In this document: piece by piece, positions 1 to 64,000 of the stretch
How the letters are laid out: each line of letters opens with the position of its first letter
How positions within the stretch are numbered: the stretch's first letter is position 1
From: a phage
NCBI GenBank assembly: GCA_011939005.1
Contig: GCA_011939005.1_4858.1
Length of the DNA stretch: 64,000 nucleotides
Direction: 5' to 3' (one strand)
The notes under the pieces: generated by a model
What the model was told of the DNA's origin: nothing
Databases searched by the model: none
Seen by the model: the letters and a program-made list of their open reading frames with translations, nothing else
Translations under genes and position numbers: made by a program

Positions 1-1
1 A

Positions 2-172
2 ATTGCAGCCGAAGAGTACCATCCGCACTCCACCCCGTTGGATATCGTGAAGCTCGTAGACGACGTTGATCCTAACGTTTACTTCTACGTCTTCGAATTC
101 GATAACGTGGAATATCGTGTCTTGGCCCGTAAGGCCATTTGGGATGTTCCTGCGGTAGAGCCAAAAGCCTAA
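2..172 (+). CDS. 3' end of an upstream gene (partial, hypothetical protein)
   Basis: Open frame from window edge to TAA at 170-172, ending just before the RBS of the next gene; no start in window. Confidence 0.4.
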   Translation: MAAEEYHPHSTPLDIVKLVDDVDPNVYFYVFEFDNVEYRVLARKAIWDVPAVEPKA

Positions 173-182
173 GGAGGGTTAA

Positions 183-806
183 ATGGCACAACTGTTGCCT
201 AACACGCCTCAGGTTAACCTTGAGGGGTTGTTCAAGGTTAAGGCACCTTATACGTTGCCAGATAAAGTGATTTACCGTGTTGACGCGGTACAGAACTTTC
301 CGAAACTCCAACGTAATAATATTGACGTTTATAACAAGTATTATAAACCTGTCGGCCTAACTCGTGACGACTATATCAGCGACGCTAATGTCGAAGCCTC
401 GATTGTAACATTAAAGTCGAGGGACGGTCAAGTCTACGAGTTGCCTGATACGTACATTGAGACGTATCCTGGACTGAACGGGTTAAATTATAGACGCAAT
501 GTGGTGGTTATTGACCTGGCATTAATACCCGAATACGTCGATGTCACACTGCTAACGAACGACCTGAAAAGCATTTTAGAACGCGGTTTAGGAATCGAAG
601 CACGTGTGGACATCACGTCGATGGATTACGAAGGGACGGTGACGGAAGAAGAACACTTGCAAATGGAAGCGGTGCGTAAAGCCAAAATCCGTGAGCAGGT
701 TCCTCTGACAGAACAAGTTGCAACACTCACTAAGCAGAATCAAGAACTGCAGGCGTTGAATGATGCGATGTTGAAAATCCTGAAAGATAACGGGTTAACA
801 AATTAA
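183..806 (+). CDS. hypothetical protein (207 aa)
   Basis: ATG preceded by strong RBS aaggaggg; followed by hairpin terminator at 819-857. Confidence 0.7.
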   Translation: MAQLLPNTPQVNLEGLFKVKAPYTLPDKVIYRVDAVQNFPKLQRNNIDVYNKYYKPVGLTRDDYISDANVEASIVTLKSRDGQVYELPDTYIETYPGLNGLNYRRNVVVIDLALIPEYVDVTLLTNDLKSILERGLGIEARVDITSMDYEGTVTEEEHLQMEAVRKAKIREQVPLTEQVATLTKQNQELQALNDAMLKILKDNGLTN

Positions 807-818
807 AGAAAAAAAGAA

Positions 819-857
819 CTACCTACTCCCTTGGGAGTAGGTAGGCTTTTATTTTTT
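819..857. terminator. bidirectional rho-independent terminator
   Basis: Stem cctactccc/gggagtagg flanked by A-run upstream and T-run downstream, between convergent genes. Confidence 0.7.
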
Positions 858-863
858 ATCGCA

Positions 864-1997
864 TTATTTACCGATGATATCACGGACCATTGCTTTGATT
901 GTGGCAGCAGTACGTTTCTTTTTCGGCAGCTTGCGGATTTCTGCGTACAGTTTATCCAGGTTCAGCGTTTTCTGTACCTGCGCAACAATCTGCATTTGCT
1001 CTTCGTCGATCTTCACTTCGACGGTTTGTTCCTGCATTTTGCCCAGTTCCTGAATCACACTGGCAACCGACACCGGATAAGCTGTTGATTTTGGACGTTC
1101 GATACCGAGGGTAACAAAGATTTCGTCGTCAATAAACACATTTTCGATATCAGCCAAGTTTTCCAGAATGATTTCATCGTGGTCTTCATCTTCTGACGCA
1201 TTCGGGTATGGACGTTTGTAGGTGTAATCCCACACGTCATAACCGAGTTTATCTGCGAGTTGTACGAAACCTTCCCAGGTTACTTCGCCGGGGTTGATAG
1301 TCTGACCACGGAAACCAGGGTTGGCCGTAAAGACTTTCACCCAGTCGATGTTCGCGATGGTGCGACACTCTTCCAGCGGCGCGTAGCGATCTCCCACTTC
1401 GTCATTGTCAGGCTCTTCAACATGCACTGCTTCGCAACGCTCGAAAGTGACTGAGTGTGGTTTACCGTCACCGAAGATAACGGAGGCAGCACGCCAGTCT
1501 TCGATAGTCCACTGAACATGAGTCAATTCAATGTAACAATGCCCAACTTTAACACGACCATGTGGGGCACTTACTGGTTTAATCAGCTCACCTGGTTCGA
1601 AGAAGAATTCGTCAGAATGTGCAATGGCATACCAGACACCATCAACACCTTCAACGAGAATAGACCAGTTATAAGGCGCGTGGCAATTTTGGAAAGCTAC
1701 GCCCAGCATACTTCCCCAACGGTCATCTGGCGAATATTTCAGTGGCGGCAGGTTATCAAACTGAAGAGTTTGAGAAGAAAGGCACAACTTATTACGCAGG
1801 TGCGGCAGCGGCAGATAAGCCTCCACATTGTTATCGACCAGCGCATTGTAAAGATCCGGGTTGATAACACCGGTGCCAGTGACGTGTTGTGCAATCAGAG
1901 CTTCTGAATATGCACGAATACCTTCGTAGCTAAGCACATACGCACGGTCACGTACTACACGAGCCATATCTTCGATTACGGAAATTGGAAATTTCAT
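864..1997 (-). CDS. hypothetical protein (377 aa)
   Basis: Long ORF; track start at 2021 is TTG, ATG at 1997 with AAGGA RBS preferred. Confidence 0.7.
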   Translation of the reverse strand: MKFPISVIEDMARVVRDRAYVLSYEGIRAYSEALIAQHVTGTGVINPDLYNALVDNNVEAYLPLPHLRNKLCLSSQTLQFDNLPPLKYSPDDRWGSMLGVAFQNCHAPYNWSILVEGVDGVWYAIAHSDEFFFEPGELIKPVSAPHGRVKVGHCYIELTHVQWTIEDWRAASVIFGDGKPHSVTFERCEAVHVEEPDNDEVGDRYAPLEECRTIANIDWVKVFTANPGFRGQTINPGEVTWEGFVQLADKLGYDVWDYTYKRPYPNASEDEDHDEIILENLADIENVFIDDEIFVTLGIERPKSTAYPVSVASVIQELGKMQEQTVEVKIDEEQMQIVAQVQKTLNLDKLYAEIRKLPKKKRTAATIKAMVRDIIGK

Positions 1998-2057
1998 GTT
2001 AATAGTCCTTATAAAAGTCAATGGTATTTTCAGATGATTAGTTACTGCTGTAAAAAA

Positions 2058-2324
2058 CTAGTTACGGTCGGAATTAAAGACGTGCCAGGTACTACGCCAG
2101 CGAAAGAATCGGGTCATGAAACCACGCACGTGGTAGCCTGAGAACAACATCCAGATGGCAAGAAAGAGTTGCGCCCATGGGGACGTGAGTTCCATCAGAT
2201 GTGCGACAATCGCACCGATTACCAACATTACCGTGGAGAATAGCAAACCGTACATCATCGGAATGTTGTGGCTATAGCGTTTCTCCATCCAGTAGAGAAA
2301 ATTTATTAAACGTTTCACGAGCAC
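2058..2324 (-). CDS. small hydrophobic membrane protein (88 aa, start uncertain)
   Basis: Two hydrophobic segments; GTG at 2324 or ATG at 2288, neither with clear RBS. Confidence 0.4.
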   Translation of the reverse strand: MLVKRLINFLYWMEKRYSHNIPMMYGLLFSTVMLVIGAIVAHLMELTSPWAQLFLAIWMLFSGYHVRGFMTRFFRWRSTWHVFNSDRN

Positions 2325-2332
2325 ACATCCAA

Positions 2333-2370
2333 GAATTAAATAAAAGGCGGTCAGACCCGAAGGTCTGACC
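2333..2370 (-). terminator. rho-independent terminator
   Basis: Hairpin ggtcagacc-cgaa-ggtctgacc followed by T-run on minus strand, downstream of gene 2376..2969. Confidence 0.6.
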
Positions 2371-2375
2371 GTTAA

Positions 2376-2969
2376 TTACGCTTCGGCCTCAAAGAACGGC
2401 TGGTTCGGTACCACTGCATATTCGAGCACGAAAAGATGTTCTGGGGCATCTTCTGCTCGCCACAGTTTGTGACACGTTGCCAGTTTTTCCAGGATGGTCA
2501 ACCAGCTGAGCTGGCAGAAAGCACGGTCGCCGAAGAACAGTTTCTGCAGTGCAATCGACACATCCATATACGCCTGTTTGAAGTCGAGTTCTTTATCGTA
2601 ACCCGCCGACTGTCGCCACGTCAGCACGAAACCTGCTTCGGTTTCGTTAATTGCTGGACGTAAACCACAAATCCACATCAGCGCCAGATTAACGTTCCAG
2701 TCGAATTCGATACCTTCGTCTTCGTCATCACCAAACGCCGCGTTTAACGCATCGTAGAAACCGTGGTTCTCTGCGAACCATTCGCCATACTCAACGTATA
2801 CCGGTGCTTCGACAGCTTCCCCATCGACTTCACCGATAGGACGCTCTACATAGTTCGGGTTGGTTTGAACGTGTTCCGCACCCGCGCGAATTAATTCGTA
2901 GACATCTTTGGCGGTGATTTGTGCGGCTGTTTTAAGACCTGGATACCAGGGGCGTGTTACGAGTGTCAA
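2376..2969 (-). CDS. hypothetical protein (197 aa)
   Basis: ORF with apparent TTG start overlapping stop of upstream gene; no motif recognised. Confidence 0.55.
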   Translation of the reverse strand: MTLVTRPWYPGLKTAAQITAKDVYELIRAGAEHVQTNPNYVERPIGEVDGEAVEAPVYVEYGEWFAENHGFYDALNAAFGDDEDEGIEFDWNVNLALMWICGLRPAINETEAGFVLTWRQSAGYDKELDFKQAYMDVSIALQKLFFGDRAFCQLSWLTILEKLATCHKLWRAEDAPEHLFVLEYAVVPNQPFFEAEA

Positions 2970-3688
2970 AGCAATGCTCCTTTCATGATAGTGTTATTTG
3001 CCAGTAGTGTACCGGCCGCAGGTGATATTTTGGTGTACAGCGTATCCCAGATTTTCTGAAGCTCAGCGACGCGTTGGTCGCGGTCTTCCTTCGCAAAAGC
3101 AAGCTGACGTGTTTCAGCTTTCGGTGGCGTCATTTTCGCACCGTAGAATGCTGCGTCTTTTCGGTAGCTGGCCATCCAGCGTTTCCCGACCGATGATTTC
3201 TTTTTAATCATCGCAACAGCAGCGCTCTCACCGAAGCGGTAGCCTAATGCGATTTCGGCTGTGCTCGGCTTGCGTTTGAGTTGTTTTGTCAGATGATCCT
3301 CGATGTGTTTCATGTAAACAGCAGCAAGCTGTACAGCATATTTCGGTTTATTAAGGTCTGCGTTCTTTGGGATGTTAAGTTGTTTCCCATACAGACGTAT
3401 CATGGAGCGTTTAGTGCCTGTCGTCATTTGGACAACACTACTAGCACTGCTCGATTTATTCTTACCCACGTTTTTATTAAAACGGGATTCGCGGTAAATG
3501 GTGGTCGCAAGCATCCCGGCATGTACACCTTGCTTTTGAGATGCAGAGACGATGAGAGGTTTAATCTCATTGAACTGGTCCTGGATAAGGACGAATTCTT
3601 TTTGGTGTTTGTTACTGGTGGTCTGGTAAGAAGCGTTGCTGTTGAATGTGGTCACTGCTACCAGAAGAAATAAAATGGTGCGAAACAT
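2966..3688 (-). CDS. secreted lytic transglycosylase (SLT domain) with N-terminal signal peptide
   Basis: ATG with GGAGA RBS; hydrophobic N-terminus MFRTILFLLVAVTTF; motif ESRFN...SSASSVVQMTTGT resembling the SLT catalytic-Glu region (ES..N...S.GA.GLMQ...T). Confidence 0.6.
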   Translation of the reverse strand: MFRTILFLLVAVTTFNSNASYQTTSNKHQKEFVLIQDQFNEIKPLIVSASQKQGVHAGMLATTIYRESRFNKNVGKNKSSSASSVVQMTTGTKRSMIRLYGKQLNIPKNADLNKPKYAVQLAAVYMKHIEDHLTKQLKRKPSTAEIALGYRFGESAAVAMIKKKSSVGKRWMASYRKDAAFYGAKMTPPKAETRQLAFAKEDRDQRVAELQKIWDTLYTKISPAAGTLLANNTIMKGALL

Positions 3689-3787
3689 GGATGTATCTCC
3701 AAACGGATTTATACTTTTCCGTTCCCAATCCGGGAAGACGGCGCGGACGGCATTGTGCTCCTTTGTAATGTGCCCTGATGATAATAT

Positions 3788-4288
3788 CTATTTGAAACTT
3801 TTTGGGATGATTTTCTCTGCTTCCCTCAGCAGGGTGTCCGGTAAATAGAATCGATAAGTCTGCTCCGTGTGCTGTAGTCTTTTCTGTAAGTGTATAAAGA
3901 TTTCCAATCGCTCATGGTAACGTAACCAACCGTTAGCCATCCCTAGGGGCGGTATCGCAATCCCTCCTTCTAAGTCTTCCCCTAGTCGCGCCAGCGCATC
4001 AATGCCGGACGTGACATAGTAAATCTGCGATTTATAGCGAAAATGGGTTTTAGTAGGAAGGAGTATTACCCCTTCCTCAGGATAACAATAGACCTCACCG
4101 ATAACGATTTGCTCTTTACGACATTTCTGGCGATAGTCATTATAAAGCGATGGGAAGCGTTCTCGGCACGCCAAAGCAATGCCCCTTCCCATTGCACCAA
4201 CACAGTTAACTGTAACGACCTTGAAGCGCTCAGGCGCGTTAAACAGGTCGTGGGAGATAATAGCCTCGTCGATCAGTTCTAGTGACAT
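3788..4288 (-). CDS. macro domain protein (TARG1/Poa1p/DarG-like ADP-ribose hydrolase fold)
   Basis: VNCVGAMGRGIALACRERFP matches the C-I-S...G.GIA..F...F signature of TARG1-type macro domains; later GIAIPPLGMANGW resembles the second macro motif. Confidence 0.55.
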   Translation of the reverse strand: MSLELIDEAIISHDLFNAPERFKVVTVNCVGAMGRGIALACRERFPSLYNDYRQKCRKEQIVIGEVYCYPEEGVILLPTKTHFRYKSQIYYVTSGIDALARLGEDLEGGIAIPPLGMANGWLRYHERLEIFIHLQKRLQHTEQTYRFYLPDTLLREAEKIIPKSFK

Positions 4289-4487
4289 CTATTGCCATAC
4301 CCCATTGTGAAATAACCGGAGACTGAAGCAACGATTCCAGCTCAGTAAGAACTCTGGCTTTTGCTTCTTCGCGCAACTTACGGACTTCCGGATCGGGTTT
4401 ACCTGCGCCTAAATATTGGGGTTCTGTTTGTGGGGTAGGGAAACCACAGAAAGAACTAACCATTATTCCGATGATTGTTTTTTGCAT
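4239..4487 (-). CDS. hypothetical protein (82 aa)
   Basis: ATG with AAGGAA RBS, abuts stop of upstream gene; overlaps macro gene start by 50 nt. Confidence 0.4.
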   Translation of the reverse strand: MQKTIIGIMVSSFCGFPTPQTEPQYLGAGKPDPEVRKLREEAKARVLTELESLLQSPVISQWGMAIDVTRTDRRGYYLPRPV

Positions 4488-4910
4488 TTAGCTATTCCTT
4501 TTCACCCAGGTTTGTACCGCTGACTCGAAACCTTCGTGTTCGATACCGAGTCGTTTCATTGCCAACATAGTGTTGAGGCTATTCGTAATTTCTTCACGGT
4601 AGCAATGGTCGTCCATCTTACGCCAACACTTCTCCGGGTCAACACCTAAGCGTTGGAGTAGATACGCCTCACGCACCATACCAGGCCGCCAGAATTTAGG
4701 GCGGGTAATCGCGATTTCAATCATGGGTGTCATGTCCAACGTGTGCGCGAGAATACTAACCGGCGTTTCCCCAACTTTATCACGTAACGCTAAACGTAAC
4801 CACCACTGAACGTTTGCTTTGGTTTCAGGTAACAGATCGTAGAATAAGGCTGTTTCTTCTTCTGATAAATGATCGTATAGTGATTTTGTTTCGCGAATAG
4901 CGGTAACCAT
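4488..4910 (-). CDS. hypothetical protein (140 aa)
   Basis: ATG with AAGGAG RBS. Confidence 0.65.
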   Translation of the reverse strand: MVTAIRETKSLYDHLSEEETALFYDLLPETKANVQWWLRLALRDKVGETPVSILAHTLDMTPMIEIAITRPKFWRPGMVREAYLLQRLGVDPEKCWRKMDDHCYREEITNSLNTMLAMKRLGIEHEGFESAVQTWVKRNS

Positions 4911-4928
4911 TTTAATGCTCCTTTAGAT

Positions 4929-5447
4929 TTAATCAATCTCGCGTTTAGGGCTCCTGTGAAACTTCACTTCAGGATTATCCTTAAATGTTTCCCAGATAAG
5001 GGACGCACCACCAAGCTCTTTGGTTTTCGTGGTGCGCAAGTGTGAGTCGCCGAGCATAACAGCACAACGTCCTTTTGCCATATACTTTTTAATTTTTTCA
5101 ACCATTTTAGCTTCACGAATATAAAAAGAACGGCTAAAGTTTACAGCCATTCCCTTTTTATCCTTGATATCTTTAGCGTAGGTTGCATCGCTCCAGTCAT
5201 CGATCCCAATAGCAGGGATGCCGAGTTTCTTAGCCAACTCCAGCCCCATGGGCCCAATAGAGTACATCTTCTCCTTTAATGCCTTATCTTGCGCTTTTGC
5301 AGTGTGATATTCATACGGCCCCAGTTCTTCACACAGTAAAAAATCGTATGGTTTTTTCCGATGGTTATCGATGATCGCCCATTCAACACGATTACGATCG
5401 GCCGTGGTATGAATTTCCCCATATATGTCAACACGAATGTCCGTCAT
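4929..5447 (-). CDS. hypothetical protein, possibly TraB/GumN/ChaN (Tiki-like) family
   Basis: ATG with GAGGA RBS; N-terminal IYGEIHT and C-terminal MLGDSHL resemble the GE.H...G..H pair of that family (weak, by eye). Confidence 0.6.
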   Translation of the reverse strand: MTDIRVDIYGEIHTTADRNRVEWAIIDNHRKKPYDFLLCEELGPYEYHTAKAQDKALKEKMYSIGPMGLELAKKLGIPAIGIDDWSDATYAKDIKDKKGMAVNFSRSFYIREAKMVEKIKKYMAKGRCAVMLGDSHLRTTKTKELGGASLIWETFKDNPEVKFHRSPKREID

Positions 5448-5653
5448 TTTAATTCCTCAAAAACTATAGGCACCGGCAGCGTACCAAGCGCTGCTTTAAT
5501 ACACGTACTCAGCGGAGTATCATCGAACGCAACACGACCGATAGTACCCACGTTGATGTGTTTTGGATTTACGGGTAAGAACTCCTTCGCCCGTTCGTAC
5601 TCAGCCCAACAGACATCGGTGTTTAAAGCTGAAAACCCAGGACGGTGAAACAT
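5444..5653 (-). CDS. hypothetical small protein (69 aa)
   Basis: Internal ATG at 5653 with GAGGAG RBS preferred over track start 5698. Confidence 0.4.
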   Translation of the reverse strand: MFHRPGFSALNTDVCWAEYERAKEFLPVNPKHINVGTIGRVAFDDTPLSTCIKAALGTLPVPIVFEELK

Positions 5654-5723
5654 AAATAGCACTCCTCGCGTAAAAATACCCCACTCATAGTGAGGCATAA
5701 TCGTAAGGAGTGCTAAAACAGGA

Positions 5724-6212
5724 CTATGCTACCGCAGTCCTTAAAGGTTCATCTGCTTCCGCAGGAACCTGCTTCGTAAATTCAAGCCATTGTCCGTCGG
5801 TAGAGACTGTCTTGTCAAAACCGCGAGCGGTAAAGAACGCAATACCAGCTTCCTGGCAAGCGTATATTCCCCCATGCGCATTGGTGAACTGTTCGTTCAC
5901 TTCAAGCGCATCAAAAATCTGCGTCATCGTTTTACGACGGCGTGCCATTTCAGACACGAACATCGTACGAATCTTCAGAACCCCAGCGATTACGCGATAC
6001 AAACAGTAACCAACAGGGGTACCCCCTTCCAGAGCAACACAAGCACGGTTCCCCGCCAACAGTTTCTCCAGAGTGAGGTTCGGAATCTCACCTTTTTCGA
6101 TATGGAGTATGGTACGTTGGTGGTTCAGAAATTTATAATGCAGCCCCAACAGCTGTTTATTTTGTGCTTCCGTTAAATCTGAAGATGAGGAAAGAATGAC
6201 AATTTCGGCCAT
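5724..6212 (-). CDS. hypothetical protein, possible GNAT-fold acetyltransferase (162 aa)
   Basis: ATG at 6212 preferred over GTG at 6239; C-terminal AFFTARGF resembles GNAT motif B; weak. Confidence 0.45.
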   Translation of the reverse strand: MAEIVILSSSSDLTEAQNKQLLGLHYKFLNHQRTILHIEKGEIPNLTLEKLLAGNRACVALEGGTPVGYCLYRVIAGVLKIRTMFVSEMARRRKTMTQIFDALEVNEQFTNAHGGIYACQEAGIAFFTARGFDKTVSTDGQWLEFTKQVPAEADEPLRTAVA

Positions 6213-6358
6213 GAGCTGAATTCCTAAGTGAGCTTTCACCTGCGATGAAAGCGAGTAACGAAGAATTGCGTTTGTGTTTTCTTAAGTTTACCGGTAAAGC
6301 TTAGCGGTGTATACCGCTGCAGGTAAAGACCAGTTCTCTATCGGAACCGTGTCTTTGA

Positions 6359-6637
6359 TCAACAACGTCGTTGAAAACGCTGCGATGCTGAGGTAACCTT
6401 CCGTCGCCACATTCGCTCATGGCGCTTCTGATTACCACGCCAGTCTTCCCCGACTGTACGTGAAACTGCAAAATCATCCGGCCCGCAGACTTCCGCGATG
6501 TCTGCTAGAAGGTTCTTTGAAGACCCTATAGCCATCCCCGCGCTCGAAAGAACGATACGCCGGGTTGACACGGCCGCCCCTGAACCCACGACCACGGGAT
6601 CAGAGACTGTTTCACTGTTACATGATACTTCTCCCAC
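6359..6637 (-). CDS. hypothetical Gly/Ser/Val-rich protein (92 aa)
   Basis: GTG start with strong AGGAGGG RBS 7 nt upstream. Confidence 0.4.
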   Translation of the reverse strand: MGEVSCNSETVSDPVVVGSGAAVSTRRIVLSSAGMAIGSSKNLLADIAEVCGPDDFAVSRTVGEDWRGNQKRHERMWRRKVTSASQRFQRRC

Positions 6638-6655
6638 TTCGTAATTACCCTCCTG

Positions 6656-6763
6656 TTAAAACCAACCTTGCATCAATGCAAGGATTGCGCCTAGGGCGTA
6701 TGCGCCCGCTCCTAGTATCAGGCTACAGACGATACACCCAACCCTTTTCACTAAAATAACCAT
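6656..6763 (-). CDS. tiny hydrophobic peptide (35 aa)
   Basis: Hand-translated MVILVKRVGCIVCSLILGAGAYALGAILALMQGWF; single TM; not in ORF track (below length cut-off). Confidence 0.3.
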   Translation of the reverse strand: MVILVKRVGCIVCSLILGAGAYALGAILALMQGWF

Positions 6764-6882
6764 GTTGCTACAAACGCTCCGATTGCGCAAATGATAAGCG
6801 TGATACCAACATCTGTCCATGTGGCACCGTCATACGCACCTGTTGCAATCATGGCTGCGTTGACACTATTCACGACTGTCAT
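6748..6882 (-). CDS. tiny hydrophobic peptide (about 43 aa)
   Basis: Hand-translated MTVVNSVNAAMIATGAYDGATWTDVGITLIICAIGAFVATWLF; AAGGGA RBS; overlaps neighbours by about 16 nt. Confidence 0.3.
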
Positions 6883-7069
6883 AAGCCGGGTCCCTTAAAC
6901 GCGGGGGCTTGCTCCACAGATTACCGAAGTAAACCCCTTCTAAGAACACCAAAACAACTAAGCCCCAAAAGGCAGGCGTAGCGCGAGACATGAAAATACC
7001 GAGTAGCACCACAGTGTGCATTACCACAACTGCCCAAAACTTTAAACGACCAGGTTTACGTCTTGCCAT
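6866..7069 (-). CDS. small membrane protein (67 aa)
   Basis: ATG at 7069 with AAAGGA RBS (track start 7114 is GTG); hydrophobic core FWAVVVMHTVVLLGIFM. Confidence 0.45.
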   Translation of the reverse strand: MARRKPGRLKFWAVVVMHTVVLLGIFMSRATPAFWGLVVLVFLEGVYFGNLWSKPPRLRDPAYDSRE

Positions 7070-7156
7070 GGAATGCCCATCCTTTCGTGCGGATAATCCA
7101 ACCCCAGGCACCACGAATCAACCACAGTGCAATACCGGTTAATACGATACCTTCAA

Positions 7157-7348
7157 TCATGTCCGTTCTCCTATATCTCGCCACTCACAACGCGTGTCGA
7201 ACAGACGTTCTTTAAGAGCAGCAGCTAAATAAACGACCGCAGCGATAACCACTACGGTTGCACAAAAGGAGAGGTACAGTACCATCACAACAAACTGAAG
7301 GAACTGAAAACCCCACCAAGCCCATAAGCGCCAACCTTTATGATGCAT
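7157..7348 (-). CDS. small membrane protein (63 aa)
   Basis: ATG with AAGGGG RBS; Trp-rich hydrophobic segments. Confidence 0.45.
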   Translation of the reverse strand: MHHKGWRLWAWWGFQFLQFVVMVLYLSFCATVVVIAAVVYLAAALKERLFDTRCEWRDIGERT

Positions 7349-9848
7349 ATTTGATTATTACCCCTTCGTTATACACCGGTGGAAGCGTTACACCTTCTGG
7401 TTCCACGACACAGTAGGTGGCTTCGTTAAGTTTAGAATGAACTTCCGCTTCATGCGAAACGACCAGCAATTGAGAAAACTCTCCCGACAACGCCAACGAT
7501 TTAATGAAGTTAACTAATCGGTTTTTGTGTTCTTCATCCATGCCTTCAGATGGTTCATCCAATAACAAAGGATAATTTTGTAAACCAAGTGCTTTATACG
7601 CCGTTAAACGAAACATCATGTTGAAAATGATACGCTGTGCTTTTGAACCTTTCTTCACGTCAGGCACCAGTTCTTCATGGTCTTTTAATCGCACTGGGAA
7701 TGTATAATCCAAATCCCCGTCGGTTAGATCGCATGGAATAACCTGCATCGGATATGCCCACACCATTTCGATATACCGATTCATTAAATCCATGATGCGG
7801 GTAATCGCAGCATAAAAGTAACGACGCAATAATCCTTTTTCGGGTGAGACGGCATTGATAATCAATCTGGCATGATGGTGTTCTTTGAGCAACTCAGCTT
7901 GCTCTTTTTCCAGTTCCGCTAAACGTGCAATAGCCCCTTCCATTTGACGAAACCGTTCACGAGCTGAAGTATACGCATCGAGCTTCGCTTCGCGTCGGTT
8001 TAACAACTCGCGAACCACGACGTTGTTAACGGAGATGTTCATTTCCGATACCAGATGTTCGTAGCCCTTTTGGAAACGTTCGATTGCTTCTTTGGTTTGT
8101 TGCAGTTGGGTGGTTTCGCGTTCCAGCTCATTGGCTTGTCTGCGGTATTCTATCAGTCGTCGGTTAGCCCCGTCCAGTTGTGAACGGATATGTTCAATTT
8201 TCTGGCTCAGCGCACCATCAACGTTACCTACTGCAGCAACAGCCTCTTGCCATTCCCGTTCCGCTGTTGCAAGCTTCGCCGATTGACGCAGATACATCAT
8301 GGCCGAATCTAACTCTTCAGTAAAGGCACGTGCAATGGCACCGTAACGATCCCGCGCCGTGGTGAAGATATCCAGCTCCTGCAGTTTACGGAAAAACAAA
8401 CCGATAACGGGATGATTGGAATACGACATGACGATTTCGCGAATCGTACGTAAGCTACGGACGTCCTCTTCAATCTCTTTGCGGTCACGCAAAAGACTAT
8501 CCATTTCGTCTTTCAGCTGTTTTTTCCAACCTTCATTATCGTTGATGGCCTTTTCAATTTCAGGTAACGACTTACGAATCCCAGGACGGAAACGGTGGTT
8601 ACACTGTGGACAATCAACTTCTGCAGTTTCTAAGAAGTGTTGACGGTCGTGGTATAAACCGTGTAGCACATTCTCACAACGTTGCAACTTTTCAGATAGA
8701 CCCGCAGAGGTTAAATCCATACCCTGTAAACGCTTCTCTAACGCTCCCAGGCGCTCTGTTGTCTTTAACTGGTCCAGATGCATGGACAACGGTAAATTCC
8801 AGTTACAGGCGTCGTTTAACGCGTTCTGAATGCTATCCACGTCGATGCGGGTACCTTCAAACAGAGCCGGGAACATCCAGTTCTGTTGGAATGTTGCCAG
8901 TTCCTGTTTTAAGCTGTCGATTGTTTGTTTTAGACCGGTATGGTTGCGCATCAGATACGCTTGACGCGACTCCTCATCCAGTAGCTGTGACAACTCTTTA
9001 TTGTACATGTTGCATTCAGTTTCAGCAGAGGCAGCTTGCTCGCGCCAGGCAACCACACGACTTTGAAACTCGTTAATCAGTTCGTCAGAAGGCAGAACGC
9101 CATAACGTTCCATAATGAGTTTTACAGCCGGTTGCAACGAAGCAATGCGTTTCCGGATACTATCAACCGAAACGGCGTTATCTAAACCGGGTCTCGCTTC
9201 AATGGTGCGGTTTAGTTCCTGAAGCTCAACGTCCAGTTCTTTCAAACGAACTTCCAAACGTGCACGATCTTCTTCATCGTCAACGACGCGCATTTTTGCT
9301 TCGCCGATTTTTCGTCCGGTGTGCTCAATGGCCCCACTTAAACTGGAAGCGAGTTTACGCAGACGACGATAACAACCAACAACGTACGTCAGATCAGATT
9401 CTGACATTAACGTAAACCATTTACGACGAACTTCAGTGGTGGCGTCTGTTAATAAGGTCTCACCATTAATTAACTCTTTGATTTCTTTGGTGATTCCGGT
9501 TAATTGCTCCACCATGGAGTTGTAAACTTTAGCGTTTACTGAATCTACGATGGAAACACCTTTAGTGATGTTGAAGATACTACAAGACAAAGAAGACCCA
9601 CGTCGCAGGACTTCAAACTTAAGACGGTCGTCCCCAACTAACGCGTAGTTAGTGTAGGAACCACCTTCACGGAATTCTGATTTTGCTGGAGCTAAGGGGA
9701 GAAAAACAGATAGGAGGCTTGTTTTACCGCAGCCGTTGCCACCGAGGATGATGGTAACGGTTGACTTAAGGGTGAAATCAAACGTTTCGATTTCATGTAA
9801 CCCCATGCCGGTAAATCCTTTCAAAATGATACGTTCGACCTTGAGCAT
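7338..9848 (-). CDS. SbcC/Rad50-like recombination ATPase (T4 gp46-like architecture)
   Basis: N-terminal Walker A GGNGCGKTS; long coiled-coil middle; CPQC zinc-hook-like motif; C-terminal Walker B LLLDEP. Confidence 0.8.
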   Translation of the reverse strand: MLKVERIILKGFTGMGLHEIETFDFTLKSTVTIILGGNGCGKTSLLSVFLPLAPAKSEFREGGSYTNYALVGDDRLKFEVLRRGSSLSCSIFNITKGVSIVDSVNAKVYNSMVEQLTGITKEIKELINGETLLTDATTEVRRKWFTLMSESDLTYVVGCYRRLRKLASSLSGAIEHTGRKIGEAKMRVVDDEEDRARLEVRLKELDVELQELNRTIEARPGLDNAVSVDSIRKRIASLQPAVKLIMERYGVLPSDELINEFQSRVVAWREQAASAETECNMYNKELSQLLDEESRQAYLMRNHTGLKQTIDSLKQELATFQQNWMFPALFEGTRIDVDSIQNALNDACNWNLPLSMHLDQLKTTERLGALEKRLQGMDLTSAGLSEKLQRCENVLHGLYHDRQHFLETAEVDCPQCNHRFRPGIRKSLPEIEKAINDNEGWKKQLKDEMDSLLRDRKEIEEDVRSLRTIREIVMSYSNHPVIGLFFRKLQELDIFTTARDRYGAIARAFTEELDSAMMYLRQSAKLATAEREWQEAVAAVGNVDGALSQKIEHIRSQLDGANRRLIEYRRQANELERETTQLQQTKEAIERFQKGYEHLVSEMNISVNNVVVRELLNRREAKLDAYTSARERFRQMEGAIARLAELEKEQAELLKEHHHARLIINAVSPEKGLLRRYFYAAITRIMDLMNRYIEMVWAYPMQVIPCDLTDGDLDYTFPVRLKDHEELVPDVKKGSKAQRIIFNMMFRLTAYKALGLQNYPLLLDEPSEGMDEEHKNRLVNFIKSLALSGEFSQLLVVSHEAEVHSKLNEATYCVVEPEGVTLPPVYNEGVIIKYAS

Positions 9849-9901
9849 GTTTGCCTTCTAATGAGAAAGTATTAGTCGTTCATATCCAAAAGGTCATGCG
9901 T

Positions 9902-9933
9902 AAAAAAGAAGAAATGGAACCCCGAAGGGTTCC
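9902..9933 (-). terminator. rho-independent terminator
   Basis: Hairpin ggaacc-ccgaa-gggttcc followed by T-run on minus strand. Confidence 0.6.
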
Positions 9934-9944
9934 AGAGAGGAGAG

Positions 9945-10571
9945 TTACTGCGGAATAAACTTACGGTGTCCGAGCGATTCCCAAAAACTGTCGGTGCGCT
10001 CTTTGGTTAATTCATACCACGCACGCCCGGCATCAGAATCGACAACCTTTAACGTTTCAGTAAGCAGGAATTTGAACAGTTCAGCGCTACGACCGGGTGC
10101 CACGCCGTCGAGATATATCGGGATTAAATAACCGGTTTTGATTTCTTCGTACGGTTGCGATTGGTGCTGGCCAACAACCCAGGCATCAGCAGCGCTACCG
10201 ACCAATGTGGTGTTTACAGTTAACTCATCAGAAATCCAGTTAACTGTATCAGCCATTATTGAATCGCCATTGACGTAGAAGAAAACTAAACGTTTAGGTT
10301 GCTCCACCGAACCAGCCAAATCTAATGCAGTAGTTCCGGTGAAGATCGTATTATTGGGATTACGTTCTGCAATAGGTAGAGCAAACCACGCTTCGAGCTG
10401 CCCCCAGCTACGCGGCAGTGCTTCTTTAAACCACTTCACCAATCGCGGGTATTCCAGAAACCCTTCTACCTCTTCTTCCATCAGATTGATACGCAGTTTG
10501 GTATCCTGACGATTCGCTTTCTGACACGTCACCATGTCGTCGATGAAACGAATCAGGGTAATCTCGTTCAT
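9945..10571 (-). CDS. hypothetical protein (208 aa)
   Basis: ATG with AAGGAT RBS; no Mre11-type phosphoesterase motifs. Confidence 0.65.
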   Translation of the reverse strand: MNEITLIRFIDDMVTCQKANRQDTKLRINLMEEEVEGFLEYPRLVKWFKEALPRSWGQLEAWFALPIAERNPNNTIFTGTTALDLAGSVEQPKRLVFFYVNGDSIMADTVNWISDELTVNTTLVGSAADAWVVGQHQSQPYEEIKTGYLIPIYLDGVAPGRSAELFKFLLTETLKVVDSDAGRAWYELTKERTDSFWESLGHRKFIPQ

Positions 10572-10587
10572 GTTTAATCCTTCTTCA

Positions 10588-10617
10588 ACAAAAAAAGAAG
10601 GTAGCCCGTAGGCTACC
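10588..10617 (-). terminator. rho-independent terminator
   Basis: Hairpin ggtagcc-cgta-ggctacc with T-run on minus strand. Confidence 0.6.
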
Positions 10618-10625
10618 TCTCGTAT

Positions 10626-11126
10626 TTACAGCCCCATATGCATAAGGGAAATGATTGGGACCTTACGGCCACGAATCATTGCATACGGTTCGTACATTTG
10701 TGCGTTAGTTTCGAATAACTCACAGGCCGGAATACGGTCACCGGTAGAGAGTTGTAAGACCTCAATTTGGTCGCCCCAGAAGTTATTCACTAATACGTGG
10801 TCGACAGTGTTGTCTTCACGACCTTCAGGGGTTTTGCAATAAGTGGCTGCATCGTACCAACCTTTGCGGTATACTTCATATCCCGCATGAAGCATCCGGT
10901 AGTACGGACGTAGCTGTGGGGCATTCAACGCAGCATCTAACCATTCGCTGTGGATGCTGTTAATCAGTACGGTTGCTTCTGCTGGCCAGTCGGTGCGATT
11001 GAGGGTTAACTCGCCTAACAACTTCAACTTCCAACCAGTAGAAAGAATAGCACGGGTACGTTCAGGGTTAACGTTCATCTGAGTAAAGAAAGAAGAACGG
11101 GTATCGTCGAGAATGTTCATGTTCAT
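10626..11126 (-). CDS. hypothetical protein (166 aa)
   Basis: ATG at 11126 with AAGGAT RBS; track start 11192 is GTG inside the terminator hairpin. Confidence 0.6.
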   Translation of the reverse strand: MNMNILDDTRSSFFTQMNVNPERTRAILSTGWKLKLLGELTLNRTDWPAEATVLINSIHSEWLDAALNAPQLRPYYRMLHAGYEVYRKGWYDAATYCKTPEGREDNTVDHVLVNNFWGDQIEVLQLSTGDRIPACELFETNAQMYEPYAMIRGRKVPIISLMHMGL

Positions 11127-11155
11127 TTGCTTAATCCTTACGGGTAATAGTCGAT

Positions 11156-11230
11156 TAAAAAGGACCCTGCGGCTAAGTGTTGGGGAGATCACCGCAGGGC
11201 CAAAGTGAGATGGGTCGTCATCTCACGTTA
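11156..11230 (-). terminator. rho-independent terminator (compound hairpins)
   Basis: Stems ccctgcgg/ccgcaggg and gtgagatg/catctcac followed by T-run on minus strand, downstream of gene 11256..11639. Confidence 0.5.
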
Positions 11231-11255
11231 TAACATCTGTCTGAAAACTTTTCGG

Positions 11256-11639
11256 TTACTGGTCGAGCGCTATTGAACCACGCACTTCGCCTTGTTGTTC
11301 AATAACCAGGAGGCGCTGTTTGGTTTTCGTATTGTAAGCGAGCGACGCGCGAAGCGTCGGGTCGCACGTTATTGTCTCTACCGGCACAATCTCTTGTGCC
11401 TTTGAGTTCAACAGAAAGTAGTAACCTGCCGGACAAGTTTCCTCGCCCTTTGCGTGGACTAGGATGTACTCGTCGTGCCGGCTGACTTCTTCACATCTAC
11501 CATCGTCGCCAGTACAGACTTCGAATGAAGGCGGGTTGTACTGATACGGTGTGCCCGGCAGTAAATCTTCTACGCTGGTTGTAGCTGAAGCGGAAGCGGT
11601 CAAGAACACCGCCGCGATAATACCCATAAATCCACGCAT
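11256..11639 (-). CDS. small secreted Cys-containing protein (127 aa)
   Basis: ATG with AAGGAA RBS; signal-peptide-like N-terminus MRGFMGIIAAVFLTASASA; four Cys. Confidence 0.6.
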   Translation of the reverse strand: MRGFMGIIAAVFLTASASATTSVEDLLPGTPYQYNPPSFEVCTGDDGRCEEVSRHDEYILVHAKGEETCPAGYYFLLNSKAQEIVPVETITCDPTLRASLAYNTKTKQRLLVIEQQGEVRGSIALDQ

Positions 11640-11652
11640 GTTGTTTCCTTAC

Positions 11653-12063
11653 TTAAAAGTCGAGTTTATTGATGCCTACGTTTTTCTTAATCGTAGGGTC
11701 GTACATGATAACCGTCAGGGCATTGTCGCCTGGGTCGCGAGTAAACTCGGCAACGGCTTCACCACTGCAGGCTTGGTTATCATTATAGTTCATGGATTCG
11801 GCTTGCCCGGTTGCCATGTTAATAACCCCGTATTCAGGGTCGCCACATGCGACACCGCCCATCGTTTTCACTAACAGGTAACGGTTGTTATCGGACATCG
11901 CAACGATCTGGCAGCTACCGCCTTGTACGTCAGAGTTCTGGCACCAGAACTGTCCGCCGTATTCGTGATCGTTAACAACTTTTGGTAACTCGATACTTCC
12001 AGCGCGAGCGAAGAAGCTAATGGCCAGAGTAGCAAGTAAAACTGGTAATAAAAAATGTTTCAT
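11653..12063 (-). CDS. small secreted Cys-containing protein (136 aa)
   Basis: ATG with GAGGTG RBS; signal-peptide-like N-terminus MKHFLLPVLLATLAISFFARAGS. Confidence 0.6.
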   Translation of the reverse strand: MKHFLLPVLLATLAISFFARAGSIELPKVVNDHEYGGQFWCQNSDVQGGSCQIVAMSDNNRYLLVKTMGGVACGDPEYGVINMATGQAESMNYNDNQACSGEAVAEFTRDPGDNALTVIMYDPTIKKNVGINKLDF

Positions 12064-12085
12064 AATAGCACCTCAATTTTTTGAG

Positions 12086-12577
12086 TTATTCTGAATAGTC
12101 GATTGTTTTGATGGTTTCCATACCGTAGTACATAGCGATGGAGGCCAGAGTTTTGGTATCAGGTCGCTGTACAAAACCGGCCCTGAAATCTTTGCTGCAA
12201 ATTTTCTCCACTGATAGTTCATCACGATTAGGGATAAGCCATAACGCGTCACCGTTGTGACGGTCGACTGCACCCCACCAACCACCTGGGCAATCTTTAT
12301 CGCCCGGACGGTGTACGATAGCGACACGTCCGTTGAAGGATATGTCAACTACACGACACTGTTTCTTAAGCAGCTTACGCGCATTGCACCAGAACGGCTT
12401 ATCATTAAGATTGATGGTGCGGGTATATGCTGGAATGCTGCCGTTAATACTGCCCTGGAACCCGCTGAATTCGTCAGCGCGTGCCTTAGAAATCCGTAGC
12501 CCAACAACAACTGCCATCAACAGCACAGTAAAAAGCACCACCTTAATCAGGTGGTGATTAACGTTATTGCATTTCAT
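12086..12577 (-). CDS. exported or membrane-anchored protein (163 aa)
   Basis: ATG at 12577 with GGAGA RBS; N-terminal hydrophobic stretch LIKVVLFTVLLMAVVVGL. Confidence 0.55.
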   Translation of the reverse strand: MKCNNVNHHLIKVVLFTVLLMAVVVGLRISKARADEFSGFQGSINGSIPAYTRTINLNDKPFWCNARKLLKKQCRVVDISFNGRVAIVHRPGDKDCPGGWWGAVDRHNGDALWLIPNRDELSVEKICSKDFRAGFVQRPDTKTLASIAMYYGMETIKTIDYSE

Positions 12578-12965
12578 TTTTGATATCTCCACGAATGAGG
12601 GTGATGCGACCAACGAGCACATCGTTGTGATAAAAACTCACAGCAACCAGATCTGGCAATTCCAACGGCGATACGCTGACCGAAGTGACTTTTGGTTGAT
12701 CGCACGATATGTCGATTAATCGCTGATACATTTTCAGTTTCTTATCAGCGATAACCAGCCCTGTGCAGTTCTTACCATCCGTCAGTTTGTAGATTTGTAA
12801 CTGTTCGACCTCACGCATCAGTTCCGGTTTTTCATTCGGTGCAATGCCATAATCCGAATCAGCTGATGTGTATTCAGTCACGTCTGGCTTATCGAAAGCA
12901 TAAGTTGCTGCGATACCACATGCGGCCAGAACTACTACTGCTTGTAAGAACTTCTTGATAGTCAT
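12564..12965 (-). CDS. putative lipoprotein (133 aa)
   Basis: N-terminus MTIKKFLQAVVVLAACG with lipobox-like LAAC. Confidence 0.55.
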   Translation of the reverse strand: MTIKKFLQAVVVLAACGIAATYAFDKPDVTEYTSADSDYGIAPNEKPELMREVEQLQIYKLTDGKNCTGLVIADKKLKMYQRLIDISCDQPKVTSVSVSPLELPDLVAVSFYHNDVLVGRITLIRGDIKNEMQ

Positions 12966-12990
12966 GTTTTACTCTATAGTCGATTGGTTT

Positions 12991-13019
12991 AAAAAAGAAT
13001 AGGCTACCCGGAGGTAGCC
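12991..13019 (-). terminator. rho-independent terminator
   Basis: Hairpin ggctacc-cgga-ggtagcc followed by T-run on minus strand. Confidence 0.6.
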
Positions 13020-13022
13020 ATT

Positions 13023-13063
13023 GAGTTAATCTCTTAACTCTCACCTAAGTAATATATATCTGA
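13023..13063 (-). promoter_or_regulatory. conserved element copy 1: palindrome gagttaa-N4-ttaactc plus shared 30-mer
   Basis: 30-mer ttaactctcacctaagtaatatatatctga at 13034-13063 is identical to 61077-61106; both carry the same upstream inverted repeat. Confidence 0.4.
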
Positions 13064-13069
13064 GATATT

Positions 13070-13657
13070 TTACAATGTGAACGTTGTGTTAAGAATACGA
13101 AAACCCAATGCTCGCTTAGCGATTTGCATATTTGCAGGCGTGAAGTCCACCAGTTTGATTTGAACGATCGATAAATCGTAAAGCTTGTGAAGCACTTCGA
13201 TTTTGTGTCGCCAATCTGTTTTTTGGTGCAGCTCTATCGTCGTTGGTATCTCGCCTAGTCTCGGCAACTGTGCTCCAAGTAAACGATGATGGACTTTACC
13301 GTTTATAGTTGGGGTGCCTTCCGTGACCATCAGTCGCGCATCGATGTAGTTATTTCGCTTAGCGTACTCCATAAAAGTTTTGACATTTATCTTTTCCTCG
13401 TATAGAATGCTGCGAAAGTATTCGTAAATGATGTGTCCTGCCTCCCTACCGCTTTCCGAGTCCGGAATAACCTTATCGATGAAAATCGCAGAGACCACTT
13501 CGTTCCCACGCGAATGCATTGTAATGACCCTGTCCCCGTGCTGCGCAGAAGTTATTAACCCACTTACATCAAGCCCCACTGGGAACAAGCCGCGACTACG
13601 CATTACGTGCAGGTCTTCTAACCTGTTCTCTTGCAGTCGTAAAATACGTTCTGTCAT
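13070..13657 (-). CDS. hypothetical protein (195 aa)
   Basis: ATG at 13657 with GAGGTG RBS (track start 13666 is GTG). Confidence 0.6.
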   Translation of the reverse strand: MTERILRLQENRLEDLHVMRSRGLFPVGLDVSGLITSAQHGDRVITMHSRGNEVVSAIFIDKVIPDSESGREAGHIIYEYFRSILYEEKINVKTFMEYAKRNNYIDARLMVTEGTPTINGKVHHRLLGAQLPRLGEIPTTIELHQKTDWRHKIEVLHKLYDLSIVQIKLVDFTPANMQIAKRALGFRILNTTFTL

Positions 13658-13690
13658 ATACCACACCTCAAATTAATTTGAGTTAAGTGT

Positions 13691-13731
13691 AAAAAATAAG
13701 AGGACTCCAGTAACCCTCGTGGTTACTGGAG
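13691..13731 (-). terminator. rho-independent terminator
   Basis: Hairpin ctccagtaacc-ctcgt-ggttactggag followed by T-run on minus strand. Confidence 0.6.
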
Positions 13732-13736
13732 ATAAA

Positions 13737-14267
13737 CTACACACTCAACGTTTCGATGAAAGTGATGCGCGCTGGGTGAAATGTGTGATAAGCAGTCACC
13801 GGCGTGTGCGGGCCTTCGGCTGCGTGTATTGCGCCATCGTATCCGCTCAACAACAGATGGTCATATATCCCACTGCAGTTATACGCCACCGATGCCCACA
13901 GAGGTAACTTGTCAAACTCTTTAGGGTGTTGGTGATAAATTTCCATTAAACCCTTTTCAGGATGACGCTCTTGGATACGCACCCACTCATTCGTTTTAGT
14001 GAGCAGCCTCCCTTTCTTCTGTGCCACTGTCTGGTATTGATGCGGGGAAAGAATATCGCGGAAATTACCCATGTCGACAAATGGGTCGGTTGGATCGTTG
14101 ATAAACGGATTGGTGATTTCCAAAGAAACGTGGTTGATTAGCCAGCTGGGATTCGCTTTAACGATTTCGGCAGGCACATCGATGTCTTTATAAACAACCT
14201 GTGAACGCGACAGGTTGGCTTCAGCAAAAGGTTTATCAGTAACAACGTAGCCTTCGAGTTTCATCAT
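13737..14267 (-). CDS. hypothetical protein (176 aa)
   Basis: ATG with AAGGAG RBS; ATGA-type overlap with upstream gene. Confidence 0.6.
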   Translation of the reverse strand: MMKLEGYVVTDKPFAEANLSRSQVVYKDIDVPAEIVKANPSWLINHVSLEITNPFINDPTDPFVDMGNFRDILSPHQYQTVAQKKGRLLTKTNEWVRIQERHPEKGLMEIYHQHPKEFDKLPLWASVAYNCSGIYDHLLLSGYDGAIHAAEGPHTPVTAYHTFHPARITFIETLSV

Positions 14268-14827
14268 AAAGCTCCTTTAAAGTGGTATGTTAAGCTTTCT
14301 ACGAGATGGCAGGTTTGGCTTTCAAAGAAGTGTAAAATGGGCTCAATGGGCACACCGCCGAGATTATAGACGATTACGTCCTGCTTTAATCCGGCATCGA
14401 CTTCGCTAAGAAACGATTCGGTTGCGAGTTCACTCTCTGACGAGGAAAGGGTAATCGTTGTTTCCCCATCGTCGCTACTACCAGACGCATCCTGTAAACG
14501 CAAAACGGTCGGTACGGTTTTACTGATACGAATATCTGGCGGGAGTGTAACCTCCAGTAGCGGTGTACGGACTTTACGCGCAAGATAGTTGGTGAATAGA
14601 TTGGGATCAAGCTCACTGACGCCACAGCAAATGCAGTTCAGTAAGGTCGACAAGCTTGTCGTTTTGCGTTCAAATATCCCCTTGATCTGTTTGGCCTTAT
14701 CGCTATAAAGGAACACCAACAGCTGGTCGGGGTTATCCGGTAAATCACTTTCAACTCCTTCCCACTCCGGATCGTTGCGGATGTGCTCTTGCCAGATATC
14801 GTTTCGAATTTCTAGTAAACGGAACAT
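14264..14827 (-). CDS. hypothetical protein (187 aa)
   Basis: ATG with AAGGTG RBS. Confidence 0.6.
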   Translation of the reverse strand: MFRLLEIRNDIWQEHIRNDPEWEGVESDLPDNPDQLLVFLYSDKAKQIKGIFERKTTSLSTLLNCICCGVSELDPNLFTNYLARKVRTPLLEVTLPPDIRISKTVPTVLRLQDASGSSDDGETTITLSSSESELATESFLSEVDAGLKQDVIVYNLGGVPIEPILHFFESQTCHLVESLTYHFKGAL

Positions 14828-14836
14828 ACACTCACC

Positions 14837-15418
14837 TTACGCAATGTAAATACCACGGTGGTTACGGAAACCGTGTTCTTCGGTAAGGTAGCGCGCATAG
14901 GTGTGCTCGACGGATGGGGTGTAGCAAACCAGATGCAATTCCTGACCTTCAGCTAGGCCCGGTAACATGACGTTTAGCCAATCCATCCCGCCGTTCTGCT
15001 GTAACGTATCTTGCGACAGCGTTAGTGGCTGAACAATATGCGCTGGGTTACTGTCGTCTTCGCTTTTCGTAAAACGAAGAATAGCCGGACGGGAACCATC
15101 TACTAGTACCGTGCGTGGTAAGTCAAAAGCAACCACCTTCGCTTTCTGTTCGTAGGATGATTTATAACGACGTAACAGTCCAATATCGGTATCTAGTACG
15201 GTAGCCATCACGTTATACAACATCACTAGACGGGCGTCGTTATCGATGGTGACGTGTTTTACGAACACCATCATCGGAATACCTTCGCGTTGGAATACCA
15301 CGAAGTCTGCTTCTTTGTATTTCTCGCAACCTTCTACTACCCGTGGGGCTTTCACGCGATAGCGGCGGGTCAGTTCTTCGTAGTTCATTTCATGTTGTTC
15401 AATAATTGGTTGTGGCAT
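14837..15418 (-). CDS. hypothetical protein (193 aa)
   Basis: ATG start, weak RBS. Confidence 0.6.
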   Translation of the reverse strand: MPQPIIEQHEMNYEELTRRYRVKAPRVVEGCEKYKEADFVVFQREGIPMMVFVKHVTIDNDARLVMLYNVMATVLDTDIGLLRRYKSSYEQKAKVVAFDLPRTVLVDGSRPAILRFTKSEDDSNPAHIVQPLTLSQDTLQQNGGMDWLNVMLPGLAEGQELHLVCYTPSVEHTYARYLTEEHGFRNHRGIYIA

Positions 15419-15440
15419 GGTTAAATACTCTTTACGGTTA

Positions 15441-15469
15441 AAAAATAAGAAGGGGGTACAAGACCCCCG
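15441..15469 (-). terminator. rho-independent terminator
   Basis: Hairpin gggggt-acaa-gaccccc with T-run on minus strand. Confidence 0.6.
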
Positions 15470-15478
15470 ATGGCGAGA

Positions 15479-16717
15479 TTACAGTAAACGCAAATCTGCG
15501 ACAAACAACAGTTGACGGCCGTACTTAGTCACTTCTTTCCAGCCATTGTTAACACCCCATTTGATGATAGCGTCGTAATGCCACTGTTTCAGTTCGTTGG
15601 TACCCCACGCATCCCGTACCGCCTTCGCCGACATCAAATAAGCAGGTTCGGCAACGGAGCGCATTTCAGAATCTGGCAGGCGAGAAACAACGGAACTGTT
15701 CACGCGCTGCAGTGTACCGGACACCTGTATCCAGAACGCAGGCGATATTGTATTTGTCGGTCGACAGTCAAATACCCAGGCCGTGTCATTTTCACTGGCC
15801 GGGGTCTTGCGTTTATAGATGCTTAACAGTATTTCTGACTGGATAACTTCGCGGAAAACAGCAAGAAGTGCGATGACTTTCTCATTAACCACCTCATCCT
15901 TTTCGACCTTATAGTAATCTTTAAGGTTTCCGGGCTCTGCTATCGGCATTACTGACCAAACATCGGCGTCTAACATCTCACCGAAATAATGGTTAGCGTT
16001 TTCATCAGATGTCCAGAACATCGTATTACCGTCATTGGCAGTGGTGGCTAGATCACGCAGTGCTTCCTTGGTGTCTTCGTCAATTTCCACAGGTTTGGCT
16101 GCTTCACGCGGTGCGTTTTTCGTGTAGAATCTGCGCTTGCTTACCGCTCTATTCCATACGGTAGTAATTTGGTACGCAGTGAATTCGGGGAACTGCTGCA
16201 CCAACACTTCCGCATCAACATCAAGCCGCTCTGAATTAAAGTTTTGTAATTTCTCATTAAACCCTGTATTCAGCTCTCCGCCAGTCCACCAGTTGCTGTC
16301 GCTTAGTGCAGGCATGTCAGGTGTTAACTCGAACACCGGTTTACCGGTCAGCAGAGTAAGAATGTAGTGCACCCACATTGTGTTACCCTCAGCAATGGCG
16401 CGTCCGATGTTTTGATTACCCGATAGGTAAGCTACACGCGAATCCCCTTCGAATGTCATGGTTAACTCAACCCACGGCGCTAAGTCAGAGACGTGGTGGC
16501 CTAAACGGCACTTTACTTCCCCTTTGTCAAGCAGCCGCTTTTCGACAACGGTTGAGAGCTTTTGTGGCAGGCACGCACAATCCTGCCACGTTACGTCGCT
16601 GTAAGCCATACTCCGAATATTGAACTGCATTCCCAACAGTACAATTGTGTTAGTAATTACTGCATTAAAGAATGCTTCTTTCGGTGTCTGGTAAACTAAT
16701 TCGTATTCGTTATACAT
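15479..16717 (-). CDS. hypothetical protein (412 aa)
   Basis: ATG at 16717 with AAGGAA RBS preferred over track start 16753. Confidence 0.65.
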   Translation of the reverse strand: MYNEYELVYQTPKEAFFNAVITNTIVLLGMQFNIRSMAYSDVTWQDCACLPQKLSTVVEKRLLDKGEVKCRLGHHVSDLAPWVELTMTFEGDSRVAYLSGNQNIGRAIAEGNTMWVHYILTLLTGKPVFELTPDMPALSDSNWWTGGELNTGFNEKLQNFNSERLDVDAEVLVQQFPEFTAYQITTVWNRAVSKRRFYTKNAPREAAKPVEIDEDTKEALRDLATTANDGNTMFWTSDENANHYFGEMLDADVWSVMPIAEPGNLKDYYKVEKDEVVNEKVIALLAVFREVIQSEILLSIYKRKTPASENDTAWVFDCRPTNTISPAFWIQVSGTLQRVNSSVVSRLPDSEMRSVAEPAYLMSAKAVRDAWGTNELKQWHYDAIIKWGVNNGWKEVTKYGRQLLFVADLRLL

Positions 16718-16838
16718 TTGGTATTTCCTTTTAAAGTACACTAAAGTGACCAAAAAATGTTACTAAAGAACAGTTGGTGTTTAAGCGACTGTGGGTTTAT
16801 ACACAATGCTCACTAAGATGACATCTATCTGTAAAAAC

Positions 16839-17156
16839 TTAGTATACGACCAGTACGATGCAGTCATCGATAGCCAGATTCAGTAATGAGTAGTCGTTAC
16901 TTAACCGCTGGTAACGCATCCCTTTTTCAAACCGACTTAGTTGTTCAGTCGGCATGACGTATACCGCGCTTTGCACTACTCCCGTAAACAGTTCGTCGTA
17001 GAACTGGTCTACTTCCCCGACTTTGTAAAAGCGCATTCTTTGATTGTTAGCAAAGACGCTATCTAGCTTCCCGTTACTGGCTTTCTGTAACGCAGTAAAG
17101 GCACTGTCTGCATCATTACGCTCTAATGCACTTTTAATGGTTTGAAATAAAGACAT
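16839..17156 (-). CDS. hypothetical protein (105 aa)
   Basis: ATG with GAGGAG RBS; diverges from the plus-strand structural block. Confidence 0.55.
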   Translation of the reverse strand: MSLFQTIKSALERNDADSAFTALQKASNGKLDSVFANNQRMRFYKVGEVDQFYDELFTGVVQSAVYVMPTEQLSRFEKGMRYQRLSNDYSLLNLAIDDCIVLVVY

Positions 17157-17340
17157 GGTACTGCACTCCTCGTTAGGTTAAAAGTCAAGGTCAACTACAA
17201 AACAAAAGGATGTCGGTATCCTACGGATACCTCCGTTTATGTTCGCATCCAATACATAAACCCCCTTACCCCCGTACTCTCCTCGATTGTCAAACGATGA
17301 GATCGAAACGTAAAAAAGTGTAGTATGAGAGGAGGGTGGT

Positions 17341-18273
17341 ATGAACAAATCTAAGTCAGGGTTGCACATCTTCTCGATAGGTATCGTCGCGGAAGATAAA
17401 CCTCGTGGTGCCACTCGAGTTAAAGTCATCCCTATCGAAGTTAACTTTATTAATCCAACAGCTGTCGATGCAACAGAGACGCCTGTAGAGAAGCAACACA
17501 ACAGTTTAAGTGGTACTGACAACCTTACTGTAAAGCAAGGTAATGCCATCACTGCAAAATGGATGAAGTCCAACAGCAACCGGGTTAACCCTCCGGATGT
17601 GAAAAAAGAAGACTACGTAAGAATCTGGCGTATCGGTGAAACCGATATGTACTTCTGGGAAGATTTAAACAACAGTAACGTTAAGCGACTGGAAGATGGG
17701 GTATACGCCTGGTCTGCTGACCCAGTAAACCAGATGGCCGATGACCTCTCTAACGCCTACGTACTGAATATCTCCCCGATGGATGGTCACGTTACTTTAC
17801 GTACCAGTATGACTAACGGCGAGAAAAATGCGTATTTGCTCCAGCTGAATACCCGTGACGGGTTTTGCCAGTTAGTGGATGACGAAGGGCGTAAGTTCTA
17901 CCTCAACTCTCCAGAGGATGACTTAGGGTTTGAAAACGCCTGCCGGTCGAAGATTAATATCAATAAAGAGGACGCTTTCATTTATGCTAAACGTTCTATT
18001 AATCTCGAGACAAAGACGATTAACGAGAAGTGCGAAACTCGCAACTCTACAGCGTCGAAAAACATGGCATGGAAGACTGAAGACTGGAAGACCACATGCC
18101 CAACGAATCTATTTACCGGTAACCTGGAAGTAGGTAAAGATTTCCTCTATAACGGCAAAGGTGAAGGTAAGGGCACATTCACAGTTACCGAATCGGTTAT
18201 CGGCGGCATCACCTTTACTCTTCACGTACATACTGGCCATGGTCCGGGCAACGACACCAGTACACCACACTAA
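17341..18273 (+). CDS. putative central tail spike / baseplate hub protein (gpV/gp138-like apex)
   Basis: Strong RBS gaggagggtgg; C-terminus ...GITFTLHVHTGHGPGN contains an HxH motif like the iron-binding apex of membrane-piercing spikes; assignment by analogy only. Confidence 0.5.
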   Translation: MNKSKSGLHIFSIGIVAEDKPRGATRVKVIPIEVNFINPTAVDATETPVEKQHNSLSGTDNLTVKQGNAITAKWMKSNSNRVNPPDVKKEDYVRIWRIGETDMYFWEDLNNSNVKRLEDGVYAWSADPVNQMADDLSNAYVLNISPMDGHVTLRTSMTNGEKNAYLLQLNTRDGFCQLVDDEGRKFYLNSPEDDLGFENACRSKININKEDAFIYAKRSINLETKTINEKCETRNSTASKNMAWKTEDWKTTCPTNLFTGNLEVGKDFLYNGKGEGKGTFTVTESVIGGITFTLHVHTGHGPGNDTSTPH

Positions 18274-18433
18274 GTTATTTACGTGTGTGGGGTATAATGT
18301 GACAATAAACCCCTAACTGTAACGATAACCCGAATCGCTTGTGCACAGTTAGCCACTTTTTTCGCACAAAAGCCGGTTTATTGTCAACTAATTTACGAGT
18401 CGGGGCAGTTAATATGCCTTGAAGTACAAGTAG

Positions 18434-18460
18434 TTGAACATAGGGTTCTTCTGCTATCAT
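18434..18460 (+). promoter_or_regulatory. candidate sigma70-like promoter (TTGAAC-15-TATCAT)
   Basis: Hexamers about 20 nt upstream of the 18481 ATG; spacer is short (15 nt), so weak. Confidence 0.25.
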
Positions 18461-18480
18461 TTGTTAATGGAGATAAGTAA

Positions 18481-18690
18481 ATGAGCATTCGTGAAATCAC
18501 CGCAGGCAGCGACGTTTCTGGTCTGGTAGAAGCAGGCACCGTTCAGGTTTCTGGACTGAGCACCGTTACCGAAGTTACCGAAGCGCTGGCTAAGAAAGCC
18601 GAAGCTGAAGGCGGCGTAGCATTTAAAGTTACCGCTTGCGGCGGCAACAACAAAATGTTCGGCAACGCCATCTATTACGTAAACGCGTAA
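18481..18690 (+). CDS. DUF1471 (YdgH/BhsA/McbA-like) domain protein, no signal peptide
   Basis: GTVQVSG...LAKKAEAEGGVAFKVTACGGNNKMFGNAIYYVNA matches the BhsA-family pattern G.h.LDE.LA.KA.E.GA..F+ITS....N.L.GTA.IYK; own terminator. Confidence 0.6.
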   Translation: MSIREITAGSDVSGLVEAGTVQVSGLSTVTEVTEALAKKAEAEGGVAFKVTACGGNNKMFGNAIYYVNA

Positions 18691-18702
18691 TCGGCCTGCA
18701 GG

Positions 18703-18761
18703 CAAAAAAAGATATAGGTACCCTACTCCCGTTGGGAGTAGGGTTTACCTTTTATTTTTTT
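18703..18761. terminator. bidirectional rho-independent terminator
   Basis: Hairpin ccctactccc-gtt-gggagtaggg flanked by A-run and T-run between convergent genes. Confidence 0.7.
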
Positions 18762-20014
18762 CGTGCTTTGTAGCGATGCATTTCAACAAATGGCTTACCC
18801 CAAGCCCCGAAAGGCCCGACGATTGCCTGCGCGTCGTTTACCAAATTCTGGTTATACCAACGCGCGTTCCCCAACAAAAAGTTTTCCCGGTCGAAGAATG
18901 TGGTATTAAAGACCCACTCCCCTTCTTCCCAGGTCGGCCAGTACCCTACACATTTACCAATACGGTTAAAGATAGGACCTAGCGTCTTCTTCCCATCTGG
19001 GTCAGTCGGGTCTTTTAAATAGAACCGGCCCCAGATAGCGTTGTGGCTTATTCCGTGAATCTCTTTTTCGAGATACGGGTTGTCTATCGTAAAGATAAAC
19101 GAGGATTCGTGCGTCAGCAACGCTTTTAACGTTTCTGAGTTACGAATACGTTGAACGGACGTAGGCGTACTTAAATCACCTACACCGATGGCGTCCCAAT
19201 CGTAATAGCGACGGGTTTCCAATACAATCTTCGCCACGCTAAGGTTTGGCAGACTCAGCATAATCGCACGGTCGCTGAAATAGCCCTGCGGTGGCAACCA
19301 ATGCAGAATACCCCCGATGACGAACCCAACGGTTTTCCCTGTAATGGAATCGGGTAAGGTCAACATTAACGAAGAATAGTAATCTCGCGTAGTATCGAGT
19401 TTGTTCATCGTTAAACCGGATATGGGGTAAGTCTTCACTTTACCAATATTCGCCATCACTAGACAGCCGATGTCGGGTGTGTTGGCTCTCCGCACGATGT
19501 TACCAGCACCGGTTAAGCGAACGCCCACAGGGTCAGATTGGTGCGGTACCCACTGACCGTTGATGTTGTACAGTACCCCGGTACGGTATTTTTCTTTCCA
19601 CTCATCGTCGCAGACTACAACAACGTCGTGCGCATCATCAGGGTTGAAGTCCTGAGTGTAATGGTACCCAGGAGGGCACAGGTGCGTTTCTACGGGCACA
19701 TCTGCATTAATAGACTGGTAATGTGCCTCAGCGAATTCTAACTTCGGTAGGCCTTTCCCAAGCGTTGGAATTGCGATTCCTGACTTGGTGTTTAACCAAT
19801 CTTGCAACGTGTCCGTACGGTTTTGTAAATCAGCCAGGTGATACTGGCTATAGAAGGTATATTCGGCACCTAGTGCTTCTAGTCCTACTTCGAAAAAGTG
19901 GTAGTTAGCACAAAGGGTATTTAAGGGCTGCGTGACATCGATGGTTCCCCAAGTTCGGGTGTCTCGAGAGAAGCCAAAAGCGCTGTCGGCCCGCACTTGA
20001 TAAGCAGTAGTCAC
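18752..20014 (-). CDS. hypothetical protein, probably virion-associated (420 aa)
   Basis: Long ORF with apparent GTG start and AGAGGAAA RBS; embedded in structural block. Confidence 0.6.
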   Translation of the reverse strand: MTTAYQVRADSAFGFSRDTRTWGTIDVTQPLNTLCANYHFFEVGLEALGAEYTFYSQYHLADLQNRTDTLQDWLNTKSGIAIPTLGKGLPKLEFAEAHYQSINADVPVETHLCPPGYHYTQDFNPDDAHDVVVVCDDEWKEKYRTGVLYNINGQWVPHQSDPVGVRLTGAGNIVRRANTPDIGCLVMANIGKVKTYPISGLTMNKLDTTRDYYSSLMLTLPDSITGKTVGFVIGGILHWLPPQGYFSDRAIMLSLPNLSVAKIVLETRRYYDWDAIGVGDLSTPTSVQRIRNSETLKALLTHESSFIFTIDNPYLEKEIHGISHNAIWGRFYLKDPTDPDGKKTLGPIFNRIGKCVGYWPTWEEGEWVFNTTFFDRENFLLGNARWYNQNLVNDAQAIVGPFGAWGKPFVEMHRYKARKK

Positions 20015-20081
20015 TGGCTGTTTCCTCTAAGGATTCGGGTCATAGTATGAACTCGACGCCCTCAGAGAAAAGGAGTGTAAA

Positions 20082-23000
20082 ATGGCTGTCGTCCCTGACC
20101 CGCACTATCAAGAACCGGGGAATATGCAGACCGGTGAAGCGGTAACGCCGATCGGTACTAAGTACCGGATGCTGTTCCCCGCACACGCCCCCTTTTATAC
20201 CACATCCCTGGTGGTCAAGAGTGGCGGCAAGAAATTAACATTAGGTGATGATTACGTCATCACCCATGCGTACGTTACGGGCATGGCACGCACTGGCCAT
20301 GTTTGTCACGGCGGCGTGTGGATTACCAACCCGAAATATCAGAGTGGCTTTACACTCGATTACCACGCAATTGGCATCGGTGAAGCCACTGCAGAAATGA
20401 TCGCCGCAGAACGAGAAGCGAATAAAGATCGCTATCCCGTGGACTGCCAATGGGATAACGTCATTGGGGATTTATATTTCCCACCGGTCGATATTAAGTT
20501 CGATTGGGAAAACTGGCGTGGCGAATCTGAGTTGATGGAAGCCATTGTTGCGGTTGGTGCTAAGCTCGGTGAAGCGATCAGTCGCGTTGACCCGATTGCT
20601 CGTAACACGTTAGACCTTCAATATCGCGCCGGCGTCACGCTTATCACGTCCGAGCAGTATGCGACGTACGACGGTACTGGCGGCTACACGTATAACGCGT
20701 CACGTCGTCGTTATTCGTTATCTTACCAGAACACGACATTCGATGCGTATTCGTTAGCGGTAAAATACCGTTTACCGAGCATTCCACCGGAAACAACGTT
20801 GAACCCAGGCGAGTTGATCGATTGGATGCTCTGTTACGCAAACGGTGGGACAAGTATCCTGCGTCTTCAGTTGAAGCAACGCGCGATTTATCTTACCTTA
20901 ACGACAGCGATTGGTTCCGGTTCGTCCAATTACAGCTATACGTTGACGACTGGCCTGACTGATACCGAGTTGGCGGGTGAGGTTGAGTTTAGCGTGGTCA
21001 GACGCGAAGGTAACGGCGTTTACGACATCACCGTTAAAACAAGCAAGCAAACCGTTAACTACAGCTTTAACGTTGACAACCCACCGAGCGAATTTGCACC
21101 AGGGTATCAGAAAACTGATGTCGCAAAATGGTTGAAGTTTAAATCGGGCGTCAACCTAAACTGGTGGGCAGGTGAGAACGATTACGTCCAGATTCGTTCA
21201 TTACCAGGCGCACCGGCACCTGACGTTAACAATGACGTGTACCAGCTGCTGGTAAAATATCACCAGATTGTCGATAAACTGTACCGTGATGCACCGGCAC
21301 ACACACACGTGCCGCGCAAGGATAACCCGCATCGCGATTCGTGGGGCGCAATCCGTGCTTTGGAGAATAACGGTATTGCTTCGGACGCGACACTGGTATA
21401 CGGAAAAACGCAACCGCAGCTGACAGATTACGTTAACAATCTGTTGCCGAAACTGTCAACGCTGGCGAATAAGCTTTTACGTTTACCGGCGGCTGCACAG
21501 TCTATCATCGGCACGTTCGGCATGAAGCCTGGCCTGACTTCAATAACGTCAGCAGTGGGTACCGATGAGTCTGAAGGCGTGGGTGCACAATTCACGGTTG
21601 ACCCGAGGGTTATCCGTTTTATTGGCCGCGATTCGCAAACCGTTAACGCCGGGAACAATCCGATTACATGGCAAGGTGGGGCTAACCAACTCATCCTTTA
21701 TCCGGATTCCCGTGGATTGGAGTTCAACGGTAAGAAACTGTTGGACCCTACTACGGTCGGGCCGTACCTGCCGGGTAACGAATCAGGTGGTGATGGACTG
21801 TTTTACGGAACATCCACAGCTACTGTAACCATTAACGGTAACGGTATTCAGTCTGTTCCGTTCATTTGTACCTTTGTTCCACCGGAGTCCGATGACCTTG
21901 GCCTGATGGCTGTCCGTTTGTTGGCTACTGAATTCGGCGATCGTGAGGACTTGGCCGCAACGCCGGCACTCATCAAGAAATTGGATCAGCAGTTTACGGG
22001 CAAGTTGGTTGCCGTTAAATCGTACATCAACGACATGCCACTGACGAGTTCTATTTACATCGATAAAACTAACTTCGGCTTATCGAACGTACAGAACATC
22101 CCAGATGTACAATTGCCGATTTCCCCGCTCCAACAAGCTGAGCTGGACAAGTATGCAGTCGTCGGTCACAAACACACTTCTGCCGCGTTCGGGATTAAGC
22201 GTGCAACAACGACGGAGTTCGGTTTAGTACAGTTCGGCACCGCGGTTGACGATGCCACTCTGGCATTAGACGGTGGTGAGGTCATCCGACAGGCGGACGC
22301 CATCACAGAGATAGAGAAGGTTGCGAAGACAGTCGACTCTGGTGCTTCAATCAACATTATTCGTTACGGTTTACCCGGCACGGATATCATTGAAAACGGC
22401 ATCACTTACACCGACTGGATGGTTACTATTAAAGCGAACGATTATTTCGTTGGTCGCGAGTACAAAGTACCTCTCTCCACATTTAACTTGGCGGAGCTAT
22501 TCCCAGCGACGCACGAAGATGCTGAGTTTGGCGTGTATGTTGACGCGGCGGGCGATGACGGCAAGTACATTATCTACGAAAATCCAAACACGGCAGAAAC
22601 TGAGACGATGACCAAAATAGGTTCCATCATCACCAGTGAAACCGGTGTGGTTTTTGTAGAAATCCGCAACGTGACGCGTTTAGGTGAGTTCCGTGAATTA
22701 GGCGAGCATATCGAGGATGATAACGCCCATATTCGTCGGGGCATGACGCAAGCTGAATTCGGATTTACTTACGGTACGGGCGGGCCTGTGTGGTCCACGG
22801 GCGCACCGGGTACAAAACGTATAGATGCTGATTGGCGTTACGCGCAGGCTAGCGGCTATACGCCTATGTTGAAAGCGGACTACGATCCGGCTGCTGATAA
22901 ATGGACGTTTAAAACAACCAGTTTATCTGTAACCGATTATCGTTTTGTCCACAACACGTTCCCGATGTTCCAGAATAACGGCATTACCGCAACGTGGACA

Positions 23001-23795
23001 CCTTTAACCGCAACAGCGGACAGTGTGCTAGAAACGGTAATTGGGTGTTGTCATCACTCGGCCACGTTCATGCACCGTATTTCTGTACTCGTCGCACGCA
23101 CCGCAGGACGTATTACCACTCCAGGCGGTGTGAGCACGTATGCGGGAATCGCGGTTAACTACGGACGTGCTGCGCAGGTTGTTATTGGCTTGAACGGCGT
23201 TACTGGTTCCGGCCATGACTGGACGGCACTTAATCCATCGGTGCGTTTCAGCCACGCGCGAACAGCGGACGGTATTTCGTTCGTGGGAACGATTAACATC
23301 GATTCCAAAACGATTAACTTTGAGCTGACGCTAACCGCGACAACAAAGACGCTGAAATACACCTTGCAGTCGACCGGCGAGTCGTGGACTGAGGATTTGT
23401 CTACCCGTCTCCGTCCTGACTATATCGACTTGACGAAACTGATTACCGATCCGAGTACGCCGATTTATCACGGCGTGGGTGGTTTGTTTAGTTCCGACAC
23501 AGAAGCGCGTTTGACCTACGCTAACCTGAACACGATGCCGACAAAGAATCGTTATTACGCCACGTTCCTTGACTATGCGATTAACTATTCCGGCTTAAAC
23601 CGCGCAAGATTCTTTACTGGCGTGGTGGATGCAGGTTCAACGATTAATGAGATGAACAGCGCGATGAGCAACTATTCATACAGTTCGTTCCGACCAGTGG
23701 ATACAGGTAAAATTCCACTGGTGGCACACCCATCCAAGATGATGACGTTCAATCCGAAAAACACGTCAGCTCGAACACTTATTATTCGTGATTAA
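20082..23795 (+). CDS. large virion structural protein (1237 aa; tail fibre/baseplate-associated, putative)
   Basis: ATG with AAAGGAG RBS; size and position upstream of further giant ORFs and a coiled-coil fibre. Confidence 0.8.
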   Translation: MAVVPDPHYQEPGNMQTGEAVTPIGTKYRMLFPAHAPFYTTSLVVKSGGKKLTLGDDYVITHAYVTGMARTGHVCHGGVWITNPKYQSGFTLDYHAIGIGEATAEMIAAEREANKDRYPVDCQWDNVIGDLYFPPVDIKFDWENWRGESELMEAIVAVGAKLGEAISRVDPIARNTLDLQYRAGVTLITSEQYATYDGTGGYTYNASRRRYSLSYQNTTFDAYSLAVKYRLPSIPPETTLNPGELIDWMLCYANGGTSILRLQLKQRAIYLTLTTAIGSGSSNYSYTLTTGLTDTELAGEVEFSVVRREGNGVYDITVKTSKQTVNYSFNVDNPPSEFAPGYQKTDVAKWLKFKSGVNLNWWAGENDYVQIRSLPGAPAPDVNNDVYQLLVKYHQIVDKLYRDAPAHTHVPRKDNPHRDSWGAIRALENNGIASDATLVYGKTQPQLTDYVNNLLPKLSTLANKLLRLPAAAQSIIGTFGMKPGLTSITSAVGTDESEGVGAQFTVDPRVIRFIGRDSQTVNAGNNPITWQGGANQLILYPDSRGLEFNGKKLLDPTTVGPYLPGNESGGDGLFYGTSTATVTINGNGIQSVPFICTFVPPESDDLGLMAVRLLATEFGDREDLAATPALIKKLDQQFTGKLVAVKSYINDMPLTSSIYIDKTNFGLSNVQNIPDVQLPISPLQQAELDKYAVVGHKHTSAAFGIKRATTTEFGLVQFGTAVDDATLALDGGEVIRQADAITEIEKVAKTVDSGASINIIRYGLPGTDIIENGITYTDWMVTIKANDYFVGREYKVPLSTFNLAELFPATHEDAEFGVYVDAAGDDGKYIIYENPNTAETETMTKIGSIITSETGVVFVEIRNVTRLGEFRELGEHIEDDNAHIRRGMTQAEFGFTYGTGGPVWSTGAPGTKRIDADWRYAQASGYTPMLKADYDPAADKWTFKTTSLSVTDYRFVHNTFPMFQNNGITATWTPLTATADSVLETVIGCCHHSATFMHRISVLVARTAGRITTPGGVSTYAGIAVNYGRAAQVVIGLNGVTGSGHDWTALNPSVRFSHARTADGISFVGTINIDSKTINFELTLTATTKTLKYTLQSTGESWTEDLSTRLRPDYIDLTKLITDPSTPIYHGVGGLFSSDTEARLTYANLNTMPTKNRYYATFLDYAINYSGLNRARFFTGVVDAGSTINEMNSAMSNYSYSSFRPVDTGKIPLVAHPSKMMTFNPKNTSARTLIIRD

Positions 23796-23807
23796 GGAGA
23801 TTTTTGA

Positions 23808-26800
23808 ATGAAAACGTATCCTTACGATCCTCGGGGTGTAAATCCTGAGTGTCACTTCATCGAGGAACGTATCATCGACTCCGACAATCCTAACGATCGG
23901 GTGGTGATGCTAGATCATCGCCCGTTTTTCGAAGGATTGGTGGTAAGGCTCGCCGGCTCGTCCATACCGCTTACCCGCGGGACGGACTATGAGCTGGAGT
24001 ATGCTTTAACACCGTTGGACGACTCGGTGACGACCCCGGTGTTTTGCGGGGTGCATCTTATTAACCCTAAACTGCGTGGTGCGGTGGTCTTTGAAGGCCA
24101 GATGCTCGGGGGTACGTTTTACAGTGGTTTGATTGAGATGTTGGATGAGCTAGTTAAGGCACTCAACAATCCAACGGCTGCAGATTGGCTGCTTTTAGGT
24201 AATCGACCTTCCCTGTACCCAGCCACCCCTGCAGCGGTGGCTTGGTCAGACATGCTGAATAAAAAGTATGTTGCCTCTGCAGTGCATGATGTGGAGTTAG
24301 ATGCCGGGGCGGCCAACGAGCAGATTCGTGAAAAGCTTACTGAGCTGAAAGATGCGGTTTTGGGCTTAGGAACTGAAATCGCCGCATTTAACTACCCCGG
24401 ACACATTGCGTCGACTAACCCTCATGGGACTACCGCGGCGCAGGCCGGTGCGCATCCTGTCAACCTGAAAACGCCAGATACTTTCCTGGCGTATGGAAAG
24501 ACGTTGCGTCAGTTAACCAGCGAGGTCCGTGCACTGGGTCTGCAACAATCGGATATCGACAAGTACATTTCTAAATGGGTATCGAAAGAATCCAAAGGGG
24601 TGTTTAATGCGACGATATCCGGTACTCGTGCCCTGTTCCGTTCTCCTGCTGGTGAATCCGAAATTGTGTTCTCTGCTGAGGCATTCACTCTTAAATCTAA
24701 TGGCTCTGTTGTGTTGGCGTGTGGGTATGCCGACACTACTGGAACCGTCCGGTTTATGGAGTGGAAAGCAGGCATCAATACATTACGTATTGAGTCGACT
24801 GGCAGTGCCTTGGGGATGGATAAGCTGACGCTTAATGGTACGACGTTACTGACCACAACTGCTCTCATGGGCTATCAACAAGACCCTGGTACCGGCGGTG
24901 GTACCGTTGACCCGGATGACAACAAACTGTACATTAGCGGGGTGAACGGCATCACTTTCACGGGTAAAGGGTCAAAAGCCGATCCCGTCACCGGGAAGGT
25001 CACAGCCAAACCCGCGACGACCTCTGAACCAGGCGTTGTGACGCTGACTGATAAGCCGAGCGATGTAGTCAAAGGGCAAGCAGCCACCCCGTCGGCGCTT
25101 TTGCCGTATGAGGGCGACCTGTCTTCGTACGTCAGGAAGACAACGCTGCTGAATAACCAGCCGATGAACACTGGTAGTCGAACGCTGACGAAAAAGGATT
25201 TAGGTTTAGACTTGGCTGATAACACAGCTGACGTCGATAAACCACTTTCTGATGCGTTGGCAGAAGCAGTTACCGGTCTTAGTGATAAAGGTCACCATCA
25301 CAACTTCGCTGATTTACAGATTCCAACAGCCTCTCAAACTGTGCCAGGTATCGCACGATACTCTACCAACTTAAACGGCTTGGCGGATAATCGCGGCGTT
25401 ACCCCGAATGTTCTGAACGATCTGTCAAAACGTTTAGACGTAGTTGCAGCTGCGCTAGCAAACGCGAAAGAGGATTCCGTGACCGATTTTGCCGCTGTGC
25501 GTGGTAAGACTTGGACTGTGGGATCTACACGTACCACCCTCGCCGTAACGGATTTGAATTATTTCTATCTGTTAAATGGTGCACGTAAAGAGGGGACGGT
25601 ATCTGGTTCGATAGACCTGCAAACCACCCCGATGTTCCAGTGGTTCTCTCCAGATAACCGTATGGAAAGAACGTGGCAGAACGCGGTAATTAATATCGGT
25701 GACGGTATTGATTTTAGTGGGTTTGAGGTTGCCGTCCCGGAAACGAACTACGGTGCGCAGATTGGGTTAACGGCAACCGGCATGGGTGACTTATCGGTTG
25801 TTAACCTTTTAGCAAAAACGTGGGTTCGTTGCGATACAGGTAAACTACGTATTTGGGTTCGTGGCGGTGGTGCTGTTTCTGTTTATCTGGACGGTGTAAT
25901 TATCGGTGCGGGTATTACAGAAGCGGGGTATCTGGAGGCGACTGTCAAAGAGGGGTGGAAGCAACATTGCCTGGCGTTTCGTGCGGAATGTAACAATAGC
26001 GCGAAAGCAGCTGCTATACGCTTCACCATTTACGATGGTGATTACCCGGTTGCGGTGTCGGACAAAAACACCAAAGTTGCCCGCCTGCAGGAGTTTGTTA
26101 AGACCGCGAACGGTTTACGACATTATCTTTACGTGAACATGATAACCAACGCATTGTATTCACGTGCGGAACCCATTGTGGACACGGAAGGTATTAACCT
26201 GGAGCGTGGGTACATTGGTTACATTGATGTACCCGAGACGGGATTGGTTGCAGGTACGACTTACGAGTTTGAAACGACGTTTGATTTTGGCATGGCGTCC
26301 GAACTTAAACGGCACTTCGAAACACGTCTGGCGCACGGAGTGAGTAATGCCGACTGGTCGTTGACGGATAACCCAAAAATGTTACCGCTAAACAAAGTCG
26401 ATCCGTTGCCTAAACAGTGGCTTTATGCGTACCCTAATAGTCCAGTTTCTGGTAACCACTATATTCGATTAGACCGAGGGTTATTCGATTATAAATTTGA
26501 TAGTACCATTTCAAGCCTAGTGTTTGTTGGAGCGGTTGTCTCCACAGAAAGCGCATCACCGTACTGCTGGTTTACACCAAGCAACCCGAAAGAAAAAGGG
26601 ATGGCGACGTTTGAAGGTTCTGTGGTGGTCGATGTTGATTTGTCGGAAGCACAAACAGTTCGCGTTCGCGATATCACATTAAACTTCATGGCCCCGTCTG
26701 CAGATGATAAAAGCAAGACCAGGGTACTGAGATGGAGTGGCAATCGTCCAGAATTGAATTGTGGCTTCATCACGTCTCCTTATAACCAAGCAACTGGAGG

Positions 26801-27938
26801 CATCATCTCGACCACGCAGGGCAGTGTTACAAATAAGGTGCTTGAAAATCCGAGGGTAATTAAAAACCTGACGAGCCAATCTACCGAGTGTTTAGATTTT
26901 CTTTCGGTTCATACCGATAGTGAGCTTGCGCCGCTTGGAGATCGTTGGCTTGTACGTTATCGATACATTGTTGATACGCAGGTACTGCGCATCTCAATGG
27001 TTTCTAAGTTGATAGCCAATCCGCTGGTGCAGGTTTACGAAATGGAATACGACATTCCGTTTGATGCGATCGATTACTTTAAAGGTGGGGCGCTAGCCAT
27101 CCACGTTTCCGGTATTGAAACTGGAGACAACGTGACTATTAACCACGGTTTGATGCAGCCGATCATCTCAGATGTGGATATAAATCGTTTCCATTATTTA
27201 CGTTCACTGTTTGAGTCGTATATTGAAAGGACACCAGATAGACAGTCTTCCGGCCACGAGGAGATGACAGTAACAACGGTACCTTTTGCGTCATTTGGAG
27301 ATAACGTTGATCACCCGGTTACGGAATACATCACGATGTCTGCTGCAAGTGAGGGTTATCCGGAACTTGCACCGAACGGTAAACTCCCAGCGCCGTTTTA
27401 TAAAGGGCTGCAGAAACGTGGTGCTCCGCTACTTGAGTCGGCTCCTGCCGACTATACGTCTAACGGTGGTGAATGGAAGTACGGCTTTATGCGGACTTAT
27501 CGCCCGACTCAAACTGAGCGTTTTGTGTCGGTAAATGGGACAATGCTCTCTAACTACCCCGGATATATCGTCGTGGGTAGTGAGAAAATTCCGGGTAATG
27601 TTATACCTTTCAGTGCGTCGACAACAGCTGTTCGGATATCCAGGACTCTTGCCCGCACGAAACCGATGCAGCCAATTCACATCGTGTTCGTGCCTCCGGA
27701 AGGTTCTGTGCCGCCGCTGCAAGCGAAGTTCACTATTAATGGTGTGGGTAGTAGTGGTAATCCGATGTTCGTGATTACTGAAACGACACCGGTGGAACTT
27801 CGCACGGGTGGCGAGACGATTCTCATTGAGAAGCGTAATCCATTCCACATCCCCACCAGGACATGGGATTGGATTTTACAAACGTTGGATACTGAACGTA
27901 GAAACGAAGGCAACAACTCGGGTGAGTGGGCCTCTTAG
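23808..27938 (+). CDS. large virion structural protein (1376 aa; tail fibre/adhesin-like, putative)
   Basis: ATG with AAGGAGA RBS 13 nt after previous stop. Confidence 0.8.
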   Translation: MKTYPYDPRGVNPECHFIEERIIDSDNPNDRVVMLDHRPFFEGLVVRLAGSSIPLTRGTDYELEYALTPLDDSVTTPVFCGVHLINPKLRGAVVFEGQMLGGTFYSGLIEMLDELVKALNNPTAADWLLLGNRPSLYPATPAAVAWSDMLNKKYVASAVHDVELDAGAANEQIREKLTELKDAVLGLGTEIAAFNYPGHIASTNPHGTTAAQAGAHPVNLKTPDTFLAYGKTLRQLTSEVRALGLQQSDIDKYISKWVSKESKGVFNATISGTRALFRSPAGESEIVFSAEAFTLKSNGSVVLACGYADTTGTVRFMEWKAGINTLRIESTGSALGMDKLTLNGTTLLTTTALMGYQQDPGTGGGTVDPDDNKLYISGVNGITFTGKGSKADPVTGKVTAKPATTSEPGVVTLTDKPSDVVKGQAATPSALLPYEGDLSSYVRKTTLLNNQPMNTGSRTLTKKDLGLDLADNTADVDKPLSDALAEAVTGLSDKGHHHNFADLQIPTASQTVPGIARYSTNLNGLADNRGVTPNVLNDLSKRLDVVAAALANAKEDSVTDFAAVRGKTWTVGSTRTTLAVTDLNYFYLLNGARKEGTVSGSIDLQTTPMFQWFSPDNRMERTWQNAVINIGDGIDFSGFEVAVPETNYGAQIGLTATGMGDLSVVNLLAKTWVRCDTGKLRIWVRGGGAVSVYLDGVIIGAGITEAGYLEATVKEGWKQHCLAFRAECNNSAKAAAIRFTIYDGDYPVAVSDKNTKVARLQEFVKTANGLRHYLYVNMITNALYSRAEPIVDTEGINLERGYIGYIDVPETGLVAGTTYEFETTFDFGMASELKRHFETRLAHGVSNADWSLTDNPKMLPLNKVDPLPKQWLYAYPNSPVSGNHYIRLDRGLFDYKFDSTISSLVFVGAVVSTESASPYCWFTPSNPKEKGMATFEGSVVVDVDLSEAQTVRVRDITLNFMAPSADDKSKTRVLRWSGNRPELNCGFITSPYNQATGGIISTTQGSVTNKVLENPRVIKNLTSQSTECLDFLSVHTDSELAPLGDRWLVRYRYIVDTQVLRISMVSKLIANPLVQVYEMEYDIPFDAIDYFKGGALAIHVSGIETGDNVTINHGLMQPIISDVDINRFHYLRSLFESYIERTPDRQSSGHEEMTVTTVPFASFGDNVDHPVTEYITMSAASEGYPELAPNGKLPAPFYKGLQKRGAPLLESAPADYTSNGGEWKYGFMRTYRPTQTERFVSVNGTMLSNYPGYIVVGSEKIPGNVIPFSASTTAVRISRTLARTKPMQPIHIVFVPPEGSVPPLQAKFTINGVGSSGNPMFVITETTPVELRTGGETILIEKRNPFHIPTRTWDWILQTLDTERRNEGNNSGEWAS

Positions 27939-27973
27939 GACGGACTGCCTACGGGCGGGTAGTCCGTAGGTAA

Positions 27974-28011
27974 ACCGCCCTTCCGTTATTGGGAGGGCGG
28001 TCTCCGTTTTA
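27974..28011 (+). terminator. intra-operon hairpin / possible attenuator
   Basis: Stem accgccc/gggcggt followed by ctccgttttatt between two giant ORFs. Confidence 0.4.
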
Positions 28012-28033
28012 TTACAGATTAGGAGTGTTTGCA

Positions 28034-31000
28034 ATGCCGAGAGAAGATGCGGCGCAGTTTAACGGTACCCTCAGTACCGCTACTTACCCGAACCGTTATT
28101 CGACGGTCATTCCCGTCGAAGCACCGTTCTATCGCATCGGGTTAACGTTAACCGTTACCGATAAAACAACCGGAACCAAACGCAAGTTAATAGAAGGTCT
28201 TGATTATTTCTTAGGACATTACTTCCAGGAATTAGCCGAGGCTGAGAACGATGCAATATACGGCAGCATAATGCTGCTGAACGCCACAGAGGTAGAATAC
28301 GAGTTATTGTCGGTTGGTCGACAGTATCGCATCCCTGCTTCTGAAATCGGCAAGTATCTGGTTAAGACGGATATGAAAGACCCGCGCAACTGCGATTGGT
28401 CTGAGCTGATGAAATATCCGCCGATTATCTCGCCAATCGACCCGCCAAAAGATCTCGAAGAAGCCATCCTTCGCGATGAAATCGTAAAGGCGTTGGAAGA
28501 TATCCGTCTGGGTATTTTAGAACGTGCCCACGAACTGGATGAGGCTTTTGCGGAAGTTACTGATTTGATTTATCAGAACGGTAAAAAGGTGTTTGATGAC
28601 GAAATGTATCAACACCACCTGATTAAAAATGCACATGGTTACACCTGCGGTGACATTGGCGCTCTCCCGGTACTCGGCAAAGCCGTAGATGCGACTAAGG
28701 CATTCGGACGTACCCTGGCAGAGCTAGTGACGTTAATGTCTACCAGTGGCATCCAACAGAAACACGTTGACATGCTTCTGGATAATACCCTGGGTGATTT
28801 ACTGGGCCGTATGCGTGTTCTGAATAACGACGCGATTACGTTCCAAACAACGTCTGGTCACGTTATCAGCATGAAGGGTGAGAAGTTCATCATCACCTCG
28901 ACAAAACCGCTGGTATTAAAAGCTGACCAGGATAACAACGAACCGGGTATCGCTACGGAGTTCAGTGCTGGTCTGAACACGCTTTGGGTTCACTCGGGTA
29001 AAGCAGGTGACAAGTGGGGCGCTTATGATGCAGGTGTGCTTGCACCTGTGTATAACAGCGTGTATCTCGTTACGCCGGATATGGTTAAGATGTACTTGAC
29101 CTCGGTGAAGATACTTCCAGCAAACGCCTACTTCAAGTCCAGCGACACGTTGAAGATTTACGGCTCTGGTAAAGAAACAAACAAACTTTACATGAATGCG
29201 GAGCTGCCTGCAGCAACCACAACTGTGCAGGGTTTGTTTGCGATTACTAACCTTTCGGCGTCCGCTGCAGCATCCACAGCGATTTCCCAAAAAGCTGTTA
29301 CTGACTTGAAGAACAAACTCGACGGATATGTGGACGACACGTATACAGTCAACGGTAAAGGGTTTGTATTAGATTCAAACGGGCAGATGCATCTGACCTT
29401 AACCGCGGCAGATTTCGGTATTGAGAAGATGAACAATACCGGGCCGCTGGAGAAACCGGTTACTAATGCGTTGCGCACCGTGCTATCTGGCAAAGCGCTT
29501 ACAACGCACACCCACACCATTGCCGATCTCGATAACGTGCCGTACGCATCCACGTCTGTTACAGGTTTGGCTAAACTGTGGGATGCTATTGACACCACAA
29601 CAGATAAGATGGTTACTTCGCGTCAAGGCTTCTTGCTTGAACAGAAGATTGACACGCTGAATGACAAGATTGCTACGTTATTACCGGCGTGGACTGTCGG
29701 CGGATCATCGTACGGCAACAATAACTTCTTGCCTATACCTGTCCAGGGGAACTACGAAGGGTATACCAAAAACCAAACCTGGCAGAAAGGTTTGGCGCGT
29801 TACGAGTCTGGTAAGGTTTACTCGCTCCGTAACGGTTCTAACGGGAACCCACCAGGTGACTGGGCTATCTATTACGCCTATGCTGATGTGTCGCCAAGCA
29901 ATACGCTGGAAAATATGCAGCAGACGTCCGTACGCTATCGACCCGCTGGAATGTCGGCGTATCCTGGGGTGAATCTGGTTGCTATTGTGATTACCGGTAC
30001 CGATGCAATGATCTGCTTAGGCAGTGACGGTGCGTACTACCTGGTCATCTTCGATGGGACGATTGACCATGCAAAACATCATCGTGTTGTTAAAGTGGTG
30101 TTGGGTGATTACAAGAACGGTAATGGTGCGGGCACAGTAACGACAGCACCGTGGGCTCCAAACGCTTCTACAGACGATTTGATTGTTTGTAATGAACGTG
30201 TCTACCTGTTGCGTACGGTGCTTACCTCCGGTAACTATTTCGTGAGTATGCGTAGCATCGCACTCAACGAACTTAATCTGGGTGGCAGCAACACGTTTGT
30301 GGCGGATGCGTTAACAGGCGGGATATTAACGTCGGGTGAAAACGTTTATCTGCGACAGGGACAGAAACGTGCACCTTCCGATGCGCTCCCAGCACCAGTT
30401 ACACAGATCTACGCAGACGCGTTAGCGAAGTGGAACAATGCAACCAACTTTGTACATGGTCCTGAGTGTAATCACGCGATTGGTGTTGATGGGCTGAGCT
30501 TTCGTGTTGGTTTAACTCCAACGGTTTGGTTTGCTTCTACTACAGGGCAAACTATTAACTTTAAACAATGGGTGTCAAGCTTTGTTGTCGACTGTAGCGC
30601 ATTAACGGTAACGCTGGAAGGGGCTGATCGATTCCCTATTGTGGCTGATCTTACCACGGTTCGTTATAACGGTGGTACTGAGATTGGGATTCCAAGCCGG
30701 AAGTGGGGCGAAGGTCAAGCTAATAACCGAACCTTTGCAACATCGCAAGACAAGTATATCGTTTCGCAGGGACATGCAGGCGATCGCGACCTAATGCCAA
30801 TTGTCACGATTACCACGTTAGACGACGGTGTGAGTTGGTACGAGTACCTGTCGTGCGACTACAACTTCACTGCCAGAAGTTTTAGTGCGGTAATGTTAAA
30901 CCAAGGTCGTGGTTCTATCTACGAGCTAGGTATGGCGTATCCACTGACTCTGGGAGCGAATTCCAGACTTATCTGGTTGTCACAGCCACGTTCCCGTTTG

Positions 31001-33217
31001 GCAATTGAAGTTGAGTTTGATCCGAACACCACTTACTCAGGTAAGGTGGGGTATGGCCCAACTAACAATCGTCGTGTAGTAGATTCTATCACGTATGAGA
31101 ATCTGTCGCAGATGTGCCACATTGTTACACCGGCGTCGCCTGGTACAGAGTTAAACGGCTGGTATTGCACAGGGCCAGAAACATTCCCTTACCACAACGT
31201 TTCTGGCACTTTCACGATTCATGCCGATCGGTTGACGCTGTCACAGGCCGAATGGGATAAGATGAAGCAGATGATCATCGACGGTGCACCGGCAGGCGCT
31301 GCGAATGGTTATGCTTCGGAATTTATCCTTGCCGCAAATAACGCAGGAAAGGCATTGTTCTCCGTTTGGTTCATCGGCATTGGTACGGCCACACCGCTCA
31401 CGTTAGCACAAGTAGCATGTACGCGTACTGTGAACAACGTTAACGTGTTGGATATCTACTACTTTACACTGAAACCAACAATCAGCAACGGGCAGGTAAC
31501 ATTCCCCGCAGCGATATTGGCTTTGTTTGACTTCTATAACAACCTCGACTATAGCTTGAACTATGCTACGTTGGGTGAGATAACGGGAGGAAAAACACGC
31601 CGGCCGGGACAACCTACCTTGGTGTCAGTAGATGGTACTCAGTTCGGGTTGTATCTTCCACACACGTTAACCTTGCGCCAAATTGGCGACTTGGGTGCGC
31701 TTAACTACGCTGTTGGTCTTACGCTGTCTAATGGTACTTGGACGCGTTCTTCTGCTCCACACGGCGTTGGACGTATGGCACCGTCACACACTCCAGTCAG
31801 TCCAGCTTATCTGGCACATCGCGATCAAGTGATGTTACACAACTCATCTCTCGACTACGTCTATTGTGGTGGTATCGCAACGCCGTCGAGAGATTTTGTC
31901 GCGGCTCCTAATTTTAGTGGCCCGACTGAATCGGTTGTCATTGCTGGTGTGGAAACAGCTGAAGGTTGGCTGGTATATGTGACTGAGGAAGTTGACCTGC
32001 GTTTCGGCTCGAGCACTTATAAGCTGCCTACGTGGTATATTGACCTCAGCGCAGCATTTCCAACAAACCATCAGAACCGGACATTCTACCTGCACGCCAA
32101 GGTAGAAAATGGTACACCGAAGTACGTAATGGACGTGGTTCAACATCCAGACACTGAAACGGAACTCTACATCGGGTATGTTAAAACGGGCTCGTCGCGA
32201 GTCGTCGAGACTAACGTCGAACATGCTAAGCGATTGGGGGCGGTGAAACAACTGTTGGAACATGCGGCGGTTGAGAATAAGCATGATGTGGAGGTGGGAA
32301 GGGATGCGGCAACGGGCAGACTGGCACCATTGCGTAAAGAAGCGATGGGTCCTTTGTCTATCGATGCTACGAAAGGCTATCTGGATAGTCAGTTGCTTTA
32401 TACCGTATCTGACGCACAGCGTCGCGGTAAACCGATGGTCTCCAAACGTTTCGAAGGCTTGAAAACTTTGCCGGCGTTTACTCAGGCAAACAAGTCGGGG
32501 GCGTTTTGGAAACATCCTACAACAATTGCGACGGTAACGGCCGATGAGAACGGTGAAGCGGCATCGTTGGGAATGGAGTGGGTGGGTATCCCTACGCCTG
32601 CTTTCTCTCCGACCTCAGGAATGATGATAGTGGTGATACAAAGTAAATTCGTCGTCCCAGGTACACCGGGAGTAGAAACGACCTTTAATGTCAACATCGC
32701 CCCATGGGATACGGTAGATAGATTTTTCTACAACGTCGAGGCGGAAGGTAAGGATGTTAACATTGAAGAAAATCCAGAAGTGCTAATGCCGACACCACAT
32801 ACCGTGTATCACAAACAGCATTCTCTGCCCGCAGGCGTGCCATGTACGTTTACTTTCGCTGCTGTGTTGAGTTCCCCAGCGCTTGAGATGGCCAACCAGC
32901 ATATTTGCTCTTGGCTTTTCACGGACGCGGGGGGACTACCAATCACCACCGATCTTTCGGATAGTAAGATTCAAATCTTACCATTGGGGGGAGAGACCTA
33001 CGGCACACCAGTTGTTTTGAACAGCCGTAGCTACACGTTTGTGGATGTGGCGGGTGCAATTCCGGTTGTTACCACGGGCGCTCAGGGTTTATTCCCACCA
33101 CCGATCGTGGCGTGGGATGGCGATGATCTTACGTTAACGATTGCGCACGATTGGGTGAACGAGAGAGGATGGCAACAGCCTGATATTATCCAGGTCAATC
33201 TTATGTTCCGTACCTAA
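28034..33217 (+). CDS. giant virion structural protein (about 1728 aa; tail fibre/adhesin-like, putative)
   Basis: ATG at 28034 with AGGAGTG RBS preferred over track start 27989, which lies in the hairpin. Confidence 0.8.
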   Translation: MPREDAAQFNGTLSTATYPNRYSTVIPVEAPFYRIGLTLTVTDKTTGTKRKLIEGLDYFLGHYFQELAEAENDAIYGSIMLLNATEVEYELLSVGRQYRIPASEIGKYLVKTDMKDPRNCDWSELMKYPPIISPIDPPKDLEEAILRDEIVKALEDIRLGILERAHELDEAFAEVTDLIYQNGKKVFDDEMYQHHLIKNAHGYTCGDIGALPVLGKAVDATKAFGRTLAELVTLMSTSGIQQKHVDMLLDNTLGDLLGRMRVLNNDAITFQTTSGHVISMKGEKFIITSTKPLVLKADQDNNEPGIATEFSAGLNTLWVHSGKAGDKWGAYDAGVLAPVYNSVYLVTPDMVKMYLTSVKILPANAYFKSSDTLKIYGSGKETNKLYMNAELPAATTTVQGLFAITNLSASAAASTAISQKAVTDLKNKLDGYVDDTYTVNGKGFVLDSNGQMHLTLTAADFGIEKMNNTGPLEKPVTNALRTVLSGKALTTHTHTIADLDNVPYASTSVTGLAKLWDAIDTTTDKMVTSRQGFLLEQKIDTLNDKIATLLPAWTVGGSSYGNNNFLPIPVQGNYEGYTKNQTWQKGLARYESGKVYSLRNGSNGNPPGDWAIYYAYADVSPSNTLENMQQTSVRYRPAGMSAYPGVNLVAIVITGTDAMICLGSDGAYYLVIFDGTIDHAKHHRVVKVVLGDYKNGNGAGTVTTAPWAPNASTDDLIVCNERVYLLRTVLTSGNYFVSMRSIALNELNLGGSNTFVADALTGGILTSGENVYLRQGQKRAPSDALPAPVTQIYADALAKWNNATNFVHGPECNHAIGVDGLSFRVGLTPTVWFASTTGQTINFKQWVSSFVVDCSALTVTLEGADRFPIVADLTTVRYNGGTEIGIPSRKWGEGQANNRTFATSQDKYIVSQGHAGDRDLMPIVTITTLDDGVSWYEYLSCDYNFTARSFSAVMLNQGRGSIYELGMAYPLTLGANSRLIWLSQPRSRLAIEVEFDPNTTYSGKVGYGPTNNRRVVDSITYENLSQMCHIVTPASPGTELNGWYCTGPETFPYHNVSGTFTIHADRLTLSQAEWDKMKQMIIDGAPAGAANGYASEFILAANNAGKALFSVWFIGIGTATPLTLAQVACTRTVNNVNVLDIYYFTLKPTISNGQVTFPAAILALFDFYNNLDYSLNYATLGEITGGKTRRPGQPTLVSVDGTQFGLYLPHTLTLRQIGDLGALNYAVGLTLSNGTWTRSSAPHGVGRMAPSHTPVSPAYLAHRDQVMLHNSSLDYVYCGGIATPSRDFVAAPNFSGPTESVVIAGVETAEGWLVYVTEEVDLRFGSSTYKLPTWYIDLSAAFPTNHQNRTFYLHAKVENGTPKYVMDVVQHPDTETELYIGYVKTGSSRVVETNVEHAKRLGAVKQLLEHAAVENKHDVEVGRDAATGRLAPLRKEAMGPLSIDATKGYLDSQLLYTVSDAQRRGKPMVSKRFEGLKTLPAFTQANKSGAFWKHPTTIATVTADENGEAASLGMEWVGIPTPAFSPTSGMMIVVIQSKFVVPGTPGVETTFNVNIAPWDTVDRFFYNVEAEGKDVNIEENPEVLMPTPHTVYHKQHSLPAGVPCTFTFAAVLSSPALEMANQHICSWLFTDAGGLPITTDLSDSKIQILPLGGETYGTPVVLNSRSYTFVDVAGAIPVVTTGAQGLFPPPIVAWDGDDLTLTIAHDWVNERGWQQPDIIQVNLMFRT

Positions 33218-33264
33218 CAGATAGCGCTATGGGGCAAGGAAGCCCCAATCAAAGGAGTTTGGCA

Positions 33265-34467
33265 ATGGCCGAAATCATTTATCAGTACCCGCTCGACCTT
33301 ACCGGGACATTAACGTCGAACGCCGTTACGCGGCGTATTACGTTAGGTTCTGGTAAAGTTAACCGGGCTTTTGCATTTCCTGACGGAGCTTTCTACGCGG
33401 ATACCTTCCGCTTGGCGGCTGCGAATAAACCAGGTGTCTACCCGTACAAACGCGGCACAGACTACGAACTGATTTTTGCACATACTGCATATCAGAAAAT
33501 GACCAAGAACCGCGAAGTGGTCATGGGTGTGGTGGTAACTAACTCGGCCATTCCTACTGATATCGAAGTCTCTGCGCAAGTCGTTGGTGGTTTTCAGTCC
33601 GCGAACGTCGAAGGCATCCGACAAGCGATTGCGTCGTTGAAAATTGAAGACCGCGTGGTGGACTTCAAGGATCTTCGAAACGTACCCGATACGTTCCCGT
33701 CCGCACCGACGTATAAAGACCTTGGCGATATCTACGGTTTTGAGTATATCATTACCGTACTCGCGGGGATTAAAGATGCGATTAACTCCGGCTCTGCAGT
33801 ACAGCTGGAAGAAATTAAAGGTATTCTGGGTGGTCTGAAAAACGACTTCCTCGACGCCTTAAATGCCCACATCAACGCCGAAGGTAACGTACACAATCTC
33901 GACATTCATCAGGTTAATGGCCTGACGGAGACGGAGATTCGTGCCCTGATTCAAAGTGTACAGACTGCCATTGACGCCACCATCAAAGATATCGGCGACT
34001 TAAGAGCAGCAGACACAGCGTTGGGGCAACGCATCGATGCAATTGTGGCTTCGTTAGCCGCGTGGAACGACCAGCTTAACGTGGTTGCTCAAAATTACCA
34101 GAAAATGTCGTTAGCATTAGCTAACCTTAATTCTCTGGTGTTGCAATTACAGAAGATGGTTAACGATCTTCAGTCTGCACTGAATAAAACAAATCAGCGC
34201 GTCACGGATCTTGAGAATCAGGGCAAAGACTTCCAACAGCAAATTGATAACCTGCAAGGACAAATCAACAGTCTTAAAACTCAGGTTGTAAATAACACCA
34301 ACGCAATTTCGCAGGCAAACCAGAATCTGGCGAACCATGCGGCTGCGGATAACCCACACCCGAATTACCTCCATAAACAGTATGGCGGTGTTGTGCAGGC
34401 TGCTGTTCACGTCAACAACAACCTCACCTCGCGCGACGATGTTCAAGCTGAAGCGGGTACTAAGTAA
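33265..34467 (+). CDS. coiled-coil fibre-like protein (401 aa)
   Basis: ATG at 33265 with AAAGGAG RBS; C-terminal half is a long heptad-like Q/N/L-rich coiled coil. Confidence 0.75.
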   Translation: MAEIIYQYPLDLTGTLTSNAVTRRITLGSGKVNRAFAFPDGAFYADTFRLAAANKPGVYPYKRGTDYELIFAHTAYQKMTKNREVVMGVVVTNSAIPTDIEVSAQVVGGFQSANVEGIRQAIASLKIEDRVVDFKDLRNVPDTFPSAPTYKDLGDIYGFEYIITVLAGIKDAINSGSAVQLEEIKGILGGLKNDFLDALNAHINAEGNVHNLDIHQVNGLTETEIRALIQSVQTAIDATIKDIGDLRAADTALGQRIDAIVASLAAWNDQLNVVAQNYQKMSLALANLNSLVLQLQKMVNDLQSALNKTNQRVTDLENQGKDFQQQIDNLQGQINSLKTQVVNNTNAISQANQNLANHAAADNPHPNYLHKQYGGVVQAAVHVNNNLTSRDDVQAEAGTK

Positions 34468-34477
34468 CTTGTTTACG

Positions 34478-34521
34478 AGCCGGACTATGTTTATGGACAT
34501 AGTCCGCTCGTTCTACTTTTT
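34478..34521 (+). terminator. imperfect hairpin plus short T-run (weak terminator or processing site)
   Basis: gagccggactatg / catagtccgctc stem with one bulge, then cttttt, immediately before the RBS of the first Cys-rich ORF. Confidence 0.35.
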
Positions 34522-34532
34522 AAGGAAGCGTA

Positions 34533-34925
34533 ATGGCGATATCTATTAAAGACGTCAGAAACCGCGTCCAGATAGTCGAAGCTAACATGGCGACAGGCCC
34601 CCGCGTCGACGCGCAAGTGGCCTCTAAAGCCCATAATGCGGCAGACCGATTTGGGGGTTGGACGAAAACACAGCTAGATTGCGGAGGGACATGTTCTTGG
34701 ACGTGCTCTAACGGTTGCTCGCATGGCTGTTCGAGCTGTTCAGGAAGCTGTTCTGCTTCTTGTATCGGTAGCTGTTCTTCGACGTGTGGCGGTAACTGTT
34801 CTGGTTGCTCTGGTTGTTCTGGTGGTTGCAGTAGTAGCTGTACCGGTAACTGCACAGGTGGTTGCGGTGGCTCTTGTTCTTCCAATTGTTCCGGAGCCTG
34901 CTCCGGTGGCTGTTCAGGTCGCTAA
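34533..34925 (+). CDS. Cys/Ser/Gly-rich small protein 1 (130 aa): leader-like N-terminus plus about 16 CxxxC tetrad repeats; candidate radical-SAM substrate
   Basis: ATG with AAGGAAG RBS; core DCGGTCSWTCSNGCSHGCSSCSGSCSASC...; paralogous to the next two ORFs. Confidence 0.65.
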   Translation: MAISIKDVRNRVQIVEANMATGPRVDAQVASKAHNAADRFGGWTKTQLDCGGTCSWTCSNGCSHGCSSCSGSCSASCIGSCSSTCGGNCSGCSGCSGGCSSSCTGNCTGGCGGSCSSNCSGACSGGCSGR

Positions 34926-34935
34926 GGGGGATTAA

Positions 34936-35340
34936 ATGGCAATTGGATTAAAAGAACTGAATAACCGATTAAACACGATCGATGCAAACGCTCTAAAGAA
35001 TACCACGAATGTGCAAAACTACATTCGCAATAAAGCTACGAATAACGCTGACTTGTTCGCAGGTCAAGGTCGTTCGCACTACGACTGTGGTGGTACGTGT
35101 TCTTTTAGCTGCTCAAGTTGCTCTGGCGGGTGTACTGGGTCTGCGACAGGTGGTTGTGGGTCGACTTGTTCGGCAAACTGTGTATCAGGCTGTAGCAGCA
35201 GCTGCACGGGCTGTAGCTCTTCGTGCTCTGGTGGTTGTAGCGGCACGTGCACAGGCAGCTGTTCTGGGGGTTGTGGTAAATCCTGCTCCGCAAACTGCTC
35301 AGGTGCGTGCTCTGGTGGTTGTTCAGGTCCTAACTCCTAA
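34936..35340 (+). CDS. Cys/Ser/Gly-rich small protein 2 (134 aa), paralog of 34533..34925
   Basis: ATG with AAGGGGGA RBS; same leader-like N-terminus and core start DCGGTCSFSCSSCSGGC. Confidence 0.65.
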   Translation: MAIGLKELNNRLNTIDANALKNTTNVQNYIRNKATNNADLFAGQGRSHYDCGGTCSFSCSSCSGGCTGSATGGCGSTCSANCVSGCSSSCTGCSSSCSGGCSGTCTGSCSGGCGKSCSANCSGACSGGCSGPNS

Positions 35341-35355
35341 CTGACGGAGGCTTAT

Positions 35356-35562
35356 GTGATCAGTCTCAAGACTATTCGAAACCGTCTCGTTACGGCAGAA
35401 GGTTACATTACAACCGCACAGGCAAACAACTATATCGCTAACCAGGGCACCGTGTCGACCACAAATAACCTGGCTGGCTTACCGCTTTCTCACTATAACT
35501 GTAATGGTGGGTGTAGCTGGTCCTGCAGCGGAAGCTGTAGCCGTGGAGCGGGGAATCGATAA
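35356..35562 (+). CDS. Cys/Ser/Gly-rich small protein 3 (68 aa, short core), paralog
   Basis: GTG start with GGAGG RBS; conserved leader and core start NCNGGCSWSCSGSCS. Confidence 0.5.
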   Translation: MISLKTIRNRLVTAEGYITTAQANNYIANQGTVSTTNNLAGLPLSHYNCNGGCSWSCSGSCSRGAGNR

Positions 35563-35584
35563 CAGAAAACGTTCGGAGTATTAA

Positions 35585-36472
35585 ATGAAAAACGATTTGC
35601 ATCTTGCGTATAAAACCACATTCAACCACCCGCTGCATCTATCTTCCCCAGATTCAGTGCGTGCACATCTCGCTGACAAAGTCAGACTGATTGCACAGAT
35701 TCCTGGTGAGTGGCCAAAGGTTCGTGGTCGCTTCTTGACCGACAAGAAGAACTACACCGTAGAAAATACGTTTAAGATCCGTGATATGGTTGCAGAGGCC
35801 ATCGTTATCTTTAACGGCGATGGTAACTCTCGCGGCGTGTTGGTTGACGGTAAGTATTTCTTCAGTGAAGGGATTCTGAACAACAGTGTCGATTTAGAAC
35901 TGATGTTTACACCGTTTGACGAACTTGAAGCAAAACCGATGGCGCGCCGTTGGTGGAGTCCGGACTATCTGGGCTCGTTCCCTTACTACTTTGTACTGGT
36001 ACCTGCCGATACGGAAACGTATTTCGACACCGAACCATACATCGATATCGAGGGGTATAAAGAACTCGGCATCACCCGTTTAGCGGACATGATGGCGTAT
36101 AGCTATAAGTTCGTGTGGGATAAAAAGCGTTCTGTCTGGTATGCGCTGACTGACGATTTTGAAATCACCAAGCGTATTCGTAAGCCGTGGATGCAACACC
36201 TGGTTCAAACTCGATATGGGGATTACCCGGCGACAGAAGCGGATTTGAGTAAGCTGGTAAGTTTCCTCTTAACGAAGGTGGATTTAACGAAAGAAGAAGC
36301 AGAAGCTGTTTCTGAGATTCGTGGTCGTTCGGTAACGTTGGCCGATTTGAAACGTCTGAACGAAAGACACGCCGACCTGAACAAAATTTTAGCTGCCTAT
36401 CACGACCCGATGTTACTGGTGCCTGGCGCTAACGTAGACGAAGATCCTTTATTCGCCATTGATTATATTTAA
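35585..36472 (+). CDS. hypothetical protein (295 aa) in radical-SAM cluster
   Basis: ATG with GGAG RBS; no recognisable motif. Confidence 0.65.
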   Translation: MKNDLHLAYKTTFNHPLHLSSPDSVRAHLADKVRLIAQIPGEWPKVRGRFLTDKKNYTVENTFKIRDMVAEAIVIFNGDGNSRGVLVDGKYFFSEGILNNSVDLELMFTPFDELEAKPMARRWWSPDYLGSFPYYFVLVPADTETYFDTEPYIDIEGYKELGITRLADMMAYSYKFVWDKKRSVWYALTDDFEITKRIRKPWMQHLVQTRYGDYPATEADLSKLVSFLLTKVDLTKEEAEAVSEIRGRSVTLADLKRLNERHADLNKILAAYHDPMLLVPGANVDEDPLFAIDYI

Positions 36473-36494
36473 AAATATACTGGAGCAACCTGCA

Positions 36495-37409
36495 ATGACA
36501 GATCAAGTAGAATCCAGGATCTCGTCTGAACTGTACGACAAACCGTCAATTCTGTCGGTTGTCGCAACTTCTAAGTGTAACTTAGACTGTAGCTTCTGTG
36601 GAGGGGCTTATTACATGGATAGAGAAGATACTTCTCGTGAGTTTCAACGTGAAGAGATTCTCTCGATTTTAGAGAAGAATCCGGATATCGGTGAGATTCA
36701 TTGGACGGGCGGTGAGCCGCTGTTAGCGCAGCGCAAGATTGAAGACTTCGTGAACGAGTTGAAGGAGTCTCATCCGAACCTCCGTCATCACATGTACACC
36801 AACGGTTTAAAGATGCGTAAATCACATCTGCCGTTGCTGAAACAGTTCGACCTTATCTTTGTGTCCATTGACGGCTACAAGAAGTCGGAACGTCCGTTTA
36901 TGAACTTTGTAAACGGTGGTAATCACGAAGCGCTGGAAGTGCTGTACGAGCTGGACAACTATTACACCTGGGGTGTGATGACGCGTGACCAGTTAGGTGA
37001 TAAACGCTGGTACGAAGATTTCATCGAGCTGCACCGAGCAATCTATCATTACCGTCCAGGTGGTATGTCGTTGCTGTTTGATGCGATGATGCCGAAACCG
37101 TTATCGCCAGACCACGTCATGAACTTCATGTACGGGTATTGGAAAATACTCGACAATATCGAACGCCTTAACATGCAGAACGATTCTGAATGTGGGCTTG
37201 CGATCAGTAAAATGTTCGATACCGAGTGCAACACGTGCAGTGAAGTGCTGTGGCTTAACGCCGACGGTACGCAGGAGCAAATTCAGAACGCCCCAGAGAT
37301 ATTGGAAGTCGGCTGTAATCGCCTGGCGCGTTCTATCGGCGTTGATGCGTATAACTACATCAACCGTGTAATTTCTGCTAAGCGTAAACGGGCGGCGAAC
37401 AATGAGTAA
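36495..37409 (+). CDS. radical SAM enzyme (305 aa)
   Basis: CNLDCSFC (CxxxCxxC) near N-terminus, GGEPLL and YTNGL motifs, additional C-terminal Cys (ECNTCSEV...GCN); ATG at 36495 with GGAG RBS. Confidence 0.8.
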   Translation: MTDQVESRISSELYDKPSILSVVATSKCNLDCSFCGGAYYMDREDTSREFQREEILSILEKNPDIGEIHWTGGEPLLAQRKIEDFVNELKESHPNLRHHMYTNGLKMRKSHLPLLKQFDLIFVSIDGYKKSERPFMNFVNGGNHEALEVLYELDNYYTWGVMTRDQLGDKRWYEDFIELHRAIYHYRPGGMSLLFDAMMPKPLSPDHVMNFMYGYWKILDNIERLNMQNDSECGLAISKMFDTECNTCSEVLWLNADGTQEQIQNAPEILEVGCNRLARSIGVDAYNYINRVISAKRKRAANNE

Positions 37410-38730
37410 TAGCGAACAGCAAATCCAGTACACACCACGCACGTATCAGGTTGTGACTAACCTGTCATGTAACCTGGACTGCGAATACTGCTACGAGCGT
37501 AAATATCCACGCAATAACAAAGTAGCTGACGTGATTGATTTTATCCACGCTTGCTTCGAGCGCGATAAAGATATCCCGAACGTTGAAGTCATCATCGATA
37601 TCATCGGTGGTGAGCCGTTCATGCAGCCTAAACTTCTTTTGGCGGCCTTTGAAACCGCAGAGAAGTTATGCGCAGAACACAATCGCCCGTATATGTTCAG
37701 TATCTCCACGAACGGTACACTTCTGGACCGTCCGCTGAACAAAGAAATTATCGAGCGCTGGAAAGACAAACTGTCTATTGGGGTCTCCATCGATGGTTTA
37801 CCTGAAGTCCATGACAAATATCGTATCTTTACCACGACGCGTGAAGGGTCGTACGAAGCTGCGGTACGTGGTTACAATTATCTGAAGAGTGTTGGCATCG
37901 CTGAACTGGGCGTAAAGGCGACGTTTACGATCGATACATTGCCGCACTATGCCGCCAGCATGAAATCGTTAATTGACATGTCCGGCGGTGGTACCATTTC
38001 TGGTAACGTAACGTACGAAGATATCCTACCGCGCCATATGGCGTTGGATATCGCGAACCAGATGATGGACGTGATGGACTACTGGATTGAGAAGGGTCTG
38101 CACACCAACCCGCGTAACACGATTACACACATCATCCCGGATGGCCTGAACTTTATGGCAACTTGGGACCCGGATTGGCGTGACAAACTCTTACATGACG
38201 ACTCTGTTCGTCTCGACCCAGAACGCCTGAAACCGTACTGCGGTACGTTGACGCACATGACCTGTCTCGGCTTTGATCGCAAGATTTACGGTTGTAACCG
38301 TTTCATGTCCACGGTAACTTCCCGTTCTGCTGTAGCAGAACTGGTCGGTCGTGAGTTTGTGAGCCTGGACGGTGGTAAGCTGTTAGAAGAGATTCAAACG
38401 CAGTACACCAACTACCCAGAAACCTGTTTAGGGTGTCCGATGAAACACAGTTGCGGTAGCTGCGCGGCAGCATCGTACGAAAACGGTGAAGGTACACTGG
38501 AAGACCGTAAAGCGTATCATGCCGAGCGTCGTCAGTGTGGTTGGACTACTGCGAAGCTGATGGCGGCAGAATATTGGTATCAGAAAACTGGTACGACCCG
38601 CGCATCAGATTTGCATGATAAATCCATGTGCTATTGTTCACGTTGTGTACGCCAACGTGCTGAAGCAGAAAAATTACAAAACGGAGCCCAGAATGAAGTC
38701 AATACTGATTCACAATTTTACGAAGCGTAA
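37402..38730 (+). CDS. radical SAM enzyme with SPASM-like C-terminal Cys cluster (442 aa)
   Basis: CNLDCEYC, GGEPF, STNGTLL motifs; C-terminal CLGCPMKHSCGSCAAASY and CYCSRC; overlaps previous gene by 8 nt. Confidence 0.85.
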   Translation: MSNSEQQIQYTPRTYQVVTNLSCNLDCEYCYERKYPRNNKVADVIDFIHACFERDKDIPNVEVIIDIIGGEPFMQPKLLLAAFETAEKLCAEHNRPYMFSISTNGTLLDRPLNKEIIERWKDKLSIGVSIDGLPEVHDKYRIFTTTREGSYEAAVRGYNYLKSVGIAELGVKATFTIDTLPHYAASMKSLIDMSGGGTISGNVTYEDILPRHMALDIANQMMDVMDYWIEKGLHTNPRNTITHIIPDGLNFMATWDPDWRDKLLHDDSVRLDPERLKPYCGTLTHMTCLGFDRKIYGCNRFMSTVTSRSAVAELVGREFVSLDGGKLLEEIQTQYTNYPETCLGCPMKHSCGSCAAASYENGEGTLEDRKAYHAERRQCGWTTAKLMAAEYWYQKTGTTRASDLHDKSMCYCSRCVRQRAEAEKLQNGAQNEVNTDSQFYEA

Positions 38731-39259
38731 ACTGCACTTGGTCGATCGCTTCCTGCGCAAAAGCAAGCTGTACAATGTGCACGCAATTGTGGCAGGGGAA
38801 GACTTCACTGATGAAATCCAAAGCCTGTTGATTAAATACGGGCTGAATGTGATGATCCCGGTCTACTGCGTTGAGAAAGGACACGAGTCTGTCGCAGAAA
38901 TCGAAAAGCGCAATCCTGGCTTTGAGAAGCGATTGCTCGCATACCCACGCCACAAAATCGAACTGCTACGTCATTCCATCGATGAAGCCAGTCCTGAAAG
39001 TTTAGTGGCTTTGGGCTTGTCTTTCCCGCGGATGCGTATTCGTAACTTACGCTCCAATAATCCGGTCGACGCGTATTACACAGAGCGTCAAATCTTTGAA
39101 GAACATCTGCTCCCGCAGTTGGAAGAAGAAGAGCAACACAACATTTCGTTGTTGTGGGCCGGTAACCTCGATCAGGACTTCCAGATGCTGGACTTCGGTT
39201 TGTTGTTAGAACTTGGCCTGATTGAGGAGGACGAATGTCTGTTACTGACAAAAGCTTAA
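38693..39259 (+). CDS. hypothetical protein (189 aa) in radical-SAM cluster
   Basis: ATG at 38693 with ACGGAG RBS preferred over track start 38615. Confidence 0.5.
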   Translation: MKSILIHNFTKRKLHLVDRFLRKSKLYNVHAIVAGEDFTDEIQSLLIKYGLNVMIPVYCVEKGHESVAEIEKRNPGFEKRLLAYPRHKIELLRHSIDEASPESLVALGLSFPRMRIRNLRSNNPVDAYYTERQIFEEHLLPQLEEEEQHNISLLWAGNLDQDFQMLDFGLLLELGLIEEDECLLLTKA

Positions 39260-39906
39260 CGAACGAAGAGATCCGCGCCCGTTATTTCCAGCGCAATTTG
39301 CCGATTGACCGACACGGCAACTTCATGGAACGTATCGGTGCAGAGGATCAAGGCCGTACAGGCTTTTGCGCTCTGCTCCATTATCATCTCATCGAAGGGA
39401 TGTCTGATAAAGAAGCCCTGGCACGCATGAAGCTGTATGAGATGTCGGAGATTGAAGCTAACTTCACATTGAAACGCACGAAAGAGTTTATTGCTAATGT
39501 GCTGGAGATTGACCTCGACGAAATTCGCGGGAATCTAAAATCTACCGCACGTTACATTTACGAAGACGTGCAGAAGATGCTGTTGGAACTCGACCACCGC
39601 TACGAAGATGAGCGCCATGGTTATATCGAGTTTGAAGGTAGTCACTTTCAAGCCGATGAATCGTCGCGTACCATCCTCGGTCAATACATTCAGGCAGATA
39701 CCGCACCAGAATACTGGCTCGATACGCTGAATACTAAGCACAGTCCGTTTACAGTAGACCAATGTAAAGCGTTGTTGGGCGCTATTGTTGCACGCGACCA
39801 AGTGTTGCACTCAGCAATGGCAGATAACAAACGCCAAATCCGTGAGTTAGCTGAAAAGCGCGATTACACTGGATTAAAAACATTGTCCGAGTCACTCGGC
39901 ATGTAA
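39235..39906 (+). CDS. hypothetical protein (223 aa) in radical-SAM cluster
   Basis: ATG with perfect GAGGAGG RBS; followed by terminator. Confidence 0.65.
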   Translation: MSVTDKSLTNEEIRARYFQRNLPIDRHGNFMERIGAEDQGRTGFCALLHYHLIEGMSDKEALARMKLYEMSEIEANFTLKRTKEFIANVLEIDLDEIRGNLKSTARYIYEDVQKMLLELDHRYEDERHGYIEFEGSHFQADESSRTILGQYIQADTAPEYWLDTLNTKHSPFTVDQCKALLGAIVARDQVLHSAMADNKRQIRELAEKRDYTGLKTLSESLGM

Positions 39907-39908
39907 GC

Positions 39909-39965
39909 AAAGAAAATAAAGGCCCTACCTCCCCGAAGGGAGGTAGGTACCTTTTATTTATTTCT
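39909..39965. terminator. bidirectional rho-independent terminator
   Basis: Hairpin ccctacctcccc-gaa-gggaggtagg flanked by A-run and T-run; closes the plus-strand block. Confidence 0.7.
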
Positions 39966-39987
39966 TAGAAACTACTAAGTTGTTTTG

Positions 39988-40515
39988 TTAAACGAATCCG
40001 TCCAGTTCACCGTTGGTGGTACTCAGGTCAGTTTTAACGATTGGCTGCGTTACAGTATAAACTGCAAGGCTGGCAGGCTGGTATTTAATGTGGCCTTCTT
40101 TCACCTTAACAGTGATGATTTTCTCACCACTGTCGCCGTCCTCGCGTGTAATGGTGAGTTCAGACAATGCAAACGCATCTTCCGTTTTACCGGCAGCAAT
40201 TAGATCTGCGTTGACAAAAGCAAGCACTTCTTCATCGGTATCCCATTCTGCCTGGTCAGCGGTAACTGCTTTCGCACCGATGATGTTCAATGAATCGAGG
40301 CGGGTATAATGCAGCTCTTTCTCGCCAGTAAAGTTAGCGGATTCCGCGGTGGCAGTGATGGTGAGTTTGGAGTTGCGATGGTCTCCAGAATCTGCTGGTG
40401 AATAGTCAGCAACAGCGCCGAATGTAACGTCAGCAGAAGTTAACGGACTAGACAGTCCGCTGTTTGCAGCATTAAACAGCGCAACGAGTTGGTCTTTTGC
40501 AGAGATGACTGCCAT
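39988..40515 (-). CDS. short member of the shared-N-terminal-domain family (175 aa), C-terminus ...TNGELDGFV
   Basis: ATG at 40515 with AAGGAAA RBS; N-terminus aligns with the tandem paralogs further downstream. Confidence 0.6.
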   Translation of the reverse strand: MAVISAKDQLVALFNAANSGLSSPLTSADVTFGAVADYSPADSGDHRNSKLTITATAESANFTGEKELHYTRLDSLNIIGAKAVTADQAEWDTDEEVLAFVNADLIAAGKTEDAFALSELTITREDGDSGEKIITVKVKEGHIKYQPASLAVYTVTQPIVKTDLSTTNGELDGFV

Positions 40516-40639
40516 GGTTGTTTCCTTATAGTAGGTTTGTGGTGCATACCAAATCATTCTAAAAAATACATAGTGGGGTTAATATGACAGTAAAGTTGGC
40601 TGTTAAACGAGAAAGTTTTTACCACTGAAAGGATACCTT

Positions 40640-41131
40640 ATGAAACGTCTATTTATCGTATTCGCGATTATAAACCTGTTGGTCGGTTGTGTTCAGTCGC
40701 CAAACAACATCGGGCAATTTAGCGCCACGCCAGTAAAGAATCACGACTTGGTGATTTATACATGCACAGGAACGCAGGAGAAGTTTGTAGACTACCGTCC
40801 GGTTCTGGACAACCTACAAATGATGCCGCGGTCAGTAACAGTATTGGATGTGGGTGCAAGCTGGGTAGCAACGTGGGACGGTGGCAAACTTGAGTCACCG
40901 ATGATGTTTAAAGATACAATTGGCAAAATCGACGGGAATGTTAACACCACCACAGGTGAGCGTTATTACCGTATTAATAAAACCGTAAACGATAGCCCCA
41001 CTTACTCTTTTTCGGATGTGAACCCGTATACCGGCGAAGGTAAAGGGATGACATTCTTTCGCTGCAGCAGCGGGTTTATCGGTGAAGTTCCTACCCCGAT
41101 TACGATTGTTCCGTTAGAAGAAAATAAATAA
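40640..41131 (+). CDS. putative lipoprotein (163 aa)
   Basis: AAGGAT RBS; N-terminus MKRLFIVFAIINLLVGCVQ with lipobox LVGC; divergent from the family gene at 39988..40515. Confidence 0.7.
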   Translation: MKRLFIVFAIINLLVGCVQSPNNIGQFSATPVKNHDLVIYTCTGTQEKFVDYRPVLDNLQMMPRSVTVLDVGASWVATWDGGKLESPMMFKDTIGKIDGNVNTTTGERYYRINKTVNDSPTYSFSDVNPYTGEGKGMTFFRCSSGFIGEVPTPITIVPLEENK

Positions 41132-41175
41132 TGCTTACCCACTCCCGTAAGGGGAGTGGGTAAGGGCTTTATTTA
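41121..41175. terminator. rho-independent terminator (bidirectional)
   Basis: Hairpin cttacccactccc-gtaa-ggggagtgggtaag with flanking A-run and T-run. Confidence 0.65.
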
Positions 41176-41256
41176 CCCTCTAAAACGCTCTGTAACGCTC
41201 TCTAAGCGCATTAAACGTATCAAATGATAAATGATATTACTTTTGATTAAAGTGGC

Positions 41257-41772
41257 TTAGATTTTAACTAGCTTGCTCCAATCGATGGGTTGTTGCTTAA
41301 CCACTTTAACGGTACCACGTGTCGGTGACCAGAAGGTGATATCAGGCTGGTTGCGTACGTCAACATGCAGCCAGGTAATATCGCACTCGATAAAGTGAAT
41401 AAATGGAAACTCGTCAGGGTTCGCGGCAATATAATCGTGCACTTTCTGCAACGGAGTATCAAGCATTGTTGCATCAAACGCATTACCGAATTTATGCATA
41501 CTGCCTGATTCGGCGTACAGTTTGTTTGCACGAGTTTGCCAATCGCCACCCTTTGGTTTCTCTTGATTAATAAAGAACTGCAGGGTACGCAGACTACGCT
41601 GTTGCTGGGAACTGGTTAAAATCACCATCCGCCCAAAACGATTACGAATCTGTTGGAGCGAGATTAGCAGTAACGGATTAAGGAAACGAATAGCACCTTC
41701 ACCGTATTTCGCGATGTACTCCTGCGGCATCAACTCTTTTAACGCGAAGTTGGCAGGATTCGGATGAAACAT
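41257..41772 (-). CDS. peptidase M15-family zinc peptidase (putative L-Ala-D-Glu endopeptidase-type lysin)
   Basis: SMHKFGNAFD (S.H..G.A.D) and WLHVDV motifs; ATG with AAGGAGA RBS. Confidence 0.65.
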   Translation of the reverse strand: MFHPNPANFALKELMPQEYIAKYGEGAIRFLNPLLLISLQQIRNRFGRMVILTSSQQQRSLRTLQFFINQEKPKGGDWQTRANKLYAESGSMHKFGNAFDATMLDTPLQKVHDYIAANPDEFPFIHFIECDITWLHVDVRNQPDITFWSPTRGTVKVVKQQPIDWSKLVKI

Positions 41773-41781
41773 TTTCTCTCC

Positions 41782-42423
41782 TTAAGGGGTAGTCAGGAAC
41801 GCGCGTTTGATATTCAAATACTGCACGTTTACCGGTTGCCCATTAGTAATGTCAACACGTTCGTGTTCAGGAATCGCTAACGTACGCGATGTTCTAAAGA
41901 ACAGGTAGTTGCGATTATAGGACAACGTCTTTTCTACCGGCCGGCTATAAACCACCTTAGAGTTATCGTCTACATAGGACGGCCAACCAAACTCGTGAAC
42001 GGCATGGTAGAAGGACTTACGAATAAAGGTGTCAACGCCTAATGCCTCCATGATGCGTAAGAACATCAAGTCAGCGAACGTTTTGTCACATGCACGAGAT
42101 AGATTACCTTCAACGGTGTCAGGGTAAAAGCCTACCGATGAACGTTTCTGGTAAAACAAATCATGCACACAAGCGGCAGCGGCCCAAGGCCCATCCGGAT
42201 GCAGGATAGGACGTAACGTTTCTGGAATGCTTGCCAGGTCCGTCACAAATCCTCTCGGTACCGTTACCCATAACGGGGTATCCGGATGCACACCTGCTAA
42301 TGCTACCATCGCATCCATTCCGGTCTGTTCACGATAGAGGCTGCGCAACGTAAACTCGAAATGGAAATCATCCGTGAGGATAAACCACGGCTTCTCTAAC
42401 AACTTATACTTAAGTGCTTCCAT
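41782..42423 (-). CDS. hypothetical protein (213 aa) within lysis module
   Basis: ATG with GAGGTC RBS; GFVTDLASIP segment; function unknown. Confidence 0.6.
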   Translation of the reverse strand: MEALKYKLLEKPWFILTDDFHFEFTLRSLYREQTGMDAMVALAGVHPDTPLWVTVPRGFVTDLASIPETLRPILHPDGPWAAAACVHDLFYQKRSSVGFYPDTVEGNLSRACDKTFADLMFLRIMEALGVDTFIRKSFYHAVHEFGWPSYVDDNSKVVYSRPVEKTLSYNRNYLFFRTSRTLAIPEHERVDITNGQPVNVQYLNIKRAFLTTP

Positions 42424-42426
42424 ACT

Positions 42427-42522
42427 GACCTCATGTCATATAACGCACGAGCATCGTGAGGACCATTAATCCCAGTAAAATGGGCATTAAGCCTTTCGGC
42501 CAGTCGTCGTTGTCGTATTGCA
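42427..42522 (-). CDS. tiny membrane peptide (31 aa), possible lysis accessory
   Basis: Hand-translated MQYDNDDWPKGLMPILLGLMVLTMLVRYMT with GAGGG RBS; not in ORF track. Confidence 0.3.
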
Positions 42523-42639
42523 TGGCTTTACCCTCTGACAGAAGATCGTGCGTAATAGTTTGAAGAACCCAGAATCGTAATACGTTTCCGGAACAGTTTG
42601 TACTTCGGGGAACTTAGGCGGAGTTGGACGGTGGGTCAT
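42487..42639 (-). CDS. small ORF (50 aa) overlapping the 31-aa peptide gene
   Basis: ATG with strong AAGGAGA RBS; hand-translated MTHRPTPPKFPEVQTVPETYYDSGFFKLLRTIFCQRVKPCNTTTTTGRKA. Confidence 0.3.
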   Translation of the reverse strand: MTHRPTPPKFPEVQTVPETYYDSGFFKLLRTIFCQRVKPCNTTTTTGRKA

Positions 42640-42711
42640 TACGTTTTCTCCTTGCAGCAAAAACAAGGGCGCGCCAGATAGCTTTCATTAAGGCAGCAAA
42701 CCAATTCTGTT

Positions 42712-43329
42712 TCATTTACACATCCCCAACTTAGCCACGTAGTCTGGCATTTCCTGATAGACGCGGCCATACCAGCCGTAAGTAAACTCTTCGTTATCCT
42801 CACGCCCTTCACTGATTTCCGTGTAGTACGCTACCTGATGACAGGTTAAAGCGAATATCAGTCGATTTAGGCCCTCTTCCCCACGAGCTTTGATAAAGCC
42901 TTCTAACGCTGTTAACGTACGTGGTCCAATACCACCGTCGGCATCGATATCGTCGTACAGTTTACCCTGACGGTTTAATACGTTCAGAATGCGCTGCAGG
43001 GACTTGATACAGTTGCCACGACCTGCGTTGATGCCGAAATCAAACATCCGGTCAGCTAGCAGGACATTCATTTTCATAATCTGGTCTAAGCGCATCCGCT
43101 GCCACCAGAGCTTGTTGTAAATGTCTAACGCGGTTTCTAGGCTCAGGTCACGCATATCCCCTTTATAGCCATATTCACGCGCCGTGAGTTCGGTGACACC
43201 ACGGTTCGTTGCTTTACCCAAATCTTTCGGGTTATTAACGTAACCGGCTTCGATGTTTACTTTGGCACGAATAATGCCCTCTTTACTCCAACGATCGACC
43301 ACGATAACCTCCTGCGTTGATAGGGTCAT
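42712..43329 (-). CDS. GH108-like muramidase with PG_binding_3-like domain (endolysin candidate)
   Basis: IEAGYVNNPKDLGKATNRGVT resembles the GH108 EGGYVN.P.D.GG.T..GIT motif; DADGGIGPRTLTAL resembles a peptidoglycan-binding motif; ATG at 43329 preferred over track start 43365. Confidence 0.65.
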   Translation of the reverse strand: MTLSTQEVIVVDRWSKEGIIRAKVNIEAGYVNNPKDLGKATNRGVTELTAREYGYKGDMRDLSLETALDIYNKLWWQRMRLDQIMKMNVLLADRMFDFGINAGRGNCIKSLQRILNVLNRQGKLYDDIDADGGIGPRTLTALEGFIKARGEEGLNRLIFALTCHQVAYYTEISEGREDNEEFTYGWYGRVYQEMPDYVAKLGMCK

Positions 43330-43361
43330 AAAAAGAAAGCCTCTTCCCCGTGGGGAAGAGG
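43330..43361 (-). terminator. rho-independent terminator
   Basis: Hairpin cctcttcccc-gtg-gggaagagg with T-run on minus strand. Confidence 0.6.
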
Positions 43362-43416
43362 GCATGGGTTATTCTCAGGCTTTAACCCCGTCAAGTTCCT
43401 CGTTAAATTATGATAA

Positions 43417-45585
43417 CTATTTCTTTGGCCGCACCCACGGTTTAGGGGCGGATTTGGTATACGGATTACATTCCATCATCTTACCGAGGTAGGCATCGTA
43501 ATACACGAAGCGATCGACATAGAACTTCTCCACCGGTGCACTACTGGTAGCCGATTTCACCCGGTTGCGTTCCACAGCGAGGCTAATCGCCCCGGTAGGT
43601 GCGGGTTTTAGCGTGAACATTACCGCGCGGTTGTAACGCCAAGTGTCGTGCACAATATCAAACTCCGATACACAGTGTGCCATGATACCAAACAATGTGG
43701 TGGCTGGTAAGTTGGCTACAGCATCGCCGTATGGTGTTCCCACCAAACCGCCGGGTATGTTTTGCTTTTTGAACAGCGTACCTGAAATAATCGTACCTAA
43801 GAACTCCACAACTACAGGCTTGGTTGGGTCGGTGACTTTATCTATCCCATCCGCACTGGCCAATCGGTTGGCATCTAAATCTGCGAGGTAGTCGAGGAAC
43901 TCTTGGTACTCGTCGGTAACATTCGGTTTCACCGTTCCGACGGATACCCAGTTGACGATACTTTTATTCCCACCGACAGCTTCGCCTGCCATCCCAGGGC
44001 GAGTCCATGACATCCCGTCTTCACGACCGTAGACATAGACTGGCGAGCCGGTAGCCGGGGTGTTCCATTGCTCGAACGCTGTATATCGTCCCGGCTGGCC
44101 CCAATCCCCACCCGGACCGCCATAGTAGCGACTCTGGTAGCCGGTAAATTGCGCGACGACTAACTGGGTAGCACCGCCTTTGTCACGGGACCCAGCTAAG
44201 CCGTTACGGTTATTGGTGCCGCTGGGCACCGCCGCGCCTGGCCCGAGAGGCGCACCACCAGCTCCACCGATCTTGGTGGTGCTAAACGCATAGTAGTCGC
44301 CCCCACCCCCACCACCGGCGATGGTGCCGTAGTTTTCGATGGTGACTTTGCCACGGAAGGTATCGCTAATGTGGATTGCGTCAGCTCCGTCCGCTGATGT
44401 GTTCGCAGGCATAGAGTAGACCACACCCGAACCACCACGACCAAGAATGGTTCCCCGGTTAACGAAGTTCCAAACCACCTCGCCAATTTGCGGCAATTCG
44501 TCGATAACGAACGTCGGTTTCAGGTTGCTGTCGCGATAAACGAAAGCCCCCGCATCTACGGTCACGTTAACAAACAAACGCCCGCACGCCGCATGGTTGG
44601 TCAACGTTGTGGCCCAGTAGCTGTCCGAAAGTTGCGACGTAGTTGTGTAGTTCAGGTTAAGGGTTTGCTCGTTATCTTGATAGCGTGCTACATTCAACGT
44701 GGCACTGCCCATGACTTTGTACGAACCCTCTACGGGTGCCAATTGCACTTGTCTCGGCCACTCGCCTGCCAGGTTCTCTACAGGAGCAATTTCGTTTACA
44801 TCAAAAACACTCCGAATGCCGAGTGTCTCGATGGCCAGAGCATCGTGCAGGCTACCGGTGAAATCATCCGGGACGTATGTGGTTTTGCCTGCATATGTCT
44901 CGAGTTTGTTACGTGAGAAGAACACATACTTCGTTCCAAACATCCCGCTCCCCGGTCTAGCGGTCAAAGCTACGACGCTGTTATACGCAGAGGTTTGGCC
45001 TATATCCTCCGGGGACATCGGGGCGCTGACATCGACTTTATCAAGATCCACGATCCGTTTGGTTGCATTAGAGTAGAAGTTAATCCACTGCTGCTTATTC
45101 GCAGCCTTTAGCGTGAAAATGATATTGGTAACAGTGTAGACAGTGTTGATATCCACGTCACCGTTTATCACATCTAGCGTTTGGCTGCCGTACCAGATAA
45201 GACTTGTCTGTTTCGCCTGGAACGTGATGCGCGCAGCATTGTTTGTCCAAGTGATGGGCAGGTCTTCAAAGTCGTCGGTTAAAAAGGTAATCCCTAGTAG
45301 AGTGTCTAAATGCGGCAACAGTTCGTGGATGGACGCACAAGTGGGAATGGCATCCAACTTAACCTTGGCGAAATAATCAGCAATATTTTGCTTCGTGACT
45401 TGGGCCGTAATTTGACCGTAACTAGAATACCCCGGACCCCCTGTCAGTGTGACGTCTAGGGTTTTTTCGTCACGATGCGCCACGGACACCAGGCGTACGT
45501 TAGCGGGGTCTACTGCTTTGGCGACCGCGTTTTTACGGTTGAGCGACCGAATCACGGTCGCCACTAAATCGGGAGTGTATGACAT
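43417..45585 (-). CDS. tail fibre-like protein with Gly-rich segment (722 aa)
   Basis: ATG with AAGGTG RBS; N-terminus resembles the family domain; GGGGGG and Gly-rich stretch; C-terminus SAPKPWVRPKK parallels SKTAPVPWYPAL of 45600..46919. Confidence 0.8.
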   Translation of the reverse strand: MSYTPDLVATVIRSLNRKNAVAKAVDPANVRLVSVAHRDEKTLDVTLTGGPGYSSYGQITAQVTKQNIADYFAKVKLDAIPTCASIHELLPHLDTLLGITFLTDDFEDLPITWTNNAARITFQAKQTSLIWYGSQTLDVINGDVDINTVYTVTNIIFTLKAANKQQWINFYSNATKRIVDLDKVDVSAPMSPEDIGQTSAYNSVVALTARPGSGMFGTKYVFFSRNKLETYAGKTTYVPDDFTGSLHDALAIETLGIRSVFDVNEIAPVENLAGEWPRQVQLAPVEGSYKVMGSATLNVARYQDNEQTLNLNYTTTSQLSDSYWATTLTNHAACGRLFVNVTVDAGAFVYRDSNLKPTFVIDELPQIGEVVWNFVNRGTILGRGGSGVVYSMPANTSADGADAIHISDTFRGKVTIENYGTIAGGGGGGDYYAFSTTKIGGAGGAPLGPGAAVPSGTNNRNGLAGSRDKGGATQLVVAQFTGYQSRYYGGPGGDWGQPGRYTAFEQWNTPATGSPVYVYGREDGMSWTRPGMAGEAVGGNKSIVNWVSVGTVKPNVTDEYQEFLDYLADLDANRLASADGIDKVTDPTKPVVVEFLGTIISGTLFKKQNIPGGLVGTPYGDAVANLPATTLFGIMAHCVSEFDIVHDTWRYNRAVMFTLKPAPTGAISLAVERNRVKSATSSAPVEKFYVDRFVYYDAYLGKMMECNPYTKSAPKPWVRPKK

Positions 45586-45599
45586 GGTGACACCTTAGT

Positions 45600-46919
45600 C
45601 TATAGCGCTGGATACCAAGGGACCGGGGCAGTTTTGCTATATGGACTGTAGACCATATAGCCGCCTTTGCTTGGGTCGTAATAGATGAAATAGTTACAGT
45701 AATTCGAGTAGAGGCTCGTCATTTGTTTGGATTGGTATCCGTTACGGTATAGTCCCTGGTAAGTAGTAGCTGATGTCGTGGTGGTGTAAGCAGTGTGGTA
45801 CAGTACCCGACGTCGGTTAGCAATACTTTCTTGGAACATCTCTTCGGTCGGAAACGCGTGTTGCATCAGCCGTCGAATACTCCCGGTACAGTATCGAGTG
45901 CCATACGGGGAACCCGTTAAATCATCCGCAGTTTCAGGCGATTCTGCCCGAGTCAACACGTACTCGTTTTGATACAACGTGACGCTCATCGAATTTGGGC
46001 TGGTTTCCCGGAAACTCATGTAACGCGCATAACGTTCGACGTCCTCTTCCTGCGCCAAATAGGCCACGTTATTTTTCGGACCAAAGTGCAAGAAGAACGG
46101 ACGGCGGAGATTACCCATATCCTCAGGTGGCGTCAACTTCACGCAGTAATTGTACTCCCCACGCATATCAGGGTCTAAGCCTGGGTTGTTATTGCGTGTA
46201 GCGACATACCCATAGAGGTCATACGGGTTATCAGTAGCAGCATTACCGATAGTGAACGGGATGCCCGACCATGCCGACAGCGCCGCGATGAACTGGGTCA
46301 TGTACGAGTTACTGTTTAGTCGCAGCGGGGTACCCATCTGGATATTGATTATCTGTTGGGTGTACATGCTCCAGTCGAGTCGATAGACCGTGCTGTAAAC
46401 ATCCATGGGTTCCCAAGCTCCGGTTTCGGTGGTGTGGTACAAGTCGGCAAAGCTGGGCTCTTCACGAATAAAGCTAATAGGAATGTGACCCGTGAATGCG
46501 GGGTTATCCGATTTAATCGCCACCGTCCGATCGCCCGTTGCCACAGTGATCATTGCAAACTGGCTGTCAGGATACGTTAAATCGTCAGCAGTAAGCACCA
46601 GCCCACAAGCTGCGGAAATCCGGTCGATGATGTCGCGGTAGACCGTCGCCCGATAAGGTACTTTAACCGGTACGCTGACGCCTTTAAAATACTGCGAAAG
46701 GTTTAAGCGGTCGTAGTAGATGTCCATCTTACCGCTGTAACCACCACCCTGTAATCCGTTTACCACGATACGGCTGTTGCGACCATCGCGCAAGGCATTG
46801 GTTAAAGGACCTTGTAATAACGCCACGTTGGTTGCGTTGAGCGGTTTCTTGAGCTGCGGGTTATCACGATTAATCTGATCCCAAACCAGTTGCATGACAG
46901 GTTTGTTATAGTTGATCAT
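45600..46919 (-). CDS. family paralog, C-type (439 aa)
   Basis: N-terminus MINYNKPVMQLVWDQINRDNP and VYYDRLNL motif shared with other members. Confidence 0.8.
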   Translation of the reverse strand: MINYNKPVMQLVWDQINRDNPQLKKPLNATNVALLQGPLTNALRDGRNSRIVVNGLQGGGYSGKMDIYYDRLNLSQYFKGVSVPVKVPYRATVYRDIIDRISAACGLVLTADDLTYPDSQFAMITVATGDRTVAIKSDNPAFTGHIPISFIREEPSFADLYHTTETGAWEPMDVYSTVYRLDWSMYTQQIINIQMGTPLRLNSNSYMTQFIAALSAWSGIPFTIGNAATDNPYDLYGYVATRNNNPGLDPDMRGEYNYCVKLTPPEDMGNLRRPFFLHFGPKNNVAYLAQEEDVERYARYMSFRETSPNSMSVTLYQNEYVLTRAESPETADDLTGSPYGTRYCTGSIRRLMQHAFPTEEMFQESIANRRRVLYHTAYTTTTSATTYQGLYRNGYQSKQMTSLYSNYCNYFIYYDPSKGGYMVYSPYSKTAPVPWYPAL

Positions 46920-46929
46920 TGCAACGTCC

Positions 46930-46965
46930 TAAAAAAGAAAATAGGCCCCGAAGGGCCTATTTTTA
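46930..46965 (-). terminator. rho-independent terminator
   Basis: Hairpin taggccc-cgaa-gggccta with T-run on minus strand. Confidence 0.55.
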
Positions 46966-47143
46966 GCTGTTATGGTGAAGTACGCTATCCCTTTAACTCC
47001 AGCTGCTTCGACGTCAGTTTGGATAACCACGCGGCCGTACGCTTTATTAGCGAAATTGAATCAGCGCTGATTCGACCTGCGAGTTCAGGGTTATCCCTTA
47101 CGACTTGTTGGCAGAGCAGTTCCAGTGCGCTATACAATCCCAT
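46966..47143 (-). pseudogene. decayed remnant of a family paralog (N-terminal about 30 codons joined out of frame to C-terminal about 28 codons)
   Basis: Intact RBS and ATG at 47143 encode MGLYSALELLCQQVVRDNPELAGRISADSI (compare MGLYTEPSMELLCQQIVRDNPGLAGKITADSI at 50555); region 46965-47070 is about 80 percent identical to 54051-54155 (3' end of 54050..54877) with a 1-nt deletion. Confidence 0.5.
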
Positions 47144-47154
47144 GAAGTCTCCTG

Positions 47155-48054
47155 TTAAGGCAGAACGAGTTCAAGTACCGCGATAGAACGTATTGTATTG
47201 GTTTCGTATCTACCGTACGACGGCGACTCTGGGTAGGGTGGACGGTTGTACCACTGATTGTAAATGTCAGACATAGCCGCAAAGAATGCAGATTGTTGGG
47301 CAGTAGTCGAATCGATTGAACCGACCGGAAGGTCGTCAAAGCGCGGCAACTGCCCACTGTAGTTGTACAGGCGCGCGAAAGTGTTAAACCACTCACCGTC
47401 GAGATACAACTCACTGTTACCGCTTCTAACGTTAGTCGTCCAGAATCTGTAGTCGAACAAATACGGCAAGCGCACCACGTATTCGTAACCGTTCTTCGCC
47501 ACCGTGCGGCGTTGGTTACGTGCAGTGGCCCAGCTCGGTACAAATCCATTGCCATCCTGGCCGTACATCAGCCCCTGGTTATAAATGAACTGCGGGCTAG
47601 CGTATATTATCGAGTTATCGGACATAAACAGAATACGGTTTTTGTAAATGAATTTATGCCAGGCACCAACGGCGGAACTGAACATATTCACCACGAGGCT
47701 GTTCAGTTCCGCGTTAGTGAATAACTCTGCTGGCGTTACTGTTCCAAAGTATCCAGCGTGCCAGTCGCCGTATAACAGCTTCTGGGGGCCAGGCCCGGTG
47801 TCTAAAAAGAACCCTTGGGCGGTAGGGGTGTTGAAGACACGCTCACCGTCTTTAACCGCAGCTATCCAATAACGGTAAGTGGTGTTGTTTTCCACAGCGT
47901 TGTCTTCGTACGATGTAGCGTCACCCGGAAGGGTTGCCAGAGGCGTTCCCGGTGCATTAACATCAATGGTGGCGTTGCCCGGCGTCTTGCGATAGATTTC
48001 AATGTTATCGAGCGCCTGTGGCTTCCGTTGTGCAAAGTTTAATGTAATAGGCAT
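47155..48054 (-). CDS. module protein B2 (299 aa), FN3-like N-terminus
   Basis: ATG at 48054 with GAGGAT RBS; paralog of 50569..51492 (IEIYRK...TYRYW, DTGPGPQ..GYFGTV). Confidence 0.75.
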   Translation of the reverse strand: MPITLNFAQRKPQALDNIEIYRKTPGNATIDVNAPGTPLATLPGDATSYEDNAVENNTTYRYWIAAVKDGERVFNTPTAQGFFLDTGPGPQKLLYGDWHAGYFGTVTPAELFTNAELNSLVVNMFSSAVGAWHKFIYKNRILFMSDNSIIYASPQFIYNQGLMYGQDGNGFVPSWATARNQRRTVAKNGYEYVVRLPYLFDYRFWTTNVRSGNSELYLDGEWFNTFARLYNYSGQLPRFDDLPVGSIDSTTAQQSAFFAAMSDIYNQWYNRPPYPESPSYGRYETNTIRSIAVLELVLP

Positions 48055-48056
48055 GA

Positions 48057-49046
48057 TTAATCCTCGATAAGCTCGATTACTGGAATCCAAATACCGCCCA
48101 CGGTCGCACCAGGGACATGTTGTATACGCTGGAGGTTATCCACGGTATCAGTGGAATCCGTCGTCGCTGTTCCGCGCGTCAGCCCCAACTTACGGTCTGG
48201 GTCAAACTCCTGACAATGCACCCCACGGCCACTCACCACCGATCCATTTCCGAATATGCTGATGTTCGACCGCGTTAACAGGGACATCACTTTTTTCTTT
48301 GCTGGGAACCAGGTACTTATCCCATAGATGAGTCGGTTGTATTCGCTATCGGCAGTATACGGTGACACGTCATGGATTTTTCCGTCCCACTGTGCATCGA
48401 GCGCCATGACCGGACTTTCACTGTCGTGTGTTAAACCGCGCAGCAATCGCATCCGATAGCGGTCACCCAACCACGTAAACTCCCCAGACTGGTCAACGTC
48501 AGGTAAATCACCATGACCGCCTTCCGGACCAGGTCCCGCCACACCGTACAGCAAACCCGCGTTATAAATCGCATCACGGCTATACAGCGTGTTGCCGTTC
48601 ACACGAAGACCACTAAGCAGATACAGAATTTTACCGTCTAGCTGGAACTTAAACAAGTACAGCTTAACAGTTGGGTCAATTCCAGAAAGGGCCACAAACC
48701 CTGGCGGATAATCACCCACGCTAGGCAATTCATCGTACGCCACATTCCCGTAATACGCAAAGCGGTCATCACCGTACTGTGGAGTCACGATGCCGATACC
48801 GCGACGGTTCTGAATCAGAATTGATTTCTGCGGACTGAACAGTGTCCGGCTTCCCACTGTCACGGTGGTCATGTAGTAATACGTTGTCCCCAGTATCGCT
48901 GTTCGGTCAGTATACTCAGTTTCCCCGTTAGTGAACGTTGCCAGAGGTTCAGGTAATGCCGTACGCACCAGAGGTTTGGTGTCGCGGTACAGCTTCACGG
49001 TCGAAGCCCCAGGGTTATTGTTCGTCCAACGAATTGTAAAAGCCAT
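48057..49046 (-). CDS. module protein A2 (329 aa), FN3-like N-terminus
   Basis: ATG with AGAGGTA RBS; paralog of 51502..52500. Confidence 0.8.
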   Translation of the reverse strand: MAFTIRWTNNNPGASTVKLYRDTKPLVRTALPEPLATFTNGETEYTDRTAILGTTYYYMTTVTVGSRTLFSPQKSILIQNRRGIGIVTPQYGDDRFAYYGNVAYDELPSVGDYPPGFVALSGIDPTVKLYLFKFQLDGKILYLLSGLRVNGNTLYSRDAIYNAGLLYGVAGPGPEGGHGDLPDVDQSGEFTWLGDRYRMRLLRGLTHDSESPVMALDAQWDGKIHDVSPYTADSEYNRLIYGISTWFPAKKKVMSLLTRSNISIFGNGSVVSGRGVHCQEFDPDRKLGLTRGTATTDSTDTVDNLQRIQHVPGATVGGIWIPVIELIED

Positions 49047-49058
49047 TGTCGTTACCTC

Positions 49059-50555
49059 TTATTGGAATCCATCCAACTCACCGTTAGTATCGCCCAGAGT
49101 AATTTTTGAAGGTTGGGCGATTTGGTCAGTCGTGAGAATAATCGGTCTAATCTTAACGCTAGCCATGCCTGTTACCGCGACGGAATATGCACGTTCATCA
49201 TTGTCCGTCGTGGCAAGCAGAGGACGTGGTGAGTCTGATGACGCTTCCCGTACCCAGGCAGGGGTGGCAGTTTCGGTGTTGTCGGTGTTGAAAACTAACG
49301 GACGTGGATTCGCTGCAGCGGAGGTTTCCGTAATCGGCACCACACGAAGCGATTCATTTTGGTCGATGTCCGTCAGAGTAACCACGGACGGTGCCCATGT
49401 TAGTTCTGCACCTTCGTCAATCAACGGCACAGGTTCATTGGCAACATCAATCATCTCCAAGATTGGCCAAAAGCCAGAAGAGGTGTAGATGTAGGTGTAT
49501 GAACGATAGCTCCCACTGATAGACTGGTAATACGCTTGGTCGGCACCGAACTGGTGTCGTAACCACACGTAATCCAGGAAGTTAGCATCAGTCGTGCTAA
49601 GAGTTCCCCATTCCCCATATACGTTCACCGACCCCAATTTGCTGGTCAGTGACAGGATAGAGGTGATTGACGGCGGTTTACTCCAATCAGGCGCGGCGGC
49701 GTTCTCGGTGTAATACGGGATAGACATTCTGAAATAATGCGTTCCTTCATCATCCCGTTTTACCATGTATTTCAACTGTTCAACATCGACAGGTGTGTAA
49801 GTCGACTTCGGGCGAGGTCCTGCGTCTCCGGAATCAAATATTGCACCCTTGTTGTACAGGTCTGCCCAGGTAACGTTGCAAATCGCACGGGTCGGAACAA
49901 ACACTACCGCCCCATTCAGAAAGAATTTGAGCCACTTGATAGCGTAGCGGTTAGGCCAGTTGGTGCCGTTATAGAGGGCATACACCATTTCATCAGATGT
50001 GAATAACTCTTCCGCGCTTACCAGCCCAAAAAATCCGTATAACTCATTACCGGCCATTAATCCTTTTGGCCCAGGGCCCGACTTCGGATACATCGCAATC
50101 GGTTCGTAAACATAGGTCATCTTGCATGACCCGGTATAGCACAAGGAGTTAGCGTGCGCCGTCAGAGTTACAGTTTCTGGCGTAGCGTATTTCATTAATG
50201 CAACGTTTGGACTGGTGATGTCACTCGCGGTTAAGTTCAACCCGTTCAATTCATTGAACGCCGGTAACGCTTCCGCATGGGTTTGTGCGCTACGTGGAAT
50301 ACTCACCATCTTCGGGCCAGACTTGAACAGACTGGCCAGATTCAACCGGTCGTAATAGACCGTTATTTCCCCAGCAAATCCTTTACCGGGTTTACCTACC
50401 AACGTAATCTGTGTGTTTCGTCCGTTAACGTTTTTCGCAACAGGAACACCCCTGACCCCAATGGAGTCAGCGGTGATTTTTCCTGCTAAACCGGGATTGT
50501 CACGCACAATTTGTTGGCAGAGCAGTTCCATTGAAGGTTCTGTATACAACCCCAT
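49059..50555 (-). CDS. module protein C2 (498 aa), family N-terminal domain, C-terminus ...NGELDGFQ
   Basis: ATG with GGAG RBS; TVYYDRLNL motif; about 27-aa C-terminal repeats. Confidence 0.8.
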   Translation of the reverse strand: MGLYTEPSMELLCQQIVRDNPGLAGKITADSIGVRGVPVAKNVNGRNTQITLVGKPGKGFAGEITVYYDRLNLASLFKSGPKMVSIPRSAQTHAEALPAFNELNGLNLTASDITSPNVALMKYATPETVTLTAHANSLCYTGSCKMTYVYEPIAMYPKSGPGPKGLMAGNELYGFFGLVSAEELFTSDEMVYALYNGTNWPNRYAIKWLKFFLNGAVVFVPTRAICNVTWADLYNKGAIFDSGDAGPRPKSTYTPVDVEQLKYMVKRDDEGTHYFRMSIPYYTENAAAPDWSKPPSITSILSLTSKLGSVNVYGEWGTLSTTDANFLDYVWLRHQFGADQAYYQSISGSYRSYTYIYTSSGFWPILEMIDVANEPVPLIDEGAELTWAPSVVTLTDIDQNESLRVVPITETSAAANPRPLVFNTDNTETATPAWVREASSDSPRPLLATTDNDERAYSVAVTGMASVKIRPIILTTDQIAQPSKITLGDTNGELDGFQ

Positions 50556-50568
50556 GGCTTTTACTCCG

Positions 50569-51492
50569 TTACGGTAAGACTAATTCAAAAGCAAAGAATA
50601 TCGTGGCCGAGTTCCCGACACCTGCGGTGTTACTAATCACCATAGGCACGGTGCCATACGCATAAGCGAATATGTTGTTGCTCCACAAAGGAGCTAATAC
50701 AGCGGCACCTGACTCATTCGGCTGCACAGTCGCGCCTTGTCTTGCAAGTGAGTCAATCGCACCAAGACCGAGGGCTGCGAACTGTGCACCGACAGGATAC
50801 AAACGGCCCATTGTGTTTCGCCATTCACCGTTGTTGTAATCCTGTCCTGAGAGAACAGCGTCGTACGGGACTGCGTAAGGTAATCGGATACGGTACGTAC
50901 GACCATCCTTCGTGACCTTACAATCTTGTTTAGTCGCCGTGGCTCCCTGCGGAACAATACTTCCGACATCATCGGTCCCGTACATCATACCGTACTGATA
51001 CGCCATTTGTACCGAGTTGGTTTTCGAATGCATCGTCGCTGGGAAGAAGACAATTCTCCCACGGAAAATAAACTTGTGCCATTCCTGAGGGTCGTAGACA
51101 AACATGTTTCCCTGCTGTGCAGTCAACATAAGCTTCAGCTCGGCGGTATTAAAGAACTCGGTATTCGGTACTGTACCGAAATAACCTGAAGCCCAGTCAC
51201 CACGCAAAATAGTTTGCGGACCCGGCCCGGTGTCCGGATAGAATCCTTGCGTAATCGGATTGCCGATAAGTCGTTCACTGTCCTTCACAGCAGCTACCCA
51301 ATAACGATAGGTTGTATTCTTCGTCAGAGTATCGATATTATCTACGAACTCTACCGCGTTGCCCGATAAAGTTGCGTGGGGTGTGCCTGGATTGTAAACG
51401 TCGATTGTTGCGTTCCAACCTTCCTTGCGGTAGATTTCAATCGCGGTAAGACCTTTGCTGGCTTGGGACGGCCAGCTTAACCGTATAGTCAT
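50569..51492 (-). CDS. module protein B1 (307 aa)
   Basis: ATG with AAGGGG RBS; paralog of B2. Confidence 0.8.
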   Translation of the reverse strand: MTIRLSWPSQASKGLTAIEIYRKEGWNATIDVYNPGTPHATLSGNAVEFVDNIDTLTKNTTYRYWVAAVKDSERLIGNPITQGFYPDTGPGPQTILRGDWASGYFGTVPNTEFFNTAELKLMLTAQQGNMFVYDPQEWHKFIFRGRIVFFPATMHSKTNSVQMAYQYGMMYGTDDVGSIVPQGATATKQDCKVTKDGRTYRIRLPYAVPYDAVLSGQDYNNGEWRNTMGRLYPVGAQFAALGLGAIDSLARQGATVQPNESGAAVLAPLWSNNIFAYAYGTVPMVISNTAGVGNSATIFFAFELVLP

Positions 51493-51501
51493 GACTGCCC
51501 C

Positions 51502-52500
51502 TTACTCGACCAGTTCAAAGATAGGGTAGTAACGCCCTTTCGTGGTGGGTGATAAATAGTTTATACGCTGAATCGTGGATACGGGTGTTCCACCGGCATT
51601 GTTAAAAATGCCACGATGGACCACACGGTCTTCCGCGGTGTCGTGTTCCATACAGAGAACTCCGGCACCGAAATACGTTGCCGAGGTTCCCAAATTAGCC
51701 TGCCCCAGATAAGTATAACTGTTCGCTGCCCAGTTAGCCCAACGCTGTTTCCTCGGCACCTCGTTAACCATCGTGTAAAGTAAATCGTTATACTCACACG
51801 GGTTGGTTAGAGAAGCGATTTCATCGTGGGTTTTCCCATTGTAGTCAGCTACGAAAGGATACGCAGGAGACTCGCTAGACGTCGTCAGGCCGCGAGGAAG
51901 ACGCATAATGTACGTATCCCCTTTGTGGACTATCTTAGCGTCTTGTGGAGTGGCCGGTAGCGTTCCATGGCCGTTCTCTGGGCCAGCATCGCCCGTACCA
52001 TAGACTAAACCAGCTTGATAGAGGGAAGCCCAGTCCACAGGCGTATTCGGGAACTGCGACGTGTTAGATAGCATGTAATAGATCTTCCCGTTTCGGGTAA
52101 ATTTATACAACGCCACACGATCGGTTAACAGGTTAGGGAACATCGCCAAAAATGCAGGTGGCATTTGCGACGGAAGCCACTGTTCGTCGTAAGGAACCTC
52201 ACCCATAAACCCTAAACGGTCGTTGCCGTTTAGAATAGTCATTGGGCCTATCCCGCGTTTTACCTCAATGGTATATTTCTGGCTAGACGACGCTACTGTT
52301 TTACCGTTGGCGGTTACCGTCAGAAGGTAATAATAGGTTGCGCCTGGTGTGGCGGTGGTATCACGCCATTCTGTCTCGCCGTTTGAGAGCGTTGCAATCG
52401 GTTCAGGCAAAGCGCTTGGTGTGATATCTTTAACATCACGGTAGATTTTTACTACCGTAGAGATTACGTTTGGATTTTTCCAACGCAAAGTAAAAGACAT
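51502..52500 (-). CDS. module protein A1 (332 aa)
   Basis: ATG with AGAGGTA RBS; paralog of A2. Confidence 0.8.
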   Translation of the reverse strand: MSFTLRWKNPNVISTVVKIYRDVKDITPSALPEPIATLSNGETEWRDTTATPGATYYYLLTVTANGKTVASSSQKYTIEVKRGIGPMTILNGNDRLGFMGEVPYDEQWLPSQMPPAFLAMFPNLLTDRVALYKFTRNGKIYYMLSNTSQFPNTPVDWASLYQAGLVYGTGDAGPENGHGTLPATPQDAKIVHKGDTYIMRLPRGLTTSSESPAYPFVADYNGKTHDEIASLTNPCEYNDLLYTMVNEVPRKQRWANWAANSYTYLGQANLGTSATYFGAGVLCMEHDTAEDRVVHRGIFNNAGGTPVSTIQRINYLSPTTKGRYYPIFELVE

Positions 52501-52511
52501 AGATGATACCT

Positions 52512-54002
52512 CTACTTAAAGCCGTCCAGTTCACCGTTAAGAGACGTTAACGTTGTCTTGTCAGGGGGCGTATACATTTCAGCGGTAGCCGCAATAGGTT
52601 GAAAATCGACAGTCTTCGGCAGCATTAATGCAGGCGGATGCAGTGCGAAACTGTTTTCTGAAGTAACGGCCACAGGTTGAAAATCGACAGTCTTCGGCAG
52701 CATTAATGCAGGCGGATGCAGTGCGAAACTGTTTTCTGAAGTAACAACTACCGGTTCGAAATCGGTAGTATCTGGATTACCGAGCACCAACGGCTTGAGA
52801 CTAAACGTGTTTTCTGCGGACACGCTGCACGGTTGGAGGCTGTAATCTACCGCGCCGTGGATATCTTCTAAGCCCAAGGTAACCGTGGACTTATCCACCA
52901 ACTCCAGCACCGGGAACCAGTAGTAGTTGCCCGCACTCGATGATTTTTCTAAGTTTGTCCAACTTGCTCCAGACAACGTCGCCATGCGATGATTGGCGAC
53001 GTTGGTGTTCAGTGTATCTTTCAATAAACAGAACAGCGTCCAGTAACTGTTAATCGGTTTGTCCCACGTTCCATTATACAGAAAGTTGAACATCTCAAAC
53101 TCACTACCTGCTAACTCAGCGGCAGTTGGGGTGCCGCTGACGTATGGGTCTTTCCCGGCACTAGGTAGACGAACGCGGAAGTAAAACCTTTTGTTGTCTG
53201 CGCCTGTAAAGCTAATGATGCGTCCCTGGTTAACGGGCGTCGCCGCAGGGTATTTACCATTATCATCTGTTCCGTAAACGAGTCCGTTTGTATATAACGT
53301 ATTCCAGGAGATGGAGCTAGCGACAGGACTGATCGGAAGGTAAATAACCCTACCCTGGTAAAAGAACTTGTACCAACCTTCGGCACCAGAATGTACCGGT
53401 GGTAACGCACCGGCCGATATAGTGGCATTAAGAAGTTGAGAGTGTGTAAACAACTCTGCAATTGTGGTTGTTCCGAAATAACCCGCGATAGTGTTACCTT
53501 GCAGCAACGTTTTAGGGCCAGGTCCAGAATCGGGGTAAATTGCACCGCTCGGGACGGTATAACGTATCGTTAAGCTGCCTATAAACGCAGGGCAATTACC
53601 TGAGATATTTAATTTCAACGTCTGCGGCGAAGCGCTCGGTTTAGGTAAACTTGCGTCAGGTGACTGCAAATCAGAAGCAACTAATGTAAGCCCCAATGCG
53701 TCGTTTATTGCAGGTAGCGCGTCTCGTACCGTTAAGACTGTATCTTTGATAGCCACAGTCGGCACAAAATTAAATAAAGTGGCCAGGTTAATCCGGTCGT
53801 AGTACACGGTAACATTACCTTGTACACCTGTCCCTGGATACCCGGTGAAAACAGCTTTGGTGTTACGTTGGTTTAACGTAACTGAAGTTGGGCCGCTGGT
53901 TAAAGCAGCGATAGCCGGTGTCAGCTTAACAACTAAATCAGGGTTATCCCGATTGACTTGGTCGTATACAAGCAGTGCCGACTCCTTCGAGTAAAATAGC
54001 AT
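52512..54002 (-). CDS. module protein C1 (496 aa), C-terminus ...NGELDGFK, contains 78-bp tandem duplication
   Basis: ATG with GGAG RBS; family N-terminus MLFYSKESALLVYDQVNRDNP; TVYYDRINL. Confidence 0.8.
   Translation of the reverse strand: MLFYSKESALLVYDQVNRDNPDLVVKLTPAIAALTSGPTSVTLNQRNTKAVFTGYPGTGVQGNVTVYYDRINLATLFNFVPTVAIKDTVLTVRDALPAINDALGLTLVASDLQSPDASLPKPSASPQTLKLNISGNCPAFIGSLTIRYTVPSGAIYPDSGPGPKTLLQGNTIAGYFGTTTIAELFTHSQLLNATISAGALPPVHSGAEGWYKFFYQGRVIYLPISPVASSISWNTLYTNGLVYGTDDNGKYPAATPVNQGRIISFTGADNKRFYFRVRLPSAGKDPYVSGTPTAAELAGSEFEMFNFLYNGTWDKPINSYWTLFCLLKDTLNTNVANHRMATLSGASWTNLEKSSSAGNYYWFPVLELVDKSTVTLGLEDIHGAVDYSLQPCSVSAENTFSLKPLVLGNPDTTDFEPVVVTSENSFALHPPALMLPKTVDFQPVAVTSENSFALHPPALMLPKTVDFQPIAATAEMYTPPDKTTLTSLNGELDGFK
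52597..52752 (-). repeat. near-identical in-frame tandem duplication (2 x 78 bp) inside CDS 52512..54002
   Basis: ggttgaaaatcgacagtcttcggcagcattaatgcaggcggatgcagtgcgaaactgttttctgaagtaac occurs twice with period 78 bp; encodes TSENSFALHPPALMLPKTVDFQPVAV twice. Confidence 0.8.
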
Positions 54003-54017
54003 AGGGACTCCGCATCG

Positions 54018-54046
54018 CCAAAAGAGGGGGCTCCGAAGAGCCCCTA
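54018..54046 (-). terminator. rho-independent terminator
   Basis: Hairpin ggggctc-cgaa-gagcccc followed by short T-run on minus strand. Confidence 0.5.
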
Positions 54047-54049
54047 CAC

Positions 54050-54877
54050 TTAGCTGTTATAGTGGTAGTACGCCACGCCTTTCACGCCTTCCTCATCGAT
54101 GCCCGTTTGGACAACCACGCGGTCGTACGATTTGTTAGCGAACTGAGCGGTGGATGTCGGCACATCCTGAACGGTGTTGCTGTTCAGTGGCCCCGCGTAG
54201 TTCGGAATACCCAGGTCATCCAACACCTTACGCAATCCAGCCCACTGCGGTAGGCCAGAAGCATCTACTGTCAGTAGGTTTTTATACGCGGTAAAGTCAA
54301 TACCATACGTCAACAAATCAATACACTTCTTACCGAGAGACGGTGAAATAGGCTCTTGAATCGCATTCAAGACATCCGATTTCACCGAAGTGTCTAGTAC
54401 CGGTAAACCACGGTTATAACGCAACGTCGCAGAACCGATATAAGCCGGAGATGTCGATAGCGCTACGATGTTCTGTGTATTGGTGTAATTTGGGGTATTG
54501 GGACCCGCCAGTGGGAGGTTATAGATATCGATTGCAGAGAAGTTTACTCCGTAAGTATCCAAGAGCACCGAAAAGGCTGAATGGAGGTTGGGCGCGTCAA
54601 ACGTGACGAACTGCGCCTGGACAGAAGGACCCCACGGCAATAACCGCGCTAAGTTCACACGGTCGTAGTAAACGGTGATTGCGTCTCGAAATCCGGAACC
54701 CTGAATACCGCGCAAGCGTGCCGACGTATTGCGGTTGTTGGAAGCTGCATTAACGGGAACCTGTGTCACTTTCTCCACGTAGCAGTTTGCCGGCGACGCT
54801 TTAATAGGTAGGTTTGGGTTATCCCGGTTAATGAGGTCAAAGACCAACTCGTTTGACGGCTTAGCATAGTTGATCAT
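54050..54877 (-). CDS. family paralog P7 (275 aa)
   Basis: ATG at 54877 with GAGGTA RBS; N-terminus MINYAKPSNELVFDLINRDNP; TVYYDRVNL. Confidence 0.75.
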   Translation of the reverse strand: MINYAKPSNELVFDLINRDNPNLPIKASPANCYVEKVTQVPVNAASNNRNTSARLRGIQGSGFRDAITVYYDRVNLARLLPWGPSVQAQFVTFDAPNLHSAFSVLLDTYGVNFSAIDIYNLPLAGPNTPNYTNTQNIVALSTSPAYIGSATLRYNRGLPVLDTSVKSDVLNAIQEPISPSLGKKCIDLLTYGIDFTAYKNLLTVDASGLPQWAGLRKVLDDLGIPNYAGPLNSNTVQDVPTSTAQFANKSYDRVVVQTGIDEEGVKGVAYYHYNS

Positions 54878-54880
54878 CAA

Positions 54881-55768
54881 TTATACCTCGCTTGGATCGT
54901 CCAGATCGTTGAACTGGAGATACAACGTTCCGACGATGGTGGTACAGGTAACAGGCAGTTTCAACGCCAGCACATACTTGTACTTCGCGTTTGTCGGCAT
55001 TGCAACAGGGTCATTCAGACCAACACTGATAACCTCCGCGCCCGCCAAACCGTAGGAAGCGGAAGTGGTCGCTACCCATGCAGTACCCGTGATATCTTTC
55101 AGCAGGTTAACCATATCCGTTAACGGCTGTCCGGACAGAATACCCGGCTTGTATGCCAGCAGAGCATCTCGGTACTTAGTGAAGTTGTACGGGTAGGAAT
55201 AAACCTCTGCAATGACCGCAGTAACATTTTCGGAACCCATCTGACCGTTCGGGTATTTCAGACCGGTCAGGACGTTAGTGGTGACTGCAGAGACTAACGA
55301 CTCATCACCTTTCACGACTTTAAATGTCGCCTGTCCAACCCAACCGATAGACTCTGGATGTGCAACAACACGCACAGTACCTTCGGTCTTATCACCGTTC
55401 CATTCGATATCTGCGTCCTGCAGGTCAGCTTCTTCCAGAACAAAACCGTAACGTTGGTTCAGTCCAGGAATGGCCGCATACAAGGTTTCGTTGGATGGGC
55501 CGATCGCCAACGTGTCACCGATCAGCACTAACAAGTCTTCGACTTTCATGCGGTTGTAGAAGACATTTTTCTTACCCGACCAGGTAGAGCCCGTTACCCC
55601 ATCTGCCGTAATTTTAATTTGCGTGTTACGGTTAGTCAGCGTTTCCTTCTCCGTACCACGGATGTCCTTTGGCGAGGACCAGATGATGTCAGTCATCTTA
55701 ACAGCAAGCGAGTTCTGTGCGTTCACTGCTGCCAACAGGACGTCTTTAGAAGGTTGATAAATAGCCAT
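54881..55768 (-). CDS. family paralog P6 (295 aa)
   Basis: ATG with AGGAAT RBS; conserved N-terminal domain, divergent C-terminus. Confidence 0.75.
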   Translation of the reverse strand: MAIYQPSKDVLLAAVNAQNSLAVKMTDIIWSSPKDIRGTEKETLTNRNTQIKITADGVTGSTWSGKKNVFYNRMKVEDLLVLIGDTLAIGPSNETLYAAIPGLNQRYGFVLEEADLQDADIEWNGDKTEGTVRVVAHPESIGWVGQATFKVVKGDESLVSAVTTNVLTGLKYPNGQMGSENVTAVIAEVYSYPYNFTKYRDALLAYKPGILSGQPLTDMVNLLKDITGTAWVATTSASYGLAGAEVISVGLNDPVAMPTNAKYKYVLALKLPVTCTTIVGTLYLQFNDLDDPSEV

Positions 55769-55778
55769 TCGCTAATTC

Positions 55779-56618
55779 CTAGTTGTTGTAGTGCAACATA
55801 CACTCGCCGATTACTTTCGGGTCGTTCTGAATGCCGGTAATCAGCAATACGTTATCGTACGCTTTATTGGCGGTCGCCAACTCACTCGTTTTGTAGCGGG
55901 TAATTGTGCAGTTCGTCGGATCAAACGACGGTACCCCACGTGCGACCAATGTGGCCATCAGATTGGACGTGTAACCCAAATCAAAGTTACTTCCTACATC
56001 CATTCGCCCGTTCTTAAACGAGGCCATAACCTGCACTTCATCGGTAAAGTCTTCCCCGTACGTCAAGAAGCCCATGTATTTCTTACCAGTGCTTGCTGCT
56101 GCAGGGTGGTTCAAAGCCAACAAGATGTCGTTTACCACGAGGTCTTCGAGGCTATTCTTACCCCGGATAGACATAAAGGTGATGCTGCCAGTGTATTGGA
56201 TACAGCTAGCGTTAATACGCATCGTGTTGTTTACGTTCAGATAAACGTATTGTTCTGGGATATCATCTGCAACCAGGTTTAATCCATAACGACCGTTCAG
56301 GTTCTGCGCAAACGCAGTACGTTTCGACTCCACGTTCAACCAACCGTAGGCATTCGGTGCAGTTACCTGAGGTGTCATGTTCTTAAATAAGTCGTTCAGC
56401 GACAAGCGCTTATAACGGAACGTCTGGGGACCGATATAGCCACGACCTTGACGACCACGAATGATAATCTCAGTATTGGCACCGCTTGCTGTCGGTGTGA
56501 TTGCTTTCGGCGTACCGATGATAGCATTGTCTAAACCCATCGGTAGCACAGCATCCGGGTTTTCGGCATTAATCGCATCGTACAGATATTGTCGCTGAGA
56601 CAGACTATATAAAGCCAT
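55779..56618 (-). CDS. family paralog P5 (279 aa)
   Basis: ATG at 56618 with perfect GAGGAGG RBS (track start 56636 is TTG). Confidence 0.75.
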   Translation of the reverse strand: MALYSLSQRQYLYDAINAENPDAVLPMGLDNAIIGTPKAITPTASGANTEIIIRGRQGRGYIGPQTFRYKRLSLNDLFKNMTPQVTAPNAYGWLNVESKRTAFAQNLNGRYGLNLVADDIPEQYVYLNVNNTMRINASCIQYTGSITFMSIRGKNSLEDLVVNDILLALNHPAAASTGKKYMGFLTYGEDFTDEVQVMASFKNGRMDVGSNFDLGYTSNLMATLVARGVPSFDPTNCTITRYKTSELATANKAYDNVLLITGIQNDPKVIGECMLHYNN

Positions 56619-56634
56619 AATAGCCTCCTCGGCC

Positions 56635-56680
56635 AAAAAAGAAAGGAGTAGCCGGGAGGAGGATTTCCTCCTCCCAGCGA
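56635..56680 (-). terminator. rho-independent terminator inside the paralog array
   Basis: Hairpin gggaggagga-tt-tcctcctccc followed by T-run on minus strand. Confidence 0.55.
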
Positions 56681-56687
56681 GGCCTAA

Positions 56688-57599
56688 TTAGGCATTAAAG
56701 TGCAGGTACATGATGCCCTGGAAGTTGGTGCACAGAGTGTCATCCAGCTGCAGCAGCAGAACCTGGTTGTAAGCAGTGTTTGCACCTTCAACCGGTTTCT
56801 TAGGTTCGTCGCCTGAAGCAGTGCCATCGTCAGTAGTAGAACCAACGTACAACACGTTAGCACCTTTCAGGTTATAATCCGCAGGCTCATCAGATGCAAC
56901 CCACAGTTCCGGCACAACTTTATTCAGCTCAACCGGGAATGCAGAGTCGCCAGCGATAACACCTTTCGCCTGTACTTTCAGGAATGGTGCGATTGCTGTG
57001 CAGTCTACACCGTAAGAGTAGATGTAACCCTGACCCTTCGCTTCGCTTGGACCATCTGGGTAAACCAGGCCGTCGAGCTTGGTTTGTGTTACCACCAGAC
57101 TCAGACGTTCACCAACCTGAGGCTTAGCACCGATTTTAACCGGGATGCTGCCCAGATAAGCGTAGCAGTCTTCTTTGAAGGTAATGACGTGGTCAACCGG
57201 TGCTGGGTCCGGATCGTTCGGGTTAGTCAGCGGCGGGTTGGTATTTTCCGGAATAGCCGCCGGAACAATATCATCTTCGGTCAGTTTCAGACCGTATTGG
57301 GTGTTCAGGGTCGTCAGCAGGTCGGTGGTGGTTTTCGGCAATTTAACGTCGAGGTATGCCGTTACATTACGGAACAGCGCACCGCCTTCCAGGCGATTAT
57401 AAGTCACGTCCTGAGTACCGATGTACCCGGAGTTCTTTTTCGCAGTCAGGGTCATGCTGGTATTGCGATCAGCACCTTCATCGCTAATAGGGGTCGGTGT
57501 GCCGAGCGTTATTTTAGAAAGTTCCAGTTCTGCGTCTGGGTTTTTCTCATTAATAAAATCCAGAACCAGCTTATCTGACGTTTTGTTTAAAGGTTTCAT
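56688..57599 (-). CDS. family paralog P4 (303 aa)
   Basis: ATG with AAGGAAG RBS. Confidence 0.75.
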   Translation of the reverse strand: MKPLNKTSDKLVLDFINEKNPDAELELSKITLGTPTPISDEGADRNTSMTLTAKKNSGYIGTQDVTYNRLEGGALFRNVTAYLDVKLPKTTTDLLTTLNTQYGLKLTEDDIVPAAIPENTNPPLTNPNDPDPAPVDHVITFKEDCYAYLGSIPVKIGAKPQVGERLSLVVTQTKLDGLVYPDGPSEAKGQGYIYSYGVDCTAIAPFLKVQAKGVIAGDSAFPVELNKVVPELWVASDEPADYNLKGANVLYVGSTTDDGTASGDEPKKPVEGANTAYNQVLLLQLDDTLCTNFQGIMYLHFNA

Positions 57600-57620
57600 T
57601 CTTACTTCCTTTACTCAGGA

Positions 57621-58466
57621 TTAATCAGGGTCGTTGTAATGCAAATACAAACGCCCGCCAAAATTCAGACAGTACAACGACAGCTCCACAATCAGCACGT
57701 TGTCGACTGCTGGGTTGGTTGGTAATTCCGCTTTGTTACGCCCGTTATAGACGACGACGGCTTCACGAAGGTTAAAGTCGATTGGGTTACGGTACGTTGT
57801 CCAGTTATCACCGGTGACCGTTTTGAGAATCTGCGCCAGACGTTCTGCGGTTATCGCAGCACCTAGTCGTTGAAATTCCTCCGCGAAATTATCAAAGCGC
57901 CAGGGATACGAATAAACTGCACCTTGACCGACCTTGATGTTAAAATACGGATACTCGTAAGGCATCACTGTTAACGGTTCGAAGTTTGCAGGAAGCAACG
58001 CATCGCCTGGTAACAGCTGTACCTGTTGTTGCCCTATCCAACCTAAAGAAGAGGGCGTGGCAATCAGATCCACACGCCATGTCTTCCTGTCGATTTCGGT
58101 ATTCACCACATCTGCAGGTTTAAGGCTGAGACCGTAATACTGGTTAATTAACCCGACCACGTCATGCATCTGGTAAACAGCATCGAGACGTGCAGGAACA
58201 CGTAAAGGTTGAATCCCGTCTGGGTCGGTAAACATGTCTGCGAAGTCAACACGATCGTAATAGACGGTAGTGGCACCGATAGCATTAGCCGTGGCCAATG
58301 CCTGAATGCGCACCATCGCGTTGTGACCGTTAGCTTTTGCCAAGTCTTCGTCAGACGTTGGAATCGCAGGGACACCAAAAACAACATCCTCGACTTTTAA
58401 ATCGAGATTGTTTTCGACGTTAACTTCCGCGATAATAATCTTTTCAGCTGTGGCTAAAAGTGGCAT
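57621..58466 (-). CDS. family paralog P3 (281 aa)
   Basis: ATG with AAGGAT RBS. Confidence 0.75.
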   Translation of the reverse strand: MPLLATAEKIIIAEVNVENNLDLKVEDVVFGVPAIPTSDEDLAKANGHNAMVRIQALATANAIGATTVYYDRVDFADMFTDPDGIQPLRVPARLDAVYQMHDVVGLINQYYGLSLKPADVVNTEIDRKTWRVDLIATPSSLGWIGQQQVQLLPGDALLPANFEPLTVMPYEYPYFNIKVGQGAVYSYPWRFDNFAEEFQRLGAAITAERLAQILKTVTGDNWTTYRNPIDFNLREAVVVYNGRNKAELPTNPAVDNVLIVELSLYCLNFGGRLYLHYNDPD

Positions 58467-58476
58467 GTCAAAATCC

Positions 58477-59319
58477 TTATATCGGGAGATAATGAAGGAT
58501 GAGATTACCGGCGTAGTTGCTGTCCGCAGCTAGCTTGATAATCGCCACACGCTGATAATCGGGGTTGTAACTATCGTTCGGTGTGACTGAAGTTATCCCC
58601 ATAAATCGTGCACCTTGGAGTGCAATTTGTTCAGGTTGCGCATTCGCCCCCGTCACATATGCAAACTTTAATGGCACCACTTCATTCAACAACTCAACAT
58701 CCGCTGCAGTGATTGCACGGTTGTAAACCCAATCGGTGGTGAACTGTTTTTGCAGTTCAGTCCAATCGTAACCATACGCCACATACTCGGCCTGTGGTTT
58801 ACTAGCAACCACGAACGGTGCGATTATTGCGCTGAGGTCAACATCCGTCACCACATCCGCCAAGTTCGGGAAGAACTTCGCAAAGCGTAAACGGAAACCA
58901 CCTTGCCAGGCCAAGCAACCGGGCTTAATAGTCACATCGATTAACCAGCTTTCTCCCAAATCTTTTACTGACTGGTCAACGATATCGTCGGCAACTAAAG
59001 ACAAGCCGTATTTCGCATTCAGAAACGGCAACAACTCAGAGAGTTTATTTACCGGGTCGGCAACGACTACCGGTATTACGTTCCTGAACAGAATTTCCAT
59101 TTCGATACGGTCGTATTCGAGCGTAACGTTGCCTTTGTAGCCCTTGCCGTTCAACCCGTATAAGAGCACACGTGTATTCCGGTCAGCGCCAGGCGTTTGG
59201 ACAGACTCAGGGAAGCCAGTTGCAACCTGCTCCCATGTGAGTGGATTGGCCGTTAATCCGTTCTGTCGGTTAATAGCATCTAACAACATCTCTTTCGAGG
59301 GCTTATCGTAAATAGACAC
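58477..59319 (-). CDS. family paralog P2 (280 aa)
   Basis: GTG start with strong AGGAGGG RBS; N-terminus MSIYDKPSKEMLLDAINRQN. Confidence 0.75.
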   Translation of the reverse strand: MSIYDKPSKEMLLDAINRQNGLTANPLTWEQVATGFPESVQTPGADRNTRVLLYGLNGKGYKGNVTLEYDRIEMEILFRNVIPVVVADPVNKLSELLPFLNAKYGLSLVADDIVDQSVKDLGESWLIDVTIKPGCLAWQGGFRLRFAKFFPNLADVVTDVDLSAIIAPFVVASKPQAEYVAYGYDWTELQKQFTTDWVYNRAITAADVELLNEVVPLKFAYVTGANAQPEQIALQGARFMGITSVTPNDSYNPDYQRVAIIKLAADSNYAGNLILHYLPI

Positions 59320-59329
59320 CTATACCCTC

Positions 59330-60127
59330 CTAGTTGTTAAAGTGTAAGTTGAGGCTGCCCTGGAAGTTCGTACATTTATCGGTCAGTTGCACTGACACGA
59401 CTTTCGCGAACGCCGTATTTGCTCCCGGTAAGTCTGCAGGTACGCCGTCGAATACGACAGTAGCACCACGCAAGTTATACGGGGATGGGGTATCTTCAGC
59501 CACCCAAATCTCAGGAACACATTTGTTGAGTTCGATTGCTAACGCCGTGTCATCTACTTCGATACCGACCGCTAAGAGGCTCAGGAAACGAGAGATGTGG
59601 CTACAATCGATGTCGCGCGAATAGATATACGCCTGACCCAACTGGATGTCCTGGTGATCCGGGTACAGAAGACCGCTCAACTCTGTATTGGTTATTACTT
59701 CTGCCAGAGGTGTAGCAGGTTTCAGCTCGATGACCGCTTGACTTCGCCACTCGTGGGAAGTTTCAACAGCAACGACTGTGTGAGTCTGTCCATCAATGGG
59801 GTTATCTTCGATATCCTCAGGTAAGATAGACAGATTAAAACGCTCGTTAATCGCCGCGAGTAAGTCGTGCGTGGTATGCACATCTTCATCGCCAAAGGCA
59901 ACATCGCCTGTAAGGTAGTCCTCTAATGGACGACGATGATAGTCCACAATCACTTGCGTACCTTCATCACCGCGCATTTTCGAGGTTAGTACCACCTCCG
60001 AATCACGACCGTCTACTGACACAACCTCCGGCAGTCCGATATCAACATCGTCAAAGGTAAGCGGTGGGCTTATCTTATTCTCTTCGTTGATGAGTTTTAG
60101 CAGATTCTGTTTTGAAGTAAAAGACAT
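59330..60127 (-). CDS. family paralog P1 (265 aa), first gene of array
   Basis: ATG start; palindrome ttaactcgagttaa lies 5 nt upstream on the mRNA. Confidence 0.7.
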   Translation of the reverse strand: MSFTSKQNLLKLINEENKISPPLTFDDVDIGLPEVVSVDGRDSEVVLTSKMRGDEGTQVIVDYHRRPLEDYLTGDVAFGDEDVHTTHDLLAAINERFNLSILPEDIEDNPIDGQTHTVVAVETSHEWRSQAVIELKPATPLAEVITNTELSGLLYPDHQDIQLGQAYIYSRDIDCSHISRFLSLLAVGIEVDDTALAIELNKCVPEIWVAEDTPSPYNLRGATVVFDGVPADLPGANTAFAKVVSVQLTDKCTNFQGSLNLHFNN

Positions 60128-60131
60128 CGCG

Positions 60132-60145
60132 TTAACTCGAGTTAA
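60132..60145 (-). promoter_or_regulatory. perfect 14-bp palindrome TTAACTCGAGTTAA just upstream of the array's first start codon
   Basis: Same half-sites (gagttaa / ttaactc) as the inverted repeat in the conserved 30-mer elements at 13023-13063 and 61067-61106. Confidence 0.35.
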
Positions 60146-60243
60146 GGGATTATTGAGGTCGTAAGATTTTTAGACCTCCTGCCAGCATATTAAAAGCGTA
60201 GAGCGTACCAGAATCCGAACAAGAGCAAACAAAAAGAAAAGGA

Positions 60244-60285
60244 AACAAAAAAAGAAGGGGAGCCGAAGCTCCCTTTTCTTCACGA
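60244..60285 (-). terminator. rho-independent terminator
   Basis: Hairpin gggagc-cgaa-gctccc flanked by A-run and T-run. Confidence 0.55.
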
Positions 60286-60304
60286 CTATATCCTCAATCG
60301 TCGA

Positions 60305-60523
60305 TTAACAGACCCACACAAGGCCGTTATTCTTTGGGCGGTCTTTAACACCATAGGTTACTTCAACATTGTCAATCGTTTTCTCGTCGTCTTTCATTGT
60401 ATTCATGAAAGCTTTGGCTTCTGCTGCAGACATTTTCAGCAGCAGGTCAATCATGTCGGGCTTACGTTTGGCTGCGGTTTCAACAACAGGTTTGATTTCA
60501 GATTTGGAGAACAGGTTGCGCAT
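60305..60523 (-). CDS. hypothetical small protein (72 aa)
   Basis: ATG with AAGGAA RBS. Confidence 0.5.
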   Translation of the reverse strand: MRNLFSKSEIKPVVETAAKRKPDMIDLLLKMSAAEAKAFMNTMKDDEKTIDNVEVTYGVKDRPKNNGLVWVC

Positions 60524-60584
60524 GGGATATTCCTTTTTTGTAGATTGCGGGTGAATTGGCGGGACTTTGCCCGCCGGGTTATTA

Positions 60585-61031
60585 TTAGTGTACTTCTTTT
60601 TCTAAACGCAGGCGATGTGTTGCTAAGGCAACCGCGCGGTTTTCGAATTCAAGACTGAATGGGCTGATTTGTGCCATGTATTTCTTTACGACATCGTCAG
60701 AGACAACTTGACGACGATAATCACGAATCATTTCAGCAAAGCTGCTAGTAGGAAGTTCGTCGTATTCGATTTCCATACCACGTCTATTGATGTAGTACGA
60801 AGCAATCATGTCGTTAAACATTACATCGCCGGCTTCACCTAGAGGGAACTCGTCACGTGTGGGTTCCGTAGTCTGGAACGTGGCTTCTTTGGCGTTGGCG
60901 ATAATCTCTTCGAAGTCCTCAGTAGTGAATTCGCTAGGGTCTTGTTTGTTGGCCGCCATCACGATTAGGAAAGAAATCATAATCGGGTTTTTGCTAGCGT
61001 ATTTAGTAAGTTCGTTATTCAGAATGTACAT
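60585..61031 (-). CDS. hypothetical protein (148 aa)
   Basis: ATG with AAGGAG RBS; conserved 30-mer element about 40 nt upstream. Confidence 0.6.
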   Translation of the reverse strand: MYILNNELTKYASKNPIMISFLIVMAANKQDPSEFTTEDFEEIIANAKEATFQTTEPTRDEFPLGEAGDVMFNDMIASYYINRRGMEIEYDELPTSSFAEMIRDYRRQVVSDDVVKKYMAQISPFSLEFENRAVALATHRLRLEKEVH

Positions 61032-61066
61032 GTTAAAACTCCTTAAGATAATGGTCGATTAGATAA

Positions 61067-61106
61067 GAGTTAATTGTTAACTCTCACCTAAGTAATATAT
61101 ATCTGA
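61067..61106 (-). promoter_or_regulatory. conserved element copy 2: palindrome gagttaa-N3-ttaactc plus shared 30-mer
   Basis: 61077-61106 is identical to 13034-13063; lies between a terminator and the RBS of gene 60585..61031. Confidence 0.4.
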
Positions 61107-61120
61107 AAATAATTGTAATC

Positions 61121-61160
61121 GGACTAGGCAAAAAAAAGAAGAAACCCTACTCCCGAAGGA
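61121..61160 (-). terminator. rho-independent terminator
   Basis: Hairpin ccctactcc-cgaa-ggagtaggg with long T-run on minus strand. Confidence 0.65.
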
Positions 61161-61203
61161 GTAGGGTACTGCTTTATTCGCTACCCTTGGGATAAGCGTC
61201 ATC

Positions 61204-61632
61204 CTAGTTGATGTGGAGTAGAGTGTCCTTCAACGCCTTCTGCTTTTCGTACGACTGACGACACAAGGAAGTCAGCGTCGAATACGCCGTGCCGGTACGC
61301 ACCGGTAATTCGCCACCCGCTTCGGTGGGTTCTGTACGAACAAAAGACCCTTCTTCAAACGGCGGCGCTGCGTGTGGGAAGTTCTTTTTCATGTATCGCT
61401 TATACCAGCCGGCCACAACACGGATAACTTTTGGCATCTGAGATCGTCGGTCACGTACTTTCTTCCCGTGCATCTGATTCATCTCGGAAGACATGCATAG
61501 CGAGGTGTACTGACTGAATCCGTCACTGACCCACTTACCGTCCTGGACCAGTAATTTCTTACCAACTGCTACAGCGATTCTCGGAGAGAAAATGACCGCA
61601 CCATCTTTACGTTTCTTAGGCTTAAGCATCAT
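61204..61632 (-). CDS. hypothetical basic protein (142 aa)
   Basis: ATG with AAGGAC RBS; N-terminus MMLKPKKRK resembles that of the upstream gene. Confidence 0.55.
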   Translation of the reverse strand: MMLKPKKRKDGAVIFSPRIAVAVGKKLLVQDGKWVSDGFSQYTSLCMSSEMNQMHGKKVRDRRSQMPKVIRVVAGWYKRYMKKNFPHAAPPFEEGSFVRTEPTEAGGELPVRTGTAYSTLTSLCRQSYEKQKALKDTLLHIN

Positions 61633-62425
61633 TATCGTCCTTGTATAGGGAGTCGTAAGGGCTGTTAGTGTTCATGTTAAATTCTTGTTCTACTTCAGGA
61701 TGTTGTGAAAGGGAATCCAGAAAGATCGGTTGATATCCACCCTCTGTACGTTTCTTTATCATTTCAAGGAACGACTTTCCATCAGGAACATCAGGTGTTG
61801 ATACTAACACCGTGTCAGAGACTGTCGGTAAACGCGCGCAGCCTTCAGTGTTCAGCTGTAGTACCGCGTCTGGTGCGATGTGTCTGATGTTAGGAAACTT
61901 CAACGCGATCTCTTCCATCTTCGCTTTCAATGCATCACCGTTTAGCAGCGGTACAGTCGGCGTCATATAAGCGAACTCAACATCTCGATCGGCCACATAA
62001 TCGCGTAAGTGTTTTCGGGCTGCTACTGTAGCAGAAACTTGCTCTTTATTAGCGTTTATGCCGATGTCATTAAAGCGTTTTAGTTTGTCTAAGAAAACGC
62101 TAATGTTTTCCTTCGGCATAGGGCGTGGGAACTTACGCAGAAAATAAAGTTGTTCGCGGCCAGGCACCCAGCTGAGTACCCAGCACGCTTTTAGTGTACG
62201 GAAGATATCACGATAGGGTTTCTTCTCTTGAAAGAAATCCCCTTTTAACTGGCAACGGTCTTCAACCATTGCCTGGAGTTGGGTGGCTACGTTGGCCATT
62301 GCCGACCAGGTGATAAGACGACTACGGTGTTTACCCACGTAGAGACGTCCACCTGTAACACGATGGGACTGTGGATGTACTATTTTGACAAACTGTAATC
62401 TTTTCTGTTTGCGTGGCTTTAACAT
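61622..62425 (-). CDS. hypothetical protein (267 aa)
   Basis: ATG at 62425 with perfect AAGGAG RBS preferred over track start 62494. Confidence 0.6.
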   Translation of the reverse strand: MLKPRKQKRLQFVKIVHPQSHRVTGGRLYVGKHRSRLITWSAMANVATQLQAMVEDRCQLKGDFFQEKKPYRDIFRTLKACWVLSWVPGREQLYFLRKFPRPMPKENISVFLDKLKRFNDIGINANKEQVSATVAARKHLRDYVADRDVEFAYMTPTVPLLNGDALKAKMEEIALKFPNIRHIAPDAVLQLNTEGCARLPTVSDTVLVSTPDVPDGKSFLEMIKKRTEGGYQPIFLDSLSQHPEVEQEFNMNTNSPYDSLYKDDNDA

Positions 62426-62502
62426 TTTAATACTCCTTATGGTCGTAACTAATTTGAAACTGTTGCTTTTAAGGATTAACGAACAGCCTGCCAACCTCTA
62501 AT

Positions 62503-62904
62503 TTACTCATCTTTTACCTCGAAACCGTGACTACGGAAATACTCGATGGCCGCAGAACGTTTACCTACACAGGAGAGTTTTTCATAGAGCAACTCAAGGA
62601 GTGTTTTTGGTTCCCAACGTTGCTCTATGAAATAGATTAGGGCACCCAGGTTCCGTCCTAACATCTTGTCACGCAGATCCGCATCTCGTCGGGCATCTCG
62701 TAGTTCGTCTTCGAGTTTTCGGTTCTTAGACTGTTCCTCAGAAAGTAATCGGGTAAGTTTGCGTTGTTCTTCGAATGCTGCTAACAGGTTCCGTTCCCAA
62801 ACTTCTTTGGACGCTTTCAACTCAATTTTTGCGATGTCGAGTTCCATTTCCAGCAACTCTACTTGCTGCCGCAATTGTCTCCTCTCCCGGAACACTCCGA
62901 ACAT
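62503..62904 (-). CDS. hypothetical coiled-coil protein (133 aa)
   Basis: ATG at 62904 with AAGGAGA RBS; charged heptad-like sequence. Confidence 0.55.
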   Translation of the reverse strand: MFGVFRERRQLRQQVELLEMELDIAKIELKASKEVWERNLLAAFEEQRKLTRLLSEEQSKNRKLEDELRDARRDADLRDKMLGRNLGALIYFIEQRWEPKTLLELLYEKLSCVGKRSAAIEYFRSHGFEVKDE

Positions 62905-62969
62905 GTTTTCTCCTTGCAATAGCCCTGTCGATTCTGTTACGAATTTCTGCTAACGTTAACGGTTCCCAC

Positions 62970-63290
62970 TTAAAATCCATTGCGACCTCCTTGTGCGATG
63001 TATAACGCACATTTCGCATTGAGTGCTTCGATATTAGCGATAAGTATCATCACCCCGCCGAGTGTTCGTGGTACGCGAACTGCTTCGTACTCGCGACTTT
63101 GTGTACGGACACAATACTCATCGCCCAGAAACGCGATTTCGTAATACTCAGCGCGTAGCGGCACAAATGACTGCAGCAACATATCTGCGGTTTGATAGTC
63201 GTCAGTCAGTTTCCCGCCCTCGAGTAAATATTTCTGAATCTCGTGAATGGTCAATCCCTGTAATGAAATAGACACCGGCTTCTCCTTCAT
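62970..63290 (-). CDS. hypothetical protein (106 aa, weak)
   Basis: ATG start without RBS; overlaps next upstream gene by 89 nt. Confidence 0.3.
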   Translation of the reverse strand: MKEKPVSISLQGLTIHEIQKYLLEGGKLTDDYQTADMLLQSFVPLRAEYYEIAFLGDEYCVRTQSREYEAVRVPRTLGGVMILIANIEALNAKCALYIAQGGRNGF

Positions 63291-63627
63291 GGTCGATTAA
63301 TAACAGTTCAGGTGGCACGTCATAGTCGATGGGTGCGGACTCCTCCATCACGCTATACAATCGCTGATAGAACCCTCTGGAGGTTTCCAGGTGCCCTCTT
63401 GACACGTGTCTGACATGCGGTGTATTAGGATGATAAAACTCGCCGTAGGTTATCGCTAACTCGACAAACCATAGACATAGTTCTCTTGGCCCGTATCGGT
63501 TATAAAACTTTATCACCCCAACATCAAACATCTTGTTGTAATGCGGTAAATCGCGATAACGAAGTTTTAGTGTACCTACACCGATGCGTTGAAGCTCGAT
63601 AGAGATAGCTACGTCTATGGTTAACAT
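63202..63627 (-). CDS. hypothetical protein (141 aa)
   Basis: ATG at 63627 with AAGGGTA RBS. Confidence 0.5.
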   Translation of the reverse strand: MLTIDVAISIELQRIGVGTLKLRYRDLPHYNKMFDVGVIKFYNRYGPRELCLWFVELAITYGEFYHPNTPHVRHVSRGHLETSRGFYQRLYSVMEESAPIDYDVPPELLLIDHEGEAGVYFITGIDHSRDSEIFTRGRETD

Positions 63628-63650
63628 TATCAATTACCCTTATCTACCGA

Positions 63651-63989
63651 TCAGTTAAATCCGGTATATTCGTTGATGCTACCGTCCTTGATATACACGC
63701 CTGGCGTCAGTGCAACTTTACGTGGATCGTTATCAGCACGCTCGCCGTTACACTGAACGTTCCACTCGTTGACTAAGCGCTCCATTTCGCGCGATGCATA
63801 TAGGCGCACGTCTGTAACCAGCTCGCTGGCCTCACCCAGATGCGTTGCGTGAAGCACGCTGTTCTCCAGGCTGTAGAGTTTAGCGAGCAGGATTTTGTTA
63901 AGTTCTAACGCTGCTTTTGCAACGAGTGCATACCCTTGACGTTGTCCGTCTGTGCTTGCATTCAGTAACGTCAGCTGATGGTTTTTCAT
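63651..63989 (-). CDS. hypothetical protein (112 aa)
   Basis: ATG start; ORF complete in window. Confidence 0.5.
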   Translation of the reverse strand: MKNHQLTLLNASTDGQRQGYALVAKAALELNKILLAKLYSLENSVLHATHLGEASELVTDVRLYASREMERLVNEWNVQCNGERADNDPRKVALTPGVYIKDGSINEYTGFN

Positions 63990-64000
63990 GTGTTCGATTG

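Follow-up and report, generated by a model that had tools for sequence, protein, structure and literature searches.

The locus described here lies in a window of 64,000 nucleotides (the whole stretch of DNA that was analysed). The source of the window is an SPN3US-like jumbo phage, a giant Salmonella phage type, and over a 2.8-kb stretch around the gene of interest its DNA is approximately 98.5% identical to that of SPN3US. The gene, which is single-copy within the window, is the orthologue of SPN3US gp172 and lies between two tail genes (Table 1). The upstream neighbor, gp173, is homologous to phiKZ gp164 (PDB 6orj, E = 3e-27), has a Mu gp45-like C-terminus, and was identified as a tail protein by mass spectrometry (PMC10052503). 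The downstream neighbor, gp171, is an essential, tail-associated protein (PMC5105663) that was also classed as tail in a later study (PMC10052503). We confirmed that the gene is flanked by the spike gene on one side and a terminator on the other, as given in the first-pass annotation of this DNA. An antisense open reading frame (ORF) of 82 codons' worth of product (82 aa, 18457..18705, − strand) overlaps the gene; it was rejected as a shadow ORF, as it has no family-profile match and published peptides cover 81% of the + strand product.

Table 1. Coordinates of genes and expression elements at the gp172 locus.
Feature	Position	Strand	Remarks
Central tail spike / baseplate puncturing protein (SPN3US gp173)	17341..18273	+	Directly upstream of the gp172 gene; PHROG 3216 "baseplate assembly protein", E = 2e-122
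First promoter-like element, TTTACG-N11-TATAATGTGAC	18278..18303	+	Just past the spike stop codon
Non-coding box, GCCACTTTTTTCGCACAAAAG	18352..18372	+	Weak hairpin CTTTTTT/AAAAAAG; G.CACT.TTTTC invariant in 9 phages of 4 genera
Promoter-like element of the DUF1471 gene, TTTACGAGTCGGGGCAGTTAATATGC	18392..18417	+	TTTAC and TATG invariant in 9 aligned relatives
Shine-Dalgarno sequence, GGAGA	18469..18473	+	7 nt before the ATG; GGAG kept in Seoulvirus, Erskinevirus, and Wellingtonvirus relatives
Leaderless single-domain DUF1471 gene (SPN3US gp172 orthologue)	18481..18690	+	ATG start; 69 aa, 7.0 kDa, pI 4.8
Bidirectional intrinsic terminator hairpin, ACCCTACTCCC-GTT-GGGAGTAGGGT	18720..18744		A run upstream, T run downstream; common to gp172 and the convergent gp171 gene
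SPN3US gp171 orthologue	18752..20014	-	Convergent with the DUF1471 gene; 99.5% identical to SPN3US gp171; PHROG 3337

The identity and family of the product are near certain. The protein shares 100% amino acid identity with SPN3US gp172 (SPN3US_0172 / YP_009153466.1), which is named "DUF1471 domain-containing protein" in RefSeq. It matches Pfam PF07338 (YdgH/BhsA/McbA-like, equivalent to DUF1471) over profile positions 2–54 of 55 (E = 3.3e-11), and its 43.5 bits exceed the gathering score of 27 bits, a match that on sequence grounds is well above chance; the remaining phage allele classes score 50–68 bits. PHROG 8068 matches over the full length (E = 3e-33). The earlier assignment of the product to DUF1471 is thus upheld by the profile search. 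Because a search of PDB sequences with the family profile ranked DUF1471 structures first but only weakly (E = 0.4–0.7), we also compared folds. The AlphaFold2 model (pLDDT 89.8) is arranged as beta-alpha-beta-beta, and its top PDB matches are SrfN (2ma8), YdgH (4evu and 2m2j), STM0082 (2jna), and YahO (2noc and 2ma4), with TM scores of 0.66–0.78 and rmsd of 2.0–3.6 Å; the predicted structure has the DUF1471 fold, as do SrfN, YahO, and domains I and III of YdgH.

The description of the protein as a close, host-like match did not hold. Its identity to the solved Salmonella paralogues is 22–27%, and the top hits among 1.84 billion cluster representatives reach 39–48% over ~60 columns; a word-indexed homologue search returned phage-type proteins only, and bacterial relatives surfaced only in an exhaustive profile search. 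We then scored the phage proteins against the NCBIfam models for BhsA, McbA, YbiJ, YhcN, YahO, RclB, BsmA, and YdgH, which are equivalogs except for McbA and RclB ("exception"). None of the host-subfamily cut-offs (90–125 bits) was reached by the phage proteins (19–60 bits): the best scores for gp172 are 40.9 for McbA (cut-off 110), 39.4 for BhsA (90), 29.6 for YbiJ (110), 22.6 for YhcN (125), and 19.1 for YahO (90), and the other phage classes score at most 60.4 against a cut-off of 90. The phage proteins are therefore not orthologues of BhsA, McbA, or any other named paralogue, although the orthologue in Wellingtonvirus Kwan carries the annotation "putative multiple stress resistance protein BhsA". 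They appear to form a divergent subfamily of their own, phage-specific and leaderless; in a neighbor-joining tree, all 14 phage sequences fall in one clade (14/14), whose bootstrap is only 31%. Within the wider DUF1471 / YhcN family (BhsA/YcfR, McbA/YbiM, YbiJ, YhcN, YahO, SrfN, BsmA, RclB, and YdgH), gp172 is alike in profile, predicted fold, and mature-domain size, and the family motifs G..V..G..T...L..KA...GA and GGNNK..G.A..Y also occur in the phage proteins. However, the host proteins are typically chromosomal paralogues with a leader, whereas gp172 is leaderless and encoded by a virulent jumbo phage.

The missing signal peptide, which the first reading had pointed out, is evident from two features. 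Because the codon directly 5' of the ATG (18478–18480) is TAA, the ORF cannot extend upstream and no signal peptide is possible there. In addition, no hydrophobic core is seen in the N-terminus, MSIREITAGSDVSGLVEAG, where Kyte-Doolittle means over 10 residues peak at 1.24, compared to at least 1.9 in 54 of the 68 short DUF1471 proteins recovered by the exhaustive search. A hydrophobic N-terminal segment is likewise absent from all 13 orthologues scanned. Lacking a signal peptide, gp172 is therefore made in the cytoplasm. A Sec signal and periplasmic location hold for "most" DUF1471 members and are typical of the family, not strictly defining (PMC4092069).

A promoter and a ribosome-binding site of its own had been proposed for the gene; the latter stands, in the form of GGAGA, and the former stands only as a conserved, phage-type promoter-like motif, TTTACR-N-TATG. 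A sigma-70 site was not found in a scan of positions 17000–20500, in which 4.6 were expected by chance, and the hexamers probably meant in the first reading are not conserved in relatives; the sigma-70 pair nearest to the gene by eye, TTGAAC-N15-TATCAT, was discarded as it is not kept among relatives. At the first promoter-like element, the window has TAATG where several relatives have TATG, and across the alignment of 9 phages the TAC and T.T..C.A columns do not vary; this element may function as a promoter. At the second, the four loci of the Derbicusvirus group, which were read without alignment, retain no more than a T-rich run and then TATGC. A looser motif, TAC[AG]-N10-17-TATG, has 26 matches in the window, eight of which fall in intergenic DNA (5.9% of the window), an enrichment, and seven of these eight are located 33–100 nt 5' of a correctly oriented gene, gp173 and gp174 included. 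The late-promoter consensus of phiKZ is T-3 A T G+1 (PMC7598289). With phiKZ late promoters taken as the analogy, the start site of gp172 would be G18416, leaving a 5' UTR of ~65 nt. Motif conservation and the comparison with phiKZ together suggest that TTTACG-N-TATG is a phage-type promoter. Transcription of phiKZ and AR9 is independent of host RNA polymerase (PMC7598289), which by analogy may extend to the SPN3US group, and the motif would most likely be read by the phage's own non-virion RNA polymerase.

Downstream of the gene, the terminator scan detected an 11-bp stem with seven G-C pairs followed by a T run (18720–18744), and an equivalent hairpin is found in every relative compared. The 207-nt spacer yielded no Rfam matches for structured RNA at E up to 1, nor did the non-coding box within the locus; the sole structure that RNAalifold returned on the spacer is a terminator hairpin of the relatives that is missing in the window. 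With a ribosome-binding site, a terminator, and a conserved promoter-like motif all present, the gp172 gene is probably a separate transcription unit.

All 29 related loci that were examined carry the gene, in syntenic position and without a leader. The comparison comprised 13 phages and contigs in five genera (Seoulvirus, Erskinevirus, Machinavirus, Wellingtonvirus, and Derbicusvirus) and an IMG/VR set in which 16/16 loci carry the gene, all on contigs of 107–248 kb. It invariably lies between the genes for the central spike and the tail protein gp171, even where the flanking proteins have diverged down to 46–50% identity, and among the 1.84 billion representatives of the exhaustive profile search, leaderless DUF1471 relatives were found only in this spike/gp171 synteny. 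Within allele classes, dN/dS is 0.10–0.42, indicating purifying selection. The hosts of all gp172-carrying phages are Enterobacterales and DUF1471 is confined to Enterobacteriaceae (PMC4092069), in agreement with the enterobacterial-type host that had been suggested.

In spite of its fixed position, gp172 does not appear to co-evolve with the spike and gp171. Between the Erwinia phages Caitlin and ChrisDB, the spike and gp171 are 84% and 85% identical, and the DUF1471 protein 48%; between STsAS and the window, the values are 75%, 85%, and 42%. Conversely, Caitlin and the window share 62% and 64% in the two flanking proteins and 78% in the DUF1471 protein. Because these amino acid identities are incongruent and the identity breakpoints are sharp, recombination of the coding region among lineages is indicated, and, judging from these comparisons, the coding region is swapped among phage lineages as a cassette. 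Lower synonymous divergence was set aside as proof of recent transfer, since strong codon bias likewise reduces dS. Among the phages compared, allele class follows neither the host nor the length of gp170: class A is common to the Salmonella phage SPN3US and the Erwinia phage Caitlin, and Caitlin and ChrisDB differ despite having been isolated on the same Erwinia strain.

These data bear on the view of the gene as an independent moron, of which the insulated cassette survives and the sporadic, recent acquisition does not. Like phage morons, gp172 has a promoter-like element and a terminator, is flanked by two core structural genes, has a horizontally exchanged coding region, and contains a domain of host origin. 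Unlike morons, which are sporadic, it occurs in every member of the clade examined and is old rather than recent, and its promoter-like motif is phage-type and not sigma-70. Moreover, the phage is virulent and thus forms no lysogen that a moron-type gene could benefit.

We next considered expression level. The codon adaptation index (CAI) of gp172, calculated with the E. coli weights of Sharp and Li, is 0.69 and ranks first among 72 window genes (median 0.30, sd 0.086); second is gp141, a known high-copy head protein. The CAI of 13 orthologues is 0.53–0.69, compared to 0.27–0.42 for the flanking genes. The phage orthologues are acidic (pI 4.5–5.8). In the published proteomics, gp172 was annotated "Unusually high abundance in cell" by the authors (PMC7411985). 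The identity, family, missing leader, conservation, cassette exchange, and codon bias of gp172 were determined directly, and its abundance and loss on purification are documented in the literature; its promoter function, timing, mode of action, and partner are inferred. In the reading that we prefer, gp172 is a fixed gene of SPN3US-like jumbo phages that encodes a bare DUF1471 domain and is organized as an insulated single-gene expression cassette, whose parts are the promoter-like TTTACR-N-TATG, a strong ribosome-binding site, codon usage better adapted to the host than that of any other gene in the window, and the bidirectional terminator. Given this organization and codon usage, the product would therefore accumulate in the cytoplasm at very high levels. 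It would act in bulk as a soluble binding protein, neither an enzyme nor a building block, with its partner titrated or coated stoichiometrically. We give this mode of action, an abundant soluble accessory protein that binds a partner, a probability of roughly 0.45. Because the family-wide GGNNK..G.A..Y surface is kept, gp172 probably retains an ancestral binding activity. Two observations count against a bulk protein: the fixed place inside a tail/baseplate gene block argues for a tail-related role, and the known DUF1471 partners and phenotypes all concern the periplasm or envelope, beyond the reach of a cytoplasmic protein while the membrane is intact.

The same gene order raises the alternative that gp172 is a loosely bound virion or tail-tip accessory, which would ride on the baseplate or spike and enter the periplasm at envelope puncture; we consider this unlikely. 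No Sec signal would be needed in that case, because puncture by the tail would deliver gp172 to the usual compartment of DUF1471 proteins. In every relative the gp172 gene immediately follows that of the central spike, the residues conserved family-wide are retained, gp172 is labelled "Tail" in Table S2 of PMC7411985, and a 2017 study detected it in virions from a CsCl step by four peptides (81% coverage), with a mass-normalized count of 0.86 compared to 0.93 for the portal. Weak or salt-labile binding to the virion would fit this detection, the label, and a possible loss of a 7-kDa protein from gels. However, the number of peptide-spectrum matches (PSMs) for gp172 is highest in the crudest sample: 13 in a crude preparation (differential centrifugation only), 6 (wild-type virions) and 3 in two samples after a single CsCl step, and 0 after a step plus buoyant gradient, both in tailed virions and in three tail-rich preparations (PMC7411985, Table S2). 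In those tail-rich preparations, gp173 gave 27, 26, and 3 PSMs, and gp171 39, 39, and 23. gp172 is also missing from the 102 phage proteins of dual-gradient virions (PMC10052503); since the smallest protein found in the gels of that 2023 study was 10.5 kDa, the 7-kDa gp172 may have been lost from them. Based on the published proteomics, gp172 does not belong to the stable structural components of the virion, its signal being gone after stringent purification. The incongruence of its allele class with the spike and gp171 also speaks against a tail-tip accessory, and the extreme codon optimization and reported cellular abundance exceed the need for a few baseplate copies. A spike-tip (PAAR-like) protein was considered separately and rejected, as gp172 has no such similarity and fails to co-purify with tails.

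It is quite unlikely, in our estimate, that gp172 is instead a morphogenetic helper. In that role it would be produced in abundance as a non-structural chaperone or scaffold, serving the spike, the baseplate, or the giant fiber proteins gp168–170, and would then be discarded or be trapped only in traces in finished particles. Its conserved position in the tail gene block, a promoter-like motif in common with gp173 and gp174, its abundance, and its trace, variable presence in particle preparations are all in line with such a role. Chaperones usually co-vary with their clients, though, and the coding region of gp172 is exchanged independently of its structural neighbors; furthermore, it has no similarity to known tail chaperone families, PHROG 8068 carries no assigned function, and gp172 is not among the essential genes identified from amber mutants, a screen that is far from saturating.

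The first-pass annotation had raised a mimic or decoy that affects host stress signaling. In this reading, gp172 would imitate the DUF1471 stress proteins of the host, or the fold-related sensor RcsF, from within the cytoplasm and disturb envelope-stress or biofilm signaling. The absence of a leader, the abundance, and the acidity of gp172 are as expected for a titrating protein, and cassette exchange, typical of host-interaction genes, is together with high abundance compatible with a host-directed binding protein. The gp172 model also has the same topology as RcsF, the outer-membrane lipoprotein sensor of the Rcs phosphorelay (Foldseek TM 0.79–0.80 to 2y1b, 2l8y, and 9biy_B), and the similarity between DUF1471 and RcsF was noted previously (PMC4092069). 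Nevertheless, a decoy is very doubtful. The site of action of RcsF and of the host's DUF1471 proteins is the periplasm or outer membrane (PMC4092069), so a decoy would not meet their partners in the cytoplasm. Identity between gp172 and RcsF is 10–11%, and gp172 has no lipobox, signal peptide, or disulfide cysteines, the last of which RcsF requires for activity (PMC4092069); class A proteins have a single cysteine (C53) and the remaining classes have none. The low identity to the host paralogues and the indifference of allele class to host likewise disfavor mimicry.

A further alternative, which we consider highly improbable, is that the cytoplasmic pool of gp172 reaches the periplasm or outer membrane at holin triggering or after lysis and binds envelope components there, for example aiding the final breakdown of the envelope or masking debris and neighboring cells; it would reconcile an envelope-type domain with a missing leader and a high late abundance, and the TATG-type, late-like promoter motif is in line with it, but it is entirely inferential, and known membrane-disrupting lysis peptides are unlike the acidic gp172 proteins.

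Returning to the abundant binding protein that we prefer, a more specific and rather improbable version of it would cast the leaderless phage DUF1471 protein as a "sponge" or coating protein, present in high copy, whose ligand binding is that of the family and is used by the phage in the cytoplasm or on a breached envelope. In that case, selection on the ligand interaction would lie behind the four allele classes and their exchange as precise coding-region cassettes, and an abundant, soluble, cysteine-poor protein of 7 kDa would be a convenient handle for finding DUF1471 ligands. More generally, if the partner of gp172 were identified, it could inform on an abundant protein of a jumbo phage model and on the biochemistry of DUF1471 in the stress, biofilm, and permeability phenotypes of enterobacteria.

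As a discovery, the gene is ordinary, because both it and its family assignment are already public in the RefSeq name, the "BhsA" annotation in Kwan, and the SPN3US proteomics papers that include gp172. A full-text literature search found no paper with both SPN3US and DUF1471, and none that discusses BhsA in SPN3US-like phages. Nor did we find literature reporting that a clade of giant phages infecting Enterobacterales has retained, at a constant site in the tail block, an envelope-stress domain without a leader, that the gene is tuned for the highest expression of its region, that lineages exchange its coding region as a cassette, or that its product is not stably in the virion. A link to defense or anti-defense was not apparent, with zero PADLOC matches, and a BFVD fold match to a Tad2-like protein was dismissed as not credible (E = 0.17, TM 0.44). 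In SrfN, the oxyanion / sulfated-polysaccharide site comprises K27, H73, E89, and Y91; since the phage proteins are acidic, polyanion binding of the SrfN kind is not suggested for them.

The DUF1471 gene lies in a 2.8 kb region with 98.5% identity to Salmonella jumbo phage SPN3US (Seoulvirus), and its product is 100% identical to SPN3US gp172 (SPN3US_0172), whose RefSeq name is already "DUF1471 domain-containing protein"; both the gene and its annotation are thus public. A full-text literature search found no paper combining "SPN3US" and "DUF1471". The product scored 43.5 bits (E = 3.3e-11) against Pfam PF07338 (YdgH/BhsA/McbA-like, or DUF1471; gathering score 27), and PHROG 8068, of unknown function, spans its full length (E = 3e-33). 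An AlphaFold2 model built from eight homologues (pLDDT 89.8) has a beta-alpha-beta-beta topology, and its closest PDB folds are SrfN, YdgH domains I and III, STM0082, and YahO (TM 0.66–0.78 and 22–27% identity to solved DUF1471 domains). RcsF is also among the fold matches, a kinship described previously (PMC4092069). In SPN3US proteomics, 81% of the plus-strand product is covered by published peptides (4 peptides, 6 spectra). The ORF, the family match, the fold, and these peptides confirm the first-pass annotation of a DUF1471 gene. As that annotation also stated, the gene sits between the spike gene and a terminator: upstream is gp173, the central spike gene (phiKZ gp164 homologue, PDB 6orj, E = 3e-27, with a Mu gp45-like C-terminus), and downstream are a terminator hairpin and the convergent gene of gp171, an essential tail protein.

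Features of the gp172 locus, related sites in the window, and loci in relatives
Feature	Coordinates	Strand	Remarks
First spacer element			TTTAC-N-TA(T/A)ATG(T)GAC, directly 3' of spike stop codon
Invariant spacer box			GCCACTTTTTTC
Non-coding box	18352-18372		GCCACTTTTTTCGCA(C)AAAAG, conserved CGCTTG before box
Position of spacer hairpin in relatives	18373-18391		hairpin absent from window and SPN3US
Second spacer element	18392-18417	+	TTTAC(A/G)-N10-16-TTAnTATGC
GGAGA ahead of ORF	18469-18473	+	read in the sequence
DUF1471 ORF (gp172 orthologue)	18481..18690	+	ATG start, 69 codons
Terminator of gp172 gene	18720-18744		11-bp G+C-rich hairpin and T run, 3' of ORF
Antisense ORF, 82 aa	18457-18705	-	shadow ORF
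Antisense ORF, 61 aa	18275-18460	-	
Looser-motif sites	17222-17241, 18394-18416 (gp172), 34474-34495, 40567-40586	+	TAC[AG]-N10-17-TATG
Looser-motif sites	9881-9902, 17255-17276, 60186-60207	-	TAC[AG]-N10-17-TATG
Hairpin-variant terminators	807-863, 18691-18751, 39907-39987, 41132-41256, 61032-61203		(C)CTAC(C/T)(T)CCC-loop-GGGAG(G)TAG(G)
gp141 orthologue	56688-57599	-	second-highest CAI
STsAS gp172 orthologue	L010 3822-4031	-	intact, unannotated
Second DUF1471 gene, Kwan gp190	L014 3962-4522	-	
Second DUF1471 gene, related locus	L006 6306-6881	+	
Second DUF1471 gene, related loci	L007; L008		

The absence of a signal peptide, also claimed earlier, was borne out. An in-frame TAA directly abuts the ATG, which rules out an N-terminal extension, and none of 13 gp172 orthologues has a hydrophobic N-terminal segment. 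An exhaustive family-profile search of 1.84 billion cluster representatives gave 73 matches at E < 1e-3. Such a segment was found in 54 of 68 short DUF1471 proteins from this search, and the other 14 comprised three phage-type proteins and mostly sequences that look truncated or miscalled. The top non-self matches were three more leaderless proteins (68–78 aa), and ordinary leader-bearing bacterial DUF1471 proteins followed at E = 1e-10 to 1e-4. Against the NCBIfam models of the host subfamilies BhsA, McbA, YbiJ, YhcN, and YahO, the window protein scored only 19–41 bits, far under the cut-offs of 90–125, so the earlier statement that it matches host proteins closely is unsupported. Judged by sequence, the leaderless phage proteins are a separate, divergent subfamily; a neighbour-joining tree on 62 columns placed all 14 phage sequences together, with weak bootstrap (31%).

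A leaderless gene of 67–78 codons occupies the same locus in all relatives surveyed, namely phages with a gp171 homologue: phiEaH2 (Erskinevirus); Caitlin, ChrisDB, and Parshik (Machinavirus); Kwan (Wellingtonvirus), where it is annotated "putative multiple stress resistance protein BhsA"; Derbicus, CR5, and Phobos (Derbicusvirus); and pEa_SNUABM_29 and STsAS (Seoulvirus). In STsAS (MH221128.1), the locus tags skip from 146 to 148 at this gene. The contigs of the three additional leaderless proteins share the order spike, DUF1471, convergent gp171-like, and a protein of ~1,000–1,230 aa, and an IMG/VR scan returned 16 loci, all leaderless, on 107–248 kb contigs and with the same synteny. All phage allele classes exceed the PF07338 threshold, and in the BFVD viral structure library the fold is common only to members of the SPN3US-like clade. 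The gene is old, since it has stayed in place while the flanking proteins diverged to 46–50% identity between the most distant genera, and dN/dS values of 0.10–0.42 within allele classes indicate purifying selection. The leaderless DUF1471 gene is thus a core gene of the clade; universal presence, age, and purifying selection contradict the moron proposed earlier, if that word means a host gene picked up sporadically and recently. In Wellingtonvirus-type phages, a second leaderless DUF1471 gene lies in tandem; its 186–191-aa product has an N-terminal DUF1471 domain (29.7–30 bits; gathering score 27) and then a long acidic tail, rich in Ala/Pro/Thr and probably disordered.

The phage proteins fall into four classes with 40–50% identity between them: A (SPN3US, pEa_SNUABM_29, Caitlin), B (phiEaH2, STsAS, ChrisDB, Parshik), C (Kwan), and D (the Derbicus group). 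This grouping disagrees with the flanking-gene phylogeny, and STsAS carries a class B allele although it is a Seoulvirus like SPN3US. Identities for spike, gp171, and DUF1471 are 75%, 85%, and 42% between STsAS and the window, 84%, 85%, and 48% between Caitlin and ChrisDB, and 62%, 64%, and 78% between Caitlin and the window. Sliding-window DNA identity between Caitlin and ChrisDB is 82–95% across most of the upstream spacer, falls to ~70% near the start codon and to 22–28% from about codon 10, and is regained past the terminator; from these breakpoints, the exchanged unit is essentially the coding region, with a conserved 5' end (MSIK/RE) on one side and the likewise conserved terminator on the other. 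Collectively, the gp172 coding region has been swapped between lineages as a cassette. Among the relatives compared, allele class showed no relation to host or to how long the gp170-like fibre protein is. One bidirectional hairpin type, flanked by A and T runs, recurs in intergenic terminators of the window and ends the gp172 cassette in all relatives; this shared hairpin may serve as a recombination arm.

The first-pass annotation had given the gene a candidate promoter of its own. No sigma-70-type promoter passed a scan around the gene; a phage-type motif occupies the upstream spacer instead. In phiKZ and AR9, transcription is independent of host RNA polymerase, with a virion polymerase reading early genes and a non-virion polymerase reading late genes from a T(-3)ATG(+1) motif (PMC7598289), and by analogy we assume the same for the SPN3US group. 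The spacer architecture is conserved in relatives. In the second element, TTTAC and TATG are invariant in nine aligned relatives, and in the Derbicusvirus group the element consists just of a T-rich stretch plus TATGC. A looser motif, TAC[AG]-N10-17-TATG (often TTTACG...TATG), has 26 matches in the window, 8 of them intergenic against ~1.5 expected (5.9% of the window is intergenic; binomial ~1e-4, our own estimate, which takes no account of base composition). Of the eight, seven stand 33–100 nt ahead of a gene in the right orientation, among them gp173, gp174, and gp172. This motif class resembles the phiKZ late-promoter TATG motif and may act as a middle or late promoter in SPN3US-like phages, and we infer that gp172 is read from its own putative phage-polymerase promoter, probably of late type. 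In most relatives, a G+C-rich hairpin with a T run and compensatory changes (loci L002, L003, and L011–L014 of related phages or contigs) separates the spike from this element; since the window and SPN3US lack it, read-through into gp172, from gp173 or the first TTTAC...ATG element, seems possible only in their lineage. The non-coding box is nearly invariant across Seoulvirus, Erskinevirus, Machinavirus, and Wellingtonvirus in an alignment of the spacer; it neither matched Rfam nor gave a convincing structure.

Using codon weights of highly expressed E. coli genes (Sharp and Li), we found that the gp172 gene has the highest CAI of 72 window genes (0.69; median 0.30, sd 0.086). The second highest (0.55) belongs to the orthologue of gp141, which is among the most abundant SPN3US head proteins (>300 copies per capsid), and host codon adaptation seems to track protein abundance in this phage. 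The CAI is 0.53–0.69 in 13 orthologues and 0.27–0.42 in flanking genes. The codon usage of gp172 is selected for very efficient translation and, independently of codon data, gp172 was annotated "Unusually high abundance in cell" (PMC7411985).

An earlier paper described gp172 as "the smallest SPN3US virion protein" and as a low-abundance one that 47(am1) particles lack (PMC5694885). In published data, its PSMs follow the crudeness of the preparation, not its tail content.

Peptide-spectrum matches (PSMs) in SPN3US preparations (Table S2 of PMC7411985)
Preparation	gp172	gp173	gp171
Crude pellet, differential centrifugation only	13	0	6
Single CsCl step, wild type	6	8	35
Single CsCl step, am59-supD	3	0	4
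Step and buoyant gradient, tailed virions	0	17	36
Step and buoyant gradient, heads	2	0	0
Tail-rich am59-sup0-a	0	3	23
Tail-rich am59-sup0-b	0	27	39
Tail-rich am66-sup0	0	26	39

A 2023 dual-gradient study listed 102 phage proteins without gp172 (PMC10052503); the smallest was 10.5 kDa, so the 7-kDa gp172 may have been lost from the gel. The simplest reading makes gp172 a soluble protein of very high abundance, present with particles as a contaminant or by weak sticking, and this moves its disputed virion status towards non-structural.

On this reading, gp172 would be made from its own phage-type promoter, accumulate in the cytoplasm, and work stoichiometrically, by binding or coating. Family-wide motifs, including GGNNK..G.A..Y, are kept in the phage proteins, so a putative ancestral DUF1471 binding activity is probably kept as well. 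SrfN binds sulfated sugars weakly (PMC4092069); the acidity of the phage proteins (pI 4.5–5.8) does not suggest polyanion binding. Alternatively, gp172 may be a weakly bound tail accessory carried into the periplasm, or a helper in tail assembly. It may also be a cytoplasmic decoy, as proposed earlier, or a protein whose action on the envelope starts with lysis or later. The finding itself is real: family and missing leader had been read correctly, and the picture of a closely host-like moron under a sigma-70 promoter is right only in part. The comparative picture is mildly interesting: synteny is universal, alleles move as cassettes, codon adaptation is extreme, and virion status leans towards non-structural.

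Two antisense ORFs run across the gp172 gene and the spacer ahead of it, and a naive longest-ORF gene caller takes them in place of gp172; the 82-aa one had no family-profile match (E = 2.7) and was rejected. In the genomes of SPFM1, 5, 6, 7, 9, 10, 12, 14, and 15 (LR535901, LR535903-LR535905, LR535907, LR535908, LR535911-LR535913), the region aligns in 38–40 short pieces or the gp172 ORF appears split into fragments of 20–60 residues. Sister isolates carry the gene identical and intact, and the fragmentation has the look of an assembly or sequencing artefact, not of biology.

Follow-up and report, generated by a model that had tools for sequence, protein, structure and literature searches.

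The stretch of phage DNA analysed here, 64,000 nucleotides that we call the window (contig GCA_011939005.1_4858.1), raises a question at the junction between a gene for a fibre protein and a cluster of genes for Cys-rich proteins. A hairpin lies in the gap of 65 nt between them, and it needs to be asked whether this hairpin ends the transcripts of the structural genes, whether the cluster is reached by read-through, or whether the same DNA also holds a start site for the cluster. An initial annotation had read the hairpin as a possible partial terminator or processing site and had recognised no separate promoter for the cluster.

Results

The phage and the genes on both sides of the gap

Across the 3.3 kb around the hairpin, DNA identity is 98-99% with Escherichia phage EC001 and Salmonella phage SPN3US (Seoulvirus); with SPAsTU and Erwinia phage pEa_SNUABM_29 it falls to 78-81%. 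The window is DNA of an SPN3US-like nucleus-forming jumbo phage, related to phiKZ. Phages related to phiKZ use their own virion and non-virion polymerases to transcribe their DNA, not the host enzyme (PMC7598289). Seven genes for RNA polymerase beta subunits are annotated in SPN3US (split genes); none of them lies within the window itself. Between 27 and 42 kb, sigma-70-like sites are fewer than expected (8 vs 18.5 in shuffles), and the sigma-70 scan gave no host-type promoter for the Cys-rich cluster and none on the plus strand near the site. The absence of a host-type promoter is expected, because the phage uses its own polymerases. Our literature search found no transcriptome for any Seoulvirus and no promoter or terminator map for SPN3US-type phages.

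The fibre gene (33229..34467, plus strand, stop codon TAA at 34465-34467) encodes a coiled-coil virion structural protein and stands fourth and last in a row of large co-directional structural genes (20082-34467). It shares 98-99% DNA identity with the SPN3US/EC001 gene annotated 'virion structural protein' gp099, and its product matches phrog_2163, a virion structural protein, with an E value of 5e-108; Pfam matches are weak and of the coiled-coil type only. Beyond the gap, the ORF list gives three paralogous Cys-rich ORFs on the plus strand (34533-34925, 34936-35340 and 35356-35562), the first of which has the ribosome-binding site (RBS) AAGGAAG at 34522..34528, 4 nt before its ATG at 34533. 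The AAGGA of this RBS is invariant in an alignment of 16 orthologous sequences (alignment A3). All three ORFs have full-length matches to phrog_6085 (E 1e-40 to 3e-24). In NCBIfam, TIGR04114 ('Cys-rich repeat-containing protein') is matched weakly by ORF1 (18.9 bits) and ORF2 (17.1 bits), below its cut-off of 20, and ORF3 gives no match.

The rest of the predicted downstream unit (35585..39906, plus strand) encodes a 295-aa protein, two radical SAM enzymes (36459-37409 and 37402-38730), a 214-aa protein and a DUF4376 protein; the Pfam matches are Radical_SAM, twice, and DUF4376. The enzyme at 37402-38730 has its best NCBIfam match in TIGR04115 ('radical SAM peptide maturase, CXXX-repeat target family'; E 3e-36), a match that falls short of the curated cut-off, and the next-best matches are PapB-type ranthipeptide maturases. 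The order of the cluster genes is conserved in four genera. A canonical bidirectional terminator at 39924..39947 (CCTACCTCCC CGAA GGGAGGTAGG, with T-rich tails on both sides), found by the terminator scan and by folding of intergenic regions, is likely the 3' end of the downstream unit.

A stable hairpin follows the fibre gene

The hairpin (34475..34511, plus strand) begins 8 nt past the TAA of the fibre gene, in sense orientation, and its anatomy resembles that of an intrinsic terminator. Positions 34475-34491 pair with 34496-34511 (arms CGAGCCGGACTATGTT / GACATAGTCCGCTCG) to form a stem of 16 bp, including one terminal A-U and one G.U pair, with a bulged C at 34481, an AU-rich upper part and a UAUG tetraloop at 34492-34495. 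The U-rich tail TTCTACTTTTT (34511..34521, plus strand; 8 of 11 positions are T) consists of TTCTAC and then T5 at 34517-34521. Read from the end of the stem (UUCUACUUUUU), it has three U among its first 4 nt, and T5 begins 5 nt beyond the stem. A hairpin with a short T run abutting the RBS had been annotated at this place, and it is there; its stem, put at 12 bp, is longer than annotated, and the hairpin is stronger.

Folding energy had been suggested as a check, and it bears the hairpin out. The minimum free energy (MFE) of the RNA is -23.7 kcal/mol, with z of -4.5 in a context of 65 nt and -6.0 in a context of 58 nt, and in both contexts none of 200 dinucleotide shuffles folds as stably. 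A fold with DNA parameters gives -15.0 kcal/mol (z -8), and the other strand, at -14.8 kcal/mol, is equally stable. The consensus terminator scan does not list this hairpin, because of its bulge and because T5 starts 5 nt after the stem. In Rfam, no family reaches its gathering threshold (best 15-17 bits vs thresholds of 33-106).

Compensatory changes keep the hairpin

Fibre orthologues and the sequence downstream of them were gathered from GenBank phages, IMG/VR and metagenomes. The set comprises 39 loci with 20 distinct intergenic sequences in five clades, namely Seoulvirus, Erskinevirus, Machinavirus, Derbicusvirus and an uncultured clade. In all 39 loci, a hairpin stands 7-15 nt past the fibre stop codon. 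The arm sequences diverge between clades yet remain complementary, with stems of 11-17 bp in the orthologues. A MAFFT alignment of 16 orthologues gave no structure with RNAalifold: since the clades differ in where the bulge lies and in how large the loop is, their 3' arms are out of register. An arm-swap test was used in its place, together with a count of pairs in the upper helix, where the sequences are in register.

In seven sequences from Seoulvirus and the uncultured clade, 98.1% of the cells of the upper helix are paired, against 21-57% in slid controls. Four of the eight pairs of this helix have changed on both sides (A-U to G-C, C-G to U-A, U-A to C-G), and the covariation score is 0.518 vs 0.296 in shuffles (1 of 500). 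The native hairpins average -18.6 kcal/mol, compared with -9.2 kcal/mol for 112 chimeras with arms swapped between clades, which is the background level; only chimeras of Erskinevirus and Machinavirus, which share arms, remain stable. The hairpin is therefore kept by compensatory changes, and the comparative data refute a chance origin. A distant relative (L045, 39% fibre identity) has also kept a hairpin, with a GTAA loop and no TATG.

Owing to G.U pairs, the sense RNA folds 0.6-6.4 kcal/mol more stably than the antisense RNA in 12 of 15 orthologues; the bias is reversed in the three Derbicusvirus sequences. A T-rich tail follows the stem in four of the five clades and is good in the Erskinevirus, Machinavirus and uncultured-clade orthologues. 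In Derbicusvirus, the tail is nearly absent and the stem runs directly into the RBS. Since both the tail and the sense bias are lost in Derbicusvirus, termination is not the sole possible reason for keeping the hairpin. From its sequence features, the hairpin fits a terminator or another RNA 3'-end element. The terminator-like character proposed in the initial annotation is supported by the sense orientation after the stop codon, the U-rich tail, the compensatory changes and the sense-strand bias.

The hairpin among the terminator-like hairpins of the phage

All intergenic regions of the window and of the whole SPN3US genome were folded, which gave 40 terminator-like hairpins in SPN3US (median MFE -21.1 kcal/mol). 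The fibre-gene hairpin ranks 12th of the 40 in stability. Its GC fraction of 0.5 is typical for the set, and it has a tetraloop, as do 31 of the 40, mostly of the UUCG or CGAA type by inspection; only in T content, with 7 of 14, does it fall at the low end. It had been described as weaker than the canonical terminators; this holds for the T tract but not for the stability of the stem. A run of at least four T begins 0-11 nt past the stem in the 40 hairpins, and at least 3 nt past it in 10 of them, so that the T5 offset of 5 nt falls within their range. The spacer between stem and T run in the SPN3US hairpins is frequently pyrimidine-rich, e.g. TTCTTA or TCCTCTTA.

The polymerases of phiKZ and 201phi2-1 use many hairpin terminators (PMC10914365, PMC11512511). 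The element here shares with these phiKZ-like intrinsic terminators (Putzeys 2024, PMC10914365; 201phi2-1, PMC11512511) a stable stem-loop after a stop codon, a short U-containing tail and a genome transcribed by phage polymerases. Other terminators of the window, e.g. that at 39924-39947, resemble the phiKZ terminator motif (BCCYCCCCHWWDGGGRRGGBYTTATKYYGT). The fibre-gene hairpin differs from it in lacking the CCYCCC / GGGRGG core and TTAT, and it is also without the UUCG- or GNRA-type loop common to the other terminators of the window. Its upper stem is AU-rich, a bulge interrupts the stem, and the loop holds a candidate promoter core.

A candidate promoter motif is built into the hairpin

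A TTAC element (34473..34476, plus strand), within TTTACG, overlaps the base of the hairpin, and a TATG (34492..34495, plus strand) forms its apex. With the predicted start at G34495, TTAC would lie at -22 to -19 and the 5' UTR would be 38 nt long; the fold of this predicted primary leader is not significant (z -0.66). None of the 20 distinct orthologous sequences departs from AC-N15-TATG, and its distance is constant although stem length, bulge position and loop size vary. In alignment A3, few columns are invariant besides the stop codon, the RBS and the start codon; they are AC at 34475-34476, the G-C pair 34482/34505 and TATG at 34492-34495. A second TATG in the 5' arm (34486-34489) was considered as a start and rejected, as SPAsTU and pEa29 have TCATG there.

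The same motif recurs across the genome. TATG is the second most under-represented tetramer in the window, after GATC, under a maximal-order Markov model. Compared with synonymous-codon shuffles, genes hold 167 vs 239 copies in sense (z -6.9) and 57 vs 112 in antisense (z -6.3), while TATA, TATC, TATT, AATG, CATG and GATG show no depletion in this test. Between the genes of SPN3US, 53 TATG point toward the start of the downstream gene vs 18 in the opposite direction (p 4e-5), a direction bias second only to that of AAAA among tetramers; AATG, CATG and GATG are unbiased. Its density per kb is 5.6 in divergent gaps, 3.9 in co-directional gaps in sense, 2.4 in convergent gaps and 1.2 in co-directional gaps in antisense, and therefore the word goes with gene starts, not with gene ends. 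We also considered TATG as a word linked to terminators in SPN3US, since in phiKZ the conserved bidirectional terminators have TTATG directly after the stem, and rejected it: the density is highest in divergent gaps, which hold promoters only, and low in convergent ones.

A TTAC with its C at exactly -19 accompanies 12 of 73 intergenic TATG in SPN3US, and any other offset gives at most 3. TTAC-N15-TATG occurs 24 times in SPN3US, vs 1-8 times (mean about 4) at spacings of 8-23. The predicted start at window 34495 corresponds to about position 144258 of SPN3US, minus strand, and further sites of the motif in that genome are at 1161, 57144, 64412, 100159, 109947, 168867, 187607 and 196300. Sixteen WWAC-N15-TATG sites sit 5-120 nt upstream of a gene start in SPN3US. 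Their logo is A/T-rich from -29 to -23; TTAC follows at -22 to -19, 11 of the 16 sites have G at -18, and TATG ends the motif. These gene-proximal sites mostly precede non-structural genes. The N15 peak recurs in the first 100 kb of the Derbicusvirus EarlPhillipIV, where WWAC gives 20 sites vs 3-11 at other spacings and TTAC gives 9 vs 0-4. A 45-kb piece of phiKZ has no spacing peak of TTAC-N15-TATG.

A second locus, upstream of an SMC-like gene (window 9903, minus strand), shows similar conservation. TTTAC is invariant there in five of five orthologues from three genera, and N15-TATG is kept in four of the five (Seoulvirus and Machinavirus), while spacer and flanks diverge; in the Derbicusvirus Phobos, TATA replaces TATG. 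The proposal that TTAC-N15-TATG is the promoter consensus of this phage group, of the phiKZ type and closest to its 'middle' class, is well supported by these sequence comparisons. The site at 34473-34495 is a full match to the consensus. The Cys-rich cluster thus probably has its own promoter, and the initial annotation, which recognised none, probably missed it: the conserved motif is built into the hairpin itself and recurs both genome-wide and in Derbicusvirus. With such a motif at the hairpin, expression of the cluster need not depend on read-through.

Nested and serial layouts

The usual layout in SPN3US is serial: a terminator hairpin is followed by a T run that merges into TTTTTTAC, then by N15 and TATG (e.g. 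window 9903, minus strand). At 34475, the layout is nested: TTAC reaches into the base of the 5' arm, and the loop is made up of TATG. Nesting recurs at SPN3US 200931, where ATAC-N15-TATG lies in AGGGTGTCCATATGGACACCCT and is followed by T8 and an RBS, at SPN3US 72661, where the T run is absent, and in EarlPhillipIV at 34724 and 98678, where T7 and an RBS follow in both cases. Most TTAC-N15-TATG sites are without a hairpin. Among the gene-proximal motif sites of SPN3US, about 3 of 16 are nested in one, and 13 of 16 have no hairpin around TATG. Hairpins with TATG at the apex were also considered as a general promoter class, and this is unsupported: with stems of at least 7 bp, they hold 24 of 974 TATG (2.5%), vs 1.9% for all tetramers. 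We read the nesting as two putative signals packed into a gap of 65 nt, and do not take it as something that the promoter requires.

Likeness to known promoters

In phiKZ, late promoters carry T(-3)ATG(+1), and all four bases are required for initiation by the non-virion RNA polymerase (nvRNAP) (PMC4666361, PMC7598289). Middle promoters of phiKZ have the element AAanTTACc, with its centre at about -24, and some have TATG as well (Yakunina 2015, PMC4666361). Purified phiKZ nvRNAP was inactive on middle promoters in vitro (PMC4666361); an additional factor may therefore be needed. What gives phiKZ-type nvRNAP promoters their specificity beyond TATG is an open question (PMC7618050, PMC4666361).

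The site here has TATG at the predicted start, with G as the proposed first base, and a TTAC about 20 nt upstream that is preceded by A/T-rich sequence, and a phage-encoded multisubunit polymerase is annotated in SPN3US; as in phiKZ, the motif lies 25-60 nt upstream of start codons. Compared with phiKZ as it is described in the literature, the TTAC-N15-TATG spacing is strict, with C at -19, and about 2 nt tighter. A further difference is that TATG is strongly avoided here and is said to be frequent in phiKZ.

Hairpins are also part of the promoters of the phage N4 virion RNA polymerase, which have a stem of 5-7 bp, a 3-nt loop and initiation downstream of the hairpin. The N4 enzyme is a single-subunit polymerase helped by the host SSB. 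An inverted repeat at the promoter and conserved loop bases are common to N4 and to the site here. In contrast, the stem here has 16 bp, the loop has 4 nt, the start is predicted within that loop and the sister promoters mostly have no hairpin; the site does not conform to an N4-type hairpin promoter.

Discussion

We propose that the 65-nt gap is a compact terminator-promoter junction, which would be read by the phage's own multisubunit RNA polymerase. First, for transcripts that come in from the structural genes, the hairpin and its U-rich tail would act as an intrinsic-type terminator or as a 3'-end hairpin; we infer this step from the anatomy, the orientation, the covariation and the sense-strand bias. 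Second, the same DNA would hold a 'middle-like' bipartite promoter of the phiKZ type, with initiation at G34495 within the hairpin loop, as the recurrence of the motif, its fixed spacing and its conservation suggest. An RNA that starts at G34495 would have only the 3' arm; thus, it could not form the hairpin and would escape termination. Such RNAs would carry an unstructured 38-nt leader that includes the RBS. The Cys-rich / radical-SAM cluster, which runs to about 39.9 kb, would then be a separate unit with its own timing, fed not by leak-through only.

To this reading, a terminator of the structural unit with a nested phage-polymerase promoter whose predicted +1 is G34495, we give a probability of about 0.5. 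A weakness of the model is that the U tract is interrupted, with UUCUAC before U5. As at other terminator-then-promoter boundaries of phage units, adjacent units would be insulated by a terminator and restarted by a promoter. Unlike those boundaries, this one is nested and not serial, and the RNAs initiated at it would lack the 5' arm.

It is also conceivable, but unlikely, that the element is a terminator or attenuator only, that the structural transcript ends there fully or partly with the cluster expressed by read-through, and that TTAC and TATG have another role or evolve slowly. Terminator hairpins are common in this phage, and the anatomy, covariation, sense-strand bias and U-rich tail of this one fit such an element. 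However, a terminator alone leaves unexplained why AC-N15-TATG is invariant across five clades despite the turnover of the stem, why the spacing peaks genome-wide and is replicated, and why TATG is avoided and directional; moreover, the loops of the other terminators are mostly UUCG- or CGAA-type tetraloops, not UAUG.

The converse, that the inverted repeat acts at the DNA level for a promoter only, with an extruded or melted stem-loop that presents TATG and with little or no termination, is distinctly unlikely. It would account for TATG exactly at the apex in all clades, for the Derbicusvirus hairpin that is kept without a U tract or sense-strand bias, and for a fold that is equal on both strands with DNA parameters, and it would fit the open source of specificity of the 4-nt phiKZ promoter (PMC7618050). 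Against it stand the 13 of 16 gene-proximal TTAC-type sites that have no hairpin around TATG, the G.U pairs that favour the sense RNA in 12 of 15 orthologues, and the T-rich tail directly after the stem in four of five clades. We consider it very unlikely that both hold in one element, i.e. that the inverted repeat takes part in promoter recognition as a DNA stem-loop presenting single-stranded TATG to the nvRNAP and is also an RNA terminator. If true, this presentation would be one answer to the specificity of the 4-nt core motif.

A role in RNA processing or stability, either as an RNase III/RNase E-type site or as a 3' protective hairpin derived from a polycistronic RNA, is highly improbable. 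A conserved sense-strand hairpin between two functional modules could serve in this way, and SPN3US annotates a ribonuclease and a 3'-5' exoribonuclease. Classical RNase III substrates have about two helical turns of duplex, roughly 20 bp, and the stem is shorter than that both here, where it has 16 bp and a bulge, and in the orthologues (11-17 bp); no Rfam family matches, and the statistics of TTAC-N15-TATG are left unexplained. Nothing specific points to the processing site that had been suggested. Finally, a chance inverted repeat without function has nothing in its favour except that short hairpins are common, and with no shuffle of 200 as stable and compensatory change in five clades, it has next to no probability.

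Three testable findings came out of the study of this site. A strict consensus, A/T-rich-TTAC(G)-N14/15-TATG, is put forward for these phages from spacing statistics in two genera and conservation at two loci. The second is the strong genome-wide avoidance of TATG. The third, the proposed nested layout, would uncouple a radical-SAM / Cys-rich peptide cluster from the virion genes next to it, and a promoter of its own would let this module keep a schedule apart from the four giant structural genes upstream. Should these findings not be confirmed, the element is still an ordinary, well-conserved terminator. If they are confirmed, they would offer building blocks for the engineering of such phages and a way to get at when the cluster is expressed.

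Other proposed terminator-promoter junctions in the window

The TATG core of the proposed TTAC-N15-TATG promoter also meets terminator-like structures elsewhere in the window. Upstream of the SMC/SbcC-like gene (window 9881-9903, minus strand), terminator and promoter are arranged in series: the hairpin GGAACCC TTCG GGGTTCC is followed by a T run running into TTTTTTAC, then by N15 and TATG. At this junction, TTTAC is unchanged in 5/5 orthologues from 3 genera, and N15-TATG is retained in 4/5 (Seoulvirus and Machinavirus). A second hairpin with TATG in its loop, ATGCCTCAC TATG AGTGGGGTAT, lies at about 5665-5700 on the minus strand, with the TATG at 5689; after it come TTTTTAC, the RBS GAGGAG and an ATG. 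Downstream of that TATG, a TTAC-N15-TATG motif starts at 5673 and overlaps what is probably the true start codon of the ORF, near 5650; a caller that picks the most upstream start had this ORF begin at 5698. In the divergent gap at 17157-17340, the palindrome GTTTATGTTCGCATCCAATACATAAAC places GTTTATG on each strand, and it is possible that it forms a pair of back-to-back TATG start sites between the two divergent genes.

In phiKZ (L030, positions 130000-175000), each of the five conserved bidirectional terminators that separate convergent genes is an extended palindrome with the pattern CATAAnGC-CCTCCC...GGGAGG-GCnTTATG, and 8 of the 10 strand copies have TATG within 2-4 nt of the stem end. 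The 'TTAT' in the published phiKZ motif thus often makes the late-promoter word. The terminators of the present phage share a style, both in the window (812-850, 39924-39947, 41134-41164 and about 10 others) and in the SPN3US genome. Their stems frequently carry CCYMCYCCC/GGGAGKRGG-like cores, similar to the published phiKZ terminator motif (PMC10914365), and a pyrimidine-rich spacer is frequent between the stem and T5-8. A tetraloop, mostly UUCG- or CGAA-type by inspection, closes 31 of the 40 terminator-like intergenic hairpins of SPN3US. Two strong hairpins stand in tandem between the genes for the 1376-aa and 1742-aa structural proteins (27939-28033, plus strand); CTCCGTTTTATTAC comes directly after the second one, ahead of an RBS. 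The TTG start listed at 27989 (plus strand) is probably too early; the SPN3US annotation places the start downstream, at an ATG at about 28034.

The metagenome contig CEUP01014081.1 (L045), a distant relative whose fibre protein is 39% identical, keeps the order of fibre gene, hairpin and leader-like ORF (MISLKDVKKQ...). The loop of this hairpin is GTAA; the hairpin contains no TATG and is nearly devoid of a T run.

Avoidance of TATG and a separate AT-rich motif

TATG and its complement CATA show the strongest under-representation of any tetramer except GATC, in the whole window as well as in the SPN3US genome (L025-L029). Against synonymous-codon shuffles, TATG occurs 167 times on the sense strand (239 expected) and 57 times on the antisense strand (112 expected), and words close to TATG show no depletion in the same comparison. 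This avoidance is consistent with a promoter core being counter-selected. Two other tetramers are likewise strongly depleted in coding sequence across the window: GATC (112 vs 248 expected, z -12), which suggests restriction or Dam-related pressure, and AATT (162 vs 298 expected, z -9.8).

A separate AT-rich motif, tttCAGATAKATRTTAYYTWRGTGAG, occurs on the minus strand at 61105, 16831, 13062 and 11243. SPN3US has 14 copies, all on a single strand and every one in a pre-gene gap; the motif is similar to the AT-rich early promoters that the virion polymerase of phiKZ-like phages is described as using.

The Cys-rich region

Public records annotate the Cys-rich region inconsistently (35009-35344, plus strand; L003, L006, L007 and L009). 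In the RefSeq record of SPN3US, gp100 is the ORF2 region read in another frame, and ORF1 and ORF3 are without annotation; several Erwinia phage records carry opposite-strand ORFs here. PHROG matches support the Cys-rich frame.

The three Cys-rich ORFs are paralogous; all of them combine a conserved leader of ~50 aa with CxxxC-type repeats, and two radical SAM enzymes lie 3' of them (34533-38730, plus strand). The top NCBIfam matches in this module, TIGR04114 and TIGR04115, form a CXXX-repeat peptide/maturase pair, each match being under its cut-off, and the module is kept in four genera. Judged from these features, this jumbo phage appears to carry a RiPP-like module for peptide modification.

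Follow-up and report, generated by a model that had tools for sequence, protein, structure and literature searches.

Cysteine-ladder proteins of phages, linked to radical-SAM enzymes and possibly to tail fibres

A 64,000-nucleotide stretch of a SPN3US-like jumbo phage (contig GCA_011939005.1_4858.1; hereafter the window) contains three small consecutive open reading frames, two of which end in about 20 evenly spaced cysteines. These frames are mostly unannotated and lie next to radical-SAM genes. We asked whether they are genuine genes, whether their linkage to the enzymes holds across phages, and whether their products are better understood as free peptides or as structural proteins.

Three paralogous genes with regularly spaced cysteines

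All three ORFs are present on the + strand. ORF1 (34533-34925) encodes 130 aa with 21 Cys, ORF2 (34936-35340) encodes 134 aa with 20 Cys, in 21 slots of which one is Ala, and ORF3 (35356-35562) encodes 68 aa with 4 Cys. ORF1 and ORF2 start with ATG and ORF3 with GTG, and each is preceded by a Shine-Dalgarno (SD) sequence (AGGAAG, GGGGGA and GGAGG, respectively). The preliminary description correctly recognized the three as paralogs that share the junction D/N-C-G/N-G-T/G-C-S-W/F-S/T-C-S. However, the first Cys lies at residues 50, 51 and 49, so that the N-terminal part is about 49 aa rather than 45, there are about 20 repeats rather than about 16, and the periodicity is not strict as had been proposed. 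The gaps between cysteines are 3333 2 33333 22 33333333 in ORF1 and 33 2 3 7 3333 2 333333333 in ORF2. The tetrad consensus is C-[S/T]-G-x, with S/T at +1 in 78% and G at +2 in 58%. Across six frames of the whole window, the only runs matching (C-x2-3)x5-C are ORF1 and ORF2.

Several overlapping ORFs are open in other frames and on the other strand, and public records annotate the wrong frame or strand, or nothing: in SPN3US, ORF1 is not annotated, and gp166 is annotated in the +1 frame over ORF2. This raised the possibility that the Cys frames are merely a by-product of a GC-rich trinucleotide-like repeat. This explanation is refuted by comparison between phages, in which differences fall at codon position 3 (for example, 14/7/70 for ORF1, window against SPAsTU) and pN/pS is 0.05-0.18 in the Cys frame but above about 1 in both shifted frames. 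The trio is conserved in Seoulvirus, Machinavirus, Erskinevirus, Derbicusvirus and Wellingtonvirus, where ORF1 always has exactly 21 Cys, ORF2 has 20-23 and ORF3 has 2-4. At saturating synonymous divergence, Cys columns are 98-100% conserved, against 73-76% for other core columns. ORF3, which had been suggested to be a diverging copy, is not decaying, since it is under purifying selection (pN/pS 0.08-0.15) and in relatives carries variable globular C-terminal domains after the Cys module.

All three ORFs fall in phrog_6085, of unknown function (E 1.5e-40, 3e-41 and 3e-24). The peptides gave no Pfam hit, although the Pfam copy searched apparently lacks PF27846, because a protein with a precomputed PF27846 hit also scored nothing. 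A search with the ORF profile found only SPN3US-like phages plus one 213-kb contig, and a reverse search of viral contigs with a degenerate DNA pattern for the junction returned mostly simple-repeat noise in other frames, being usable only for the few true positives. An AF2 model of ORF1 predicted a helix at residues 5-21 but gave no confident fold for the unmodified Cys core (pLDDT 35-46).

Genomic linkage to radical-SAM enzymes

The three genes head a tight operon of overlapping or near-abutting genes on the + strand. A stable hairpin with a U-rich tail (34475-34511; -24.1 kcal/mol, z -4.35, 0 of 200 shuffles fold as well) lies between the stop of the upstream gp167-like gene and the ORF1 SD, and may be an attenuator or an mRNA-end structure. 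A fusion or read-through from gp167 was rejected, given the TAA stop, the 65-nt spacer with this hairpin, and the SD of ORF1 itself. ORF3 is followed by a gp165-like accessory protein (35585-36472, 295 aa), which co-occurs with the Cys proteins and the radical-SAM pair in unrelated phages. A confident model of this protein shows no known fold; fold searches found nothing beyond its own ortholog, and no RRE-like fold was seen. Next come a small radical-SAM enzyme (gp164-like; 36495-37409, 304 aa from ATG 36495; PF04055, E 1e-15), with its own SD, a CX3CX2C motif at 36576-36599 and conserved C245 and C274, and a radical-SAM/SPASM peptide maturase (gp163-like; 37402-38730, 442 aa; PF04055, E 1e-14). 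The operon continues with a gp162-like protein of unknown function that is specific to this lineage (38693-39259, about 188 aa; phrog_7988, E 8e-87, aligned from residue 27 of the 214-aa ORF). The last gene encodes a DUF4376 protein (39235-39906, 223 aa; PF14301, E 5e-9), whose domain gives weak hits to tail proteins (phrog_2837 'tail protein', E 1e-3), and a bidirectional terminator-like hairpin (39924-39947; 10 bp with 7 GC pairs, and T runs on both strands) closes the operon.

The assignment of the larger enzyme as a SPASM-type maturase, made in the preliminary description, is supported. C23, C27 and C30 are present along with C280, C288, C298, C342, C345, C351, C354 and C379, which are invariant or nearly so in 16 homologs. 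Its best family matches are the curated CXXX-repeat maturase family TIGR04115 (125.6 bits) and PapB, the freyrasin enzyme (113.6 bits, E 1e-32), and its closest solved structure is the thioether-forming CteB (5wgg, E 3e-10). These scores are nevertheless far below the respective cutoffs of 350 and 340 bits, whereas control L017 and the gut-phage member L015 pass that of TIGR04115 (625 and 385 bits). The resemblance to freyrasin, a ranthipeptide with six CX3D thioether rings that had been invoked for the regular spacing, extends to a repeated Cys motif with three residues between the partners, but the cores here contain no Asp or Glu acceptor, there are about 20 repeats, and the setting is a structural phage context. 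Likewise, CteB acts on a Cys-rich substrate (SCIFF, thermocellin), but gp163 has no N-terminal extension before its CX3CX2C motif at residue 23, and the presumed substrate is much longer and periodic.

Notably, a Cys-run ORF was found in 77 of 80 viral loci holding a homolog of the SPASM enzyme. There are 99 such ORFs, all on the enzyme's strand and all within 3.5 kb upstream or 3.9 kb downstream, and none occurs elsewhere in 1.43 Mb. Conversely, starting from Cys-run proteins, 9 of 10 contexts examined have an adjacent radical-SAM gene; one divergent Cys-run protein (L232) has none within 7 kb. The preliminary description would have been contradicted by homologs without linked radical-SAM genes, and the 77 of 80 loci speak against such a lack of linkage. 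An alternative is that the ladder is an unmodified structural domain, held together by metal ions or by disulfides formed after lysis, with the neighboring enzymes serving an unrelated function. The exception of L232 is consistent with this view, and some trimeric fibre tips are probably stabilized by metal ions bound to periodic ligand-type residues in the distal part of the fibre, such as the His-x-His iron sites of T4 gp37, albeit without modifying enzymes. We consider this alternative very unlikely, given the near-universal pairing across very different phages and gene orders and the curation of the homologous bacterial pairing as a target and maturase system.

That bacterial system, the CXXX-repeat radical-SAM target system (NCBIfam TIGR04114-04119, Pfam PF27846), means that the pairing of Cys repeats with radical-SAM enzymes is already curated in silico, although we found no chemistry for it in the searched literature. 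A profile of the phage ORFs finds bacterial TIGR04117-type targets at E 1e-10, and the junction L-D-C-x-G-x-C-S-W-x-C is identical between the phage ORFs and bacterial targets such as the protein designated P0190. For the target protein with tandem C-x-x-x repeats (TIGR04114 repeat, cutoff 20 bits; TIGR04117, cutoff 50), ORF1, ORF2 and ORF3 score 18.9, 17.1 and 13.7 bits, all just below the cutoff. The accessory families TIGR04119 and TIGR04116 gave no reported hit among the nine proteins of the cassette and its upstream neighbor that were scanned, and gp164 shows no similarity by BLASTP to the TIGR04119 protein of L017 (E 1.2). The second radical-SAM enzyme and the gp165-like protein stand in their place.

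Tail-fibre context of the cysteine ladder

The N-terminal part, previously read as a leader, is better read as a tail-fibre stub, from which tryptic peptides would include VQIVEANMATGPR, VDAQVASK and FGGWTK. It is homologous to the segment that precedes the Cys ladder in tail-fibre proteins of 120-570 aa, where the same junction (NAxxLxGxxxxxY-x-C-x-G-x-CSW-x-C) is found. The ladder with this junction ends a 302-aa fibre-repeat protein in a Deferribacter contig, downstream of a GpJ-like tail protein; a 568-aa protein next to a T4 gp13-like gene; a 271-aa protein with a Phage_tail_fib N-terminal domain (24.2 bits, cutoff 23); and a 213-aa protein that follows the T7 tail-fibre N-terminal domain gene in a T7-like phage. 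In gut phages, the upstream neighbor is a collagen-like tail fibre (phrog_5073, E 7e-86). Cys runs occur at C-terminal, internal or N-terminal positions in tail-type proteins of up to 1025 aa, and the variable globular domains of ORF3 relatives represent the modularity expected of receptor-binding proteins. One further hit of the stub profile, a 1061-aa RTX-like repeat protein, was rejected as a false positive.

The genomic position in the window is consistent with this reading. Immediately upstream lies a gp167-like coiled-coil virion structural protein (33229-34467, +), preceded by a gp168-like tail protein (27989-33217, +), and the genes are placed between these and a tail assembly chaperone. 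SPN3US gp167 and gp168 are tail proteins, and gp168 is similar to phiKZ gp131, which lies at the baseplate periphery and fibres (PMC5105663). That study does not mention the genes described here, most of which are absent from the annotation, and the location of their products in the virion is inferred.

These observations bear on the possibility, suggested by the comparison with ranthipeptides in the preliminary description, that ORF1-3 are precursors of free RiPP natural products, cross-linked in the core, cleaved from a leader, and released at lysis as a toxin, signal or metal binder. A short N-terminal region with a repetitive core next to SPASM maturases is typical of RiPPs, and bacterial homologs with the same junction (LDCNGSCSWGC) are exported peptides of 97-103 aa with twin-arginine leaders, encoded in a curated CXXX cassette that has its own TatA and TatC. 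The phage cassette, however, has no protease, exporter or immunity gene, and no twin-arginine leader, TatA or TatC. Furthermore, the Cys count, which is fixed across genera as described above for ORF1, is unusual for diversifying RiPP cores. Together with the fibre homology and the location in the tail-fibre module, this makes a free peptide possible but unlikely.

Possible maturation of the ladder and its implications

We consider it somewhat more likely than not that ORF1-3 are small structural proteins of the baseplate and tail-fibre apparatus, each with an N-terminal helix-plus-fibre stub followed by a Cys ladder that is cross-linked in the cytoplasm by the co-transcribed enzymes. Disulfides cannot form in the reducing host cytoplasm, where gp163, gp164 and the gp165-like protein would act on the ladder. 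The most likely reaction joins each Cys sulfur to a carbon of a nearby residue, giving thioether links as in ranthipeptides and sactipeptides. This would turn an unfoldable low-complexity tail into a covalently stapled, redox-inert and protease-resistant rod of fixed length. Both the identity of the ladder as the substrate and the chemistry are inferred, and there is no direct evidence that the proteins are modified. A precedent for stapling of a protein that stays part of a larger assembly is QhpD, which probably installs Cys thioether links in QhpC of quinohemoprotein amine dehydrogenase and whose family appears among the hits (TIGR03906, E 4e-15), although the acceptors there are probably Asp and Glu, the links few, and the product an enzyme subunit rather than a virion fibre.

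SPASM enzymes also make C-C and C-O links, epimers and formylglycine, and thioether formation is thus only the most economical guess. The ladder may instead be matured by conversion of Cys or Ser to formylglycine (as in anSME), by formation of dehydro-residues, epimerization or C-C links, or may act as a scaffold for a metal or Fe-S cofactor loaded by the enzymes. In line with this, anSME is among the PDB matches of both enzymes, two different radical-SAM enzymes plus a protein with no known fold imply more than one step, Ser or Thr after each Cys is the most conserved non-Cys position, and bacterial relatives use Tat, the route for folded or cofactor-bearing proteins. Nevertheless, the nearest families and the nearest solved structure (TIGR04115, PapB and CteB) are thioether formers or are presumed to be, and the anSME motif C/S-x-P/A-x-R is absent by direct reading of the sequence, so that we regard other chemistries as doubtful.

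More tentatively, phages from very different lineages, including SPN3US-like jumbo phages, T7-like podophages, abundant gut phages and a Deferribacter prophage-like region, may use radical-SAM enzymes to install a ladder of covalent cross-links in a cysteine-repeat segment of their tail fibres or other virion proteins. This would be RiPP-type maturation applied to a virion structural protein, and would give a cytoplasm-compatible substitute for disulfides. The three SPN3US-type paralogs might assemble in register, since ORF1 and ORF2 keep 21 matching slots.

If true, this would add an enzymatic, radical-based covalent cross-linking step to phage tail-fibre assembly, of which we found no report in the searched literature. 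It would correct the annotation of about 60 jumbo-phage genomes, in which three conserved genes are missing or placed in the wrong frame, and thioether-stapled fibre segments of fixed length could also be of interest for engineering stable receptor-binding proteins. It would give the curated but chemically uncharacterized CXXX-repeat/radical-SAM family a tractable model, because SPN3US has amber-mutant genetics and grows on Salmonella, and it would explain why pairs of radical-SAM genes sit in the tail modules of many phages.

Genomic context and coding evidence for the three Cys-rich ORFs

The region is 98% identical to Salmonella phage SPN3US and its relatives, which are jumbo myoviruses of about 240 kb in the genus Seoulvirus. 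The Cys-rich ORFs and their neighboring genes lie between the tail and baseplate genes gp168 and gp167 and genes for a tail assembly chaperone and endolysin. SPN3US gp168 is a tail protein similar to phiKZ gp131, which sits at the baseplate periphery and fibres (PMC5105663). We confirmed three ORFs on the + strand, ORF1 at 34533-34925 (130 aa, 21 Cys), ORF2 at 34936-35340 (134 aa, 20 Cys) and ORF3 at 35356-35562 (68 aa, GTG start, 4 Cys), each following a Shine-Dalgarno (SD) site. The three share an N-terminal part of about 49 aa and the junction D/N-C-x-G-x-C-S-W/F-x-C-S. Although the preliminary description regarded the tetrad periodicity as strict, the spacing is mostly, but not strictly, C-x3-C: ORF1 contains three C-x2-C steps, and ORF2 contains two, plus one gap of 7 where a Cys slot is Ala. 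The tetrad consensus is C-[S/T]-G-x, and the cores have no Asp or Glu.

Other frames and the opposite strand are also open. Public annotation is wrong over the whole stretch 34533-35562: SPN3US gp166 (35009-35344) is the +1 frame of ORF2, ORF1 and ORF3 are unannotated, and Erwinia and Cronobacter phage records place opposite-strand or shifted ORFs here; only the 68-69-aa ORF3 is usually called correctly. Comparison between phages settled the frame, since differences concentrate at the third codon position of the Cys frame (for example 14/7/70), with pN/pS of 0.05-0.18 in this frame but about 1 to 11 in the shifted frames. The alternative that these ORFs are non-coding repeat DNA is thereby refuted. 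The trio is present in five genera, Seoulvirus, Machinavirus, Erskinevirus, Derbicusvirus and Wellingtonvirus, where ORF1 always has exactly 21 Cys, ORF2 has 20-23 and ORF3 has 2-4. Cys columns are 98-100% conserved even at synonymous divergence of 0.4-0.7, and all three ORFs belong to phrog_6085, whose function is unknown. A 165-aa protein (P0117) from a 4,964-nt contig is a variant of ORF2 that shifts frame near its 3′ end and reads on through the ORF3 region, which is either a sequencing error in the repeat or a natural indel variant. Several records of Salmonella phages SPFM5-SPFM20 match this region only in 12-17 short pieces with disrupted radical-SAM (rSAM) genes, suggesting error-rich assemblies rather than biology.

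An operon encoding two radical-SAM enzymes and its linkage to Cys ladders

ORF1-3 are followed without real gaps by five genes, encoding a 295-aa gp165-like protein (35585-36472), a small rSAM enzyme (36495-37409), a 442-aa rSAM enzyme (37402-38730), a protein of about 188 aa and a DUF4376 protein. The gp165-like protein gave a confident model (pLDDT 90, pTM 0.85) with no detectable structural relative in the PDB or BFVD, and may represent a new fold dedicated to this system. The small rSAM gene most likely starts at ATG 36495, preceded by the SD GGAG at 36481-36484. The SPN3US annotation, by contrast, starts at the equivalent of 36614, downstream of the CX3CX2C codons (36576-36599), and therefore cuts off the cluster motif; CR5 and one metagenomic gene call have the same problem. 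The 442-aa enzyme has CX3CX2C and a full set of conserved SPASM cysteines. Its best families are TIGR04115, the "radical SAM peptide maturase, CXXX-repeat target family" (125.6 bits, cutoff 350), and PapB (113.6 bits), and its closest solved structure is the thioether-forming CteB. A stable hairpin at 34475-34511 (-24.1 kcal/mol, z -4.35), followed by a U-rich stretch, lies between the gp167 stop and the ORF1 ribosome-binding site, and may be an attenuator or an mRNA-end structure that sets the ratio of gp167 to the Cys proteins. Two strong bidirectional terminator-like hairpins were found at 39924-39947 and 41134-41164, the first of which closes the operon where it meets the convergent gene at 39988-40557.

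To assess the link between Cys ladders and these enzymes, we retrieved 80 viral loci encoding homologs of the SPASM enzyme, down to 23% identity, and scanned all six frames for runs of at least six Cys spaced by 2-3 residues. At least one such ORF was present in 77 of the 80 loci. Of the 99 ORFs in total, every one is on the enzyme's strand, with 83 within 3.5 kb upstream (median 994 nt) and 16 within 3.9 kb downstream, and none lies anywhere else in 1.43 Mb. The exceptions were two copies of one divergent locus and one contig end; among these exceptions, one rSAM homolog (31% identity; loci L032 and L033, IMG/VR contig of 279 kb) has no Cys-run ORF within 10 kb. Starting instead from Cys-run proteins identified by a profile search, 9 of 10 contexts examined have an adjacent rSAM, whereas one divergent protein on a 414-kb contig (locus L232, 7001-7654) has none within 7 kb. 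The preliminary description had named homology to a known unmodified structural family without linked rSAM genes as evidence against its reading, and this condition is therefore not fulfilled. We consider it very unlikely that the ladder is an unmodified metal or disulfide domain accompanied by unrelated rSAMs.

Cys-run proteins in other phages and in bacteria

Elsewhere, the Cys-run proteins are mostly tail or fibre-type proteins with the ladder at one end. A 302-aa fibre-repeat protein in a Deferribacter contig lies downstream of a GpJ-like tail protein and ends "...KATNADQLGGQAGSYYRCSDCSWTCSSSC...". A 568-aa protein sits beside a T4 gp13-like gene in a 213-kb phage, a 271-aa protein carries a Phage_tail_fib N-terminal domain, and a 213-aa protein follows the T7 tail-fibre N-terminal-domain gene in a T7-like phage. 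Gut-phage proteins of 200-370 aa have up to 64 Cys and lie after a collagen-like tail fibre gene, and proteins of 937 and 1025 aa have internal or C-terminal ladders. Some phages have a different flavor of ladder (L097, 5702-9619; L073, 11327-14281), for example C-x2-C/C-x3-C runs rich in Gln, Asp, Glu and Thr, such as "CQTCDSCQTACYTGQC" repeated about 15 times, or proteins with up to 87 Cys, and these too lie next to the rSAM homolog. The segment before the ladder (N-A/D-x-x-L-x-G-x5-Y) and the CSW junction match those of ORF1-3. Relatives of ORF3 in SPN3US-like contigs (L019, 7001-7633; proteins P0137, P0151, P0163, P0178 and P0191) continue after the 4-Cys module into different globular domains of 70-150 aa, and one of these occupies the same genomic position as ORF3, which is the pattern expected of exchangeable receptor-binding tips. 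The gp165-like protein and the small rSAM travel with the ladder and the SPASM enzyme in several of these unrelated phages, in varying gene order.

The profile of the phage ORFs also detected bacterial peptides of 97-103 aa with twin-arginine leaders and the same junction (LDCNGSCSWGC). Their locus (L017, 5001-8809) is the curated CXXX cassette, with TIGR04115 at 625 bits, TIGR04119 at 226 bits, TIGR04116 at 105 bits, a TIGR04117-type target and its own TatA and TatC. This cassette sits next to an integrase and portal-like genes, so it may itself be on a mobile element. The pairing of Cys-repeat target and rSAM is thus already recognized in silico, although we could find no chemistry or phage connection for it in the searchable literature. 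In the version described here, the SPASM enzyme falls below the TIGR04115 cutoff; TIGR04119 and TIGR04116 gave no reported hit among the gene-cluster proteins scanned, and a second rSAM and the gp165-like protein stand in their place. No protease or exporter is present, and we regard a free RiPP released at lysis as unlikely.

Proposed maturation of a structural module

The fixed Cys number, the near-obligate linkage to SPASM rSAMs and the homology of the ORFs to fibre ends and to curated rSAM targets led us to propose that the ladder is the substrate of the neighboring enzymes, which would join Cys sulfur to carbon atoms of neighboring residues. The substrate assignment, the chemistry and the location of the products in the virion are inferred. 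Ser or Thr three residues upstream of each Cys is the most conserved candidate acceptor, and the links could be within a chain or between chains. The unmodified core has no confident predicted fold, while the N-terminal helix does, which fits a segment that needs modification or assembly. We consider a structural module matured by the rSAMs somewhat more likely than not, whereas thioethers specifically remain a tentative assignment, at slightly less than even likelihood; the same module matured by different radical chemistry or by cofactor loading appears unlikely but possible. The preliminary interpretation, which likened the regular spacing to the motifs of multiply crosslinked ranthipeptides such as freyrasin, is partly supported. 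In the proposed model, the product would be a rigid, redox-inert rod that can be made in the reducing cytoplasm before lysis. What is new here is a probable phage-structural form of a system that was known in silico but is chemically uncharacterized, and this form is widespread and testable in a genetically tractable jumbo phage.
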